From Desulfobacteraceae bacterium (GTDB taxonomy: Bacteria; Desulfobacterota; Desulfobacteria; Desulfobacterales; ETH-SRB1), in the NCBI GenBank assembly GCA_014237365.1, contig JABZFQ010000206.1, positions 1 to 49,887 of the forward strand: a stretch of 49,887 nucleotides of DNA, given 5' to 3'. Under the pieces are notes generated by a model that saw nothing but the letters and a program-made list of their open reading frames with translations, ran no database searches and was not told where the DNA came from. The translations under genes were made by a program, and so were the position numbers. Shown here piece after piece: positions 1-49,887 of the stretch (its first letter is position 1; each line of letters begins with the position of its first letter).

Positions 1-464
1 ATGCCCGAAGTTCGGCTGACATCCGCAAACGGTGAAGAAAGACCCGCGCTTTTAATTGCCGTGGTTTTTCCGGAACCACTTTCTCCGATCACCATATACC
101 ACGGAAGCACATAAAGAGGATTGCCATATTTTTTCAAGTGAGAAGACTTAAGAGCCTCAATGGCCTCTTTCCAACGAGCCTGAAGCTCTCTTAAACGCAC
201 ACTCTCTTTATCGTCCATAGTTTTCAGATAGGAGTCATCCTGCTCAATGATCCGGTCAACAAAATGCTGTTCCTGACGTTTAAGCCATAGCTTTCTTAGA
301 AAAAGCAAACATAGCCCCAAGCCTAAAATGCCAAACAAAACGAAAAATCCTACCCACCATGCCCAATCAAGGCTCAGTACGATTCCAAAAACCAGAAGGA
401 TAGTTAGTAGAATTACTGCTATAATAAAAAAGACTTTAAGAATTTTTAAAAAAATCAGCTTCAT
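1..464 (-). CDS. tssM: T6SS membrane-complex subunit TssM (IcmF-like), N-terminal ~154 codons; gene continues past window start
   Basis: Open at the window edge, so absent from the ORF track. The reverse-strand ATG at 464 overlaps the tssL stop (ATGA). Hand translation MKLIFLKILKVFFIIAVILLTILLVFGIVLSLDWAWWVGFFVLFGILGLGLCLLFL gives two TM helices. It continues ...NPLYVLPWYMVIGESGSGKTTAIKSAG (Walker A), the canonical TssM N-terminus. The gene sits directly after tssK-tssL. Confidence 0.85.
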   Translation of the reverse strand, partial: MKLIFLKILKVFFIIAVILLTILLVFGIVLSLDWAWWVGFFVLFGILGLGLCLLFLRKLWLKRQEQHFVDRIIEQDDSYLKTMDDKESVRLRELQARWKEAIEALKSSHLKKYGNPLYVLPWYMVIGESGSGKTTAIKSAGLSSPFADVSRTSG

Positions 465-1132
465 TTACTTAATAAACTTTCTCCGATATTGTTTAGAATA
501 AACCTGTAAATCAAAAACAGAACCGAGTAAAGGAGAACCGGGGTTCCAAGACAAAGAAGCGTAAAAGTTGAGAAGCGTTTTTTTTCTTTAAAAGAAATCA
601 CCTCGCTTAACTCAACAGGATATGCTTCCGGAAAAAGCTCTCCTTTTTCAAGAGAAGGCAGTCCCACTGAACTTCCTGTAAGAAGTTTCAAATTTGATGT
701 CTTTAGCTGTTCCAGGAGATATTCGTCTCCTTCATGGCAATAGCGTCCCATAAAACCTATAGCCAAACAGAGATAATAAACCTCCCTCACATCTCTTTGA
801 TGGGGACCAAGAGCATTTAAGCGTTCAAAGAAAATTTCGCCCGCGTCGGCAGTCTGATAATAAAAGCGCTGGAGTAGTTCGCCTTGCCACAGATGTTTTT
901 CTTTCCACGAAGAGTTTAAAATAGCCTCATCAATCCAGGCAAAAATGGCAAAGCGTGCCAGGTCGTAATCCTCCTGAGGAAAAGCGCCGTTATTGATACT
1001 CTCTTGACTTTTCGAAATCAGACGTTGAATATCGGTCTTAACCTGATCAAAGGGTGGTTGTCTTTTGGCCACTGTTTTCAAAAAATATGCCGCGTAGGCA
1101 ACGAGTTCTATAAAACAATCGGTCAATCGCAT
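461..1132 (-). CDS. tssL: T6SS membrane subunit TssL (DotU family)
   Basis: 223 aa with a DotU-like cytoplasmic domain and a single C-terminal TM helix (FTLLCLGTPVLLYSVLFLIY). Tightly packed between tssK (2-nt gap) and tssM (ATGA overlap). Confidence 0.8.
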   Translation of the reverse strand: MRLTDCFIELVAYAAYFLKTVAKRQPPFDQVKTDIQRLISKSQESINNGAFPQEDYDLARFAIFAWIDEAILNSSWKEKHLWQGELLQRFYYQTADAGEIFFERLNALGPHQRDVREVYYLCLAIGFMGRYCHEGDEYLLEQLKTSNLKLLTGSSVGLPSLEKGELFPEAYPVELSEVISFKEKKRFSTFTLLCLGTPVLLYSVLFLIYRFILNNIGESLLSK

Positions 1133-1134
1133 AT

Positions 1135-2520
1135 TTAACTTTTCCCCACAACCATTAGTTCTACCTTTAAATCTTCAGGAGCTGCATCCCAATACAAAGC
1201 GATGTTGTTATCTTTGCGCACACGGGCCCATTGATCACTGTGATGGTCAATCTGAAAATAAATAGAGTAAATCCGACGAGGCAATTCTTGTGGCGGCGCC
1301 GGAAGGTGTTGCAGCTTTACTCCGGGAAGAGCACGGGCCATAAGAATAGGTAAAGATTCTCGTGAACTTATTTTTGCGATTGTTTCCAGGGACTGAAGCA
1401 CGAAATCAGGATCCTTTTCAGTTTCAAAAACCAGGTAAAAACGGTTTCGTCCTTCAAAAATCGTTGGGGATAGATCACATGCATAATAGGTTCCGTCGTA
1501 TACGAGTTGAATCACATATTCCGGCCCGGCCGTAATCTCATCCAAAAGTTGGGTGACAAGAGACCGTGCCCCTGAAAAACATTTCCACAGGTTTTGATGA
1601 TCATATCCGGATAGAAGGCGGGTTCCGTCTTCCAGTTCTCCCATCACATTGACCTGCTCTGAAAAAGAAGAGAGTTCGCCGATCAATTCTCTTAAGAGGG
1701 CATACACCGTCCAGGGATGAATGTGTTGCAATTCAGTCAAATGAACAAGGGAAGGAATGTAGCGGTTAAGAGACCTTAAGGCTAAGAGATAAACCATATC
1801 TCTTGTCCCGAATTCGACCGTATGAATCCCCCTTTTACGTTTATACGATTCAAGCTGGCGGCCGCGAGATGCGATCTGGTCTTTGATTTCCTTGATAATT
1901 TTTACGAGAGGACCTGAACCGAAAACAGTAAGTGAGGGAGGAATAAACTGCTCGGAAAGTGTTATCTCTTCGCCTGATCTTTCCAGTTGAGCAAGAGGAA
2001 TAAGTATATAGTCTCCGATTTGCTCCTTTTCTGTTTCCCAAAATATTTTCAGGACATGGTAAAGCCTCTTAATCTGAGCCGGCGGCCCGCTTTGATGTAA
2101 GTCGGAAACCTCTTCAGGGTCGGTCTTTGTCACAAATCTGGTGGTCACTTCTGAAAGGTTTTCTAATTTGGAAAGGACGGTAACATTTTCTCCGGCACTG
2201 CTCCATTTTTTCAGGCCGATAAAAACGGTAAAAGGTTTGTCGCCATCCACCCAGGCTTCATCAAAAGAACGGGTCTCAATAAGAGAATTACCCGGAAAAA
2301 CCAGATAGGTCATATCCGGAAACAAAAATTCACCTTTCAGGAGATTAAAAGAAAGATTTCCCAGAGCAGTTTCCTGGATCTCTAAATTCCCGACGCCCCA
2401 CAGGTGAGGCTGAAGGAATTTATGAAAAGGTGTCAACAGAGACTGAAAATAAAGGTCTTCCAGTTGAAAATGTTGTGGTTGTAAAAAGAGGCCTTGATGC
2501 CAAAAAAGAGGTCTTTCCAT
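1135..2520 (-). CDS. tssK: T6SS baseplate subunit TssK
   Basis: 461 aa. The N-terminus MERPLFWHQGLFLQPQHFQ matches the conserved TssK start (W..G.FL.PQHFQ). Followed by tssL and tssM. Confidence 0.85.
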   Translation of the reverse strand: MERPLFWHQGLFLQPQHFQLEDLYFQSLLTPFHKFLQPHLWGVGNLEIQETALGNLSFNLLKGEFLFPDMTYLVFPGNSLIETRSFDEAWVDGDKPFTVFIGLKKWSSAGENVTVLSKLENLSEVTTRFVTKTDPEEVSDLHQSGPPAQIKRLYHVLKIFWETEKEQIGDYILIPLAQLERSGEEITLSEQFIPPSLTVFGSGPLVKIIKEIKDQIASRGRQLESYKRKRGIHTVEFGTRDMVYLLALRSLNRYIPSLVHLTELQHIHPWTVYALLRELIGELSSFSEQVNVMGELEDGTRLLSGYDHQNLWKCFSGARSLVTQLLDEITAGPEYVIQLVYDGTYYACDLSPTIFEGRNRFYLVFETEKDPDFVLQSLETIAKISSRESLPILMARALPGVKLQHLPAPPQELPRRIYSIYFQIDHHSDQWARVRKDNNIALYWDAAPEDLKVELMVVGKS

Positions 2521-2593
2521 AGTTTTGTCTTTTCCTTAACGACGAATTCAGCGACGCACCTCCGAAGGGGTGACTGTCCGCTGGAATGCTGGG

Positions 2594-2779
2594 TTAGGAA
2601 CGTGGACGAAATAACTTCCCCAACTATGCATCACAGCTTCAGGCCACCTTTGCCCGGTCTCAAATCACAAAAATATCAAAATAGCTCGCTATTCCATCAA
2701 CTTTTGTGATCTGAGATCGAACAAATCTGACCCAAATCTATGCGCCTACTTGTGGAAGTTAATTCGTCCACGTTCCTTA
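2594..2779 (+). mobile_element. MITE-1 copy (about 180-bp foldback element) flanked by TTA/TTA
   Basis: Terminal inverted repeats GGAACGTGGACGAAATAACTTCCCCAA ... TTGTGGAAGTTAATTCGTCCACGTTCC. The interior is also self-complementary. Near-identical copies lie at 16612, 18170, 19871, 22325 and 49512. Confidence 0.85.
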
Positions 2780-2813
2780 ACTGGCGTTATATTTTTATCG
2801 TTAGTCATTTAAT

Positions 2814-2870
2814 CTCGACTTTGGCCATTTTTCAATTTCGTCTCATTTAACAAAAATGGCCAAAGTCGAG
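2814..2870. terminator. Perfect 19-bp stem hairpin just downstream of the minus-strand defence operon
   Basis: CTCGACTTTGGCCATTTTT (2814-2832) pairs perfectly with AAAAATGGCCAAAGTCGAG (2852-2870), with a 19-nt loop. It lies 16 nt after the stop of the 2886..3767 gene. T/A runs sit at the stem base on both strands. Confidence 0.55.
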
Positions 2871-2885
2871 TTAATGATGATTGTT

Positions 2886-3767
2886 TTAGTTCAATGAAGA
2901 TAGAAATTCTTTTATCTCACTTGGAACCCGATTTGCCTCTCGTATTTTTCTTGCAAAATGGAAGCGAGGATTGTCTGCAATTTTATATTTCGATTTCAAC
3001 CTTTCTAATAAACGTTTCCCATCAATTATTCTGAGCAAAGAGTAAAATTGTGAATCATTATTTTCCGATTTTTTATCAAATTTATTAAGCCGATCACAAA
3101 TATTGGAAAAAAATTTTTCCCATCCGGATAATGTTTTCATTCTTTGTTGAATGAAATTATCAACTTCTTCTCTAATACCTTCCCCATCAAAATTTCGGCA
3201 GTATCCCGCACCAGGTATTGACAAGCCATATTCACGCAATAATATGCATGCGCCCATAACAAAGATTAAATTGCAACATTCCTGAGTTAATTCGTTTAAA
3301 ACAACATTATTGCTTCTTTTTTTTCTTCCCCGCTCATGATCCGCTAAAAATTCTTCGACTATTAGAGAATCGAAAAGGTAATTTTCAATCTCCCAGCGTA
3401 ATAGCGTATGAATATACTCGCCAAATGGAAACTTTGCTTTATATTTTTCATCATCGGTTTCAAGTAGAATATCCCAGTTCTTTTTTGAAAAAAGCGCATC
3501 GCGATCTACTATTCCATAAGCCTTTATCCCGTTTTCACGATCTTCCTTTACTCTCGACCGCACACCTGAATACCCTCCTGTAGAATGAAAATTGTCCGCA
3601 GATGTTCTGAATTCAATATGTTCGCCAAAGTCGAAAAACCATCTGTCTGCCAAAATTGATACATCTTCTTCAGATTCGAGGTATACAATGATTTTTAATG
3701 CATATCGTTTTTCTAATGTTATAGCGCTGTCGAATGATTTGAATTCAGGCACCTTTAGACCCCTCAC
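2886..3767 (-). CDS. DUF4435-type (OLD/Toprim-like) putative nuclease, PARIS AriB-like
   Basis: 293 aa. Acidic Toprim-like motifs are IIVYLESEEDVSIL, AYGIVDRDALF and RWEIENYLF. The GTG start overlaps the stop of the upstream ATPase (GTGA). Pairing of an ABC-type ATPase with a DUF4435 protein is the PARIS (AriA/AriB) architecture. Confidence 0.65.
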   Translation of the reverse strand: MRGLKVPEFKSFDSAITLEKRYALKIIVYLESEEDVSILADRWFFDFGEHIEFRTSADNFHSTGGYSGVRSRVKEDRENGIKAYGIVDRDALFSKKNWDILLETDDEKYKAKFPFGEYIHTLLRWEIENYLFDSLIVEEFLADHERGRKKRSNNVVLNELTQECCNLIFVMGACILLREYGLSIPGAGYCRNFDGEGIREEVDNFIQQRMKTLSGWEKFFSNICDRLNKFDKKSENNDSQFYSLLRIIDGKRLLERLKSKYKIADNPRFHFARKIREANRVPSEIKEFLSSLN

Positions 3768-4912
3768 ATCATATTTAGATCATTTTCTATCAAATATCCG
3801 CTTTTTCTCAAGCCCTTTTCTTCAACTTCGAAGGCGAAAGCCCTAATGATCTCTCGGGAATGGGTACTGGAGATTATCGTCAAGCCTGGATATGCTATTG
3901 CCATGTCTTTTAACCAGTTCAGGATTTTATGCTGCCATTTTGAATGCAGATGAACGTCCATTTCATCAATCAGCAAAATAGTATTGCTTGTCATATGGGC
4001 TCCCATGCGGAGACAAATTTGAAGCAGGCTCTTTTCACCGCTGCTCAACTGGTCAATACGATGCTCATGACCTTCATTTTCGATAATGGCCTCCGGTGGA
4101 TCTTTTCTAACTCCTTTCAAAAATTTATTTTTGCCTCGAAAAACTCTTTTATTTACTATTGCCAATGAACGTTCAAAACGGCCATCATCAATCCACTTCA
4201 ACCATACTAGAAGGTTGTCCAAAGAGTGTGTCCATTGCCGGCCTTCTTTACCGAATTTGTTTACAATATTGTATCCCCATCCCTCGGGGGTCGTTATTTT
4301 ACGTTCACTTTCACTGATCGTTTCAATATTGCGATAGGCCGAAAAATACAATAATGTCGGATAGGTCAAACTGTCATTTTCGAATTCTAATAATCGCCGA
4401 CCTCTTTCATTTTTCAACAGTATAGAAAAATCATTAACCCATGAATTTGTTTCATGTATCGTTTTGATACGGCCGGATGCCGATTTTCTAAATCCATAGA
4501 GATGCCATGCTTCTGCGCCAATTTTTTCCAACTCTTCGTGATTCCATTCCTTCAGCACTGTACCTTCTCCTATATTGCCTGCGATAAGGGAAAAAATATA
4601 AGAGCTTTTTTTTCCATCCTGATCAATATCAAGAAGAATATCCCATTGCGCGCGACCCCCTCCTTTATCAAGAGACTCAATTCCGAATTCATTCAGTTGA
4701 TCCCGGCCTAACATATCCATCATACAAGCCATCAAATCCAGAAGCGTTGTCTTTCCGCGTCCGTTCTCCGATGCTAACAAATAATAATTGCAAGGACGGC
4801 CATGCCTGTCTGTAAAATCAAAAGACCACAGTTTCTCCTGAAACGGGCCGATACGGTCCACTGTCAAGCGGACAGGGCGAAAACCTGTCACATGAAATTT
4901 ATCTATCTCCAT
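3764..4912 (-). CDS. ABC/SMC-type ATPase (AAA_21/23-like), PARIS AriA-like
   Basis: 382 aa. Walker A is ASENGRGKTTLLD, the ABC signature is LSSGEKSLL, Walker B is ILLIDEMDVHLH, and the H-loop is SSTHS. The ATG lies 14 nt inside the end of the upstream gene. Confidence 0.7.
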   Translation of the reverse strand: MEIDKFHVTGFRPVRLTVDRIGPFQEKLWSFDFTDRHGRPCNYYLLASENGRGKTTLLDLMACMMDMLGRDQLNEFGIESLDKGGGRAQWDILLDIDQDGKKSSYIFSLIAGNIGEGTVLKEWNHEELEKIGAEAWHLYGFRKSASGRIKTIHETNSWVNDFSILLKNERGRRLLEFENDSLTYPTLLYFSAYRNIETISESERKITTPEGWGYNIVNKFGKEGRQWTHSLDNLLVWLKWIDDGRFERSLAIVNKRVFRGKNKFLKGVRKDPPEAIIENEGHEHRIDQLSSGEKSLLQICLRMGAHMTSNTILLIDEMDVHLHSKWQHKILNWLKDMAIAYPGLTIISSTHSREIIRAFAFEVEEKGLRKSGYLIENDLNMM

Positions 4913-6398
4913 TTATTTGCCCCCTGCTGATTTCTTTTAAACTTGATGCAATATCATCTCTGCGAATATGTACGCCATGTATTCTGATAACGCTTTTTCC
5001 CAACCATCTGCATAGCATGTCGCCTTTGCCGGTAAGACGCTCAGCGCCTGTTTCGTCTATAATGATTTTCGATTCGGTGGATTTTTGAACAGTCAACGCT
5101 ATACGGCTTGGGACATTGCTTCGCAAAAGACCGCTAAACGTTGTTGAATCCGGTCTCTGTGTTGCGAGTACAAGATGAATGCCGGCGGACCGCCCTTTTT
5201 GCAACAAACGTATTAATGGCCCCTCTATATCCTGTTTTTGCATCAGCAAATCAGCCAATTCCTCGACGATAACTACAATACGGGGTAAACCGGTTATTCC
5301 GGCTAAAGTTGCCTCCGTTAAATTTGTTACATTTGATTTGGCAAATTTCTGTTCTCTTTTGGACATTTCTGTGACAAGCTCTGAGAGCAAATTGTGTGCA
5401 TCGAAAACTTCTGTGACAATTTCGTCATTATACAGATTTTTCAAACCGTTATATTGTGAAAACTCGACAGCCTTGGGATCAATCAAGCATAGCGTTAAAT
5501 TGGAATTATAATTATTATGCAGTATCGAAAGAATTAAGGCATGTAGGCAAACGCTTTTTCCGCTTCCGGTTGTTCCCCCTACGAGGAGATGAGGGGCCTC
5601 CGCCAAATCGAAACAGATTGGCTCTCCAAGGACATCGACACCGGGCCATACAGGCAAAATATAATCACTGGGCGGGTCTGCTGCCCACTCGCGTAAATCC
5701 CCACCAGTGAAATAGTGCCAAGTGGATGCGGGACGAGGTACATCCAGCCCAATAATCCGTGGTTTATCTGTCATGTTTTCAAAAACCCGATGCTTCCCTA
5801 TCCCCAAGTAAAAAGATATTTTATCCAAACCTTTTTGCAGTCGATCCAGGTCATTTATGTTCGGCAAATAAATATAAAACCGAGTCAAACGAGGCCCCTT
5901 GACAATATTTCGTATTTCAGCCTTAACTCCGATTTCACTAAGAGCGCTCTTTACCTGTTTTTCAATATCCTCGTCCATTTTCTGTTGCTGGCTAATAAGA
6001 TTTGAAAAGAGTTCTTGATAGAGATATTCATGGAAATCATGGGATTCTTTCCAGGCGGTTCGTATCTCGCGTAAGCCGCGCCGGGCATGTCGTTGCAGGT
6101 AAATTCTGTACTGATCTATATTCTTAAACAGGTCTTTTTGATGATACACGCTCAACAATGCGCAAAAGGAATCGGTATAATCAGGTTTTTGGCTTTCACC
6201 CGTAAGCTGCTCGAAACTGTATTCGCTTCCCCCCTTGATTCCTTTGTCGAGTTCATCCGAAGGTTCAGTGGGTATCCGTAACGAAATGGCAAGAGCGATT
6301 CGTAATACCGTCCATTTTGGTCCAGGAGCAAATAATCCCTTTTTCAGGACGTTATCAATAACACGCTCGTCTTTTTCACTGGTATATATCTTCGGCAT
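4899..6398 (-). CDS. Fusion protein: N-terminal DndE-like (DUF1832-like) region + FtsK/SpoIIIE-type P-loop translocase domain
   Basis: 499 aa. The C-terminal half has FtsK motor motifs: VGGTTGSGKSVCLHALILSI, IVVIVEELADL, GIHLVLATQRPD and SRIALTVQ. The N-terminal part (TVLRIALAISLRIP...GGSEYSFEQLTGE) resembles DndE by eye and sits where dndE normally lies, after dndD. Confidence 0.6.
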   Translation of the reverse strand: MPKIYTSEKDERVIDNVLKKGLFAPGPKWTVLRIALAISLRIPTEPSDELDKGIKGGSEYSFEQLTGESQKPDYTDSFCALLSVYHQKDLFKNIDQYRIYLQRHARRGLREIRTAWKESHDFHEYLYQELFSNLISQQQKMDEDIEKQVKSALSEIGVKAEIRNIVKGPRLTRFYIYLPNINDLDRLQKGLDKISFYLGIGKHRVFENMTDKPRIIGLDVPRPASTWHYFTGGDLREWAADPPSDYILPVWPGVDVLGEPICFDLAEAPHLLVGGTTGSGKSVCLHALILSILHNNYNSNLTLCLIDPKAVEFSQYNGLKNLYNDEIVTEVFDAHNLLSELVTEMSKREQKFAKSNVTNLTEATLAGITGLPRIVVIVEELADLLMQKQDIEGPLIRLLQKGRSAGIHLVLATQRPDSTTFSGLLRSNVPSRIALTVQKSTESKIIIDETGAERLTGKGDMLCRWLGKSVIRIHGVHIRRDDIASSLKEISRGQINGDR

Positions 6399-6409
6399 AA
6401 CACGCTCGC

Positions 6410-8440
6410 TTATGAATACATTGACTTTCTTTCGGGGCTCGTATGCTCACCGTCCGGATTATTCAAACGATACTCTTCCAATATATGAGGTTTAAGTATA
6501 TTGTATTTCTCTTTGTCTAACTCTGAATCCGTTGGAAGGAGAATTACCTGATCTCCGGCGTGCGGATAATAATGAGTCAAAAGATTTTGCTGGTGTCCTC
6601 TGTCAAAGCGTGCGAGGGGGGTATCGATAATCACCGGAAGAGATTTGCCTGAAACATCTTTCAGCGTCCACAATAATGATGTAGCAAAGAGTTGTTTCAT
6701 TCCGGCAGAGAGTCCTGCCATACCTACATGGGTTTTGTTATATCCGATGTATTGATAGCTAAAATCATCAAGTATTTCAATGCGGCTGATCTGTTTATGG
6801 GAACTCATCAATTTGCTGAAATGCTCGTTGATAGAATTCTCCATGTTCTCTTTTTGATTTTTTATCAGTCTCGCTTTGTACTCGGAATAAAGCTGTTTGA
6901 GTACGTCACCAAGTTGAACACGCTGTTTTGCGGTATGAGCTAACCTGACTGTCTGCTTTTGTTTATCAATTTCTTTTTGTTTTGATTTGACCTTATTTTC
7001 TTTTATATCTCTTATGTTACCTTCAATTTCTATCTTCTGTTCCTTTTTTTCATCAAGTTCTATTTTATTTTCCTCATAATGCCGTTTTCGGGCTTCATAT
7101 CGTTCTTTTTCATCTTTTTCCAGGCTGCTCATGTCATGAATTTTGTCGTTTATCTTCTCTATTTCTTTTCGTAACCTGCTGACAGCCCGCAAATTTTCAG
7201 AGTACCTTATCAACATATCCTTCGGGGCAATAAATTGCTCAAGATTTTGATATAATCGTTTTGCCCTGGCATATTCAAGCGAGAAAAGCCTTGAATCTTT
7301 TGAACCGCTTACCAAATATGGACTTAAAAGTCCATTTAGCTTGGTTTTATAGAAATCCTTCTGGTTGTCGATTAAGGGCGGCGTTGAAGGCAATCCTTTG
7401 TTAAAAAGATCCCTTGGGAGATCTTTCAATATTTGTCGCAATGTTTCCGTCAGAATACCGCTTTCGCTGTTTAATTGTTCTCTTAATATATTAATGGCTT
7501 TGAAAATCAAATCAGGATTCACAAGTAACGGTATGCTCTGCGGGAGATTAAGCGCAACTTCAAAATTTTTTTCCTGAAGTTGTTCATTTTTATTTTCAAA
7601 ATCTCTTTTAAGCAACTCCGCCTTATGCTCGTGCGCATAAGCCTGTTTGCTTTGCAAATAATTCAAATCTTTTTCGATTTCAATTTCCAGGTCACGAGTT
7701 TTTTCAATATTTCTTTCTAATTTCTCCGTTTCAGAAGCAAGTTTGGCCTCATATTCCGCAAGTTCTTTTTCAAGAATTCTAAGTCGATGATTAGCATCGG
7801 AAGGAGAGCCTTCCCGTCTCCATTTCCTTATATTTATTTCAATATTATTAGATAGTGTATCCAGCTTATCCAGCCCGAATAACCGTTCGATTTGTTCCAG
7901 GAGTTCCTCGCGATTTGCCTCTGCGATGGCTTGCACCTGTTCGCCGTCATATATAAAAAAGGAAACGATGTCTCTGGGAATCCTGGCATGTAAAAAACCC
8001 TGTGCTTCTTCAACTTCTTCCGGAACCCGGCCGAAACTCGGAATGACTTCTAATTTATGATTATAATCATTCCTGCCTTGCAGATGCCAAGATCGTTTGG
8101 CATCCACAGTCCCGGATTCTTCTTCCCAGATAACCCTGACGCTGAATTCCTCCTCTCCTTCGTTGCGGGCCGCGCAATTCATTATGCCCAGCCATTCCTC
8201 ACCCGTTCCAAGTAGATATGCTTTTGGGCTTAAGCTTCGCCCACGTTGAATATTGTTCAGTAATAGTTTATCAGTTCCAAGAAAAAGGAGTTTTACGCTT
8301 TCCATAAAACTCGTTTTTCCAAATCCGTTCCGGCCGGAAATCAATGTTATGTTTCTACTATTTTCGGGGGGAGAAAAAGCAAAGGTCTGGGTACCGTAGT
8401 AGGAAAATAAATTATGAATATGCACTTCTCTAATGATCAT
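6410..8440 (-). CDS. dndD: DNA phosphorothioation ATPase DndD (SMC-like)
   Basis: 676 aa. The N-terminus is MIIREVHIHNLFSYYG...ISGRNGFGKTS. A long coiled-coil middle follows, and the C-terminus is LSAGMKQLFA...VIIDTPLARFDRGHQQNLLTHYYP...QVILLPTDSE, which is typical of DndD. The start overlaps the dndC stop by 11 nt. Confidence 0.8.
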   Translation of the reverse strand: MIIREVHIHNLFSYYGTQTFAFSPPENSRNITLISGRNGFGKTSFMESVKLLFLGTDKLLLNNIQRGRSLSPKAYLLGTGEEWLGIMNCAARNEGEEEFSVRVIWEEESGTVDAKRSWHLQGRNDYNHKLEVIPSFGRVPEEVEEAQGFLHARIPRDIVSFFIYDGEQVQAIAEANREELLEQIERLFGLDKLDTLSNNIEINIRKWRREGSPSDANHRLRILEKELAEYEAKLASETEKLERNIEKTRDLEIEIEKDLNYLQSKQAYAHEHKAELLKRDFENKNEQLQEKNFEVALNLPQSIPLLVNPDLIFKAINILREQLNSESGILTETLRQILKDLPRDLFNKGLPSTPPLIDNQKDFYKTKLNGLLSPYLVSGSKDSRLFSLEYARAKRLYQNLEQFIAPKDMLIRYSENLRAVSRLRKEIEKINDKIHDMSSLEKDEKERYEARKRHYEENKIELDEKKEQKIEIEGNIRDIKENKVKSKQKEIDKQKQTVRLAHTAKQRVQLGDVLKQLYSEYKARLIKNQKENMENSINEHFSKLMSSHKQISRIEILDDFSYQYIGYNKTHVGMAGLSAGMKQLFATSLLWTLKDVSGKSLPVIIDTPLARFDRGHQQNLLTHYYPHAGDQVILLPTDSELDKEKYNILKPHILEEYRLNNPDGEHTSPERKSMYS

Positions 8441-9746
8441 GACTCAAATCCGCGTTTTCTATCTGCTCGACGGCTTTTTCGATCAACTCCCCGACATCAC
8501 GTTCCAGCCCTGTTTTAGCTCCCCAGGCGTCGAGGTTTTCATGTTTTTCATAGACCAGATTTAAAAGGGCTCCAACGAGTTCCTGCTGCACTTCATACGT
8601 TTTACAAAATTCCTCAATATATTTTTGGTCCAGTTCAATTAAAAACGATGAATTCTTCGGCATATCGACCTCCCTTCCAAATGAATGAGCTATCTTCAAA
8701 GCCGAATTTTCAAAATCAAAATCCTGATTCCATATACTCTGGATATATTCGATTTCAGAATTATCAAGCAACTCCTCATTTATCTCTTTTTCAATTGAAA
8801 GTAAACTGTTAAGGAGCATTTTACGCGTTTCATAGTTGAAAGGGCCGATCCCTTCTCGCTGATTCCGCTTATAAGGTAATCTGTATTTTTCTTCTTCTCT
8901 TATGTTTTTCAGTAAATTGCGGAATTGAGAAAGAGGAAGCATTTCCGATTCACCGGCGGCAATAAATCCTTCCATGGATTTATCATGTTTTACAACTGTA
9001 CATGTCCAGCAACCGAATCTGCTTCCACCACATGATGGTGTATTTAAGTCAAAAATAACGGGACACTCCCCCCCCGCTGCCTGAGAATAGAGATCAAACA
9101 TAAAATCATGTTTTTCTCCCCATGGCGGCGGATTATTGTTTATCAAATAATCCCAAACCATTTGATTTGTCCATTCTGCAATAGGCGAAGCAACAAGAGC
9201 GTTCGGTATTTCATGATGGAAATTTAGTTTCTGTTCGTTATAATCGCGCTTTTCCATACGCATTTTTCTGCTCGAACTCTCATCTTTCCTCGTGCCCAGT
9301 AATAGAATGACACTCCCATACTGTTTAGTTATTTTATCAATTACCCTGCGTGCAGGCTTGATTTTCATTTTCGACGTACACCATCTAAACCATCTCGTGG
9401 GGGAGGGGTATCCTTTTCCAATTAAATTTCCCCAAAAACTCTCTTCAGGTCTCGGCTTAACTAAAATCGTTTCAAGAGGAAGAGAGTATTCATCGGCGTG
9501 TCTTGATACACATTTTAATGAATATATCATATAATTTTTAATATTGGGAGCTTCAACTCTCGTATCCGTGGTAAGGACATAAACAGGTTTATACATTGAC
9601 TTGTCGAGTTCATGTAACAATTCCACCACAAGTTGCAATACTAAAGTCGAATCTTTTCCCCCTGAATAAGCTACTACCCATGCTCTTTTATCATTTTTAA
9701 AAAGATTCTTAAGATATTGCCGTGTGTTTTCGATAGTTTTATCCAT
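8430..9746 (-). CDS. dndC: DNA phosphorothioation PP-loop ATPase/sulfurtransferase DndC (PAPS-reductase fold)
   Basis: 438 aa. The PP-loop is AYSGGKDSTLV. The Cys cluster is CPVIFDLNTPSCGGSRFGCWTCTVVKHDKSM, characteristic of DndC. It is the first gene of the operon. Confidence 0.8.
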   Translation of the reverse strand: MDKTIENTRQYLKNLFKNDKRAWVVAYSGGKDSTLVLQLVVELLHELDKSMYKPVYVLTTDTRVEAPNIKNYMIYSLKCVSRHADEYSLPLETILVKPRPEESFWGNLIGKGYPSPTRWFRWCTSKMKIKPARRVIDKITKQYGSVILLLGTRKDESSSRKMRMEKRDYNEQKLNFHHEIPNALVASPIAEWTNQMVWDYLINNNPPPWGEKHDFMFDLYSQAAGGECPVIFDLNTPSCGGSRFGCWTCTVVKHDKSMEGFIAAGESEMLPLSQFRNLLKNIREEEKYRLPYKRNQREGIGPFNYETRKMLLNSLLSIEKEINEELLDNSEIEYIQSIWNQDFDFENSALKIAHSFGREVDMPKNSSFLIELDQKYIEEFCKTYEVQQELVGALLNLVYEKHENLDAWGAKTGLERDVGELIEKAVEQIENADLSHDH

Positions 9747-9776
9747 AAGTTGGGGATTGTCCCTTATTATGTGGGT

Positions 9777-10062
9777 GGTCCCTACAAAAGAGCGCAGGTC
9801 AATAATTTCAAGCAGTTAGCGCTCAGTTGCGGTGAATGAGTTCATGCGTGAATCAAGGGTTTGCAGAGTATACCAAGCATTTTTTTGACCACCTGCACTG
9901 TTTTGTAGGAACTATAGACTTTCGGTAGTCCCTACAAAGCAGTGCAGGTTTGGGAATACTGCCCTGTTTTACTATGTAAATACCTGGTTTTTTGCTATGT
10001 GTTGCCAGAAGACATGATATGTAACTTATTGAAATTATTGACCCTCGTTGCTTTGTAGGCAC
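9777..10062. mobile_element. MITE-2 (about 286-bp foldback element), complete copy
   Basis: Roughly 40-bp imperfect terminal inverted repeats: GGTCCCTACAAAAGAGCGCAGGTCAATAATTTCAAGCAGTTA against the reverse complement of TAACTTATTGAAATTATTGACCCTCGTTGCTTTGTAGGCAC. A central hairpin pairs CCTGCACTGTTTTGTAGGAAC with GTCCCTACAAAGCAGTGCAGG. Partial copies lie at 22296-22553 and 34754-35050. Confidence 0.7.
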
Positions 10063-10354
10063 TGCCAAAATACAAGATCAACAAAGTGTAAACTACTTTT
10101 GACTTGTCGTGAAGGATGCCAAAAAATTCTACTAATTTTATAAAAAATGGGTGCCACAAATTATCAATCGACTATGGCATGCACAGTTGTTATTGGCTAA
10201 AGTTAGAACCAAGTCCGAATTTGTTTTGAATTGCGGATTTCGTTATTCAAATTTTGCCTAAACATGACTTTTCGTTCAGGCGTTTTAATTTTAATTACCT
10301 GCAACTCCCTCAGATTGTTAAGTTATTATTTGAGTTTTTAAATTTCTGATGATG

Positions 10355-10876
10355 TTATTGAATTTGTTGCGGGCCCAACGTAAGTTCTATATTTAAGAGG
10401 CTTGGTTTTAAAATTTTAGTCCGTTTGATCCACCCTTTTTTTTCTATAATCACCGGAATATCAAATAACCTCACCATTCTTTCTTTATAAAGGAAATAGT
10501 AACCTGCTACAATAGCTATATATTTTGCGCCCTCGGCTCGGTTCAAAGTAAAAGTCAAATCTTGCCCGGGATGAATGATTAATCTTTCTGAACCAGCCAC
10601 ACTGGCATCAAAAAGGCCGCATTCCAAAAGTTTGTAAAGTCCGTTATTATCGCCGGCAAGGTGATTGAAAGTATTCGGATCTCTGAGTTGATAAACACAT
10701 ATAAGGAGAGTGTGAGGCGATCCCTCGTGGAGGTTTAATTGAAAATCGGCTTTTAAGTGAAGTTGAACAGCCTCATTTTCGTATCTCCACTCCGGAGGGG
10801 CAAGAGGCTGGGACGCACATGAACAGACTCCTAAAGCAAGCAACCACAGGAACAGTATTTTAATATATTTTTTCAC
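10355..10876 (-). CDS. tssJ: T6SS outer-membrane lipoprotein TssJ
   Basis: 173 aa. Lipoprotein signal with lipobox (LALGVCSC). The size and the VYQLRDPNTF segment are typical of TssJ/SciN. Confidence 0.7.
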   Translation of the reverse strand: MKKYIKILFLWLLALGVCSCASQPLAPPEWRYENEAVQLHLKADFQLNLHEGSPHTLLICVYQLRDPNTFNHLAGDNNGLYKLLECGLFDASVAGSERLIIHPGQDLTFTLNRAEGAKYIAIVAGYYFLYKERMVRLFDIPVIIEKKGWIKRTKILKPSLLNIELTLGPQQIQ

Positions 10877-10888
10877 TTTATTATCTCC

Positions 10889-11623
10889 TTATAGTACGAA
10901 CAATTTCTGAGAATTCTTTTCAAATTCTCTTAAGAATTTCTCCATAAAGCGTCCTGAATCAAACCATTTTTTGCATGTATAAAACTTTTTTTCATATACT
11001 TCAAACAATTCTGCTTTTTGGAAAGGACCGAACTTAAAACCTCCGCTACCCGCGGTTTTGATCTGCTCAGGGTCCAATTCGTTTAGAATTTCGCCTATCT
11101 CGGTGTGGGCAGCCTCTTTAAATGCTTGATGTGCAATCAGAAAGGCTTTTTCGATCTGTCCAAGATAGCTCGAAAGGGATCGAGCATGGCTTTCTCCACC
11201 TTCCAGATAAAAACCTATGACCTGCCTGATCGTTTCATCCCCGATGCTTTTGCCAAGAAAGGCTGTATTAATCACACCCACCACTTGATTGAGGGCGTCA
11301 AAGATAGTATTCAAGGATTCAGCCAATTTTTGTAAAAGTTCTGTGGAAGATAGATCGGCCTGAGATATCCTTCTTCCTAACATTAACGAAAAAAGTCTCG
11401 CAAGAACCTCTTTATCTATGCTTGAATCTCTGTATCTATTTGAAATCGCTGCATTAAATTCATCAGCCAGCCTCTCAAGCAACGTTAATTTTTTGCTATC
11501 TGAAAATTTTTTTAGTTTTTCTTCAAGATATGTTTCGATTAAAGTTTCAGCATGCAGGCGATCTGACTTATAAATTCTTTTGATTTCATTTGATAGTTGT
11601 TCTATTGATATTTGGTTGTTCAT
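10889..11623 (-). CDS. T6SS-associated protein resembling the non-FHA C-terminal region of TagH/ImpI
   Basis: The ORF track gives 10889..11707. I prefer the ATG at 11623 (MNNQISIEQL), 5 nt after the upstream stop and preceded by GGGGA. The resemblance to the TagH C-terminus (AHQAFKEA...LDPEQI...FEVYEKKF...FMEKFLREFE) is judged by eye only. Confidence 0.4.
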   Translation of the reverse strand: MNNQISIEQLSNEIKRIYKSDRLHAETLIETYLEEKLKKFSDSKKLTLLERLADEFNAAISNRYRDSSIDKEVLARLFSLMLGRRISQADLSSTELLQKLAESLNTIFDALNQVVGVINTAFLGKSIGDETIRQVIGFYLEGGESHARSLSSYLGQIEKAFLIAHQAFKEAAHTEIGEILNELDPEQIKTAGSGGFKFGPFQKAELFEVYEKKFYTCKKWFDSGRFMEKFLREFEKNSQKLFVL

Positions 11624-11627
11624 TCCC

Positions 11628-13616
11628 CTATCTCTTGTCATTACTATTCTCCGGATAAAGGATAACCGTCTCAGATATAAAATCGTTTTCCTTGGGTTTG
11701 CCTGCATCCTTTTTTATGGATGAAAGAGTCGACTTCTCTGACGGAGTAATAACAACTGTTACCGGAATATCGTTCTCCTCTGCCTGAACAGACGGTAATT
11801 TCTCTTTTCTAAAGTCATCAGGCAAAAGGATAACCGTTTCTTCTATCCCATTTTCATCTTGTGAGACAACATTGGTATTATCAAACCGCTCCCTGCTTGC
11901 TGTTGATACACCAACCGTTTTTTCTAATTCATCCTTTTGTGCATCCAGGCCAATACTCCATTTTTCCGTGATCTTAGCGAGAATGTCAGAAATAACCTTA
12001 TTTTCCGAAGCAGGCTCTGCTTGTACAAAATTGAGCTGCTGAGAAAACAATTTGTGTTTGACCTCTTTTCTGAGGTTTTCCAACTCTTGCTGAAATTTGT
12101 CCTTCGACCATTTAGAATTTTCTATCAAGCCAGTCCTCAACTCAATCTTCAATAAAGACCAGCCCAAACCAATAGATTTTTCCCAAAGCCCCACCCAGTC
12201 TTGACTAATACTCTTTACATCAGGAATCCAGAAAATATTTTCAGGAGAAAAAGCCCCATCGGAGCTGTTCTTTAGAAAGCTCTCCAGGTTATCATCATTT
12301 GAGACTATTTTCTCAATTTTTTCTCCAAGACTCACATATACTTCTGAAACACCTTGTTTTTTGTTGACCAGAAGCGTGTAAAACCAAATAATCCCCAGAA
12401 AATGGGGGCTGGAATATGGGAATAATTTAGGAAAAAACGGTGGCTCGACGGCATTTCCCCCTATGTCTATAAAGTTTAGTTTAAAATTCCAGAACAATGG
12501 CAACAGGCCACTCTGGTCTGCAAGGTTAATCCAAATTCTATCGATAGATAAACCAAATCCAGGATCATCCATCCTGGAAAAAATAGTCTGAACAAGCTCG
12601 CCCAAAAAAGAAAGCTTTAAATACAAGACTTCCAGAAAATATCTTTTGTTTTTATCAAAGAAAAAAGGGGTTGTTGCCAGACTATTTTGTTTTAAAGCCT
12701 TCAAACAGTTTATTCTGCCTAATTCTTGTTTTTCGCTAAGCCGACTTTCCAGATCGTCAAATGAGGCGCCTGAAATTAGAGACAAAAAATCATGAATATT
12801 AATCGACCCGGCTTCAAAAATCAACATGTGAAAAGGATAAAAAGAAATTGGAACGATTTTTAAAACAGCTAAACAGTCTGATCCATAGCACTCCTGGTGG
12901 CTGGAGCAATCAATACAAGGAAACTGATTTAAGTGGTTTTTCACTTCTGTGACGCGACCGAAGTCTTTAATCAATTCCCACCTGTCTTTAAGTAGGGAAT
13001 GATCAGAGCTCTCCAATGAAAAAACGTAAAAATTGGATTCACCTGTTGAACCAAAACACGACGAACAAAACAGATAGCGCTTAAGTGAAGCAGAATACGG
13101 CTGAAACCCCAAGCCAGTCAAAATATCGTCATCATAGCATTGTTGAAGAGGCAGCCCACAGATCGGACACGGGGGGTGAAAAAAGATCTGCTTTGATTTG
13201 CAAAAAAATAAAGGCTGGAAAGGTATCAACCCTCCGTTTTCTCCGATTTGATCAGCCAGGATGATGGCGGAACCATCCTGGTTTTTTTTCGAAGAAAACA
13301 AAAAGGCCTTCTGCCAGCATTGATCAACATCCTGGTTATTGAAAGGCCTTAATTCATCCCGTGTTAGATGATATTCATTTTTTTGCAACAAAAGGAATGC
13401 TCGTTTAATTTCACTTCCGGCATCGGTAACAAACCGAGCCTCAATGAGCCTGGCAAAAGGGTCTGACTCACTGATAATTAGAAATGGAAAAGAAGATTTT
13501 TCCAGGATGGAAATATCTTGAGAGATCAAAGAAAAATTCAATTGGAACTTCGTATCGGTAATTTCAAGATAAGGTAGTAAAGATGGCATCTCAATATTAT
13601 TATTGGCATCCGTCAT
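11628..13616 (-). CDS. Hypothetical 662-aa protein with Cys-rich (zinc-ribbon-like) motifs, inside the T6SS regulatory block
   Basis: Long ORF with no family I recognise. Cys motifs are HPPCPICGLPLQQC...FCSSCFGS and FPCIDCSSHQECYGSDC. Lies between the kinase and the TagH-C-like gene. Confidence 0.6.
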   Translation of the reverse strand: MTDANNNIEMPSLLPYLEITDTKFQLNFSLISQDISILEKSSFPFLIISESDPFARLIEARFVTDAGSEIKRAFLLLQKNEYHLTRDELRPFNNQDVDQCWQKAFLFSSKKNQDGSAIILADQIGENGGLIPFQPLFFCKSKQIFFHPPCPICGLPLQQCYDDDILTGLGFQPYSASLKRYLFCSSCFGSTGESNFYVFSLESSDHSLLKDRWELIKDFGRVTEVKNHLNQFPCIDCSSHQECYGSDCLAVLKIVPISFYPFHMLIFEAGSINIHDFLSLISGASFDDLESRLSEKQELGRINCLKALKQNSLATTPFFFDKNKRYFLEVLYLKLSFLGELVQTIFSRMDDPGFGLSIDRIWINLADQSGLLPLFWNFKLNFIDIGGNAVEPPFFPKLFPYSSPHFLGIIWFYTLLVNKKQGVSEVYVSLGEKIEKIVSNDDNLESFLKNSSDGAFSPENIFWIPDVKSISQDWVGLWEKSIGLGWSLLKIELRTGLIENSKWSKDKFQQELENLRKEVKHKLFSQQLNFVQAEPASENKVISDILAKITEKWSIGLDAQKDELEKTVGVSTASRERFDNTNVVSQDENGIEETVILLPDDFRKEKLPSVQAEENDIPVTVVITPSEKSTLSSIKKDAGKPKENDFISETVILYPENSNDKR

Positions 13617-13685
13617 AATTAGCCCAAAATAGTTTACACTTTTAAGGGTAAAAATATCTCCATTAATTAAGAGCGGGAATTGCTG

Positions 13686-15317
13686 CTAAAATATTTTCTC
13701 TTTTTTGAAGTGCTTCTCCATAAAGTCTGCAAGATTTGATCTGTCATAACTGATGTTTAATTTTGTTTTGAGGTGTATCAAATCGTCATGAAGTTCCTGA
13801 GCGCTTTGATATCTTGATTTTTTGTCTTTCTCCAGGCATTTCATCACAATTCTATTTAACTCATCAGGAATATCCGGTCTTAATTTTATTATAGGGGCTA
13901 TTTCTTTTTCCGGAATGAATCTGATGGCTTCTAAATCACTGCCAAATTGATATAATCTTTTCCCTGATAATATTTCATAAAAGACAATACCCAACGCATA
14001 TATGTCAGCTCTATGATCTACAGATTGCCCCAATGCCTGTTCCGGAGACATATAGGAAAGTTTACCTTTAATTACACCAGCCAGAGTTAAACTTGGCTCA
14101 GATCTGGCTTTTGAGATTCCGAAATCGCTTATCTTAACCTCTCCTTGAAATGAAACAAGGATATTCTGAGGACTAATGTCTCGATGAACAATGTTCAGAG
14201 GTTCTCCGGTCTTGTCATCTATTTTGGAATGTGAGTACTGCAAACCTCTACTGATCTGTGAAACAAGAAAAATTGACTGATCAACAGAGAGACCCTTTTT
14301 TGCCTCCACAGTGATTTCAGCCAGATTTTTGCCGCGGATATATTCCATAGAGATAAAGTAAACATTCTGAAACTTGCCAAAATCATTTATCTGAACAATG
14401 TTTGGATGTTGCAATAATGCAGCCAGCCTGGCCTCTCGGATGAACATTTTAATAAACTCTAAATTTTCAATAAGATGAGGCAGTATTTTTTTTATGGCTA
14501 CAATCCTTCGAAAACCATCCTCGCGCACAAAGTCTGCCAGGAATAACTCGGCCATTCCTCCTTGCGCTATTTTCTTTTGCAATATATAAGGGCCGATCCG
14601 AGTCATACCTTCCAATTCTTTTTGAATTTTTAATGCTTTTGTTTTAGAAATACGATCTATCGCTGCCATAATTGCTGAAAACAATAAAAGACTAAAGACT
14701 ATCGCATAGACAAAGAGCGCTTTGTATTTACTTATGGAGCTATATAAGTGGGTTGAAGAAAATATTAAATACACTTTGCCGATATTTATTCCGGAAAAGG
14801 TGACAATTGTTGAAAAGCTGACAATTTTTTCATTGTTGGGTAAAGACTTTGCTTCGATAAAAACCCCTTTAATGGTAGCTATATATCTCCCATTTTTTAT
14901 GGGAATAAGGGTTTCATTTATCATATCAGAATCGGTATGAACCACCAACTTATTTTCATGATTCAGAATCGATATGAATATCAAGTTATTACTACCTTCA
15001 ACCTCACCGATTGTCACATTCAGAGACAAGATATTCTTTTCTAAAAGAGACGGGCCAATCATATCGGCAAGCTTCCGGGTCACTAACAATCCGTGTTGAT
15101 AAAAATCGTTATTCAAATGTTTTACACTGCTATTTAAAATTAAATAGCCAGTTACAGAGGCTATGAACCAAATGATAAGACATATAATTATGCTGTTTTT
15201 ATTACGTCGAACAAATTCTATCGTAAGTAATTTACTAGTGGTCTTCTTGAAAATGTTAGTTGGGAATTCTTTTACCCATAACATGGTTGTTGAGGCAATT
15301 TCGCGAACAGACGCCAT
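13686..15317 (-). CDS. Membrane Ser/Thr protein kinase (PpkA-like role) with N-terminal TM-bounded sensor domain
   Basis: 543 aa. Two TM helices bracket a roughly 140-aa domain. The Hanks kinase motifs are VAIKKI, HRDISPQNIL, DFGISK and SYMSPEQ. Confidence 0.85.
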   Translation of the reverse strand: MASVREIASTTMLWVKEFPTNIFKKTTSKLLTIEFVRRNKNSIIICLIIWFIASVTGYLILNSSVKHLNNDFYQHGLLVTRKLADMIGPSLLEKNILSLNVTIGEVEGSNNLIFISILNHENKLVVHTDSDMINETLIPIKNGRYIATIKGVFIEAKSLPNNEKIVSFSTIVTFSGINIGKVYLIFSSTHLYSSISKYKALFVYAIVFSLLLFSAIMAAIDRISKTKALKIQKELEGMTRIGPYILQKKIAQGGMAELFLADFVREDGFRRIVAIKKILPHLIENLEFIKMFIREARLAALLQHPNIVQINDFGKFQNVYFISMEYIRGKNLAEITVEAKKGLSVDQSIFLVSQISRGLQYSHSKIDDKTGEPLNIVHRDISPQNILVSFQGEVKISDFGISKARSEPSLTLAGVIKGKLSYMSPEQALGQSVDHRADIYALGIVFYEILSGKRLYQFGSDLEAIRFIPEKEIAPIIKLRPDIPDELNRIVMKCLEKDKKSRYQSAQELHDDLIHLKTKLNISYDRSNLADFMEKHFKKEKIF

Positions 15318-15337
15318 GGGAACCTCTCTATCAAAGG

Positions 15338-16204
15338 CTAAACAGCCAGTTTCTTAATAATTTCTATGCATCGGACAATTAGTTGACGTGTCAACCAACC
15401 CAGATCTTTTCTTTTAGCTATTTCCGATAAGAAGATTTCTTTAGATTTATAAAATCCTCCTGGTTTCAGTTTACTATTTGTTGACCGGATAATCCTGAAC
15501 CTGTCCAAGTTTATATAATTAAAAACTTCTTGGGAAAAAGGTTTATTTGTTCCACACAAAGGGCATGCAATACAGGTTGTTTCCGCGAAAACACCCCCTC
15601 CGCTGGCCTGTGATCTATAAACAGCTTTCAGCTTGATAACTATAGACCTAACTTCTTTGTAATATAACACAATTATTACAAAAAATAATATGGTAAAACT
15701 CGAAAGCGCACCAAAACCAAAGCGTTTTTCAAATTTATCAATCTCAGCGGCTGAAATAGCCAGATATATTTCGCCAATCTTTGTTTTTGCATAAGTCACA
15801 TCTGAAGAAAAGCTGACAATCCTTTTGTAGTCGGATGCATCCTCTTCCCAAAAAGAAACTTGATCAACAGTGCGTGCCCTTTCATTTATTGTAGACATTA
15901 CCAATTCAACATTGGTGTAAGCCATGATGTTGTTTTTATGATCAATAATAGCTGCATAAACTATATCCGAATTACTGGTAGCTTCATTAAGCAATGCACT
16001 CAGAGTTGGCATATTCAGTTCTAACAGTGGTAAACTGGCACGACTGGAAAACACTCTGGCCATTTCTACTCCGGATTGACTGATAGTCTTCCTTACCCTG
16101 CTAATTTTACTTGCAGTAATCATATAGAAAACAGCAATACACATCCACCAGGCTAAGAAACAAAACAGGATTAAACGGCTTCTGTTTTTCTGTACCAATT
16201 TCAT
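15338..16204 (-). CDS. Membrane protein with sensor domain paralogous to the kinase N-terminus, plus a CxxC motif
   Basis: 288 aa. The TM, roughly 135-aa domain, TM layout aligns by eye with the kinase N-terminus (AAIIDHKNNIMAYTN vs ISILNHENKLVVHTD; IVSFSSDVTYAKTKIGEIYLAIS vs IVSFSTIVTFSGINIGKVYLIFS). The cytoplasmic tail contains CIACPLCG. Confidence 0.65.
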   Translation of the reverse strand: MKLVQKNRSRLILFCFLAWWMCIAVFYMITASKISRVRKTISQSGVEMARVFSSRASLPLLELNMPTLSALLNEATSNSDIVYAAIIDHKNNIMAYTNVELVMSTINERARTVDQVSFWEEDASDYKRIVSFSSDVTYAKTKIGEIYLAISAAEIDKFEKRFGFGALSSFTILFFVIIVLYYKEVRSIVIKLKAVYRSQASGGGVFAETTCIACPLCGTNKPFSQEVFNYINLDRFRIIRSTNSKLKPGGFYKSKEIFLSEIAKRKDLGWLTRQLIVRCIEIIKKLAV

Positions 16205-16267
16205 TTAAAGTATCTTGTTTACTATAAAATTCGCTAAATTTGTAGAAATCATACAATAGTTCAACCA

Positions 16268-16328
16268 CTTCCCCAACTATGCATCACAGCTTCAGGCCGC
16301 CTTTGTTCGATCTCAAACCCCAAAAATA
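16268..16328 (+). repeat. MITE-1 internal fragment (truncated at both ends)
   Basis: CTTCCCCAACTATGCATCACAGCTTCAGGCCGCCTTTGTTCGATCTCAAACCCCAAAAATA. This is the reverse complement of 16716-16761 and extends it toward the TIR. Confidence 0.75.
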
Positions 16329-16611
16329 AGGAATGTGGAGAAAATTATTGTAATAATGAAAAATTGTCAAGTATCTTCTTTTTTGTATCAGCGGAGAATC
16401 CTTATCCTGCCCCATAGGGATAATTGAGAATAGCCCGGCACCTTATTGCCAGGCAGAGGTATACAAAATGCATTCAGTATCATAGGGACGACAGAATCCT
16501 GTGCTGATGATGTTTTGACTACCTCCAGTCCATCAAAAATATAGGAAACACAAGAAGGATGCACCACATCCGACAATTCTCATTATCGTGGTCCAGATTA
16601 GCTGATGCTGA

Positions 16612-16761
16612 TTAGGAACGTGGACGAAATAACTTCCCCAAGAAGGCGCACAGATTTGGGTCGAATTTGTTTGATCTCAGATCACAAAAGTTGATGGAAT
16701 AGCTTACCTATTTCAATATTTTTGGGGTTTGAGATCGAACAAAGGCGGCCTGAAGCTGTGA
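16612..16761 (-). mobile_element. MITE-1 copy lacking its distal terminal repeat
   Basis: TTA + GGAACGTGGACGAAATAACTTCCCCAAGAAGGCGCACAGATTTGGG... The homology stops after GAAGCTGTGAT. Confidence 0.8.
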
Positions 16762-16954
16762 TATTCCGAGGCTTGCTATGATTGAATTGCTGCCAGCATA
16801 GAGAAATCCAGACTTGGCCATGATTGTACTGACAAACCTACCCAAACGAAAACAAACAATATTTTATATGTAGTTAAATTTGCCACGGCAAATTTAAAGT
16901 GTTATCCAAAAAAGCCTTGATTTTTTCCTTGAAACAATATTATTTATTTAAATA

Positions 16955-18172
16955 ATGATTAAACGATATATCAGCAAAATCGCCTTTTCTAGAGATTTTG
17001 GGCGGCAGATGCGTTTTATTATCGGTCCTCGACAGACCGGAAAGACTACTGCTGCAAAGGAATTTCTCAAAGAACAGAACTGCCTGAAGCTTTATTATAA
17101 CTGGGATGACCGTAAAACAAGGGACCGGTATATAGCTGACTATCATTTTTTTGTTCGAGAATTATACAATGTAAAGCCATCAAATGGAAGGCGATGGCTA
17201 TGTATGGATGAAATTCACAAGTATCCTGAATGGAAAAATGTCCTGAAAGATTTTTTTGATTCATTTGGAGAAGAAAACGGCTTTATAGTTACCGGATCTG
17301 CCAGGCTTGATATGATGCGTAAAAGCGGTGACAGCCTGGCGGGTAGATATTTCACCTTTCGTTTGAATCCTGTTACCTTAAGAGAACTGACAGACAAATC
17401 TTTTCTTGAGCCTCCGGCAGATGCAGACGACTGGATAATGCAAAAACTGGATCACCCAACATATAAAAAAAAAGAGCTTTCCGCATTGTTGCGGTTTAGT
17501 GGATTCCCGGAACCCCTGCTTGCTACTTCCGTTCGTTTTCACAACAAGTGGCGAACTGATTATGTTGACAGACTTATTCGCGAAGACATGAGGAATTTGA
17601 CCAGGATTCAGGAGCTTGAAAATATTGCCATTCTCATGTACCTGCTTCCCTCAAAAATTGCTTCGCCTTTATCTATAAATTCCTTGACTGCAAATATTAA
17701 ATGCAGTTTTGCCACAGTCTCCAACTATCTGAAGGCTCTGGAACTGGGATACTTGATATTCAGGATTTCGCCATATTCTAAAAAAATTGCCCGATCCCTG
17801 ACCAAGGAAAACAAAGTGTATTTTTTTGACTGGACAAGAATAAATGATCCTGCCGCACAATTTGAAAATTATATAGCGGTTGAGCTTAAAACGCTTTTGG
17901 AACTTTGGACAGATGCAGGAATTGGCAATTTCGACTTGCATTTTTTACGAGATCGTGACGGCAGGGAGACCGATTTCCTGATACTGCGGGACAAGAAGCC
18001 ATGGTTAATGGTTGAAGCTAAACTTTCCCGTTCAGCCATAGATTATCATCATCGCAAGAACAGGAATACATTGGGTGGCATTTCTTTTGTTCAGTTAGTC
18101 AGACAGGAGAATATTGCTGAAAAAAGAGAGAACGGTCTTTACCAGATCTCCGCTTCAAGATTTTTTGCATAA
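16955..18172 (+). CDS. AAA+ ATPase of the AAA_14/DUF4143 family
   Basis: 405 aa. The N-terminus is FIIGPRQTGKTT (Walker A), followed by LCMDEIHKYPEW (Walker B region). The C-terminal part is typical of DUF4143 proteins. The TAA stop is the target-site triplet of the adjacent MITE-1. Confidence 0.75.
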   Translation: MIKRYISKIAFSRDFGRQMRFIIGPRQTGKTTAAKEFLKEQNCLKLYYNWDDRKTRDRYIADYHFFVRELYNVKPSNGRRWLCMDEIHKYPEWKNVLKDFFDSFGEENGFIVTGSARLDMMRKSGDSLAGRYFTFRLNPVTLRELTDKSFLEPPADADDWIMQKLDHPTYKKKELSALLRFSGFPEPLLATSVRFHNKWRTDYVDRLIREDMRNLTRIQELENIAILMYLLPSKIASPLSINSLTANIKCSFATVSNYLKALELGYLIFRISPYSKKIARSLTKENKVYFFDWTRINDPAAQFENYIAVELKTLLELWTDAGIGNFDLHFLRDRDGRETDFLILRDKKPWLMVEAKLSRSAIDYHHRKNRNTLGGISFVQLVRQENIAEKRENGLYQISASRFFA

Positions 18173-18356
18173 GGAACGGGGACGAAATAACTTCCCCAAG
18201 TAGGCGCATAGATTTGGGTCAAATTTGTTCGATCTCAAATCTCAAAAGTTGATGGAATAGCTTACCTGGTGTGATATTTTTGTGATTTGAGATCAGGCAA
18301 AGGTGGCCTGAAGCCTTGATGCATAGTTGGGGAAGTTATTTCGTCCCCGTTCCTAA
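18170..18356 (-). mobile_element. MITE-1 copy flanked by TAA/TAA
   Basis: TAA GGAACGGGGACGAAATAACTTCCCCAAGTAGGCGCATAGATTTGGG ... TTGGGGAAGTTATTTCGTCCCCGTTCC TAA. Confidence 0.85.
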
Positions 18357-18521
18357 CCATTTGCAAAAACAAATTTGGGGTCATTATGTTGCGAGTTTAG
18401 TTCTGTTGCCGGTTTTTGTGCCTGCTTTCTTTATTCCATTGAGTGGGTATTCGGGGTCACAGCTTCATTTGTCATTTGGAGTTGACAAGGGAATAGAGGA
18501 TGGTATTATTAAGATATAGTA

Positions 18522-18680
18522 CGCCCTGTTAGATTGAATTATTCCACATTCTACCATATATTGTCTCGGGGAAACGAGCGCAGAGACATCTTGTGGGAAC
18601 AAGATGATTAGGCAAGGTTTAGCGAGGCCGTGACAAAAATGGTGGAGCGTTTTGGTATACTGGCAACCACCATTATTTAT
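18522..18680 (+). pseudogene. Remnant of an IS200-like/REP-associated tyrosine transposase (RayT-like) gene
   Basis: Hand translation gives RPVRLNYSTFYHILSRGNERRDILWEQDD*ARFSEAVTKMVERFGILATT. This matches the conserved N-terminus of Y1 transposases (YHV.sRGn.r..IF.ddeD...F). It has an in-frame TAG, no start codon, and is truncated after about 50 codons. Confidence 0.6.
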
Positions 18681-18721
18681 TTCCAATTTCCTAAAAAATA
18701 TGTTTTCATGGAAGCTAATCT

Positions 18722-19726
18722 ATGAAAAACTATACATCTAACGAACTTAAATATTTGGTAATCATTCTGTTTATAATTGGAGAAGGGTTCTTTTTTTTTT
18801 CCTGTACCACATTTGGCATTGATAAAAAACCTGTGCTTTTTCGATCGGAAGAATATGTTATTTACAGACTTAAAAAGAGAAAAACACCTGCTATGCTGGC
18901 TGAAATGTTTTTGGGTGATGCAAAAAGGTCGTGGGTAATAGAAGACGCTAATGAGAACGTTGCTTTTAAAAAAGGCGAGGTCATTGTTATTCCTCTTAAA
19001 GAAAAAAATAAGGGAGGGCTTGCAGATGACGGATTTCAGGTGGTACCTATTCTTTCATATCATCGTTTTGCTGATAATTGTGACTCTTCCCTTTGCCTGC
19101 CTGCCTGTATTTTTGATCAACAAATGAAGTATTTAAAGGAGAATGGTTATAGGGTTATCAGCCTGGAAGAGCTTCTTGAATTTTTAAAGTATCGTAATTC
19201 TCTTCCAAAAAGGTCAGTGGTTATTAGCATAGATGACGGCTATAGATCGGTTTATAACATTGCCTGGCCTATCCTGAAAAAATATGGCTTCAGAGCAACC
19301 TTTTTCATATATACTAATTTTGTTGGTGTCTCAAAAAACGCCATAACTTGGGATCAACTTAGAGAGATGAAGAAAAGTGGTTTTGAGATAGGTGCTCACA
19401 CGATTTCCCACTGCGATCTTACCAGACAGAATAAAGGAGAAGATACTCAAGCGTATATGTCCAGGATCGAAAAGGAACTTAGCATGTCAAAACAGATCAT
19501 TGATAAAAAGCTGAACCAGAATACTGTTTTTTTAGCTTTTCCCTATGGACGTTATAATCAGAGGGTATTGGATATGTGTAAACGCTTAGGTTATACAATC
19601 GCAGTATCTGTGAAAAGAGGGAGCAACCCATTTTTTGCTGATCCCCTTGCTCTTAGGCGAAACCAGATATTGAAAAGAGATATAAAGAGTTTTATTTCTA
19701 AACTGAAAACCTTTAACCTAAATTGA
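18722..19726 (+). CDS. Polysaccharide/peptidoglycan deacetylase family protein with N-terminal TM and LysM-like segment
   Basis: 334 aa. NodB-type motifs are SIDDGYRS, ATFFIY and HTISHCDL. The upstream LysM-like stretch is YVIYRLKKRKTPAMLAEMFLGD...GEVIVIP. Confidence 0.75.
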   Translation: MKNYTSNELKYLVIILFIIGEGFFFFSCTTFGIDKKPVLFRSEEYVIYRLKKRKTPAMLAEMFLGDAKRSWVIEDANENVAFKKGEVIVIPLKEKNKGGLADDGFQVVPILSYHRFADNCDSSLCLPACIFDQQMKYLKENGYRVISLEELLEFLKYRNSLPKRSVVISIDDGYRSVYNIAWPILKKYGFRATFFIYTNFVGVSKNAITWDQLREMKKSGFEIGAHTISHCDLTRQNKGEDTQAYMSRIEKELSMSKQIIDKKLNQNTVFLAFPYGRYNQRVLDMCKRLGYTIAVSVKRGSNPFFADPLALRRNQILKRDIKSFISKLKTFNLN

Positions 19727-19870
19727 ACGGTTTTTTACTCGACCTGCACCAATCTTTTGCGCATCAAGGGCTTACGAAAAGTCTCGGCATATCTATTGGG
19801 ATGCCTCCGATTTTCGCAAACCTTGTTGCATCAAGACCTTGGCACATTTCTTCGCAAAAAATCGTTCAAC

Positions 19871-20057
19871 TTAGGAACGGGGACGAAATAACTTCCTCAA
19901 GTAGACGCATAGATTTAGGTCAAATTTGTCCGATCTCAGATCACAAAAGTTGATGGAATAGCTTACCTGTTTTGATACTTTTGTGATTTGAGATCGGGCA
20001 AAGGTGACCTGAATCTGTTATGCATAGTTGGGGAAGTTATTTCGTCCCCGTTCCTAA
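19871..20057 (-). mobile_element. MITE-1 copy (flanks TTA/TAA)
   Basis: TTA GGAACGGGGACGAAATAACTTCCTCAAGTAGACGCATAGATTTAGG ... TTGGGGAAGTTATTTCGTCCCCGTTCC TAA. Confidence 0.85.
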
Positions 20058-20090
20058 TGTTTAATAAACTTTCTTTAGAGTAACAGAATT

Positions 20091-21311
20091 ATGAAAAAAA
20101 TTATAGCGTTTATCTGGATTGTCATTCTATTGACAATGGTCAGTGGCTGTGCCGAACATTTTAAAAGGTTTTCCCAAAGAATATCTGAATACAGGAAGGA
20201 AAATTTGCTTCAGTCATACCTGCAAACCGGCAAAGAGTTTGAAAATAAAGGAAAACTGGCAGAGGCATATAAACAGTATAAACTGGCCATTACTGTAAGC
20301 CCTCAAAATAAGGAAGCTGTTAAGGGCATTGACCGGCTGGAAAAAGAATTGCTCAAATGGGCAGAAAAATATTATCGGGAAGGCATGAAATTCCATAATC
20401 AGGGGAAATATCCACTGGCCCGTCGTAAATTTTTAACAGCTTTGAAATTTTGGCCGGATCATTCCAGAGCGCTTAAAATGCTTACTCCTCGCAAACACGT
20501 CAAATATAAAAAGTATATTGAGCATATAGTCAAACCGGGTGAAAGTCTTTCAACGATAGCGATGATTTATTATGGGGATTATAGCAAGTTTGGTATTATA
20601 GCTGAATACAACAACATAGCCGATGCCTCACTGACACATGCTGGTCAAAAAATCATAGTCCCTGAAATACAGGGGGTGCCATTTTTAACAGAAAAACAGG
20701 CTATCAAGACTGAAGAATTAAAAGAAGAACTTGAAGAGCCTGTAGATGAAGAATTAAAAGAAGAACTTGAAGAGCCTGTAGATGAAGAATTAAAAAAAGA
20801 ACTTGAAGAGCCTGTAGATGAAGAATTAAAAAAAGAAACGGAAGAGCCTGTAGATGAGGTGAAAATCTATAGAGATCAGGGTGTCGAATTTTTTAACGAA
20901 ATGAAATACCAGGAAGCTATTGCTGAATTCAACAAGGTTATAAATGTAAATCCTGATGATGCAATTACCATTGAACACCTTGGCAGGTCGCACTTTCAAT
21001 TTGCCATGGGCTTGTTTGATAAAAAGGATTATTTGAAAGCAAAAAAGGAATTTGAAGTATCTCTCCAATACAATAAAAACTGCCCAACATGCCGGGAATA
21101 CATCAAAAGAAGTGAAGAAACATACATGGGAATCCATTACAAAATGGGTGTAGCGCACTTTGGGAAAGAACAATTGATCAAGGCCATTATGGAGTGGGAG
21201 CTGGTCATGTCTATTGATTCCAACTATAAAGAGGTGGCAAACAATATCAAAAAGGCAAAAATTCTTTTGAAAAGACTGGAGGAAATAAAAAAGTCTCAAA
21301 AGGCCAACTAA
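20091..21311 (+). CDS. Lipoprotein with TPR repeats, a LysM domain and an acidic 13-aa tandem repeat
   Basis: 406 aa. Lipobox LTMVSGC. LysM segment HIVKPGESLSTIAMIYYGDYSKFGIIAEYNNI...GQKIIVP. TPR-like helices flank it. Confidence 0.75.
   Translation: MKKIIAFIWIVILLTMVSGCAEHFKRFSQRISEYRKENLLQSYLQTGKEFENKGKLAEAYKQYKLAITVSPQNKEAVKGIDRLEKELLKWAEKYYREGMKFHNQGKYPLARRKFLTALKFWPDHSRALKMLTPRKHVKYKKYIEHIVKPGESLSTIAMIYYGDYSKFGIIAEYNNIADASLTHAGQKIIVPEIQGVPFLTEKQAIKTEELKEELEEPVDEELKEELEEPVDEELKKELEEPVDEELKKETEEPVDEVKIYRDQGVEFFNEMKYQEAIAEFNKVINVNPDDAITIEHLGRSHFQFAMGLFDKKDYLKAKKEFEVSLQYNKNCPTCREYIKRSEETYMGIHYKMGVAHFGKEQLIKAIMEWELVMSIDSNYKEVANNIKKAKILLKRLEEIKKSQKAN
20712..20867 (+). repeat. 4 x 39-bp in-frame tandem repeat (EELK[EK]E[LT]EEPVD)
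   Basis: GAAGAATTAAAAGAAGAACTTGAAGAGCCTGTAGAT is repeated four times with 1-4 substitutions, inside the 20091..21311 CDS. Confidence 0.9.
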
Positions 21312-21339
21312 CAGGCAGCAAACCCGAAACCCGAAACCC

Positions 21340-22263
21340 GTGACACGTATGAAATTGCCTATTATTATTGTTCAACTTGTTCATATCTATGGGCCTTTTA
21401 AGGGTGAAATCCAGGAGTTTTCTGAATCAACGATCTTGATTGGTCGCCATCCTTCTTGTCATGTGCTATTTCCGAGAGATGTTGCAATCGTCTCTCGAAG
21501 ACATGCACAAATTATCAGAGAAGGAAATCGTTTTAAGTTAATTGACCAGAGCGCCAACGGGACATTTGTGAACGGAAAAAGAGTAAAAGAAGCATACCTA
21601 AAAGATGGAGATGTTTTGATTTTTGCTGAAGGAGGGCCCAAGGTGAGTTTTTTGACCAAGATAGTGGAAAGTCAACATGAAATCGAAGATATCCCTTTGC
21701 CAACCTCACTGCAAGAACCCGAAATAGCCGGGGTTGAGAAGCCATCTATTGCCAGGGTTCAATCCGAATCTAACCTGGCAGAAGAATTTTCCATGCAGGA
21801 GATTCAGGTTCCGCTTGTCATTCAATTTGGCCCCACCATACGCTCTTTTAAAAAACTTCCTGTGACCATCGGAAAAAATCCGGATTGTGATTTAAGTATA
21901 AACCATCCAGCAGTTCTTGATCGTCATGCCCAGATCTTTTTCAGTCAGGATCAATACTGGATAAAGGATCTCACTGGACAGATGTTGATATCAATCAATG
22001 GGCGTCCTGTTAATTGTCAGAGTCCTTTAATCCCCGAAAACCTTGTGACATTAACTCTTCAGGGACCAACTTTCCGGTTTTTGAATGGTGGGCGTTTAGC
22101 AGAAATTGAAAAATCCGACTCTGAAGAAAGCGTGAACGTGCTTCCTGAAAAAGAAAAGACATGTCCGCCGGACAAGAATCAAGAAGGATGCATCAAAAAG
22201 GCCATGTCCATAAGCAACAAATTTTTAAGGCTTATCGTGGATTGGTGGAAAAATCTTTTTTAA
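21340..22263 (+). CDS. Double FHA-domain protein (T6SS Fha-like phosphothreonine reader)
   Basis: 307 aa; the ATG at 21349 is the more likely start. Two FHA cores are present: ILIGRHPSCHVLF...VSRRHAQI...LIDQSANGTFVNG and VTIGKNPDCDLSI...LDRHAQI...IKDLTG..ISINGRPV. Confidence 0.8.
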   Translation: MTRMKLPIIIVQLVHIYGPFKGEIQEFSESTILIGRHPSCHVLFPRDVAIVSRRHAQIIREGNRFKLIDQSANGTFVNGKRVKEAYLKDGDVLIFAEGGPKVSFLTKIVESQHEIEDIPLPTSLQEPEIAGVEKPSIARVQSESNLAEEFSMQEIQVPLVIQFGPTIRSFKKLPVTIGKNPDCDLSINHPAVLDRHAQIFFSQDQYWIKDLTGQMLISINGRPVNCQSPLIPENLVTLTLQGPTFRFLNGGRLAEIEKSDSEESVNVLPEKEKTCPPDKNQEGCIKKAMSISNKFLRLIVDWWKNLF

Positions 22264-22295
22264 TGTTTGAGCAATAGTTCACGGTTTACAGTTTA

Positions 22296-22553
22296 CAGTA
22301 TGTGCTGCCAGAAGCTATAATATATAAGGAACGTGGACGAAATGACTCCCCAACTATGCATCACAGATTCAGGCCACCTTTGCCCGATTTCAAATCACAA
22401 AAGTATCAAAATAGCTCGCTATTCCATCAACTTTTGTGACTTGAGATCGAACAAATCTGACCCAAATCTATACGCCTACTTGTGGAAGTTATTTCGTTCC
22501 CGTTCCTAACTTATTGAAATGATTGATCTGCATTGTTTTGTATGGACTACCCT
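22296..22553. mobile_element. MITE-2 right-end fragment interrupted by a MITE-1 copy (22325-22509)
   Basis: GTGCTGCCAGAAGCTATAATATATAA | MITE-1 | CTTATTGAAATGATTGATCTGCATTGTTTTGTATGGACTACC is collinear with 9999-10066 of the complete MITE-2. MITE-1 here is flanked by TAA/TAA. Confidence 0.8.
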
Positions 22554-22624
22554 GTTGTCGGTTTACAGTTTTATGTTTTGATCAACTGTAAACTGCGAAC
22601 TGTAAACTGTTACATATTTGACTT

Positions 22625-23365
22625 ATGCGATGCAAAAACATACCTGAAATAAACTTTGTCGGCAAATCGGATAGTGGTCTTAAACGCACGAATAACGAGG
22701 ACCGCTTTATGGTAAGGAGCGAACTGGGCTTTTGTCTCGTGGCTGATGGCATGGGTGGCGCTGCGGCTGGAGAAATAGCCAGCCGTATTTTTACTGAAAT
22801 TACATTAGAGCTTTTTTCAAGCTCTGCCGGCAGATCTGAAAAAGAAACAATCGAATTAGTCCAAAGGGCTTTTAATTTTGCTAATGAAAAAATCTTGAGT
22901 CATGTAAAGAAAAATCCACATCACAAGGGAATGGGATGTACAGCAGAACTGATGGCCTTTTCCGATAAGGGTTTTGTTATCGGTCATATAGGAGACAGCC
23001 GAACTTATTGTTTAAGAGATGGACAACTCAAACAACTGACACTGGATCACTCACTTGTCCAGAATCAGATAGACCAAGGTCTGATTAGTCAGGCCGAAGC
23101 CAGAAACCATCCTCTTCGAAACGTCATTCTTCGGGCAGTCGGTATCAAAAAAAAATTAGCTCTTGATTTGATAAGGGGAATTACGTTTTCCGGCGATCTG
23201 TTTCTTTTATGTTCAGACGGCCTTTCGGATATGCTTGATGATAACCGGATCCGAAACATCCTTTTTTCTACAGCCACTTTGCTTCAAACAGTAGAAAAAC
23301 TCATTGAATCGGCTAACGCGGCCGGAGGTTACGACAATATTACCGTTGTTCTAGCAGACATTTAA
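22625..23365 (+). CDS. PP2C-family Ser/Thr phosphatase (PppA/Stp-like)
   Basis: 246 aa. Motifs NEDRF, ADGMGG, IGDSR, CSDGL and GGYDNITVV. Confidence 0.85.
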   Translation: MRCKNIPEINFVGKSDSGLKRTNNEDRFMVRSELGFCLVADGMGGAAAGEIASRIFTEITLELFSSSAGRSEKETIELVQRAFNFANEKILSHVKKNPHHKGMGCTAELMAFSDKGFVIGHIGDSRTYCLRDGQLKQLTLDHSLVQNQIDQGLISQAEARNHPLRNVILRAVGIKKKLALDLIRGITFSGDLFLLCSDGLSDMLDDNRIRNILFSTATLLQTVEKLIESANAAGGYDNITVVLADI

Positions 23366-23368
23366 AGG

Positions 23369-23438
23369 GCGCCTGATCTCTCCTCACCACACAAAATTTT
23401 CCAGCGCCTGATCTCTCCTCACCACACAAAATTTTCCA
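23369..23438 (+). repeat. Perfect 2 x 35-bp tandem duplication
   Basis: GCGCCTGATCTCTCCTCACCACACAAAATTTTCCA occurs twice back to back, starting 4 nt after the phosphatase stop. Confidence 0.95.
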
Positions 23439-23883
23439 GCTTCATCGGGTTCCTGATTCCCACCCATTTTAAAAAACCCATATAAATCAGTTGGAGCAAA
23501 GCGACTTCTTCTTTTTGTTCAACAGCGATTTCCACAACACTGAAATATTATAAATGTTATTAGTGGACAATTATCAAATATCTATTTATTTATAAGGCGT
23601 TAGAGGGTATTAGCCGATCTGGAAATAGCAAAATTATGACGATTAAAATACTGAGAATCATCTTGTAATATTTTTGATATCGATGAAAAAAAGTTATTTT
23701 TACAGCCGATTGTATGCTAATTTTATCGATTTCCTTATTAATATCAAGTTTTTATAGGCGCATTATAGGTATTATAGGCGTCATAATTTTTGCTATAGAA
23801 ATTGAAATGAGCATATCATAACTTACTGAAAATATTAATTATAATATAATTAATATATTATTTAATTTTGACGCTTAAAATTG

Positions 23884-24226
23884 GGGTGCAATACAAAAAA
23901 GTGATAAAATATTCAATTGGGTAATTTTTTTGAATGTCGAATGTCAAACAGGGAATTATGAATGTCGAAGTGCGGATGTTTCTATAGGATTTAAGATAAA
24001 GATTTTGGGTGCGTTATCGGTCGTCGACGTACGACGAGTACGCCTTCCTCCCTCTATCCTTCCCAAAATCTTTATCTTAAATCCTATATTAGATGGTTTT
24101 GGAGCAAATAATGCCCACAAATGGAATTTAAATAGATTTTCCTTCCTTCATTATTCGACATTAAATCAGTATGTTCAATGGCTAAACTGTATTATCTTCA
24201 TGCTGTCACTTTTTTGTATTGCACCC
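23884..24226. repeat. 343-bp nested foldback element (MITE-like or structured RNA/invertible segment)
   Basis: The outer inverted repeat is a perfect 21 bp: GGGTGCAATACAAAAAAGTGA (23884-23904) against TCACTTTTTTGTATTGCACCC (24206-24226). The inner inverted repeat is a perfect 27 bp: TATAGGATTTAAGATAAAGATTTTGGG (23983-24009) against its complement at 24062-24088. An intermediate AATGTCGAAT/ATTCGACATT pairing is also present. Confidence 0.8.
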
Positions 24227-24440
24227 TACATGGATATGTTATGTCAATTTTGGACAATTGATGTTTTACGTTAATTAAAGAACAAAAAGTTCGAAAGTGT
24301 CCCGCCTTAAGTTGGTAGCCGGTAATTAACACTTGACAACCTAATCAATATCAGTTTAGAGAAAAGGGGGTGAATGAGTATTTTGGACGGAACAAGGAAC
24401 CTCTATGATTTAAAAGTGTTTTATGGAAGGAGGAAGGATT

Positions 24441-25946
24441 ATGAAAAACGTCAAATCTTTTTGGCTATGGACTGTCTTTTTTACCTTAACCTGTTTCTTA
24501 CCCGTAAAAGCGCTTGCTGTAACGTGGTACATACCTGATAGTTATCCTACTATTCAAGGCGCTCTTGATGATGAAAATGTGATTGCTGGTGACGAGGTGG
24601 TGGTCAGGGATGGCACGTACTTTGAAAACATCAACTTCAATGGCAAAGCAATTACACTTCGTTCGGAAAACGGGGCTGATACTACCATTATTGACGGTGG
24701 CGGTGATGGCAGTGTGGTAACTTTTAATTCTTACGAAGGCGAAAATTCGGTATTGAATGGATTTACAATCCAAAATGGTGTTGCTCATAGTGGCGGTGGA
24801 ATTTATTGTTACTATGCTTCGCCTACAATAACCAACTGTACAGTAAAGGGAAATACTGCTAATACTAATCATGGTGGGGGGATTTATTGTACACTTTCCT
24901 CTCCAGCTATAACCAATTGTACAATTATTGAAAATACAGCTAATGGCTCTGGCGGAGGAATTTTGTGCGAGTACGATTGCTACCCAACTATAACCAATTG
25001 TAAAATAAGTGGAAATGCTTGTTATAATGGTAACGGTGGCGGAGTTCATTTTGCCAATAGTTCCAATGTCATCGTGACTAATTGTATAATAAGTGGAAAT
25101 ACTGCTAGTAATGACGGCGGCGGAGTTCAGTGTTATCGAGCTTCTCCAATTATAATTAACTGTACAATCACTGGAAATGCTTCTAGTTGGGGTGGTGGAA
25201 TTCTTTGCTATTGGTCATCTGCAACAGTGATAAATGGTGTTATTTGGGGCAATAAGGCTAGTAGCAGTAACGGTGGTGATGAAGTTTATTTGTGGTACAT
25301 TGGAGATTCTATTACCATCAGATACTCTGATATCAATCCTAACCTTATTCAAGGTGCTGGAACGGCTAATTTGGATACTACCAATATTAACGCAGAACCA
25401 CTATTTATAGATCCACAGCCAGCTTCGGAAGCACCTATTACTGCTGGCGATTACCATTTACAGGTTGGTTCACCCTGTATTGATACCGGCACAGATGACA
25501 TAAGCACATACCCAAACCTTCCTACTGATGACATAGATGGTGATCCTCGACCACAAAGTGCAGGTTATGATATGGGGGCTGATGAGTTCTTCCTTATTGT
25601 GATAATTGATATTGATATTAAGCCTGGTAGTTTTCCAAATGCCATTAAATTACATGATAGTGGTAATATTCCTGTCGCTATCTTTGGCAGTGAAACATTC
25701 GATGTTATCACTATTGATGTAACAACTCTCCAACTAAATGCTGCCACTGTGCAGGTTAATAAAGGAAAGGTTTTTCTTGCTTCCTATGAGGATATTAATG
25801 GAGATGGTTTTTCAGATATGATAGTACATTTTGACAGAGGAGAATTTACCCCACAAGTAGGAGAAGAAGATTCTGCTACAGTAACAGGAAGCACTGTTGA
25901 TGGAACTCAATTCGAGGGAACTGATTCTGTCAAAATAATTGAATAA
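24441..25946 (+). CDS. Secreted right-handed parallel beta-helix repeat protein
   Basis: The ORF track starts at 24423. The ATG at 24441 follows GGAGGAAGG and gives a signal peptide MKNVKSFWLWTVFFTLTCFLPVKALA. About 8 repeats of the pattern NCT[IV].GN.A...GGGI.C follow. Confidence 0.8.
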   Translation: MKNVKSFWLWTVFFTLTCFLPVKALAVTWYIPDSYPTIQGALDDENVIAGDEVVVRDGTYFENINFNGKAITLRSENGADTTIIDGGGDGSVVTFNSYEGENSVLNGFTIQNGVAHSGGGIYCYYASPTITNCTVKGNTANTNHGGGIYCTLSSPAITNCTIIENTANGSGGGILCEYDCYPTITNCKISGNACYNGNGGGVHFANSSNVIVTNCIISGNTASNDGGGVQCYRASPIIINCTITGNASSWGGGILCYWSSATVINGVIWGNKASSSNGGDEVYLWYIGDSITIRYSDINPNLIQGAGTANLDTTNINAEPLFIDPQPASEAPITAGDYHLQVGSPCIDTGTDDISTYPNLPTDDIDGDPRPQSAGYDMGADEFFLIVIIDIDIKPGSFPNAIKLHDSGNIPVAIFGSETFDVITIDVTTLQLNAATVQVNKGKVFLASYEDINGDGFSDMIVHFDRGEFTPQVGEEDSATVTGSTVDGTQFEGTDSVKIIE

Positions 25947-26261
25947 ATAGGAGTCGTTGACATTTTCTTTTCGCAAAGGCGACTGATAAAAACTCGCTTT
26001 TTGGTGGGTCGAATATAGGGGAAAGTGCAGGGTGAATTTATTTTGGCTCGCAAGCCCAAATAAATCAAGCAGTTAAAATTAGTTCTGAACAACCGTCTCC
26101 CAATGATGTATAAGGGTCTTCATTAATATTTCATCTGGGGGTAACTGCGTTGAACCTATGGGAAATCCTTGTTCGCCCCGTTCGCCCATTCAAAGAACAA
26201 CGTTACCAGATCTGGGTTCTTTGCCGAAGATCGGCGAAACCCTTTGGTGCGCTGGAACTAG

Positions 26262-26406
26262 GGGAATGCTGTTTCTGAATGAACTTGATAGTATAGGAAT
26301 TTCCATTTTATTGAGTATTAAATCAAGAGGTTGTGGAAAGTCCGCCCAAAGGGCGCTAATTTAACGGCAAAACTACCTGTGGAGGTTCATTCAGAAACAG
26401 CGTCCC
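26262..26406. repeat. 145-bp element bounded by a 17-22 bp inverted repeat; right arm overlaps the plsY 3' end
   Basis: GGGAATGCTGTTTCTGAATGAAC (26262-26284) against GTTCATTCAGAAACAGCGTCCC (26385-26406). Confidence 0.6.
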
Positions 26407-27051
26407 ATTCCTGCATAACAGGTTCTGTTCCCGATAACAGACGCTTAATGTTTTCAATATGGCGCAAGTAGATAAGTATTGATATTAAAGCGGCACACAT
26501 TGCCAGTACTTTTGAATTAGTTACCTTCCATACAGCAACTGGAAGCATTAATGCCGCTCCGCAACTGGAAGCATTAATGCCGCTCCAAGAGATCCGACAG
26601 ATACTCGGTTGCATAAACATATAAGCATTATAAAAGTCAGCAGGGCAAAAAAACACGCTATCGGTGAAATTATAATAAAACACCCCGTTGCAGTTGCAAC
26701 ACCCTTTCCACCACCCTTAAATTTTAGAAAAATAGGAAAAAGATGTCCTGACAAAGCTGAAATAGCTATAAGGGATACATATATTTCAGCCCAAAAACCA
26801 TTTACATCCGTTAATTTGATTGCAAGATATACAGGAAACGCACCTTTAAACACATCGACTGCAAGGGTAATTATTCCTATTCTGTTTCCTGCTATTCTTC
26901 TAACATTCGTGGCGCCTATGTTGCCACTGCCCTTTTGCCTGATATCAAGGGTTGTAAACAACTTTGTTAAAATAAAGCCACAGGGAACTGAACCGAGCAT
27001 ATATGCAAAAATCACGAGTACCGGTAACTTTAATATATTTACAAGATCCAT
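26387..27051 (-). pseudogene. plsY: Glycerol-3-phosphate acyltransferase PlsY, frameshifted by a 26-bp tandem duplication
   Basis: The 26548..27051 ORF carries PlsY motifs (GSGNIGATNV, FKGGKGVAT) and ends ...GAALMLPVAERH*. The 26387..26683 ORF continues ...GAALMLPVAVWKVTNSK... to a normal C-terminus. The unit GCAACTGGAAGCATTAATGCCGCTCC is present at 26535-26560 and again at 26561-26586. Confidence 0.85.
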
Positions 27052-27057
27052 TATAAG

Positions 27058-28794
27058 TTATCCATGAAAAAGTACTGACCAGATTATAGTGATAATGCCC
27101 GCGAGAACAAAATGAGTCTCAACCAGAAATTCCAGCCTTATGCCGGGAAGCATATTGCCCCGTTCATAGGCTGAAAGAATTACAAATATGAAAACCGGAC
27201 AGAACGCAAGCAAGAAGCCAAGAGTTGAGATAAACTGAAACGCACTCGACAGCAGCAATGTTGAGAGAATAACAATCAACATGATTTTTAAAAGGCGCAT
27301 GGTCCGCTTTTCTCCCAATAATATTGGGATAGTTGCCCTTCCTACTATGCGGTCGCCCTGCATATCAAGGGTATCAAAAAAAGCGGTTCTGACAAAAACC
27401 ATGCAAGCTGACAGAAAAAATACAATAATTGTGCTTACGTTAATACTTTCAGATACTGAAAGAGTAGGAAATATCGAAGTAACGATTCCCCAGGCGGCTG
27501 CTATAAGAACCGTTTTTGACCCTGATATATCCCTTATCCTGCGATATCTGCCTCCAAAAAGGCTTTCCGGCAAGAGCCTTATGTTATATGAAAGACCAAG
27601 TAAACTCATGAGGAAAAGAATCAAAAAAGAAGTAATACCCATAAGATAGGCGGCAATCAGGCCCGCACTGCCGGCAATTACAGCAAGAGCTGCGAGAAAT
27701 ACCTTATGCTTTCTGTAAAAAAGAGCTCTTTCAGGATCATTGTACTTATCTGCTTTGCTGCCGGTCAGGTTGTTTAGTATGTGCATGGACAGAACATAAA
27801 GTATAGATATAAGAATATGAGGGAAATAGTGCTCAATTCCCTGCAATCTGCTACAGGCGTAACACAGGCATCCGGCACCAAGGGAAACGTAGATGTTTGT
27901 CAAAAGAAGTGATCGTTGTATTGAAAAAAATGCTTTGCGCCATCTTTGCTCTTTTTTTAAAAATGAAGATTCAAGAGTTCTATAAACTCTTTTTATTATC
28001 CAGTTCGGAGTAGAAGCTCCTGCAGTCAAACCTATGTTTTGTGCTGAGGCAAGGGCTTTTAAATCAAGTTCATCTTCTGATTCAATGTGGCAAGAAGGTT
28101 TTCCTGATTCTTTTGCAATTTCAGCAAGCCTATGGGTGTTAGCGCTGTTATAGCCGCCCACGACTATCACTGCATCTACTGACTTTGAGAGACGTTTTAC
28201 TTCTGTCTGCCGATTTGATGTGGAATCGCAAATAGTATTGAAGATTTTGTAGTGCGGAAATTTTTTGTTCGCCCATTTTTTCACTTCTTCAAAGAATTGT
28301 GTGTGCTGGGTGGTTTGAGCAACAATGATGGCCTTTTTAAAGGCAGGAAGAGAATCGAGGTCATTAATATTATCAATGGCATATCCCTTGCCATTTGAGT
28401 AGCCGAGCAGTCCTCTGACCTCCGGATGATCCTTGTCGCCAATAATTATTGATGTATAACTTTGCTCGGCGTGTTTTTTTATAATGGTTTGCACCTTGAT
28501 TACACGTGGGCATGTGGCGTCTATTACTGTAAAGCCGGCTTTTTTCAGATTTTCCTTTGCCTGGGGAGGAACTCCGTGAGCCCTTATCAGGACAGTGCCT
28601 GAACCGCGATCCGGTATATCATCTATGACGGATATTCCCTTTTTTTTTAAAATGTCTAGGACGTGTGGGTTGTGTATCAGAGGACCATATGTATAGATAG
28701 GATTTTCGTATTTATTGGGCGCATCAAGAGCCATTTCAACTGCTCTGCGTACGCCCATACAGAAGCCTGCGGTCTTGGCAAGTAATATTTTCAT
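27058..28794 (-). CDS. ispH: Fusion of IspH/LytB (HMBPP reductase) with a C-terminal UbiA-superfamily-like polytopic membrane domain
   Basis: 578 aa. The N-terminal roughly 285 aa are IspH-like (MKILLAKTAGFCMGVRRAV..., GPLIHNPHV, ATCPRV, STPNW). The C-terminal roughly 290 aa have about 8 hydrophobic helices, with Asp-rich motifs SKADKYNDPERA and FFDTLDMQGDRIVGRATIPILLG. Confidence 0.75.
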   Translation of the reverse strand: MKILLAKTAGFCMGVRRAVEMALDAPNKYENPIYTYGPLIHNPHVLDILKKKGISVIDDIPDRGSGTVLIRAHGVPPQAKENLKKAGFTVIDATCPRVIKVQTIIKKHAEQSYTSIIIGDKDHPEVRGLLGYSNGKGYAIDNINDLDSLPAFKKAIIVAQTTQHTQFFEEVKKWANKKFPHYKIFNTICDSTSNRQTEVKRLSKSVDAVIVVGGYNSANTHRLAEIAKESGKPSCHIESEDELDLKALASAQNIGLTAGASTPNWIIKRVYRTLESSFLKKEQRWRKAFFSIQRSLLLTNIYVSLGAGCLCYACSRLQGIEHYFPHILISILYVLSMHILNNLTGSKADKYNDPERALFYRKHKVFLAALAVIAGSAGLIAAYLMGITSFLILFLMSLLGLSYNIRLLPESLFGGRYRRIRDISGSKTVLIAAAWGIVTSIFPTLSVSESINVSTIIVFFLSACMVFVRTAFFDTLDMQGDRIVGRATIPILLGEKRTMRLLKIMLIVILSTLLLSSAFQFISTLGFLLAFCPVFIFVILSAYERGNMLPGIRLEFLVETHFVLAGIITIIWSVLFHG

Positions 28795-28835
28795 CTAATC
28801 AGGTTCAGATATTATTGATATTATAGTTTAGGCTG

Positions 28836-29024
28836 CTATTTTTCCTTTAGATATATTTTATGATCAACAAGAGAAAGTGAATGAATACGCGCCTTTAAGA
28901 GTTTTTGTTCTCCAAATATGTTGTTTAATATAAGACCATCACCTTCGGGTTCGATTGTGTCAACAGCCTCCATCACCAGCTTTTCATCGTTTTCTTCAAT
29001 AAGATAAGCATTTGCTTCACACAT
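28836..29024 (-). CDS. CooT-family small protein
   Basis: 62 aa. It starts MCEANAYL and has the size and pattern of the CooT family. Confidence 0.6.
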   Translation of the reverse strand: MCEANAYLIEENDEKLVMEAVDTIEPEGDGLILNNIFGEQKLLKARIHSLSLVDHKIYLKEK

Positions 29025-29036
29025 ATTATTTTCCCC

Positions 29037-29456
29037 TTATTTATCCGTAAAATCCTTCAAATTTTCTTGTATCAGTAATTCAATAAAACGCGGAAGTGGA
29101 ATTGAGGATAACCCTACTATTTCAACATTTTCTTGAGTTAACGGTATGAGAAGTTTTTTGGCGGGGCTGCTTGCAACAGCCTCTGCGATTTTTGGTGTTA
29201 TTTCACCCATCATGGCATTTGCTAAAATTATACCGATAGGCCCTATAATAACATCAACGCTTTGTATGGTATGGACAATGGCATTTTCTCCGGATGCACC
29301 ACGATTTGCTCTTGCCTTAAGCATCTGGGATGTTGCTATAGCATTTGCGCCTAAAGCTATAATTTCAACTTTTTCGCCAACATATTCTTTGAGTTTCTTT
29401 ATAATCGTGCTTCCTATCCCGCCGCCTTGTCCGTCAATTACGCATATTCGTTTCAT
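29037..29456 (-). CDS. DUF3842-family protein
   Basis: 139 aa. The N-terminus MKRICVIDGQGGGIGSTIIKKL is characteristic of this family. Confidence 0.6.
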   Translation of the reverse strand: MKRICVIDGQGGGIGSTIIKKLKEYVGEKVEIIALGANAIATSQMLKARANRGASGENAIVHTIQSVDVIIGPIGIILANAMMGEITPKIAEAVASSPAKKLLIPLTQENVEIVGLSSIPLPRFIELLIQENLKDFTDK

Positions 29457-29543
29457 TGTAAGTATCTTTTCGTAAGGATTCGCCCAAAGTGTTCACAGTT
29501 AACAGATAACGCCTGAACCTTGAACCCTGCTTTTTTATATTGA

Positions 29544-30065
29544 TTATAACTTTTTAATTTTTAACCTGTTTTTGCGTTTTATTTTTGAAAGTCGTTTTCT
29601 GGGTCCCTTCTTTTTTGTTGTAGGAATCCAGCCGCCCTTATTCTCCCTGTCGACACCCTTTGCAGACATATATTCTGCCATGGCTATTTTTTCTTCAAAC
29701 ATCGGCGAGCTGATAGTGGAAGCTCCTTGAGAAGCTACCGCATTAACTATTCCCATGTCTGAGCTGACAACTAAAGCTTTTTCCCTTTCTTTTGCGGCCA
29801 TTTTTTTAATAACAGTATCGGCTAACTCACCATTGCGGGAAAACTTTATCTCGACTCCTTTTATTTTGTCCTCGCGCTGGAAGAGAAAAGGGGCATTCGT
29901 TCCGTCAAAGACAACGGTAATTTTGTGGCGCTTTATTTTTTTATACGCTACAAGCATATTAAGCAGAGCTTCTCTCCCGAGCTGAATGTTCTGCCTGTCA
30001 AGGTCGCTTAAAGTAGTTGACTGGCGTATTAGATTATAGCCATCAATAATTATATGAAGAGACAT
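29544..30065 (-). CDS. NYN-domain (YacP/Rae1-like) putative RNase
   Basis: 173 aa. The N-terminus is HIIIDGYNLIRQS, followed by VVFDG and a basic C-terminal tail. Confidence 0.65.
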   Translation of the reverse strand: MSLHIIIDGYNLIRQSTTLSDLDRQNIQLGREALLNMLVAYKKIKRHKITVVFDGTNAPFLFQREDKIKGVEIKFSRNGELADTVIKKMAAKEREKALVVSSDMGIVNAVASQGASTISSPMFEEKIAMAEYMSAKGVDRENKGGWIPTTKKKGPRKRLSKIKRKNRLKIKKL

Positions 30066-30083
30066 AGTAACTACTCAGGTTGT

Positions 30084-30197
30084 CTGGTTCAAGGTTCAAG
30101 GTTAACCGATTTACGATTTTTCCCTCAGTCATTGATTTCATTCGGTAAACATTATAAACTAATTAATTTTTAACCCCTGAACCCTGAACCAGAAACC
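30084..30197. repeat. Inverted pair of heptamer-type tandem repeats (GGTTCAA/GGTTCAG family)
   Basis: CTGGTTCAAGGTTCAAGGTTAACC (30084-30107) against AACCCCTGAACCCTGAACCAGAAACC (30172-30197), in the NYN-parB intergenic region. Confidence 0.75.
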
Positions 30198-30262
30198 AAG
30201 CTTTTTGTCAAAAACATTGCTCCATAATTGACCATTATTAACGAGGTCTGATGTCATCAGAA

Positions 30263-31165
30263 TTATAGCTGTTTTAAAAGATCTATAAGGCGGTCAAGAT
30301 CGTCGTTATTATAAAATTCGATTAGAATTTTTCCCTTTTTTCCGTGTCTTTTGATTTGAGTTTTAGTGCCAAGGTGACGTGAAAGATCATCCGCCAGACT
30401 TGAAAGGTATATTTGTTCTGAATCAGGTGGAGGTTTCAGGGGCTTTTTCTTTTCTGATTTCAACCGCTTGATCAAATTTTCTGTTTCTCTGACCGAAAAT
30501 TTTTTTGAAACAACTGCCCGCCAGGCTGCAATTTGCTGTGCTGATGTATCAGCACCTAGCAGAGCTCTTGCATGCCCCATACTAAGGGTATTATCCATGA
30601 TACTTGCCTTTATTTGTTCAGGCAGTTGTCTTAGACGAAGTAAATTTGCAATAGCAGATCTGCTTTTCCCTACCCGTTTTGCCACCTGCTCCTGAGTGAG
30701 ATTAAATTCCATAATAAGTTGATGGAAGGCTTCCGCTTCTTCCAGAGCATTGAGGTCTTCTCTCTGTAGGTTTTCGACAATGGACATCTCCAAAAGCTCT
30801 GAATCTGTGATATTTTTTATAAAAGCGGGCACATAGGTGAGCCCTGCCATTTTAGCTGCGCGAAACCGCCTTTCACCGGCTACAAGCTCATAACCGCATC
30901 CATCCCTTCTAAGCAAAAGAGGCTGTATGATTCCCTGTTCTTTAATTGAGCTGCAAAGCTCTTCAAGCTCTTCTTGGGAAAAAATCATTCGGGGCTGATA
31001 CCTGTTAGGGTGGATCAGATTTATATCACATTGGAAATAATCAATGCTATCGTTTTCAAAAGGTCTAAAATCAGGAATAAGTGCATCAAGGCCTCTTCCA
31101 AGTGCCATTTTTTTCCGTTTTATTAGATTTGAATCAGATTCTTTTTTTGGTTTTTCTTTAGGCAT
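30263..31165 (-). CDS. parB: Chromosome partitioning protein ParB/Spo0J
   Basis: 300 aa. Motifs are LGRGLDALIP, IQPLLLR, VAGERRFRAAKMAG and an HTH region. Confidence 0.9.
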   Translation of the reverse strand: MPKEKPKKESDSNLIKRKKMALGRGLDALIPDFRPFENDSIDYFQCDINLIHPNRYQPRMIFSQEELEELCSSIKEQGIIQPLLLRRDGCGYELVAGERRFRAAKMAGLTYVPAFIKNITDSELLEMSIVENLQREDLNALEEAEAFHQLIMEFNLTQEQVAKRVGKSRSAIANLLRLRQLPEQIKASIMDNTLSMGHARALLGADTSAQQIAAWRAVVSKKFSVRETENLIKRLKSEKKKPLKPPPDSEQIYLSSLADDLSRHLGTKTQIKRHGKKGKILIEFYNNDDLDRLIDLLKQL

Positions 31166-31173
31166 ATTGCGAC

Positions 31174-31195
31174 GTTAATTCGTCCCCGTTCCTTA
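31174..31195. repeat. Solo MITE-1 terminal repeat fragment filling the parA-parB junction
   Basis: GTTAATTCGTCCCCGTTCC + TTA. The TTA is the reverse-strand TAA stop of parA. Confidence 0.7.
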
Positions 31196-31963
31196 TGGAG
31201 ATTTTTTAGTTTTCATTATTTCTTTTGCAAGATCAAAGTAACTTTTTGCTCCTGTAGAAGCGGCATCATACAGCAATATGGGTTTCCCAAAACTTGGAGC
31301 TTCTCCCAGTCGTACATTTCTGGGAATAATGGTTTTGAAAACAAGCTTCTTGAAATATTTCTCCGCATCTTCGGCTACTTGATACGACAGGTTAGTCCTT
31401 TTATCAAACATGGTTAAAAGAATGCCGGCAATTTTAAGATTCGGATTTAGACTGCGCTTTAAAAGCTTTACTGTTTGCAGAAGCTGGCCAAGCCCTTCCA
31501 AGGCATAAAATTCACACTGAAGTGGAATCAGCATTAAATCGGCTGCTGTCAAAGCGTTTACCGTCAGAAGGCTTAAAGAAGGCGGGCAATCTATTATTAT
31601 ATAATCAAATGAATCATTCAGTTGGTCAAGCAGTTTCTTTAATACAATTTCACGTTCAGGGTTTGACATCATTTCCACTTCAAAACCTATGAGCTCAACT
31701 CTTGATGGAATGATTTTCAGGCTATCTATATCGCAGTCCATAATAAGACTCTTGGGTTCGGTTTTTCCAATCAAGCCATGATATAACGTTTTGGGAATGC
31801 TGACCTTATCAATACCCATTCCTGTGGTGGCATTTCCCTGTGGATCACAATCAACAAGGAGAGTCTTTTTCTCTGAAACCGCTAACGCTGCAGATAGATT
31901 GATAGCCGTAGTAGTTTTTCCTACGCCGCCTTTCTGGTTTGCTATGCATATGATTTGTGACAT
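31193..31963 (-). CDS. parA: Chromosome partitioning ATPase ParA/Soj
   Basis: 256 aa. It has the deviant Walker A NQKGGVGKTTTA and the typical Soj length. Confidence 0.9.
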   Translation of the reverse strand: MSQIICIANQKGGVGKTTTAINLSAALAVSEKKTLLVDCDPQGNATTGMGIDKVSIPKTLYHGLIGKTEPKSLIMDCDIDSLKIIPSRVELIGFEVEMMSNPEREIVLKKLLDQLNDSFDYIIIDCPPSLSLLTVNALTAADLMLIPLQCEFYALEGLGQLLQTVKLLKRSLNPNLKIAGILLTMFDKRTNLSYQVAEDAEKYFKKLVFKTIIPRNVRLGEAPSFGKPILLYDAASTGAKSYFDLAKEIMKTKKSP

Positions 31964-32185
31964 GAAAAATTCCTAACACAAAACTTGTTATTTGAAAAGG
32001 ATATATAATATGTTATAAATTAGTTTACGGATCATGGTTTACGGTTTTTTTAATAAATTTTTCAGAAACCTCACATGAAATATAAACCTGATTTGAATTT
32101 TCACAACTGAGTCTCTTGCTTCTTGTCAGCTTCTGTCTGATATATTTTGATTAACTGTAAACCGTGGACGGTTACAAATATTCAT

Positions 32186-33583
32186 ATGAAATTTTATAAA
32201 AAAATATTCGTTATATTTTCCGCTTTGATTTTATTAGCTGATGTATGTTTTCCAGGAGCGGCTTTATGTATTTCAGTTAAAAAGGAAGAAGAAATGGGGC
32301 GTGAATTCATGAGGGTTGTTTTAGAACACTTTGAACTCATTGAAGACCCTTTTATTGTTAATTATGTTAATAAGATAGGCAATAAGATTATTTTGGCTCT
32401 TCCTCCTCAGCCGTTCAATTACCGTTTTTATATCATAAAAGAAGATACTTACAATGCTTTTGCGAGTCCTGCAGGTAATATTTTTATAAACAGCGGGCTT
32501 TTTGAGGCAATGGAAAACGAGGAAGAACTTGCAGGAATATTATCCCACGAAATAGCTCATGTCGTATGCCGCCATATTTCTCAACGCATTGAAAGACAAT
32601 CAAAAATTGGTCTTATAACACTTGCAGGCATAGCTGCAGGAATATTTCTTGGAATAGGGGGAGCCGGAACGGCATCCAGCGCATTAACCTTAGGGTCTGT
32701 TGCTGCCGGGCAATCAATTTCTCTTGCATACAGCCGCGAAGATGAAATTCAGGCTGATCAAATAGGTTTAACGTACCTTAACAAAGCAGGATACAGTGGT
32801 TCCGGCCTGTTGACAATGCTGAAAAAAATCAGGAGTAAACAGTGGTTTGGCTCGGACCAGATTCCTACCTATCTGACTACTCATCCAGCTTCGGAAGATC
32901 GTATTGTATATATTGGGTCCTGGCTTGAAATTAGTGAAAAACCATCGGGGCGGGTGTTTAGTATTGATTCTTATGATTTTCAAATAACTCATACGCGGTT
33001 TGTTGGTATGCATGGAGAGAAGAGCATTGTATTAAAAAAGTTAGAAACCCGGATCGCTGAATGCCCCTCAGACCCAATGGCGCTTTATGGGTATGGACTT
33101 GTACTGGCAAGGACCGGAAATTTGAAAGATGCGCAAATCAATCTTAAAAAGGCACTGGAGAAAAGAGCTTTTGATTCTCATATATTAAAAGATCTTGGAA
33201 GGATATATTTTTTTGATGGTCGTTATGAAGAAGCATTAAAAACCCTTGAAGCCTCTTTAAACATAGCGCCGGATGATATAGAATGCCTTTTTTTTCTCGG
33301 CCGTGCTCAGGCAGGGCTTGGAAGGTATGGAAATGCTGAGAATACATTTGAAAAGCTCATAGAAAAAGATCCGGATTATAATCAGGCGCTGTATTTTCTT
33401 GGCGATGCCTATGGCAGACATGGCAGGATGGAGGATGCACATTATTATCTCGGGTTATATTACAAGAACGAGGGGAATTTTAAGAATGCCGAATTTCATC
33501 TTAAAAGAGCCTTAAATACAAATGACCCGGATAAGAAACTTAAAATAAAAGAAATACTTAAAGAAATTAGTGGAAATAGGTAG
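32186..33583 (+). CDS. M48-family zinc metalloprotease with C-terminal TPR repeats (BepA-like)
   Basis: The ORF track starts at 32147. The ATG at 32186 gives a signal-like N-terminus MKFYKKIFVIFSALILLADV. The zinc motif is HEIAHV, followed by TPR-like repeats. Confidence 0.8.
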   Translation: MKFYKKIFVIFSALILLADVCFPGAALCISVKKEEEMGREFMRVVLEHFELIEDPFIVNYVNKIGNKIILALPPQPFNYRFYIIKEDTYNAFASPAGNIFINSGLFEAMENEEELAGILSHEIAHVVCRHISQRIERQSKIGLITLAGIAAGIFLGIGGAGTASSALTLGSVAAGQSISLAYSREDEIQADQIGLTYLNKAGYSGSGLLTMLKKIRSKQWFGSDQIPTYLTTHPASEDRIVYIGSWLEISEKPSGRVFSIDSYDFQITHTRFVGMHGEKSIVLKKLETRIAECPSDPMALYGYGLVLARTGNLKDAQINLKKALEKRAFDSHILKDLGRIYFFDGRYEEALKTLEASLNIAPDDIECLFFLGRAQAGLGRYGNAENTFEKLIEKDPDYNQALYFLGDAYGRHGRMEDAHYYLGLYYKNEGNFKNAEFHLKRALNTNDPDKKLKIKEILKEISGNR

Positions 33584-33732
33584 AAGGTGGAAGGCTGAAG
33601 ACCGAAGGCTAAAACCAAAACTTCCTTCCACCTTCAGCCTTCCACCTTCAGCCTTCCACCTTCAGCCTTCCACCTTCCACCTTCCACCTTCTACCTTCTA
33701 CCTTCTACCTTCAGCCTTCCACCTTCTACCTT
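33583..33732. repeat. 18-bp perfect hairpin followed by about 15 tandem heptamers (CCTTCAG/CCTTCCA/CCTTCTA)
   Basis: GAAGGTGGAAGGCTGAAG (33583-33600) pairs with CTTCAGCCTTCCACCTTC (33632-33649). The heptamer tract continues to about 33732. It starts at the stop codon of the M48 gene, so it may act as a terminator. Confidence 0.85.
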
Positions 33733-33767
33733 AACAATTTCGGTCAAAATGGGAGAAATGCATACTA

Positions 33768-33858
33768 AGAGCCTATTTCAGTAGGCGACTAAACGCGAGC
33801 CAAAAGGCCTGTTGGAAGGGCACGAACCATGTGTACATGGCCTACTGAAATAGGCTCT
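33768..33858 (+). mobile_element. 91-bp REP/MITE-like element (family 3)
   Basis: Perfect 19-bp terminal inverted repeats: AGAGCCTATTTCAGTAGGC ... GCCTACTGAAATAGGCTCT. A second copy in the opposite orientation lies at 48567-48657. Confidence 0.8.
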
Positions 33859-33918
33859 AAGTGTCGCTCGACCTGGACTTTCCCCCGCAGTGCGTACCCC
33901 AAGGTTATATAAGTTGAC

Positions 33919-34753
33919 AACGCCCCAATCCTATCATATTTAATTGATAAATATTTCCCTGAAAATGAGGCCAATAAGCTTGCAGCTCTTGAGTCATATA
34001 ATAAGCATTTATACAGACCAAATACTTATTTACATAAGTGGTGGGCTCGTCGGTCTGGCACGACCTTTCGTTACATACTTAAGCAACTGGTACAGCATTC
34101 GGGAAAACGAAATTTTTATGAAGCTGGTGGCCTGGAAAGCAAAATCATTTTTGATCCCATGATGGGTGGTGGTACGATTCTTCATGAGGCCATTCGAATG
34201 GGAGCAAGTGTTATAGGAATAGATATTGATCCGATCCCTGTCCTTCAGGCAAAAGCAAGCTTAACTCAATCTTCTCTGAAACACAAAAAAGATATATTTA
34301 GCTGGTTTTTCAAAGCATTGAAGGACAAATTAGCTCCATTATACAAAACTTTTTGCCCCATCTGCAATCTGGAAAGTGAAATCCAGTTTACATTGTATGG
34401 GCCGCGTAAAAGGTGTTCATGCAGGGAAGTGATTTTTGTGGATAGCCTTTTATTACGACAGGCTAATCACCATGATGTAAACATCTGTTCAACATGCCAT
34501 GAAGTTTACACAGGCAAAACTCATAGCTGCCGGAAGCAGGCAAACACTCCATTAATTTTAAAAGGCACAAGGTGTTGTGAAAAGTGCGGCTCTGGATTTG
34601 CCGACATTTTAGATGAACCATTTTCAAAGCGTTATATTCCTCTGGTAATTGTCGGATCATGCACCGAACATGGAACATTTTTTAAATCAGCAGACAATGA
34701 TGATCTGGCAGTAATAACTCAAGCCCTTTCTCAAACAAAACATATTTTAGGGT
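33919..34753 (+). pseudogene. DUF1156-like DNA methyltransferase fragment (no start codon, 3' end replaced by MITE-2)
   Basis: The frame is open from 33919 without a start codon: ...YRPNTYLHKWWARRSGTTFRYIL...IFDPMMGGGTILHEAIRMGASVIGIDIDPIPV. This resembles the WWARRP and AdoMet motif I regions of DUF1156 methylases. The ORF track shows only 34159..34782. There is no catalytic motif IV before the MITE-2 terminal repeat begins at 34754. Confidence 0.55.
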
Positions 34754-35050
34754 GGTCCCTGCAAAACAGTGCGGGTCAATAATTTGGCACTGGTTCAGTT
34801 GAAGAGGTGATTTAATTATATCAATAGGTTGCAGTGCCTTATGGCAAACTGGCACAACCAACATAACTAATTGTTTTTACAGGTATAATCGACAAATTCG
34901 AGTCTTTTTCATCTATTCAACTGAACCAGTGCCAATAATTTAAACAAGTTACATATTATAGCTTCTGGCGACACATGGCGAAAAATCAGGTGTTTACAAA
35001 GCAAGACAGGGCGATATTTCCAAACCTGCATTGCTTTGTAGGAGACTACC
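34754..35050 (-). mobile_element. MITE-2 partial copy, itself interrupted by MITE-4
   Basis: GGTCCCTGCAAAACAGTGCGGGTCAATAATTT | MITE-4 | AAACAAGTTACATATTATAGCTTCTGGCGACAC...CCAAACCTGCATTGCTTTGTAGGAGACTACC is collinear with the reverse complement of 9930-10062. Confidence 0.7.
34786..34923. mobile_element. MITE-4 (138 bp) with 8-bp target duplication AATAATTT
   Basis: Terminal inverted repeats are GGCACTGGTTCAGTTGA ... TCAACTGAACCAGTGCC. AATAATTT is present at 34778-34785 and 34924-34931. Confidence 0.75.
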
Positions 35051-35055
35051 AGAAA

Positions 35056-35880
35056 ATGCAACATTGTCCATATGCTTCATCTTTGTGTTATGATCGGTAT
35101 GCGGAATGTTTTGAGGCTTATAAGAGGATTTCCACCGAGTGGGAATACATGCGCCAATGGATTCATGATAATTTGCTTGTTAGCCTGCCGCACAAAGAAA
35201 ATATTTCCATTTTGAGTGTTGGTAGTGGTTCTGGTGACTTCGATCTTCAGCTTATTGAGATTGTTGCATCAAAATTTAAGAGCGTGGACTATGTGGCTGT
35301 AGAACCCAACAAGGTACACAGCCAGCAATTTAAGATAAGAACTATCAACTATCCCCTGCAAGGTGTTCGATTCAAAATTCATACTCTGCCTTTTGAGGAA
35401 TTAAGAATCGACACACGTTTTGACCTTATTCACCTTAGTCATTGTCTTTATTACATTCCCGATAGAGCGGGAGCTGTTTTGAAAGCGTTGAACATGATTG
35501 TTGATCCTGGCATAGTATTAATTTTTCATCAAACTCCTGTGGGTATCAATCAGATTCAGCGGAGGTTCTTGAAAAGAGTCAAGGGAACAGAGAAGGACAT
35601 GTTTTCCAGCAAAGAGCTCCAAAACATTTTGCATCAATATCATATTAAGTATCGTCTTAACATCATAGACAGTTTTATGGATATTTCCGATTGCCTCATA
35701 GCTGATTCTGAGACTAGCCAGAAGCTGATCAGTTTTTTTCTGGAGTGCGATACTCGTCAATTGTTGCCAGAAATCGGGCACGAGATATGCCAGTTTATCA
35801 AAGAACTTTCCTGTAACGATCAAGGACATAGTCTCATTTTTCAGCCGATAGCTGTATTCTCTCTTTTCAAAAGCCTATAG
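35056..35880 (+). CDS. Class I SAM-dependent methyltransferase
   Basis: The ORF track starts at 34975, but the first 27 codons are MITE-2-derived, so the ATG at 35056 (MQHCPY) is preferred. Motif I is ILSVGSGSGDFD. Confidence 0.65.
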   Translation: MQHCPYASSLCYDRYAECFEAYKRISTEWEYMRQWIHDNLLVSLPHKENISILSVGSGSGDFDLQLIEIVASKFKSVDYVAVEPNKVHSQQFKIRTINYPLQGVRFKIHTLPFEELRIDTRFDLIHLSHCLYYIPDRAGAVLKALNMIVDPGIVLIFHQTPVGINQIQRRFLKRVKGTEKDMFSSKELQNILHQYHIKYRLNIIDSFMDISDCLIADSETSQKLISFFLECDTRQLLPEIGHEICQFIKELSCNDQGHSLIFQPIAVFSLFKSL

Positions 35881-35987
35881 AGAAGGATAGTGTTAGGTCT
35901 GCACATTTGACAGGAGGTGTGAGTTATGGCTGGTTAGAGAACTTAACCTGCAACCTGGAACCCGTAAATTAAGAGGAGAAAATTGTT

Positions 35988-37181
35988 ATGGTTAAAAAAA
36001 CTGTATTGGTCTTATGTATTATTTGTTTTTTTGTGTCCTTATCATCTATATGTTCGGGAAAGGCTTTTGGAGCTGCAAAACCTTATATTTTTGGATTGCT
36101 TCTTGTGGGACCTTATAATGACCGCGGGTACAGCCAGTCCCACTATGAAGGGGGAAAATATGTTGAAAAAACGGTATCCGGTACAAAGATGCTGTATATT
36201 GACAAGGTTAATCCTGGCGACCGCCCTGGAGTCACAATTCCCCAGTTGGTTGATGATATGGTGGAAAAAGGGGCAAGGTTTATTATTGCAAATTCGGATG
36301 ACATGAAGGACGGAATACGCGAGGCCGCATTCATGCATCCTGATATCTATTTTGTGCATTGTTCAGGAGATGATGTTCTGACCGGAAAGGCCCCGAAAAA
36401 TCTCAGCAACCTTTTTGGCCGTATGGAATACGGGAAGATGATAGCGGGCTTTGCAGCGGCGTTAACCACAAAAACAGGCAAAATAGGCTATCTTGGCCCT
36501 TTGATCAACGAGGAAACCCGTCGGCTTGCCGCATCATGTTATTTAGGCGCAAAATATGCCTGGGAAAAGGTACTGAAAAAAAACTCCAACGATTTAAAAT
36601 TTCAAGTTACCTGGATAGGTTTCTGGTTTAACATTCCGGGTGTTACCGCCGATCCTACCCAGGTTGCTCAGAATTTTTTCAACACGGGATATGATGTTGT
36701 TGTTTCGGGTATTGACACAACGGAAAACGTTGTTGTTGCAAGACAAAAACGGATGCAAGGGAAAAATGTATGGGCAATACCATATGACTATGAAGGCGCG
36801 TGTGAAGGCGCTGATGATGTATGTTTGGGGGTTCCCTATTTCAACTGGGGACCCGGTTATGTTAGGCTTATCAAAGCGTCGAAATCAGGAAACTGGAAAT
36901 CTGAATGGCTCTGGTTGGATCCTGACTGGAAAAACATCAATGATCATGACAGCAGTTCCATAGGATTTGCGGCCGGGCCAGCCCTGCCCTCAAAGGCAAG
37001 ACAGCACACAGATGATTTTATCAAAAGACTTGGCACAGATAAATTGAACCTGTTCAAAGGACCTCTGTATTACCAGGATGGCAGCGTATTTCTTAAAGAG
37101 GGTGAGGTCGCCACAGATAAAAAGATCTGGTATATGAAGCAGCTTTTAAAGGGGATGGCTGGGCAAAGCGGCACATTGTAG
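35988..37181 (+). CDS. BMP-family (PnrA-like) ABC transporter substrate-binding protein
   Basis: 397 aa with a signal peptide and the typical BMP/Med pattern. Followed by an ATPase and two permeases. Confidence 0.8.
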   Translation: MVKKTVLVLCIICFFVSLSSICSGKAFGAAKPYIFGLLLVGPYNDRGYSQSHYEGGKYVEKTVSGTKMLYIDKVNPGDRPGVTIPQLVDDMVEKGARFIIANSDDMKDGIREAAFMHPDIYFVHCSGDDVLTGKAPKNLSNLFGRMEYGKMIAGFAAALTTKTGKIGYLGPLINEETRRLAASCYLGAKYAWEKVLKKNSNDLKFQVTWIGFWFNIPGVTADPTQVAQNFFNTGYDVVVSGIDTTENVVVARQKRMQGKNVWAIPYDYEGACEGADDVCLGVPYFNWGPGYVRLIKASKSGNWKSEWLWLDPDWKNINDHDSSSIGFAAGPALPSKARQHTDDFIKRLGTDKLNLFKGPLYYQDGSVFLKEGEVATDKKIWYMKQLLKGMAGQSGTL

Positions 37182-37204
37182 TATTGAACGGCTCAAATAA
37201 TGAA

Positions 37205-38707
37205 ATGCGAATATTGCTTCAAAACATTCACAAACACTACGGCTCTGTGAAGGCCAATGATGGTGTAACCATTATGGTGGAACCGGGTATGATACACGGG
37301 ATTCTCGGTGAAAACGGCGCAGGGAAAAGCACGTTAATGAAGATTCTGGCTGGTTACACCCAGAAAACAAGCGGCACGATTTTAGTGGATGATTTCCCTG
37401 TAAACTACCGGTCCTCTGCCCAGGCTTCAAGTCTGGGCATTGGTATGTTATACCAGGATCCGCTTGATTTTTCCAGTTTATCTGTTCTGGACAATTTCAT
37501 GCTTGGACAGATGAATGGCATTACAAAACTGCTCTCACTCTCATTTTTAGGGTGCGGGCCGGCAGTGCACTTTAGGAAGAAATTTGAACAGATTGCAGAT
37601 CATTTGAATTTTTCTCTACAACCGGATGACTCTGTTAAAAGCCTGACTATCGGCGAAAGACAGCAATTGGAGATCCTGAGACTTCTATCTCAGGGAACGC
37701 AAATACTGATTCTTGATGAACCGACCACTGGCATATCCGGCATACAAAAGGAAATACTTTTCAATGCGTTGAGAGAACTTGCTTCAGAAGGCAAAAGTAT
37801 AATACTGGTATCTCATAAGCTTGAAGATGTTGAATCCCTGTGTAACAAAGTTACTGTTCTGCGCCGGGGAATGGTAACCGGCGAAATGGATAAACCCTTT
37901 GACACAGGCCGCCTGCTGAAAATGATGTTTGGCTCGCCTCCTGTTTCCTCATCCCGTCTAAGGGTTCGCTCAAGTACAGCGTCCGGAGAAGATGTTCTTG
38001 TAATGATCAGGGTCTCTGCCCCAGGAGAACGCACAGGTCTGAGAAACTGTAATATCGTCATTCGCCAGGGAGAAGTGGTCGGGCTGGCAGGTCTTGAAGG
38101 AAGTGGACAGGGTGTTTTTCTTCGTATTGCCGCAGGATTGAAGATACCTTCCAGCGGAGAAGTGCATCTTCAGGGCATAAAAACGAATGGAAAAGATTAC
38201 CACAAATTCAAACAAATGCGGGTCAGTTTTCTTCCGGGTTCCCGACTTGAAGGGGGGTTGATATCCGGTTTGAGTATTGCCGAGCACTTTGCTCTCCAGG
38301 ATAATCGCAAAGGTTTCTTTGTCAGATGGACGGATGCATTTGAAAAGGCAAAAAAGCGTATTAAGAGTTTTCGTATCATGGGAACACCTGAATCATTGGT
38401 AGAATCTCTTTCTGGGGGTAACCAGCAACGCCTTCTTCTTTCATTTTTGCCTGAAGATCCCATCTTTCTTCTTCTTGAAAATCCCACAAGAGGGCTCGAC
38501 ATAGAGACTGCATACTGGTTCTGGCAGCATCTTCACAAATACTGTGAAAACAACACAGCCATTGTTTTTTCATCTTCGGAACTTGATGAGATATTCATGG
38601 CTGCTGACCGGGTGCTTGTATTTTTTGATGGCATAATTATTAAAGATGTTAAAACAAGCGAAACTGATATTCATGAATTAGCCCACGCGATTACCGGGAA
38701 AACATGA
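37205..38707 (+). CDS. ABC transporter ATP-binding protein with duplicated ATPase domains
   Basis: The ORF track starts at 37184 (TTG); the ATG at 37205 is more likely. The first domain has GENGAGKST, LTIGERQQLEI and LILDEPT. The second has LSGGNQQR and LLLENPTRGLD. Confidence 0.85.
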   Translation: MRILLQNIHKHYGSVKANDGVTIMVEPGMIHGILGENGAGKSTLMKILAGYTQKTSGTILVDDFPVNYRSSAQASSLGIGMLYQDPLDFSSLSVLDNFMLGQMNGITKLLSLSFLGCGPAVHFRKKFEQIADHLNFSLQPDDSVKSLTIGERQQLEILRLLSQGTQILILDEPTTGISGIQKEILFNALRELASEGKSIILVSHKLEDVESLCNKVTVLRRGMVTGEMDKPFDTGRLLKMMFGSPPVSSSRLRVRSSTASGEDVLVMIRVSAPGERTGLRNCNIVIRQGEVVGLAGLEGSGQGVFLRIAAGLKIPSSGEVHLQGIKTNGKDYHKFKQMRVSFLPGSRLEGGLISGLSIAEHFALQDNRKGFFVRWTDAFEKAKKRIKSFRIMGTPESLVESLSGGNQQRLLLSFLPEDPIFLLLENPTRGLDIETAYWFWQHLHKYCENNTAIVFSSSELDEIFMAADRVLVFFDGIIIKDVKTSETDIHELAHAITGKT

Positions 38708-38849
38708 GAGCCAGTTTCAAAACGTCCCATTTTGCCCAATCTCTGCGTCAGGCTCAAATTTTAATCCTCGAAATACTCAATGTATTCCTGTGGTTAAAAT
38801 TTTCGCCTTCCTTGACCTTGAACAAACTGAAACGTTTTGAAAGTGGCTC
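38708..38849. mobile_element. 142-bp foldback element (family 5) inserted exactly in the ATGA stop/start junction of the ABC operon
   Basis: Terminal inverted repeats are GAGCCAGTTTCAAAACGT ... ACGTTTTGAAAGTGGCTC (1 mismatch). ATGA is present at 38704-38707 (stop of the ATPase) and at 38850-38853 (start of the permease). Confidence 0.75.
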
Positions 38850-39890
38850 ATGAGAAAATTTATCAGATATTTCTTTGGAATCAAACTGACATTAATTGCA
38901 GCATTCTCTTTCACCACACTGATTCTTCTCCTGTCCGGAGCCTCCCCATTTGCCGCATATTATCATATCTTTAAAGGATCATTAGGTTCCTGGATTAAAT
39001 TTGCTCATGTTATAGCAGCATGGATACCTCTTACACTTTGTGCCTGCGGTCTTCTTTACACCTTCAGAATCGGTCTCTGGAATATTGGTGTTGAGGGGCA
39101 GATGATGATGGGATCTGTTTTTACAACATATGCTCTCCGCCTGGGGATTGAGAGCCATCATCCGGTATTGTTTCTGGTTTTGTCTTTTGCAGCCGGACTC
39201 ATCGGCGGAGGAATATGGGCATTGATTGCCGGATTTTTAAAGACAAAAGGAGGGGTGAACGAAATTTTTGCGGGACTCGGATTGAACTTTGTGGCCCAGG
39301 GAATTATTCTCTGGCTTATATTTGGTCCCTGGAAGCGGCCCGGAATTGCATCCATGAGCGGAACAGCGCTTTTTCCTCCCCAGTTGTGGATGCCTTACTT
39401 TTCCTCCATACGCCTTTCACCTGTGGCCCTCTCTCTTGCATTGATCGCTGTTATTTTGACAGCATTGATGTTGCGTTATACCAGGATCGGCCTGAGTTTA
39501 AGAGCAATTGGAAATAATTCCCATGCAGCCTATCTGTTCGGGTTAAAACCCGGCAGATATATGTTGCTTGCCATGATCTTTGCCGGAGGATTTGCAGGTC
39601 TTGCAGGAAGTATTCAGGTAACCGGTGTATATCATCGGCTTCTACCTGCTATTTCAAGCAATTACGGATATCTGGCGCTTCTTGTCGTGATGCTTGCCAA
39701 CTACAATGTCTGGATAGTGCCGGCGGTTGCCTTGTTTTTTGCATGTTTGAATGTCGGAAGTATCCAGTTACCCATGATGCTCCGGCTGGATTCATCATTA
39801 AGTGGCGTTATACAGGGAGCGCTGGTATTGGCAACGCTTGCCGTGCACGCATGGCAAATCAGGAGCAAAGATAAAAAATGGGTGAACTGA
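38850..39890 (+). CDS. ABC transporter permease (BMP/simple-sugar type)
   Basis: 346 aa, polytopic, in an operon with the ATPase. Confidence 0.8.
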   Translation: MRKFIRYFFGIKLTLIAAFSFTTLILLLSGASPFAAYYHIFKGSLGSWIKFAHVIAAWIPLTLCACGLLYTFRIGLWNIGVEGQMMMGSVFTTYALRLGIESHHPVLFLVLSFAAGLIGGGIWALIAGFLKTKGGVNEIFAGLGLNFVAQGIILWLIFGPWKRPGIASMSGTALFPPQLWMPYFSSIRLSPVALSLALIAVILTALMLRYTRIGLSLRAIGNNSHAAYLFGLKPGRYMLLAMIFAGGFAGLAGSIQVTGVYHRLLPAISSNYGYLALLVVMLANYNVWIVPAVALFFACLNVGSIQLPMMLRLDSSLSGVIQGALVLATLAVHAWQIRSKDKKWVN

Positions 39891-40858
39891 ATTTAAGCAT
39901 ATTGTTTGCCGGCGTTATTGGCGGAGCTACTCCTATTGTGCTGGCAGCTCTGGGGGAAACGATTACGGAAAAAGCAGGACTTATCAACCTTTCCCTGGAC
40001 GGTTCCATATTATTGAGCGCAATGGCCGCTTTTGTGGTTGCATTTGAAACCGGCAATCTTATTATGGGCTTTGTCACAGGCGCAGTGGTTGGCGCAGTTG
40101 TTGCCGGCATTGTTGCTGTTTTTAGTGTCTATCTCGGTCAGTCCCAGGTTGCCGTGGGATTTGTTTTAACACTCATGGCCCGTGATCTTGCATATTTCCT
40201 TGGCAATTCGTATTCGCGTCTGCAAGGCCCTCAAATTATGCCTTGTCCTATTCCGTTTTTGAAAGATCTTCCATTCCTCGGATCAATTTTTTTCAACCAT
40301 AATTTGCCGGTTTATTTCAGCCTGCTTCTTATAGGTTTTTGCTGGTGGTATATTTATCAAACCCCTTTGGGGCTTCAGTTGAAATCGGTGGGAGAGCATC
40401 CCTCAGCCGCCTATGCCAGAGGGACAGACCCGCGAAAGGTACAGCTTTTTTATGCGGTTTGCGGTGGATTGCTTGTGGGACTTGCAGGTGCTACATTTTC
40501 TCTTTTCACCAAACCGGGATGGGGACGTCCCCAAGGAGCAGAAGGAACAGGGTGGATTGTGCTGGCTATCGTTATTTTTGGCGGATGGAATCCGATAAAG
40601 GTCGCGATTGGGGCATACCTTTTCTCTTTTTTGCAGATTATTGGTATTTACTGCCAGGCATGGCTCCCTTCAGTGCCAGCACAGGTTTTCCAGGTTGCGC
40701 CGTTTCCTTTGATGATTTTTACAGTTTTGCTGATGCCTCTTGTTGAGAAAAAATCCGTGCTGAGATGGGCTGAAAACAAACCTGGTATTAAATTTGTGCT
40801 TCAAATTTGTTCAGGGACAGCTCCAACCGCTTTAGGCAAGCCATACAGGCCGGATTGA
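39878..40858 (+). CDS. ABC transporter permease (second subunit)
   Basis: 326 aa, polytopic. It overlaps the upstream permease by 13 nt. Confidence 0.8.
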   Translation: MGELNLSILFAGVIGGATPIVLAALGETITEKAGLINLSLDGSILLSAMAAFVVAFETGNLIMGFVTGAVVGAVVAGIVAVFSVYLGQSQVAVGFVLTLMARDLAYFLGNSYSRLQGPQIMPCPIPFLKDLPFLGSIFFNHNLPVYFSLLLIGFCWWYIYQTPLGLQLKSVGEHPSAAYARGTDPRKVQLFYAVCGGLLVGLAGATFSLFTKPGWGRPQGAEGTGWIVLAIVIFGGWNPIKVAIGAYLFSFLQIIGIYCQAWLPSVPAQVFQVAPFPLMIFTVLLMPLVEKKSVLRWAENKPGIKFVLQICSGTAPTALGKPYRPD

Positions 40859-40909
40859 TCTGGCCCAAAAGTCCCTCCTCTTATAATCCTTACCCGCAAA
40901 AACGATCTG

Positions 40910-41689
40910 TTAAAAAAGCAATGAGATGAAAATAGTTGGATTAACCTCCCAGCCGTAATCTTTCCCGAAAAAATTTCTTGAAACTTCTATTTCAGTACCA
41001 ATATAAGCGTTTGACAAGAAACTGTCTTTGCCTGAAAAATTTGACAAGGGCAAACGCAACTGCGGTTCTGCTAAGAAAACATGCTTCTCATCATCTTTCC
41101 AGTAATCAAGAAAACCGTTAAAGGAAAAATCCCAATTTCCCAAGCGAAAAGGTTGGCCCCAGGCAAAAGTAAGTTGATAGGAAACATCCTGTGTTGTTTC
41201 TTTACGCACCAAAAAATGTACATTTGAAAATCCAAAATTTGGTTGCCACGCAAAGTCTATGCTGATTCCGTAAAGCCAAACCTGATTAATAAAATCGCGA
41301 TCACTGTCATTGTATTGGACAGTTGCGTAGACTTCACCAAGATATTTTACAGGCAATATCCTGACGCCAAATATATTGTCTAAGCTAAAACGCGGAGCAT
41401 ATTCAAAATATAAGGAGTCAGCTCCCGCCTTAAAGTTTGGCTTACCCTCAATATCCAGAAAGAAAAAGTTATCCCCATATTTCCACTCGGAAAAGTGTTC
41501 AAAAGTAGCTGTCCAGATATCCTTTTCCAGTGGTTCACGATCAAAATCAGCATGAAGCTGGAGTTCTGTAGAGGAGAAATAAGCTTCTTCCTCTGCTGCT
41601 GCCGGCATCACAGCAGCCGTCAAGACGCATAAAAACAACACACATACCCACATCATCAATTTTTGACCGATATTCGCAAATTTATTCAT
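40910..41689 (-). CDS. Tsx-like outer-membrane nucleoside channel
   Basis: The ORF track starts at 41785. The ATG at 41689 follows AAGGAGG and gives a signal peptide (MNKFANIGQKLMMWVCVLFLCVLTAAVMPAAA). The segment FEHFSEWKYGDNFFFLDIEG and the aromatic C-terminus are Tsx/OmpK-like. Confidence 0.6.
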   Translation of the reverse strand: MNKFANIGQKLMMWVCVLFLCVLTAAVMPAAAEEEAYFSSTELQLHADFDREPLEKDIWTATFEHFSEWKYGDNFFFLDIEGKPNFKAGADSLYFEYAPRFSLDNIFGVRILPVKYLGEVYATVQYNDSDRDFINQVWLYGISIDFAWQPNFGFSNVHFLVRKETTQDVSYQLTFAWGQPFRLGNWDFSFNGFLDYWKDDEKHVFLAEPQLRLPLSNFSGKDSFLSNAYIGTEIEVSRNFFGKDYGWEVNPTIFISLLF

Positions 41690-42071
41690 CAGACCATTTT
41701 CCTCCTTAGATTTGATAGGTGTTAAGTTTTCCATTTTTTGAGTAAAACAGAACACTTTATTTGTGTTTTTCTTTATATTTACCACATCTTTTCAAAAAAG
41801 TCAACGACTGCACAACCATCCATAAAAACAATCAACCCCTTGTAAAAACTTCAAGAATGTGCTTTCTATCAATTGAGTTTTCAAGTGTAGGCGTAAGCTA
41901 TATATCAAACGGCAAAAATGGTTATGAATTTTGATGCTCTTCCGCTAATACTTTGCTTATATTTTGATTTTACTTTGGATATTTCGTAGGTTGGGCTGAA
42001 CAAAGCGAAACCCAAAGGTCTTAAGCTGTAGTTGAGTTTCGGGACTCTGTTTCTCAACCCAACTTACATGA

Positions 42072-42200
42072 ACGATCGAAGCGCAAGAATTCATAAAGCG
42101 CTTGATTGACCACATTCCTCTCAAAGGATTCAAGATGGTTCGATATTATGGTATTTATGCCAGCCGCAGTAAATCAATATCAACAAAAATTCTCCAGGGC
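42072..42200 (+). pseudogene. IS91-family transposase C-terminal remnant
   Basis: Hand translation ...AQEFIKRLIDHIPLKGFKMVRYYGIYASRSK matches the conserved IS91 tail (F..R...H.LPkGf.r.RyyG). No upstream transposase body is present. Confidence 0.6.
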
Positions 42201-42265
42201 TGCAAACGTTTTATCCAGATAACAATTGAATTCATTACCAATGATTCGAAGTCGTTAAGGAACGT

Positions 42266-42462
42266 GGGCTCTAATACGCAGACCAGACTGGAAGAAGTTC
42301 ACGGGTGTTAACCCTATATTTAGCAGTTTGGGACCAAAATATGCCGAATGACGATAAAAAAAAGATAATTCAAAGTGAACATTTTGTTGCGTCGACAACA
42401 GAGAGCGATGGTCCTCAAAATATAATCAAGGATAAAATTCAGATTACTGCGTGTTGGAAAGT
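42266..42462 (+). repeat. Left copy of a roughly 197-bp direct repeat (3' end of the LysM/PG-binding gene + spacer + first 41 codons of the effector)
   Basis: Matches 49312-49512 with 3 substitutions and one 4-nt indel. It is preceded by a 13-nt MITE-1 end, TTAAGGAACGTGG (42255-42267). Confidence 0.9.
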
Positions 42463-44881
42463 AAAAGACTTTTGTTTTGATTTTGGCAGCGCATTTGTCA
42501 GGACAAATTCGATAGAGGATTTTGAAGATCTATTTGTACTATATGAAGAAACAAAGAAAGAATGGAATGGTCCTCCGCCTGTTGCCATTTTTGGTCATGC
42601 CGATCCGGTGGGAAAAGATGATTTCAATAAAAAACTGAGTGAGAATCGGGCCAGGGCAATTTACGGCGTCCTTACCAAAGATGTTGATATTTGGGCAGAT
42701 ATTTTTAGCGATGAAAAAGATGCCAAACATCTTCAACAGAGATTAAAGGACCTGAAAGAAGTAGGCGATGATGAACTTGTCCATCCAGGCGAGGTTGATG
42801 GCATAATAGGCCATAAAACAAAGGATGCCATAAAAGCATACATGGAGAAACTGTGCAGTTCCAAGCTCGAAAAGAAAGATTTTTTTACCGAGTCAGGCGC
42901 TGAAGGCGAGGGGAAATGTGCCTGTCAGGGATGCAGTGAGTTTAATCCGTTGCTAATGTTCTCAAAAACGGAATGGGATGAGTACAAGAGTGCAGAGGAT
43001 AAAACCAGGTGGAATGAAGAAAATGAGGTCAACCGCAGGGTAATAATCTATTTATTCAAACCGGGCACTATCTATAAACAGGGCAAATGGCCATGCTCGG
43101 CCGGCACAGTTGAGGGGTGCAAAAAACGATTTTACAGTAATTCTGACATACGGCGTCAATTTCAGGCAAACCCCAAGACATATCATAAGGACAAAGATAC
43201 CTTTGCCTGCCGGTTTTACGATAGGCTTTTTGATAAACCGTGTGAGAACAATAAGGCAGAAAATATTGTATGCTGTATTGACTCTCATATGCATATCAAT
43301 AGCGGCAACTGTGCACCTTTACCGTTACTTTGGGATAAAGTACCGACATTTGATTTTTTTAAACCAAAGAGATCAATTATCAACTGGTTTGCTGAGCGTG
43401 TCAAAGAACAAGTAAGCAAGGTACAACCAAACGAAACAAATGAGATCGGAGATAATGCGGTAAGGGACAATGAATCTACTTTTGAAAAAAATATATATAA
43501 AGATTATAAAAAAAAGGATATGGGAAACATACTATATACTCCCATGGTGGTGATGCCTATGGATATGGAGTATGCTCATATCGACGGATATAAAGGAGAA
43601 AAAATATATAAGTTGGTTGCCAGTCGCTATTATTACTACAGTTACTATGACGAGGGCGGCATACGGATAATAGTTGATCCTGATAAACTGCATAATTACA
43701 ATTATAAAGACCTGTATGAAGAGAAAGGACCTTACTATTACTATTATGACCGTAAATCGGTAAAATATTATGTCGATGAAAAATCAGTTAAGGATGAACA
43801 AAATAAAACTTTGGTTTGGCTGAAACTTGAAGAAACTGATATGTATCAAGACTGGATTCTACAAAAAAAACAAACCGTCGCTGCCTGCCTGAAGCATCCC
43901 TGGAAACTCCTTCCCATGTTTCATTATGATCCAAGACGATGGAGAAAAGAAAATTGGAGAATCCCATTTAATGATATAGCAACTAAAAAAGGTAATAATG
44001 AGGGTATGTTTATTGGTTTTAAAATGTATACTGCCCTGGGATACAAACCATTGGATGCTATATTAAAAAAAGGTCTGAGTAATTTTTATCAAAAATGTAA
44101 AGATGAAGAAATTCCGATATTATGTCACTGTTCTCCAGGAGGAATGTATACCCATGATCGAGATATGTATCTTGATTTTGACTATAAAAAGAATCCAGGT
44201 CAGGTTGAGGATTATAAACGTACTTTTTGGTTTGATAAAAAGGTTGACTATTTTAATGATAAGTTTGTGCATCCAGGGGCATGGGGAGAGGTGCTTGAAA
44301 AATATTCAGGGCTTAAGCTTTGTCTTGCTCATTTTGGTGGTTCTGCAGATGATTGGAAGGATTGGAGCAAAGCTGAAGATATAGAAAAGTGGTATGCCGA
44401 AAAAGAGGAAGAAAAATGTTGGATCAAACAAATAGTAAGATTGATGAAGATGACGGAAAATAAAAACTTATATACGGACATATCCTGTCATTTTATAGAA
44501 AATCATAAAAACCAATTTAAATGGTTACTTGAAAAAGAGAATATACTAATAGAACGGATTTTATTTGGAACCGATTGGTATATGACATTATTGAATAACA
44601 AAGCTTACGACGATTATTGTATGGAAGCAAAAGAAGTTATTGACGATATCAGTTTGAAAGTCACTGGCGACCCAAATAAGCTATGGATACACTTTACTTT
44701 AATAAATCCCATGAAATATTATGGTTTGAAAAATAATGCCAAGTGTTTGGCAGAGGGTTTAAAAAGTAAGGCTAAAGAATTGATAGAAGAAGAAATAGAA
44801 ATAGATCTCAATGAAATTGAGAAGGGCTTAAAAATAATTGAGAAGTTAGATCCTTATGTAGGTCTTAAATCTAAAAATTAA
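42341..44881 (+). CDS. Putative T6SS effector: OmpA-like and PG_binding_1-like peptidoglycan-binding modules + C-terminal metal-dependent (amidohydrolase-fold-like) hydrolase domain
   Basis: The ATG at 42341 (MPNDDKKK) matches the duplicated start at 49391. The OmpA_C-like motif is FGHADPVGKDDFNKKLSENRARAIYGVL. The PG-binding motif is DGIIGHKTKDAIKAY. The hydrolase-like motifs are IDSHMHINSG, LAHFGGS and FGTDWYM. A Tyr-rich linker is present. Confidence 0.6.
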   Translation: MPNDDKKKIIQSEHFVASTTESDGPQNIIKDKIQITACWKVKDFCFDFGSAFVRTNSIEDFEDLFVLYEETKKEWNGPPPVAIFGHADPVGKDDFNKKLSENRARAIYGVLTKDVDIWADIFSDEKDAKHLQQRLKDLKEVGDDELVHPGEVDGIIGHKTKDAIKAYMEKLCSSKLEKKDFFTESGAEGEGKCACQGCSEFNPLLMFSKTEWDEYKSAEDKTRWNEENEVNRRVIIYLFKPGTIYKQGKWPCSAGTVEGCKKRFYSNSDIRRQFQANPKTYHKDKDTFACRFYDRLFDKPCENNKAENIVCCIDSHMHINSGNCAPLPLLWDKVPTFDFFKPKRSIINWFAERVKEQVSKVQPNETNEIGDNAVRDNESTFEKNIYKDYKKKDMGNILYTPMVVMPMDMEYAHIDGYKGEKIYKLVASRYYYYSYYDEGGIRIIVDPDKLHNYNYKDLYEEKGPYYYYYDRKSVKYYVDEKSVKDEQNKTLVWLKLEETDMYQDWILQKKQTVAACLKHPWKLLPMFHYDPRRWRKENWRIPFNDIATKKGNNEGMFIGFKMYTALGYKPLDAILKKGLSNFYQKCKDEEIPILCHCSPGGMYTHDRDMYLDFDYKKNPGQVEDYKRTFWFDKKVDYFNDKFVHPGAWGEVLEKYSGLKLCLAHFGGSADDWKDWSKAEDIEKWYAEKEEEKCWIKQIVRLMKMTENKNLYTDISCHFIENHKNQFKWLLEKENILIERILFGTDWYMTLLNNKAYDDYCMEAKEVIDDISLKVTGDPNKLWIHFTLINPMKYYGLKNNAKCLAEGLKSKAKELIEEEIEIDLNEIEKGLKIIEKLDPYVGLKSKN

Positions 44882-44903
44882 CCAAAAGATTAAATCAGGA
44901 AAC

Positions 44904-46109
44904 ATGATGTTTGCTATTAATGGAAAATTGTTTAATAAAATAAGTGTATTCTTTATTGCAATATCAGTAAGTTGTTTGTTCCAGACCGATGTATATGGAG
45001 GGAAAAAAACAATGGCTTCATTATATGAACTTGATAGAACAAGTGTCCCTGTTATACAACCACAAATATTTCCATTAAAAGAAGATATTTATCATATATT
45101 TGCTGTTCCTGAATATAATGCAATAGGAACTAATGATTTAGATAATGCTATAACTCTTCTAAGATTTCAAAAAGACAAAATTCAGTATGATTTAAGGGCA
45201 AAAAATTTTTTAAAGCAAGTCAGTGGGGGTGGACTTAGATTTCTTCCTGTGTTCTCAAAAAATACGATAGGATATGCACAAACAAGACGATTTGTTTTAT
45301 TTAATATAAAAAAAAATACTCATAAAAGGTATACAATTAGTAAAGATATGTCTGACTACCCAGAAAAGGTAGCTATAATTGATGCCAAAAAGAAACATTT
45401 TCTTATTGAAATAACACATTATAAAAGTGATTACGATGACAGTTGTGACAGGATTCTTCAATTAATTGATTTTGGCTCAGAAAAGGAGAAGGTTTTATCA
45501 AGTGTTAAGCTTGGGGAAAGAGACCTGTGGACAGTATTGGACAAGACAATCTTTGTGTATTTTCGCAATAACCTTAGAGCAATGAACATAAATTTTGAAC
45601 CAATAGAGCATCCTTTTGTTTCTCTTTTTAATAATAAAAAAGAAACATTCGGATTTTTAACTCAATTAAAGATGCATCCTTCATTGCCGTTTGCTGTATT
45701 TGTTGAGCTCAAGGGCAAAAGGTACAAAAGCACGCTATGTATGGCATCATGGGCTAAGAATACTTCTGATAAGGATCAGCCCTTTATAACTAAACTCGTA
45801 ACTTGTAAGGCTTATAATCTTGAATATTCACCAGATGGGAAATGGTTGATTTTTAAGGATTCAACTCATAAACCGGCCAAATATTACCTAATGTCTGTGG
45901 ACCCGGAACTTCCTTATTTTCTTGGCGAGCCAATGTTGCTTGGAGAGGTTGATCAAAGATTTTCATCGGCATGGATTTCTAACCCTTTAAGTTTTGTTGT
46001 ATCGGAGCTTGATAAACTTATCAAATGGGATATTACAAGTTTATATGGACGTATGCTGTTAAAAAAGTTTCAAAAGCAAGAGCAGAAGATACAAAAAAAT
46101 GCGGAGTAG
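44904..46109 (+). CDS. Exported hypothetical protein; candidate cognate immunity protein
   Basis: 401 aa. The N-terminal hydrophobic signal is ISVFFIAISVSCLF. It begins 22 nt after the effector stop. No family was recognised. Confidence 0.45.
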   Translation: MMFAINGKLFNKISVFFIAISVSCLFQTDVYGGKKTMASLYELDRTSVPVIQPQIFPLKEDIYHIFAVPEYNAIGTNDLDNAITLLRFQKDKIQYDLRAKNFLKQVSGGGLRFLPVFSKNTIGYAQTRRFVLFNIKKNTHKRYTISKDMSDYPEKVAIIDAKKKHFLIEITHYKSDYDDSCDRILQLIDFGSEKEKVLSSVKLGERDLWTVLDKTIFVYFRNNLRAMNINFEPIEHPFVSLFNNKKETFGFLTQLKMHPSLPFAVFVELKGKRYKSTLCMASWAKNTSDKDQPFITKLVTCKAYNLEYSPDGKWLIFKDSTHKPAKYYLMSVDPELPYFLGEPMLLGEVDQRFSSAWISNPLSFVVSELDKLIKWDITSLYGRMLLKKFQKQEQKIQKNAE

Positions 46110-46264
46110 AAAAACAAAGGCAGTAACTGAGGCAATTACTGAAAATTATAAACAATGTAGTAATTTACTATATGAAAAGATGAAGCTCAGTTGATCAATT
46201 ATCTTAAAACAACTTGATTGAGAGAGGAATTTTCGAAACAATAGTCTTTGGTCAAATACAAATT

Positions 46265-48583
46265 ATGACACTATTCGGATCGGCCGGTGAGGTCAGATTT
46301 TTATTTCAGATAGCAGAAATTGATTTGCGTGTTGTGGACTTCACAGCAGCCGAAACTATTTCCTCGCCATATAATGTCGATCTCACCCTGGCCTCGGAAG
46401 ATGAAATTGATTTCAATGATATGATCGGGAAAAAAGCTTTGCTGATCATCATAGGTGATGAAGAAAACCGGTATTTCCATGGGGTAATCAATAAGTTCAC
46501 ACAGGGAGGCAACAGGGGTCGTTTTTATCTTTATGCGGCAACCATGGTACCGTTTGTCTGTTTTCTTTCTTTTATGCAAGACCTGCGCATTTTTCAAAAC
46601 AAGAAAGTCCCTGATATTGTTGAGCAGATTCTCAAGGATGGTGGTATTACCACTGATTGTTTTGAATTTAGACTGCAAGGTCAGTATCAAGAAAGAGAAT
46701 ACTGCGTGCAATACCGTGAAACCAATCTGGATTTCATATCACGTCTCCTTGAGGAAGAGGGGATTTTCTATTTTTTTGAGCATACTCACGACAATTATCT
46801 CATGGTCTTCGGAGACGGCATGGTGAACTATCAGCCGATTGCCGGAAAAGCGGATATTGTGTTTCACCTTCCCGATGCTATGGTGGCCGAAAAAGAGTAT
46901 GTACACAGATTTAACCTCTCACAGCAGATCCGGTCCGGCAAGGTTACTCTAAGAGATTTTAATTTTAAAAAACCCTCTCTTGATTTAACCTCCCAAAAGG
47001 AGGCCGACTCTTTTCAAAAGTTAGAAGTATACGATTATCCGGGGGAATACTCTGATGAGGGCACAGGAAAAAATCTATCCCTGGTTCGTCTTCAAGAAGC
47101 CGTGGTTTTTAAAGACCAGGCAGAAGGGCAAAGTCTCTGCTCTTGCTTTATCCCCTGTTTTACATTCAATATGACCGGACATGAACGCGACGATTTCAAC
47201 CAGGAATATCTTCTTGTCGATGTGAATCACACAGGCTCACAACCCCAGGTGCTTGAGGAGCAGGCCGGTTCCGATCTTGAGTTCAGTTATTCAAACGGTT
47301 TTCTTGTTATCCCTTCTTCGGTGAATTTCAGGCCGCTAAGAAAAACAGCAAAGCCGGTTGTGGAAGGAGTTCAGACCGCCATAGTAGTAGGTCCAAGCAG
47401 TGAAGAGATCTACACTGACGAATACGGCCGGGTTAAAGTCCAGTTTCACTGGGACCGGGAAGGGAAAAAAGATGAAAAAAGCTCCTGCTGGATTCGCGTA
47501 TCAAGCGATTTTGCAGGCGCAGAGCACGGCTGCATATTCACACCCCGTATCGGCCAGGAAGTAATAGTCCGCTTTCTGGAAGGCGATCCTGATCAGCCGA
47601 TTATCACAGGACGTGTTTATAATGCCGCTACTATGCCCCCTTACACCCTTCCGGATAAAAAGACCAAAAGCGCTATCAAGACCAACAGTTCTTTTGGAGG
47701 AGACGGCTTCAACGAAATCCGGTTTGAAGACGCCAAGGGTGATGAAGAGATATTTGTCCATGCGGAAAAAGAGATGAATATTCGGGTCAAAAATAATCGC
47801 AGAGAGTGGATAGGCAATGACCGGCATTTGTTTGTCTATCTGGATGAACAGGACGGCGGAGATAGCGGGAACAAGTTTGAACTGGTGGAGCGGGACAAAC
47901 ATGTTATTGTAAGGCGTGACTCCATAGAGGAGATTCAAGGGGATAGTCACTTGAATATCAAAGGAAAAAAGGCCGTCGAAGTGACCGGATCACACTCTGT
48001 CACCGTGCATGACGATATGATCGAAGTCTTTGACAAAAATCACAGCATGGAGGTTGCCCAGGACTATTATACCAAAGGGATGAACGTAGTAATTGAGGCC
48101 AAGACAGGTCTGACCATCAATGTGGGCGGTAATTTTATTACCATTGATTCCAGTGGAGTTACCATATCCGGTTCAAGTGTAAACTTCAACGAAGGCGGAT
48201 CAGCTCTTTCAGGAAGCGCGGGCAGCTCAGTGGCCCCTTTGGCGCCACTCGAAGCGGAAGCCGCAGGCTCGGCATCGCCTGGCATGGATCCGAAGGAGGA
48301 AGCCGCTCAGAATGCCCCCTGGCACCAAGAGCATCCAAAGCCGGAAAAGTTTACTATCAAAGACGGCCAGGCTGCACCCGAAAAGAAGTCGTGGATCGAG
48401 ATCGAGCTGGTCGATGAAGACGATCAACCCATAGCCGGCGAGCGCTACCGGATCACACTGCCGGATGGTACAACAATAGCCCAGGGCACCACCGGTTCGG
48501 ATGGTGTGGCAAGAGTTAGCGGGATTGATCCGGGGACGTGTAAAGTTACGTTTCCGGATTTGGATGAGAGCCTATTTCAGTAG
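46265..48583 (+). CDS. vgrG: T6SS spike protein VgrG with C-terminal transthyretin/CarboxypepD_reg-like extension
   Basis: The ORF track starts at 46214 (TTG); the ATG at 46265 is preferred. gp27/gp44-like motifs are RYFHGVI, VQYRETNLDFISRLLEEEGIFYFF, GVQTAIVVGP, DEYGRVKVQFHWDR and GQEVIVRFLEGDPDQPIITG. The C-terminus is IELVDEDDQPIAGERYRITLPDGTTIAQGTTGSDGVARVSGIDPGTCKVTF. Confidence 0.9.
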   Translation: MTLFGSAGEVRFLFQIAEIDLRVVDFTAAETISSPYNVDLTLASEDEIDFNDMIGKKALLIIIGDEENRYFHGVINKFTQGGNRGRFYLYAATMVPFVCFLSFMQDLRIFQNKKVPDIVEQILKDGGITTDCFEFRLQGQYQEREYCVQYRETNLDFISRLLEEEGIFYFFEHTHDNYLMVFGDGMVNYQPIAGKADIVFHLPDAMVAEKEYVHRFNLSQQIRSGKVTLRDFNFKKPSLDLTSQKEADSFQKLEVYDYPGEYSDEGTGKNLSLVRLQEAVVFKDQAEGQSLCSCFIPCFTFNMTGHERDDFNQEYLLVDVNHTGSQPQVLEEQAGSDLEFSYSNGFLVIPSSVNFRPLRKTAKPVVEGVQTAIVVGPSSEEIYTDEYGRVKVQFHWDREGKKDEKSSCWIRVSSDFAGAEHGCIFTPRIGQEVIVRFLEGDPDQPIITGRVYNAATMPPYTLPDKKTKSAIKTNSSFGGDGFNEIRFEDAKGDEEIFVHAEKEMNIRVKNNRREWIGNDRHLFVYLDEQDGGDSGNKFELVERDKHVIVRRDSIEEIQGDSHLNIKGKKAVEVTGSHSVTVHDDMIEVFDKNHSMEVAQDYYTKGMNVVIEAKTGLTINVGGNFITIDSSGVTISGSSVNFNEGGSALSGSAGSSVAPLAPLEAEAAGSASPGMDPKEEAAQNAPWHQEHPKPEKFTIKDGQAAPEKKSWIEIELVDEDDQPIAGERYRITLPDGTTIAQGTTGSDGVARVSGIDPGTCKVTFPDLDESLFQ

Positions 48584-48657
48584 GCCATGTACACATGGTT
48601 CGTGCCCTTCCAACAGGCCTTTTGGGTCGCGCTTAGTCGCCTACTGAAATAGGCTCT
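48567..48657 (-). mobile_element. 91-bp REP/MITE-like element (family 3), inverted relative to 33768-33858; supplies the vgrG stop codon
   Basis: It has the same 19-bp terminal repeats, and its core is the reverse complement of the first copy's core. The last vgrG codons and the stop (…CTA TTT CAG TAG) lie inside the left terminal repeat. Confidence 0.8.
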
Positions 48658-48724
48658 AAGGATTCCTTGAAAAAAATCTGTAGCGGATAATTGAAATCTG
48701 AAAATTTATTGATAGATTGTGGGT

Positions 48725-49357
48725 ATGAGCAAAATACATATAGTGAAACAGGGTGATACTTTATCCAAATTGGCAAAAAAATACGGTTTTAACAATTGGC
48801 GTAAGATCTATGATCATTCGGATAATGCCGAGTTGCGTCAAAAAAGGACAAATCCCAATATTCTATACCCGGGAGATAAGGTTTTTATTCCCGATAAAAC
48901 TTTGATGGATGAGTCTGATGAAACCGAGAAACGTCATACCTTTCGTATTAAGAAAGATAAATTATGGCTTCGCATTTTTCTGAAAGGCTTTTGTGATGAC
49001 CAACAGTTTTCCGGCAAACCTTATCGGTTGCGTGTTAAAAATCAAATTTTTGAAGGCACGACAGATAGTGATGGTATGTTGGAACACGAAATTCCTTCGG
49101 GAACAAATACCGGCATGTTAATTATCGAAGACAAAGAATATTCGTTGAAAATCGGACATCTTGATCCGATTGATACCGTGACCGGCTGGCAGGCAAGGTT
49201 GAACAATTTGGGGTATAACGCAGGAAAGGTGAATGGAAAATCAAATAATCAGACGTTTAGCGCTATTGAAGAATTTCAGTGCGATCATGATTTGAAAGTA
49301 GACGGGATAGCGGGCTCTAATACGCAGACCAAACTGGAAGAAGTTCACGGGTGTTGA
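48725..49357 (+). CDS. LysM + PG_binding_1 domain protein
   Basis: The ORF track starts at 48719 (GTG); the ATG at 48725 is preferred. The LysM segment is HIVKQGDTLSKLAKKYGF...GDKVFIP. The C-terminal segment is LGYNAGKVNGKSNNQTFSAIEEFQCDHDLKVDGIAGSNTQTKL. Confidence 0.75.
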   Translation: MSKIHIVKQGDTLSKLAKKYGFNNWRKIYDHSDNAELRQKRTNPNILYPGDKVFIPDKTLMDESDETEKRHTFRIKKDKLWLRIFLKGFCDDQQFSGKPYRLRVKNQIFEGTTDSDGMLEHEIPSGTNTGMLIIEDKEYSLKIGHLDPIDTVTGWQARLNNLGYNAGKVNGKSNNQTFSAIEEFQCDHDLKVDGIAGSNTQTKLEEVHGC

Positions 49358-49512
49358 AGAACCCTATATTTAGCAGTTTGAGACCAAAATATGCCGAATG
49401 ACGATAAAAAAAAGATAATTCAAAGTAAACATTTTGTTGCGTCGACAACAGAGAGCGATGGTCCTCAAAATATAATCAAGGATAAAATTCAGATTACTGC
49501 GTGTTGGAAAGT
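49312..49512 (+). repeat. Right copy of the roughly 200-bp direct repeat
   Basis: See 42266-42462. The offset is 7046-7050 bp. Confidence 0.9.
49391..49511 (+). pseudogene. Truncated second copy of the effector gene (first about 41 codons), cut by MITE-1
   Basis: MPNDDKKKIIQSKHFVASTTESDGPQNIIKDKIQITACWKV is identical to the 42341 gene except for one residue. The reading frame then enters the MITE-1 terminal repeat. Confidence 0.8.
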
Positions 49513-49697
49513 TAGGAACGTGGACGAATTAACTTCCCCAAGTAGGCGCACAGATTTGGGTCGCCTTTGTTTGATCTCAGATCACAAAAGTTGATGGAAT
49601 AGCGAGCTATTTCAATATTTTTGTGATCCGAGATCAAACAAAGGCGACCTGAAGCTGTGATGCGTAGTTGGAAAAGTTATTTCGTCCCCCGTTCCTT
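49512..49697 (-). mobile_element. MITE-1 copy flanked by TTA/TTA
   Basis: TTA GGAACGTGGACGAATTAACTTCCCCAAGTAGGCGCACAGATTTGGG ... TTGGAAAAGTTATTTCGTCCCCCGTTCC TTA. Confidence 0.85.
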
Positions 49698-49887
49698 AAG
49701 TGTTTTTGAATTTGATATGAGTGTAACCAAAATAGAACAAAGTTATTGATTTTCGGGGATGGTTCCCAGCTCTGTGATATATGCGAGATATTGGTGAAAT
49801 GTGCAAAACGATTCGAACCTCCGGAAAATCCGGCCCAATGTATTCGGCAATATCCCGTAGGGGCAGGCCCCTGTGCCTGCCCTGATA

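Follow-up and report, generated by a model that had tools for sequence, protein, structure and literature searches.

A DndC-DndD-DndEi operon carrying an ABC ATPase/Toprim nuclease pair: a candidate phosphorothioation-linked defence cassette

Described phosphorothioation systems and the locus under study

As effector arms of DNA phosphorothioation (PT) systems, reviews list DndFGH/SspFGH, SspE and PbeABCD and no others. Most dnd clusters are without a known restriction partner, and the role of such solitary PT systems is a long-standing puzzle. The DndCDEi clusters, known from Riemerella anatipestifer DndEi (Zheng et al. 2016) and from Rakesh et al. 2024, have DndC, DndD and a DndE domain fused to an ATPase/translocase domain, which they share with the locus described here. 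The fusion of DndE to FtsK, which an earlier note on this DNA had counted as unusual, is already published as DndEi (Zheng 2016, cited in PMC6435447), and Rakesh et al. 2024 (PMC10853773) again describe DndE fused to HerA/FtsK. The DndCDEi clusters lack dndA and dndB, as is the case here; these absences, also held to be unusual, are ordinary, since IscS is able to stand in for DndA (PMC12707154). A downstream ABC ATPase and Toprim pair is absent from the descriptions of these clusters in PMC10853773 and PMC6435447, the Riemerella cluster being compared by its description only.

The present locus lies in a stretch of 49,887 nucleotides (the window) from a Desulfobacterales MAG, where a block of five genes, with tssJ on one side and tssK on the other, interrupts a type VI secretion cluster, as identified by Pfam. 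In known systems, DndFGH/SspFGH occupy the position of the effector arm, and the C-terminal HerA/FtsK domain of DndH/SspH is related to the FtsK domain of DndEi. DndF, DndG and DndH are absent from the window, the ORFs of which are all at most 858 aa long and without matching domains. DndCDEA-PbeABCD comprises a CxC-ABC ATPase, its cognate DndE, an HKD-helicase nuclease and a small protein (PMC10853773). The locus resembles PbeABCD in having an ABC ATPase-DndE pair, a nuclease and a small protein beside or fused with a PT-writing module. It differs in that DndD has no CxC hook, the DndE partner bears an FtsK motor, and the candidate effector is an ABC ATPase with a Toprim protein rather than an HKD/SF2 helicase nuclease. 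The remaining large ORFs, scanned with Pfam, bear out the earlier observation that no dndA, dndB, dndFGH, pbeA or sspE-type gene is present. Within the 49.9 kb there is no gene for an aminotransferase class V (DndA-type cysteine desulfurase), and none for an HKD nuclease or helicase; the desulfurase function could come from an IscS gene outside this stretch. The cassette itself has no HNH domain and no nuclease other than the Toprim protein.

Two-component ATPase-nuclease effectors are known from a separate field. AriB of PARIS and PtuA of Septu/retron I-A are defence effectors restrained by a partner module (PMC12839542, PMC12707154). PARIS is activated by Ocr, and its AriB cleaves tRNA (tRNA-Lys), not unmodified DNA (PMC12707154). 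BREX loci, too, can harbour PARIS-like OLD-ABC/Toprim modules, which serve them as backup effectors (PMC12839542). PARIS stands alone, whereas the pair of the window is fixed inside a dnd operon. In Septu and retron type I-A (PtuA with the HNH protein PtuB), an OLD-type ATPase-nuclease effector is wired to a separate sensing module, which is the retron there and may be the Dnd core here; the nuclease is a Toprim rather than an HNH protein here, and reverse transcriptase and msDNA are absent. Gabija and the classical OLD nucleases carry ATPase and Toprim in one polypeptide, whereas here they are encoded by two genes and a GajB-type helicase is absent.

No catalogued PT system with an ATPase/Toprim effector pair of this kind was found in the literature surveyed, which does not include Krishnan 2020. 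The hard-wired pair is the apparently new part of the locus, no description of it having been found, whereas the DndE-FtsK fusion is already known. The reading that we favour, with chances that we consider evenly balanced, is that of a self-contained, mobile, PT-based defence cassette in which the pair would serve as the effector (restriction) arm.

The five-gene operon and its flanks

The five genes all lie on the minus strand and are tightly packed across 2886-9746. The dndC gene (8430-9746, ORF of 438 aa) overlaps dndD (6410-8440, 676 aa) by 11 nt. A gap of 11 nt separates dndD from dndEi, the DndE and FtsK fusion (4899-6398, 499 aa), which in turn overlaps the gene of a compact OLD/PtuA/AriA-type ABC ATPase (AAA_21/AAA_15; 3764-4912, 382 aa) by 14 nt, as read directly from the junction sequence. 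These positions and junctions agree with those given earlier. The 4-nt overlap reported between the ATPase gene and the gene of the AriB-like DUF4435/Toprim nuclease (2886-3767, 293 aa) holds for the annotated ORFs, and becomes an 11-nt gap if translation begins at the GTG at 3752. This GTG is the more likely start, giving a product of 288 aa, because a GAGGGG Shine-Dalgarno sequence lies 7 nt upstream of it and the homologs begin at that column.

A hairpin with a perfect 19-bp stem and a 19-nt loop (2814-2870, minus strand; inverted repeat I4) follows 16 nt past the Toprim stop. Its arms, 2814-2832 and 2852-2870, are complementary at 19/19 positions, its RNA fold has an energy of -32 kcal/mol (z = -7.5), and it is found only once in the window. 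The long loop and the absence of a T-tract rule out a canonical intrinsic terminator, and the hairpin probably marks the 3' end of the operon transcript or stabilises it. An Rfam search of the region gave no match. Within the operon, terminator-like sites show no excess (7 vs 7.1 expected from shuffled sequence), and the earlier view of the five genes as one unit stands. Upstream of dndC lies an intergenic region of 608 nt (9747-10354, minus strand) in which a palindromic motif of 21-26 nt (ACCTGCACTGYTTTGTAGGRAC; repeats D5, I1, I3 and I5) occurs four times; as a pattern, it has 3 close matches in this region vs 0.01 expected. The region is presumed to be a promoter or regulatory region.

Profile and structure searches uphold the assignment of DndC, DndD and DUF4435, and the motifs named earlier are all present in the translations. 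DndC is a PAPS-reductase/PP-loop sulfurtransferase with an Fe-S cysteine cluster (TIGR03183, 339 bits, cutoff 290; PADLOC DndC, 5e-120), and carries SGGKDS and SCGGSRFGCWTC. Its C-terminal tail (about residues 370-438) is related to the Dnd small protein (Sp-DndD): it matches PF20306 (E=0.0068), aligns in A5, and has a tblastn match of 6e-8 to a separate small-protein gene on Mesorhizobium pM0123d. DndD is a coiled-coil ABC ATPase of the DndD clade (TIGR03185, 259 bits against a cutoff of 245.85), with Walker A GRNGFGKTS, Walker B IIDTP within IIDTPLARFD, and one Cys. PADLOC matches it best to PbeC (1e-131), followed by DndD (2e-86); the Pbe assignment that this best match prompted was rejected, as both a CxC hook and an HKD-helicase are lacking. 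DndEi joins a DndE (double ribbon-helix-helix) domain at residues 26-115 (PF08870, 26.7 bits, cutoff 25) to FtsK-alpha (31.5 bits) and an FtsK/HerA motor domain (FtsK_SpoIIIE, 141 bits), and has no FtsK gamma domain. Its Walker A GTTGSGKS and its ATQRPD motif are invariant in alignment A1, and it matches the C-terminal region of PADLOC SspH at 1e-49.

The ATPase matches Pfam AAA_21 (1.8e-16) and has no long coiled coil. An alignment of 43 homologs (A4) shows no variation at the Walker A residues G51, G53 and K54, at the signature residues S290, G292 and E293, or at D316 and H351, and almost none at E317. PADLOC places it closer to PtuA (5e-20) than to AriA (8e-16). The top PDB folds of its AF2 model (pLDDT 91.7) are PtuA of retron Ec83/Ec78/Eco7 and of Septu (E 1e-13 to 1e-9), with AriA missing from the best 50; by sequence, AriA entries of the PDB match it over residues 275-358 only. 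The Toprim protein has no Pfam match of its own, DUF4435 (PF14491) being matched by 16/44 aligned homologs, and it carries a C-terminal helical domain. The residues E31, D35, D88-R89-D90, E126, E128, Y130 and G250-K251 are invariant, and the Toprim E / DxD / ExE residues are conserved, as in PARIS. Sequence and profile searches of the PDB returned nothing for this protein, and AriB was found by fold search only: the two best matches of the AF2 model (pLDDT 92.3) are the AriB chains 8ux9_A and 8v46_D, full length, with probability 0.99 and TM 0.40. In sequence, the pair is only weakly similar to the AriA and AriB models (Toprim protein in PADLOC: AriAB 3e-7, AriB 2e-5). The PARIS architecture proposed in the earlier note therefore stands for the nuclease, but the ATPase, about 80 residues shorter than AriA, has a fold nearest to PtuA of the Septu and retron effectors.

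The likeness to PARIS opens a second explanation, in which the ATPase would sequester the Toprim nuclease and free it on meeting a phage anti-restriction protein (a DNA mimic or a Dnd inhibitor), a scenario that we consider rather unlikely. The freed nuclease would cut host tRNA or DNA and abort the infection, while Dnd would only write PT and the pair would back it up or protect it without reading PT, a role that we rate no higher. The AriB folds, the split into ATPase and DUF4435, and the backup modules of BREX loci speak for such a guard, whereas the compact, PtuA-like ATPase does not fit it well. Additionally, a restriction component that could be guarded is lacking from the cassette, which in eight-plus genomes is flanked by housekeeping genes.

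Recurrence, mobility and variant loci

The same gene order occurs in about 20 independent loci of Desulfobacterota, Beta-, Gamma- and Alphaproteobacteria and Magnetococcus, at least one of them in a named species, Azovibrio restrictus. Homologs of the last two proteins led to six distinct places with the five-gene order. A genome scan seeded with the DndEi alignment, whose Walker-A pattern drew cellular FtsK, reached a true DndEi in 2/80 loci (L009 and L010), and both likewise show the five-gene order. Starting from the Toprim protein only, a scan of metagenomes placed DndEi directly upstream of the pair in 15/18 evaluable loci, and DndC-DndD-DndEi in all ten of the loci that reached far enough upstream. 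The pair is kept beside dnd genes in many unrelated genomes, which excludes chance juxtaposition, one of the outcomes the earlier note had allowed for.

The flanking genes are different at every locus with the block. In one locus (L007), the ahcY 3' end is duplicated as a 259-nt direct repeat on either side of the block, the copies starting 7,330 nt apart. Because of this repeat, and because the block of the window splits tssJ from tssK, we conclude that the block behaves as an inserted, horizontally mobile unit; direct repeats around it were not found in the window. A plasmid search with the Toprim protein gave no match, though a Mesorhizobium plasmid holds a divergent homolog. Viral contigs yielded one marginal fragment only, which indicates that the cassette is not phage-borne.

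The five proteins co-diversify. Across 15 loci their pairwise-identity matrices correlate at r = 0.52-0.84 (Mantel p <= 0.0005), a correlation that simple co-inheritance would also produce. The DndD-ATPase value (0.84) equals that of DndD-DndEi (0.84), which argues against a PARIS-style guard. It was also considered that a PT operon and a two-gene abortive-infection system merely travel together, with no functional cross-talk. Defence genes generally cluster, the pair can exist alone, and so can DndC-DndD-DndEi. We nevertheless judge this co-travelling improbable, given the co-diversification of all five proteins, the 14-nt overlap of dndEi and the ATPase gene, and an order, orientation and near-zero spacing kept in about 20 loci of several phyla despite identities of 30-55%. 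DndD and DndE also stay with the pair when DndC is lost or a second ABC-DndE pair is added.

The variant loci locate the pair more closely. A sister DndEi lineage (DndC, small protein Sp-DndD, DndD, DndEi) lacks the pair in 4/4 loci, and on this ground the pair appears to be an add-on to one DndEi subclade. Three derived loci retain the pair without DndC. Among the variant arrangements, Mesorhizobium pM0123d has DndD'-DndEi-ATPase-Toprim downstream of dndA-dndC-ABC-DndE-SP; locus L095 has DndD-ATPase-Toprim-DndE with DndC absent nearby; in L089 a second ABC-DndE pair has been added, with DndD/DndE still beside the ATPase/Toprim pair. From the arrangements of pM0123d and L095, the tightest partner of the pair would seem to be DndD/DndE rather than DndC. 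Close relatives of the pair occur alone, without dnd genes, beside a RAMP gene (L093) and beside an HATPase_c_3 gene (L094), so that the pair is probably able to work without Dnd proteins, as PARIS does. These relatives favour a guard; they are, however, nested within the Dnd-linked clade and so look derived, not ancestral, which weighs against it.

A further alternative takes the pair for an accessory of modification instead of a defence effector, for example a nickase and loader readying DNA to receive sulfur. Toprim enzymes include nickases. Insertion of PT has been suggested to involve nicking, and nicked DNA is a ligand of DndE (PMC6435447; PMC12707154). This role has a low probability in our estimation: in the sister lineage and canonical Dnd, modification, known or predicted, proceeds with no such pair present, relatives of the pair lie in defence islands without any dnd genes, and its characterised structural relatives all act as defence effectors.

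Proposed function and its meaning

In the defence cassette that we favour, DndD and DndEi would form a DNA-scanning, site-recognition core. DndC would take sulfur from the housekeeping cysteine desulfurase IscS and write PT at host sites selected by this core. The OLD/PtuA-type ABC ATPase would hold the AriB-like Toprim nuclease, and would release or activate it when the core reports unmarked DNA or another sign of infection. The scanner would serve both DndC, for self-marking, and the ATPase-Toprim effector, and the pair would fill the place that DndFGH, PbeA or SspE holds in known PT systems. We infer a physical coupling of the pair with DndD and DndEi, a PT-dependent discrimination of self from non-self, and DNA or tRNA as the substrate of the nuclease. 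Cleavage of tRNA rather than unmodified DNA by AriB, the best structural match, counts against the PT-restriction reading, and loci such as L095, without DndC nearby, are a poor fit to a strict PT-dependent restriction model.

The more specific proposal, that DndD-DndEi is a shared specificity module as in Type I restriction-modification, directing DndC and licensing the ATPase-Toprim pair against unmarked DNA as a fourth PT effector arm, is tentative, and we place it somewhat below an even chance. As in the earlier note, the choice lies chiefly between a PT-sensing restriction module and a hard-wired PARIS-like guard.

The ATPase/Toprim pair, conserved and compact, is a candidate for the restriction half that many orphan DNA-sulfur systems lack. 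The cassette joins two separately studied areas, PT epigenetics and the OLD-type ATPase-nuclease effectors of PARIS, Septu and retron I-A. With a length of about 7 kb and a named host in Azovibrio restrictus, it is directly clonable and testable, and the sister lineage, with the same DndC-DndD-DndEi and no pair, represents a natural control. If the shared-specificity reading is true, the pair would be a fourth, widespread and undescribed PT effector arm beside DndFGH/SspFGH, PbeABCD and SspE, and OLD-type ATPase-nuclease effectors could be slaved to an epigenetic reader.

Architecture of the cassette and its proteins

The region 2886-9746 holds five tandem open reading frames, all on the minus strand. 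They encode DndC (438 aa, 8430-9746), DndD (676 aa, 6410-8440), DndEi, which is a DndE domain fused to an FtsK-type motor (499 aa, 4899-6398), an ABC ATPase (382 aa, 3764-4912), and a Toprim nuclease (293 aa as annotated, 2886-3767). From 5' to 3', dndC and dndD overlap by 11 nt, dndD and dndEi are separated by 11 nt, dndEi runs 14 nt into the ATPase gene, and the ATPase and nuclease genes share 4 nt. The five-gene observation of the earlier note proved real when ORFs, junctions and domains were re-derived. Its junction sizes all match the ORF coordinates, and only the final overlap needs revision. A start of the nuclease at GTG 3752 is favored, since a GAGGGG ribosome-binding site lies 7 nt upstream and the codon falls in the same column as the starts of homologs. 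Read this way, the nuclease more likely has 288 aa and begins 11 nt past the ATPase stop; the coupling of the two genes is tight with either start codon.

DndC and DndD clear the NCBIfam equivalogs TIGR03183 and TIGR03185, respectively, and the fusion protein clears the Pfam thresholds for DndE, FtsK_alpha, and FtsK_SpoIIIE, with no FtsK gamma domain found by Pfam. DndC ends in 70 residues that are similar to Sp-DndD (PF20306), a small protein with a gene of its own in related clusters. The top PADLOC model for DndD carries the label PbeC. This identity was ruled out, as the translation contains only one cysteine and lacks a CxC hook, and the sequence places the protein in the DndD clade, not in the PbeC/CxC clade of Rakesh et al. 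(PMC10853773). The 90%-identity cluster of DndC also holds 37-46-aa fragments from Pseudomonas aeruginosa and Citrobacter freundii labelled 'universal stress protein, partial', which are probably a clustering or contamination artefact.

The last two proteins form the pair of main interest. The first is an AAA_21/AAA_15 ABC ATPase by Pfam, in which the Walker A (G51/G53/K54) and signature (S290/G292/E293) residues, D316 and H351 are invariant across 43 homologs, and E317 is almost invariant. The nuclease itself has no Pfam match, and DUF4435 is matched by 16 of its 44 aligned relatives. The invariant residues of its family (E31, D35, D88-R89-D90, E126/E128, and G250-K251) make up a complete predicted Toprim active site. 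AlphaFold modeled both proteins well (pLDDT 92.3 for the nuclease, 91.7 for the ATPase). The two top PDB fold matches of the nuclease, spanning its full length, are AriB chains of the PARIS complex (probability 0.99, TM 0.40). For the ATPase, PtuA of retron Ec83/Ec78/Eco7 and Septu ranks first and Rad50 next, and AriA is missing from the top 50. From this conservation, the models and the fold matches, the pair is predicted to be an OLD-type ABC ATPase with an AriB-like Toprim nuclease. PARIS and Septu are both relatives, but the pair is identical to neither, and the ATPase fold appears closer to PtuA than to AriA.

The best-supported candidate model, to which we give about an even chance, is a three-part phosphorothioate (PT) defense cassette. 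The DndD-DndEi core would scan DNA and recognize sites, DndC would write the mark on self DNA, and the ATPase-Toprim pair would be coupled to this core and act as effector arm.

Genomic setting in the window

The cassette splits a type VI secretion cluster between tssJ (10355-10876) on one side and tssK (1135-2520), followed by tssL (461-1132), on the other; tssJ and tssK are usually neighbors. The cluster occupies the stretches 461-2520, 10355-16204, 21340-22263, and 46214-48583, and a PpkA-like Ser/Thr kinase, FHA proteins (one FHA-C-like), and VgrG lie farther along. As the earlier note had claimed, dndA, dndB, and the DndFGH, Pbe and SspE partners are missing: no dndA, dndB, dndFGH, pbeA, or sspE-like gene was found in the 49.9-kb window. 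Elsewhere, at 27058-28794, one 578-aa ORF joins IspH/LytB and UbiA prenyltransferase domains, a fusion also present in related Desulfobacterales MAGs. Proteins that cluster with ParA, ParB and IspH of the window carry the names of Desulfobacterales or Deltaproteobacteria MAGs.

A perfect 19-bp stem (arms 2814-2832 and 2852-2870) lies 3' of the last cassette gene, with a folding energy of -32 kcal/mol (z = -7.5). It was ruled out as a textbook intrinsic terminator because its loop is 19 nt long and the T-tract is absent. A MITE-like element of ~180 bp, bounded by 23-bp terminal inverted repeats (GGAACGTGGACGAAWTAACTTCC), has copies at 2597-2776, between the cassette end and tssK, and at 18173-18353, 19874-20054, and 22328-22506, with single arms at 16615, 31170, and 49515 (11 arms in the window versus 0 expected). 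Such arms lie on both sides of an AAA_14 + DUF4143 ATPase gene (16955-18172). Upstream of dndC, a 608-nt region contains four direct and inverted copies of a 21-26-nt motif (ACCTGCACTGYTTTGTAGGRAC) at 9768-10072, with weaker copies at 22527 and 34755; these repeats may represent either an array of operators or a small repetitive element.

Conservation, mobility and variants

Homologs of the ATPase and nuclease led to six distinct places (a Desulfosarcina MAG, a 1.2-Mb ENA contig, Azovibrio restrictus, a Methylocaldum-type contig, and two other contigs). All six keep the order DndC-DndD-DndEi-ATPase-nuclease, and the neighbors differ in each. The same order was found in genome-scan loci from Desulfobacteraceae (L009) and Magnetococcus (L010). 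A metagenome scan, seeded with the nuclease alignment only and annotated by tblastn, gave 27 loci. All five genes are present in ten; five are truncated upstream, with DndEi directly preceding the ATPase in each; nine are too short for gene order to be assessed; and three (L093, L094, and L095) are exceptions. Chance juxtaposition, which the earlier note had put up for checking, is contradicted by this retention of the pair beside dnd genes across unrelated genomes.

Among 15 complete loci, mean pairwise identity is 0.53 for DndC, 0.51 for DndEi, 0.48 for the ATPase, 0.36 for DndD, and 0.31 for the nuclease. The distance matrices of all ten protein pairs correlate (r = 0.52-0.84, Mantel p <= 0.0005), and the DndD-ATPase value of 0.84 equals that of DndD-DndEi. 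Mere co-transfer of the PT genes and the pair is quite improbable, being a poor fit with the kept gene order, the gene overlaps, and the variants that retain DndD/DndE.

In locus L007, a 259-nt direct repeat (97% identity) stands on both sides of the cassette, at 4817-5075 and 12147-12405, the copies starting 7,330 nt apart. The repeat is the duplicated 3' end (last 75 codons) of ahcY, the S-adenosylhomocysteinase gene. As it brackets the block, it shows that this cassette arrived by insertion as a discrete unit; no integrase lies inside it. Across 1.84 billion representatives clustered at 50% identity, the nuclease profile retrieved 149 clusters with a cutoff of E <= 1e-30 and 499 with a cutoff of E <= 1e-3. 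A separate search with the ATPase retrieved 414 clusters at 90% identity. The cassette is present on two plasmids and is essentially absent from the viral contigs searched.

The Mesorhizobium amorphae plasmid pM0123d (L089, 796-11520) carries dndA-dndC-ABC(726 aa)-DndE-SP, then DndD'(676 aa)-DndEi-ATPase-nuclease; dndB is encoded on the other strand. The window DndD aligns with DndD' along the whole protein (2e-65) and with the other ABC protein weakly (3e-16). A single dndA-dndC here is shared by two ABC ATPase-DndE pairs, and the ATPase/Toprim genes go with the second, DndD'-DndEi. A related Rhizobium plasmid locus (L090) resembles a decayed, frameshifted copy. In L095 (6763-11306) the order is DndD-ATPase-nuclease-DndE, the DndE being stand-alone (143 aa) with the FtsK motor absent; no DndC was found at a distance of up to 10 kb, and the genes immediately downstream are leuD and leuB. 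The most persistent partners of the pair, as far as gene content indicates, are DndD and DndE, not DndC.

A sister DndEi lineage (Aureimonas pAU20f, Nitrosospira, Maridesulfovibrio, and Agrobacterium) has DndC, Sp-DndD, DndD, and DndEi, with TusA and DndB variable, and none of the four loci analyzed has the pair. Together with the variants, this suggests that the pair is an add-on restricted to one DndD-DndEi subclade. A part for the pair in the modification chemistry is very doubtful: neither this pair-less lineage nor the presence of the pair in other defense islands fits it well.

Two loci carry near relatives of the pair without dnd genes, at 48-49% and 36-38% identity. L093 (543-4981) adjoins a RAMP (type III CRISPR) protein and a second AAA_15 ATPase; L094 (3830-10888) adjoins a HATPase_c_3 protein, a receiver-like protein, an MBL hydrolase, and a PIN protein. 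Since L093, L094, and L095 fall inside the Dnd-linked clade of the ATPase tree, they look like secondary decouplings. This bears on the main rival, a PARIS-style guard in which the pair would fire upon phage interference without reading PT. We hold it to be unlikely on balance: the ATPase appears not to be AriA-like in fold, the cassette has no other restriction activity needing a guard, and stand-alone pairs look derived.

Relation to known PT systems

The DndE-FtsK fusion, which the earlier note counted as unusual, is already known: two articles date the description of DndEi to 2013-2016 and report that PT modification in Riemerella requires it (PMC6435447; PMC7464106). Rakesh, Aravind and Krishnan (2024) reported DndE-fused HerA/FtsK domains beside a DndD-related ATPase; their list of nucleases in Dnd neighborhoods comprises HKD, HNH, REase, URI, HEPN, and PIN, and Toprim and OLD are not in it (PMC10853773). 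The PT restriction arms of a 2025 review are DndFGH/SspFGH, SspE, and PbeABCD only (PMC12707154). Full-text searches combining phosphorothioate with DUF4435, Toprim or PARIS returned no description of the cassette, with Krishnan et al. 2020 and Zheng et al. 2016 outside their scope. PARIS-like OLD-ABC/Toprim modules act as backup effectors within BREX loci (PMC12839542, 2026), which sets a precedent for such pairs wired to a modification-based system. The conserved, fixed linkage of DndC-DndD-DndEi to an OLD-type ATPase and an AriB-like Toprim nuclease appears to be undescribed, and the five-gene cassette is widespread among environmental bacteria.

What the first reader, a model, noticed from the sequence alone, without database searches (positions are those of the whole stretch)
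4899..6398. DndE-like domain fused to an FtsK/SpoIIIE-type DNA translocase
Canonical DndE is a small (roughly 110-130 aa) stand-alone nicked-DNA-binding protein encoded after dndD. Here the gene after dndD encodes 499 aa.
- The first roughly 70 residues look DndE-like (RIALAISLRIP...GGSEYSFEQLTGE).
- The last roughly 260 residues are an unmistakable FtsK motor domain: Walker A GGTTGSGKS, Walker B VVIVEELADL, and LATQRPD.

Coupling a dsDNA pump to the PT modification complex would suggest processive scanning or loading. I am not aware of this for Dnd.
Basis: partly seen in the sequence, partly recalled or inferred. Interest (0 to 1): 0.7.

Follow-up and report, generated by a model that had tools for sequence, protein, structure and literature searches.

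The report
DndE fused to FtsK motor
The gene really does encode a DndE DNA-binding domain fused to a soluble FtsK-type DNA pump inside a phosphorothioate DNA-modification island, but this fusion is already published and belongs to a widespread, conserved defence cassette that nobody has tested experimentally.

Summary
The 499-aa ORF lies on the minus strand at 4899..6398. Residues 1-131 form a DndE double ribbon-helix-helix domain. Residues 138-~480 form an FtsK alpha+beta motor with all catalytic motifs, but no gamma domain and no membrane anchor.

The architecture is not new. Rakesh, Aravind and Krishnan (NAR 2024, PMC10853773) state that one HerA/FtsK clade sits in Dnd systems, next to a DndD-related ATPase, fused to DndE.

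About 50 clusters at 50% identity carry the fusion. In 55 of 87 related loci the gene order is identical: DndC(+small protein)-DndD-DndE::FtsK-ABC ATPase-DUF4435 Toprim. Most of the other 32 loci are contig-truncated subsets.

On a Mesorhizobium plasmid, the last four genes plus the small protein follow a complete canonical dndA-C-D-E set. This marks them as a separate, Pbe-like second DndD/DndE module. Rare relatives lacking DndC also lack the FtsK part.

Best reading: DndE::FtsK is the site-recognition and translocase subunit of a compact phosphorothioate modification and restriction system. The nuclease arm is probably the PARIS-like ATPase/Toprim pair. The mechanism is inferred, not shown.

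The parts
4899..6398 (-). DndE::FtsK fusion gene, 499 aa, soluble
   Evidence: ORF list. Pfam DndE + FtsK_alpha + FtsK_SpoIIIE. Full-length AF2 model pLDDT 88.3, pTM 0.86. No hydrophobic segment: maximum KD19 is 1.5.
6006..6398 (-). DndE domain (residues 1-131): two tandem ribbon-helix-helix units plus a long H2b helix and a conserved linker helix
   Evidence: PF08870 at 26.7 bits. Secondary-structure elements E3-5/H8-21/H29-40 and E59-61/H75-86/H94-115/H122-131. Top 13 Foldseek matches are all DndE structures. A stand-alone 143-aa DndE in L156 is 48% identical and ends at this boundary.
5736..5987 (-). FtsK alpha domain (residues 138-221)
   Evidence: PF17854 at 31.5 bits. Foldseek alignment to the FtsK motor covers about 375 columns.
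4959..5657 (-). FtsK beta (RecA-like ATPase) domain, residues 248-~480. Walker A at 5553-5579, Walker B at 5247-5276, arginine finger R403 at 5190-5192, sensor LATQRPD at 5148-5168. No gamma domain follows.
   Evidence: PF01580 at 141 bits. G275-S282, E380, D383, R403 and T413-D417 are invariant in 34 homologues. Matches 2ius/2iut/6t8b at E ~1e-30, TM 0.74-0.81, 33% identity. Motif positions.
6410..8440 (-). DndD-type ABC ATPase with coiled-coil insert. Orthologue of the second DndD (dndD2) of the Mesorhizobium tandem locus.
   Evidence: TIGR03185 at 259 bits against a cutoff of 246. Best PADLOC hit is PbeC at 438 bits. Scores 216 bits to Mesorhizobium dndD2 but 62-69 bits to dndD1. Only one Cys in the sequence, so no CxC motif (sequence).
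8430..9746 (-). DndC (PP-loop sulfurtransferase)
   Evidence: TIGR03183 at 339 bits against a cutoff of 290; PAPS_reduct.
8457..8633 (-). C-terminal tail of DndC (residues 372-430), homologous to the Dnd-associated small protein (SP / Sp-DndD)
   Evidence: Weak PF20306 hit. 33% identity, E 2e-11, to the 67-aa ORF upstream of DndD in L156. Matches separate 68-80-aa ORFs between dndC and dndD in L002, L158, L140, L117 and L122. 39% identity to the Mesorhizobium 'DNA modification system-associated small protein'.
3764..4912 (-). ABC-type ATPase (AAA_21/AAA_15) of the PtuA/AriA defence type. Its start overlaps the fusion gene's stop by 14 nt.
   Evidence: Pfam AAA_21 1.8e-16. PADLOC PtuA and AriA hits. 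Family profile against PDB: Retron Ec83 ATPase 1.5e-12, AriA 2.4e-11. Found after the fusion gene in every locus long enough to show it.
2886..3767 (-). DUF4435/Toprim-like putative nuclease, 293 aa. Its start overlaps the ATPase stop by 4 nt.
   Evidence: PADLOC AriAB 3e-7 and AriB 1.7e-5. 20 of 31 family members hit Pfam DUF4435, best 2.3e-9. E31, D88-R89-D90 and W125-E126-x-E128-x-Y130 are invariant (N129 in the window and the consensus).

Best explanation
The gene encodes the DNA-recognition-plus-motor subunit of a compact, horizontally mobile phosphorothioate (PT) defence cassette: DndC(+SP tail)-DndD-DndE::FtsK-ABC ATPase-DUF4435 Toprim.

Shown:
- The protein is a DndE double-RHH domain joined by a conserved helix to a gamma-less, anchor-less FtsK alpha/beta motor with intact catalytic residues.
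- It belongs to a family of about 50 clusters at 50% identity.
- The five-gene order is essentially invariant and the genes are tightly packed.
- Its DndD partner is the 'second', SP-associated DndD paralogue.

Inferred, by homology to FtsK:
- The motor forms a hexameric ring on dsDNA and translocates using ATP.
- The ring carries six DndE domains, which replace FtsK-gamma as the DNA-reading element.
- Together with DndD, this gives a processive scanner.
- At cognate sites on host DNA the scanner recruits DndC, with sulfur supplied by a housekeeping cysteine desulfurase, to write PT.
- On DNA lacking PT, continued translocation or stalling licenses the downstream ABC ATPase/Toprim pair to cut nucleic acid.

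The logic resembles a Type I R-M enzyme or Pbe/DndFGH, with the translocase fused to the specificity subunit instead of the nuclease.
For: - Domain identity.
- Catalytic motifs invariant in 34 homologues.
- No TM segment and no gamma domain.
- Cassette conservation: 55 of 87 loci have the full order; most of the others are contig-truncated subsets; median intergenic gaps are -4, -1, +1 and -14 nt. The same five genes occur in Desulfonema, Methylocaldum and a 94%-identical relative, in unrelated flanks.
- In the window the cassette sits between tssJ and tssK/tssL, so it is an inserted island.
- The Mesorhizobium plasmid has dndA-dndC-dndD1-dndE1-SP-dndD2-DndE::FtsK-ABC-292aa. The window proteins match the second module.
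- PT-less relatives (SP-DndD-ABC-DUF4435-stand-alone DndE) lack both DndC and the FtsK part. The motor therefore co-varies with PT.
- The same motor type ends the PT-linked restriction protein SspH/DndH (PADLOC SspH 1e-49; PMC10853773).
- The fifth gene has Toprim catalytic signatures.
Against: - No experiment exists for any member.
- The window has no dndA, and no canonical dndD/dndE could be searched for in the rest of the genome. It is therefore unproven that this single DndD/DndE::FtsK pair suffices for PT writing.
- In the Mesorhizobium arrangement, modification already has its own DndD/DndE. This suggests the fusion may not be needed for writing at all.
- The link between DndC and FtsK presence rests on only two PT-less lineages.
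- The ABC/Toprim pair could be an independent PARIS-like back-up system that merely travels with the island.
- Hexamer formation and the geometry of six DndE domains were not modelled.
Confidence: 0.5

Rival explanations
1. Restriction-side sensor only. The SP-DndD2-DndE::FtsK-ABC-Toprim genes form a Pbe-like restriction module. The motor and DndE scan DNA to detect missing PT and trigger the nuclease. PT writing needs a canonical DndD/DndE encoded elsewhere (or uses DndD2 without the motor), so the fusion has no role in modification.
For: - The tandem Mesorhizobium locus has a complete canonical dndACDE directly upstream of this module. A degraded copy of the same layout occurs on a Rhizobium plasmid.
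- The window DndD scores best against PADLOC PbeC models.
- The SP small protein is a hallmark of Pbe/CxC-type modules (PMC10853773 section 16).
- FtsK-type motors are known in the restriction proteins DndH/SspH.
Against: - In the 55 complete compact cassettes, DndC is the only modification gene and is directly welded to this module. In the window DndC is even fused to SP.
- phmmer with the window DndD would detect dndD1-type proteins: Mesorhizobium dndD1 scored 62 bits, E 2e-20. It found no second DndD in any of the other 87 loci, each with up to 10 kb of flank.
- A conserved DndC with no DNA-targeting partner nearby would be odd.
Confidence: 0.27
2. Modification-only role. The motor simply makes DndC/DndD/DndE processive. 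The downstream ABC ATPase/DUF4435 pair is an independent PARIS/OLD-like abortive-infection system that hitch-hikes in the same island.
For: - DndE is a modification component in all studied Dnd systems (review PMC12707154).
- ABC+DUF4435 pairs act as autonomous systems elsewhere: PARIS, and the HEC-01 type pairs in bioRxiv 10.1101/2024.01.29.577857.
- A second, unrelated AAA_15/DUF4435 pair lies nearby in L160.
Against: - The pair occurs in the same order in every cassette long enough to show it. Start/stop codons overlap or nearly abut.
- The pair stays with DndD/DndE even in the PT-less, motor-less variants. This points to a functional unit rather than a passenger.
Confidence: 0.15
3. The FtsK motor serves DNA transfer or segregation of the mobile island (like Streptomyces TraB or conjugative coupling proteins), or the fusion is an assembly or frameshift artefact.
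For: - The island is clearly mobile: different flanks in each genome, and many metagenome contigs of ~7-8 kb that contain only the cassette.
- Weak hits to TraB and TraD models.
Against: - No integrase, relaxase or oriT-type gene recurs in the flanks.
- The motor is always fused to DndE and embedded between DndD and the ABC ATPase.
- More than 100 independent homologues of ~500 aa share the architecture, which excludes an artefact.
- No matches in phage genomes.
Confidence: 0.03

Closest known systems
DndE-HerA/FtsK fusion proteins of Dnd systems ('clade-3' HerA/FtsK of Rakesh, Aravind & Krishnan, NAR 2024, PMC10853773; credited there to Krishnan et al., NAR 2020)
   Same: DndE and an FtsK-type ATPase in one polypeptide, encoded next to a DndD-related ABC ATPase in a PT (DndC-containing) neighbourhood. 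This is exactly the window's arrangement.
   Different: Nothing detectable; the window gene is another member. The paper gives one sentence and no mechanism. Its main text does not mention the ABC ATPase/DUF4435 pair or the fused SP tail. I could not read the 2020 paper.
Canonical stand-alone DndE (E. coli B7A 4LRV; Natronorubrum bangense 7X4E)
   Same: Double ribbon-helix-helix fold (TM 0.58-0.67). Pfam PF08870. Encoded right after DndD.
   Different: Only 12-20% identity. A profile of the window's N-terminal subfamily does not reach PDB DndE sequences, and no canonical DndE could be recognised among its hits in 1.8 billion representatives. Carries an extra conserved linker helix and an ~360-residue motor. 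Pairs with the SP-associated DndD paralogue.
Cellular FtsK / SpoIIIE dsDNA translocase
   Same: Alpha+beta motor at 33% identity, TM 0.74-0.81 to 2IUS/2IUT/6T8B. Walker A/B, arginine finger and sensor Gln are conserved.
   Different: No 4TM anchor, no long linker, and no gamma (KOPS-reading) domain. The host's real FtsK is a separate 784-aa gene, as seen in Desulfonema.
DndH / SspH of DndFGH-type PT-dependent restriction
   Same: C-terminal FtsK alpha/beta-type motor in a PT-linked defence protein (PADLOC SspH 1e-49 and 2e-42, the latter covering residues 139-489). The paper places some DndH motors in the same clade.
   Different: DndH is ~1700 aa, with SF2-C, TRD, inactive methylase and REase domains. 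Here the only partner domain is DndE, and the nuclease is a separate Toprim protein.
PbeABCD (CxC ABC ATPase + DndE cognate + small protein + HKD-nuclease/SF2 helicase)
   Same: A second ABC-ATPase/DndE pair with a small protein, attached to dndC-containing loci and combined with a motor and a nuclease. PADLOC's best hit for the window DndD is PbeC.
   Different: No CxC motif in the ATPase. The motor is FtsK fused to DndE, not an SF2 helicase fused to the nuclease. The nuclease is DUF4435 Toprim with its own ABC ATPase, not HKD.
PARIS (AriA ABC ATPase + AriB DUF4435 Toprim)
   Same: The two downstream genes have the same two-gene architecture and domain types.
   Different: Similarity is weak: AriA 2e-11 over the C-terminal ~75 residues, AriB 1.7e-5. 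Here the pair is embedded in a DndD/DndE operon rather than standing alone.

Membership tests
DndE (PF08870, double RHH) | Significant match to the DndE family profile | tested here: met
   PF08870 at 26.7 bits against a cutoff of 25, residues 26-115 covering profile positions 22-106 of 111. Most homologues carry a precomputed PF08870 hit.
DndE (PF08870, double RHH) | Two tandem ribbon-helix-helix units with an elongated last helix; fold matches solved DndE | tested here: met
   AF2 model at pLDDT 92.3. The 13 best PDB matches are all DndE (7x4e, 4lrv, 5wtu), TM 0.58-0.67, probability 0.92-1.0; E-values are modest at 0.04-0.5.
DndE (PF08870, double RHH) | Encoded as operonic partner directly after a DndD/CxC ABC ATPase | tested here: met
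   DndD stop at 6410 and fusion start at 6398. Same adjacency in the related loci.
DndE (PF08870, double RHH) | Binds (nicked) dsDNA and is required for PT formation | not testable with these tools
   Needs biochemistry and genetics.
FtsK/SpoIIIE translocase motor | Alpha and beta domains with Walker A, Walker B, arginine finger and sensor Gln | tested here: met
   PF17854 + PF01580. Motifs are invariant in 34 sequences. TM 0.74-0.81 to FtsK motor structures.
FtsK/SpoIIIE translocase motor | Gamma domain (wHTH reading KOPS/SRS) and N-terminal membrane anchor, as in cellular FtsK | tested here: not met
   No PF09397 or PF13491 hit. The protein ends at residue 499, after a terminal helix that follows the beta domain (residues 480-496). 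Maximum KD hydropathy is 1.5. Therefore not a cellular FtsK orthologue.
FtsK/SpoIIIE translocase motor | Hexameric ring that translocates dsDNA with ATP | not testable with these tools
   No multimer modelling or biochemistry available.
Published DndE-HerA/FtsK fusion class (PMC10853773) | DndE and HerA/FtsK in the same polypeptide, adjacent to a DndD-related ABC ATPase, in a Dnd PT-modification neighbourhood | tested here: met
   compared with the paper's text.
Published DndE-HerA/FtsK fusion class (PMC10853773) | Phylogenetic placement in the authors' clade-3 | not tested
Only PADLOC SspH similarity was seen.
PbeABCD | CxC-clade ABC ATPase (Zn-hook CxC motif) | tested here: not met
   The window DndD has a single Cys and no CxC (sequence). 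It passes the DndD equivalog cutoff, although its best PADLOC model is labelled PbeC.
PbeABCD | Small disordered protein (PbeB/SP) and a cognate DndE (PbeD) | tested here: met
   SP-like tail fused to DndC. DndE domain present.
PbeABCD | HKD nuclease fused to SF2 helicase (PbeA) | tested here: not met
   No such gene in the cassette. Its place is taken by the ABC ATPase + DUF4435 pair.
PARIS (AriA/AriB) | ABC ATPase gene followed by a DUF4435 Toprim gene | tested here: met
   AAA_21/AAA_15. 20 of 31 family members hit DUF4435. Invariant E31 and the D88-R89-D90 (DxD) motif.
PARIS (AriA/AriB) | Orthology to AriA/AriB; activation by anti-restriction proteins; tRNA cleavage | tested here: inconclusive
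   Only weak, partial similarity: AriA 2.4e-11 over ~75 residues; AriB 1.7e-5. Function is not testable.
DndH/SspH | Large multidomain core (SF2-C, TRDs, inactive methylase, REase) preceding the motor | tested here: not met
   The protein is 499 aa with only DndE + motor. PADLOC SspH hits cover only the motor.

The most novel reading that the evidence does not exclude
The compact cassette is a self-sufficient, Type-I-like phosphorothioate R-M machine. A single DndD/DndE::FtsK complex both writes PT with DndC and, by FtsK-driven translocation from unmodified sites, activates a PARIS-like ABC ATPase/Toprim nuclease. This would be a restriction arm for PT systems not yet described experimentally (distinct from DndFGH, SspE, SspFGH and Pbe). 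It would also be the first case of an FtsK motor acting as the translocase of a modification-dependent restriction complex through fusion to the specificity subunit.
Probability: 0.3. Interest if true: 0.65.

Novelty: already known. Interest (0 to 1): 0.33.

Why it matters
How Dnd enzymes find and only partly modify their short consensus sites is unresolved. So is how PT status is read by restriction partners. A DndE physically fused to a dsDNA pump is a natural experiment for both questions: the scanning step is hard-wired into one polypeptide. The whole system fits into ~7 kb, so it should be easy to transplant and mutate.

The architecture itself is already in the literature. The value of this window is therefore as a clean, intact example. 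Three contextual points may be under-reported:
- the invariant ABC ATPase/Toprim partner;
- the SP tail on DndC;
- the PT-less, motor-less relatives.

Tried and rejected
- The genome-contig scan with the full-length alignment picked generic FtsK motifs.
- A profile of the N-terminal domain against PDB sequences found no DndE. Only the fold comparison did.
- A profile of the fifth gene against PDB sequences gave only chance hits. Pfam on individual members was needed.
- The promoter/terminator scan of 2400-10450 did not differ from shuffles.
- The composition profile shows no clear island boundary.
- Clustering of flanking ORFs found no recurrent integrase, dndA or dndB. A DNA-PT-associated methyltransferase-like ~840-aa protein appears in about 10 loci, and there was some lineage-specific synteny.
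- No homologue in phage genomes.
- Krishnan et al. 2020 could not be retrieved.
- The artefact (frameshift fusion) idea is rejected because of the many independent ~500-aa homologues.
- Cellular FtsK identity is rejected because the gamma and TM domains are absent.
Full report
**1. What is there**

The finding's coordinates hold a 499-aa ORF, but on the minus strand (4899..6398). It is the third gene of a co-directional, tightly packed block:
- dndC, 8430..9746. NCBIfam DndC equivalog 339 bits, cutoff 290.
- dndD, 6410..8440. DndD equivalog 259 bits, cutoff 246.
- The 499-aa gene, 4899..6398.
- A 382-aa AAA_21/AAA_15 ABC-type ATPase, 3764..4912.
- A 293-aa protein, 2886..3767.

Neighbouring genes overlap or nearly abut. 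The overlaps are 11 nt (dndC/dndD), 14 nt (fusion/ATPase) and 4 nt (ATPase/293-aa gene), with an 11-nt gap between dndD and the fusion gene.

**2. Domain anatomy**

Pfam finds three domains: DndE (residues 26-115, 26.7 bits, cutoff 25), FtsK_alpha (138-221) and FtsK_SpoIIIE (248-416, 141 bits).

A full-length AF2 model built on 34 homologues is confident (pLDDT 88.3, pTM 0.86).
- Its C-terminal ~375 residues superpose on the E. coli and P. aeruginosa FtsK motor (2ius, 2iut, 6t8b) at E ~1e-30, TM 0.74-0.81 and 33% identity.
- Walker A (274-282), Walker B (375-384), R403 and T413-Q-R-P-D417 are invariant across the family.
- There is no gamma domain, no 4TM anchor and no hydrophobic segment. This is a soluble alpha/beta motor, not the cell-division FtsK.

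The N-terminal 131 residues fold as strand-helix-helix twice, followed by a long helix. A separate model of residues 1-140 (pLDDT 92.3) has only DndE crystal structures among its 13 best PDB matches (7x4e, 4lrv, 5wtu; TM 0.58-0.67).

Two corrections apply: the strand, and the domain sizes (about 131 and about 350 residues rather than 70 and 260).

**3. It is a family, and it is published**

The 120 best database hits are ~500 aa (a few ~470-aa truncations aside), 49-94% identical over the whole length, and mostly carry PF08870 plus PF01580. They come from Desulfobacterales, Magnetococcales, Methylococcales, Rhodocyclaceae, Nitrosospira and Ca. Kentrum. Some are already named 'DndE family protein' or 'FtsK/SpoIIIE domain-containing protein'.

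An exhaustive profile search with the N-terminal domain finds 105 clusters at 50% identity. About 50 are full-length fusions and about 15 are stand-alone proteins of 128-160 aa.

A full-text search returned one relevant paper: Rakesh, Aravind and Krishnan, NAR 2024 (PMC10853773). [quoted passage not shown] Reference 24 (Krishnan et al. 2020) is not held. The architecture is therefore already known. No experimental study turned up.

**4. Context: a conserved five-gene island**

I fetched 87 related loci and searched their ORFs with the five window proteins.
- 55 show DndC-DndD-DndE::FtsK-ABC ATPase-fifth gene in that order and strand.
- Most of the other 32 loci are subsets cut by contig ends.
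- Median intergenic gaps are -4, -1, +1 and -14 nt.
- The flanks differ between genomes.
- Many metagenome contigs are ~7-8 kb and hold only the cassette.

In the window the cassette lies between tssJ (10355..10876) and tssK/tssL (1135..2520 and 461..1132) of a type VI secretion cluster. All of this points to a mobile defence island.

The fifth gene is a DUF4435/Toprim-like protein. Twenty of 31 members hit PF14491. E31, D88-R-D90 and W125-E-x-E128-x-Y are invariant (position 129 is N in the window and the consensus). PADLOC gives weak AriB/AriAB hits.

The fourth gene is an ABC ATPase of the PtuA/AriA/retron-effector type. The last two genes thus have the PARIS architecture, though only distant similarity to AriA and AriB.

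**5. Three comparative observations that bear on function**

(a) The C-terminal ~57 residues of the window DndC are homologous to the Dnd-associated small protein (SP).
- The SP is a separate 68-80-aa ORF between dndC and dndD in several cassettes.
- It is a 64-aa annotated 'DNA modification system-associated small protein' in Mesorhizobium.

(b) Plasmid pM0123d of Mesorhizobium amorphae carries dndA-dndC-dndD1-dndE1-SP-dndD2-DndE::FtsK-ABC ATPase-292 aa.
- The window DndD matches dndD2 (216 bits), not dndD1 (62-69 bits).
- The other window proteins match the second module.
- A decayed copy of the same layout sits on a Rhizobium plasmid.
- So SP-DndD2-DndE::FtsK-ABC-Toprim is a distinct module that can sit beside a complete canonical modification set, much as PbeABCD does.
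- The window's compact form looks like that tandem with dndD1-dndE1 (and dndA) removed.

(c) Two lineages (L150/L156 and L159-L163) have SP-DndD-ABC-DUF4435 followed by a stand-alone DndE.
- That DndE is 143-147 aa, scores 27-34 bits on PF08870, and is 48% identical to window residues 3-131.
- These lineages have neither DndC nor an FtsK part.
- In this small sample, the motor co-occurs with PT chemistry, while the ABC/Toprim pair stays with DndD/DndE regardless.

**6. Mechanism**

Shown:
- A DndE domain rigidly linked to an apparently active, soluble FtsK motor.
- Obligate operonic partnership with an SP-associated DndD, DndC and an ABC/Toprim pair.

Inferred:
- The motor forms a hexamer on dsDNA, with the DndE domains replacing gamma as the DNA reader.
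- With DndD it scans DNA. DndC writes PT at cognate sites, using sulfur from a housekeeping desulfurase. IscS substitution is established for other Dnd systems.
- The ABC/Toprim pair is the nuclease arm that acts on unmodified DNA.

I give this dual-role model about 0.5. The main rival (0.27) is that the module is purely a Pbe-like restriction unit and that PT writing uses a canonical DndD/DndE elsewhere. For this rival: the Mesorhizobium layout. Against it: DndC is the only modification gene in all 55 compact cassettes, and no second DndD was detected within 10 kb in any of the 87 loci. A modification-only role with a hitch-hiking PARIS-like pair gets 0.15. A DNA-transfer role or an artefact gets 0.03.

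**7. Comparison and novelty**

The gene is a member of the published DndE-HerA/FtsK fusion class (defining features met).
- It is not a cellular FtsK: no gamma domain and no TM anchor.
- It is not DndH/SspH: no TRD, methylase or REase core.
- It is not Pbe in the strict sense: no CxC motif and no HKD-helicase.

It works like a hybrid of these. I rate it 'already known' as an architecture. It remains uncharacterised experimentally, and some contextual features may be under-reported. Interest is 0.33.

Noticed in passing
window 2886-4912 (minus strand): A PARIS-like gene pair (AAA_21/AAA_15 ABC ATPase + DUF4435 Toprim-like protein) directly follows the fusion gene with overlapping start/stop codons. 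It is conserved in the same position in essentially every related locus.
   Followed up: yes
window 8457-8633 (minus strand, DndC residues 372-430): The DndC C-terminus is a fused copy of the Dnd-associated small protein (Sp-DndD). In other cassettes this is a separate 64-80-aa ORF between dndC and dndD.
   Followed up: yes
window 461-2520 and 10355-10876: The ~7.8-kb dnd cassette interrupts a type VI secretion cluster between tssJ and tssK/tssL(DotU). A Ser/Thr kinase, FHA, PP2C and VgrG lie further along the window. No integrase or direct-repeat boundary was found.
   Followed up: partly
window 9768-10072: Four copies of a ~22-nt motif (ACCTGCRCTnTTTTGTAGGRAC) in alternating orientation, ~125-150 nt apart, sit in the 600-nt gap upstream of dndC. 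An 11-mer core occurs 6 times in the window against 0.8 expected. This could be operator sites or a repeat-element remnant. The 94%-identical relative L085 cannot hold the whole repeat region: only ~120 nt separate dndC from the upstream radical-SAM gene there (motif not searched for).
   Followed up: partly
window 2585-2870: Downstream of the cassette lies a nested ~200-nt imperfect inverted repeat (2585-2629/2744-2788 enclosing 2632-2672/2702-2742). It is followed by a perfect 19-bp hairpin (2814-2832/2852-2870) just after the last gene's stop. This may be a terminator and/or a MITE-like element.
   Followed up: no
L150, L156, L159-L163: Variant systems: SP-DndD-ABC ATPase-DUF4435-stand-alone DndE (143-147 aa), with neither DndC nor an FtsK domain. 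In L160 the stand-alone DndE is followed by two unannotated ORFs and then a second, unrelated AAA_15/DUF4435 pair.
   Followed up: partly
L166 (Mesorhizobium amorphae plasmid pM0123d, NZ_CP015322.1 737036-751434): Tandem arrangement: canonical dndA-dndC-dndD-dndE, then SP-dndD2-DndE::FtsK-ABC ATPase-292 aa, then a DGQHR (DndB-like) gene on the opposite strand. A frameshift-ridden copy of the same layout is on Rhizobium sp. RCAM05350 plasmid unnamed5 (L167), next to a 'DNA phosphorothioation-associated putative methyltransferase'.
   Followed up: yes
L081 4974-7963 (Desulfonema limicola CP061799.1): In this complete genome the cassette's dndC is split into two pieces (191 aa and 271 aa) by an inserted 503-aa ORF with no Pfam hit. 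This may be an insertion element or intron-encoded protein.
   Followed up: no
metagenome loci L087, L091, L094, L107, L119, L122, L126 and contig lengths: Many independent metagenome and Logan contigs carrying the family are only ~7-8 kb, just the cassette. This suggests assemblies break at its borders, as expected for an island that varies between strains.
   Followed up: partly
window 34159-34782: A 207-aa ORF begins with what looks by eye like a DNA-methyltransferase SAM-binding motif (GGGTILHEA...GIDIDP). It seems N-terminally truncated, possibly a remnant R-M gene. Not analysed.
   Followed up: no
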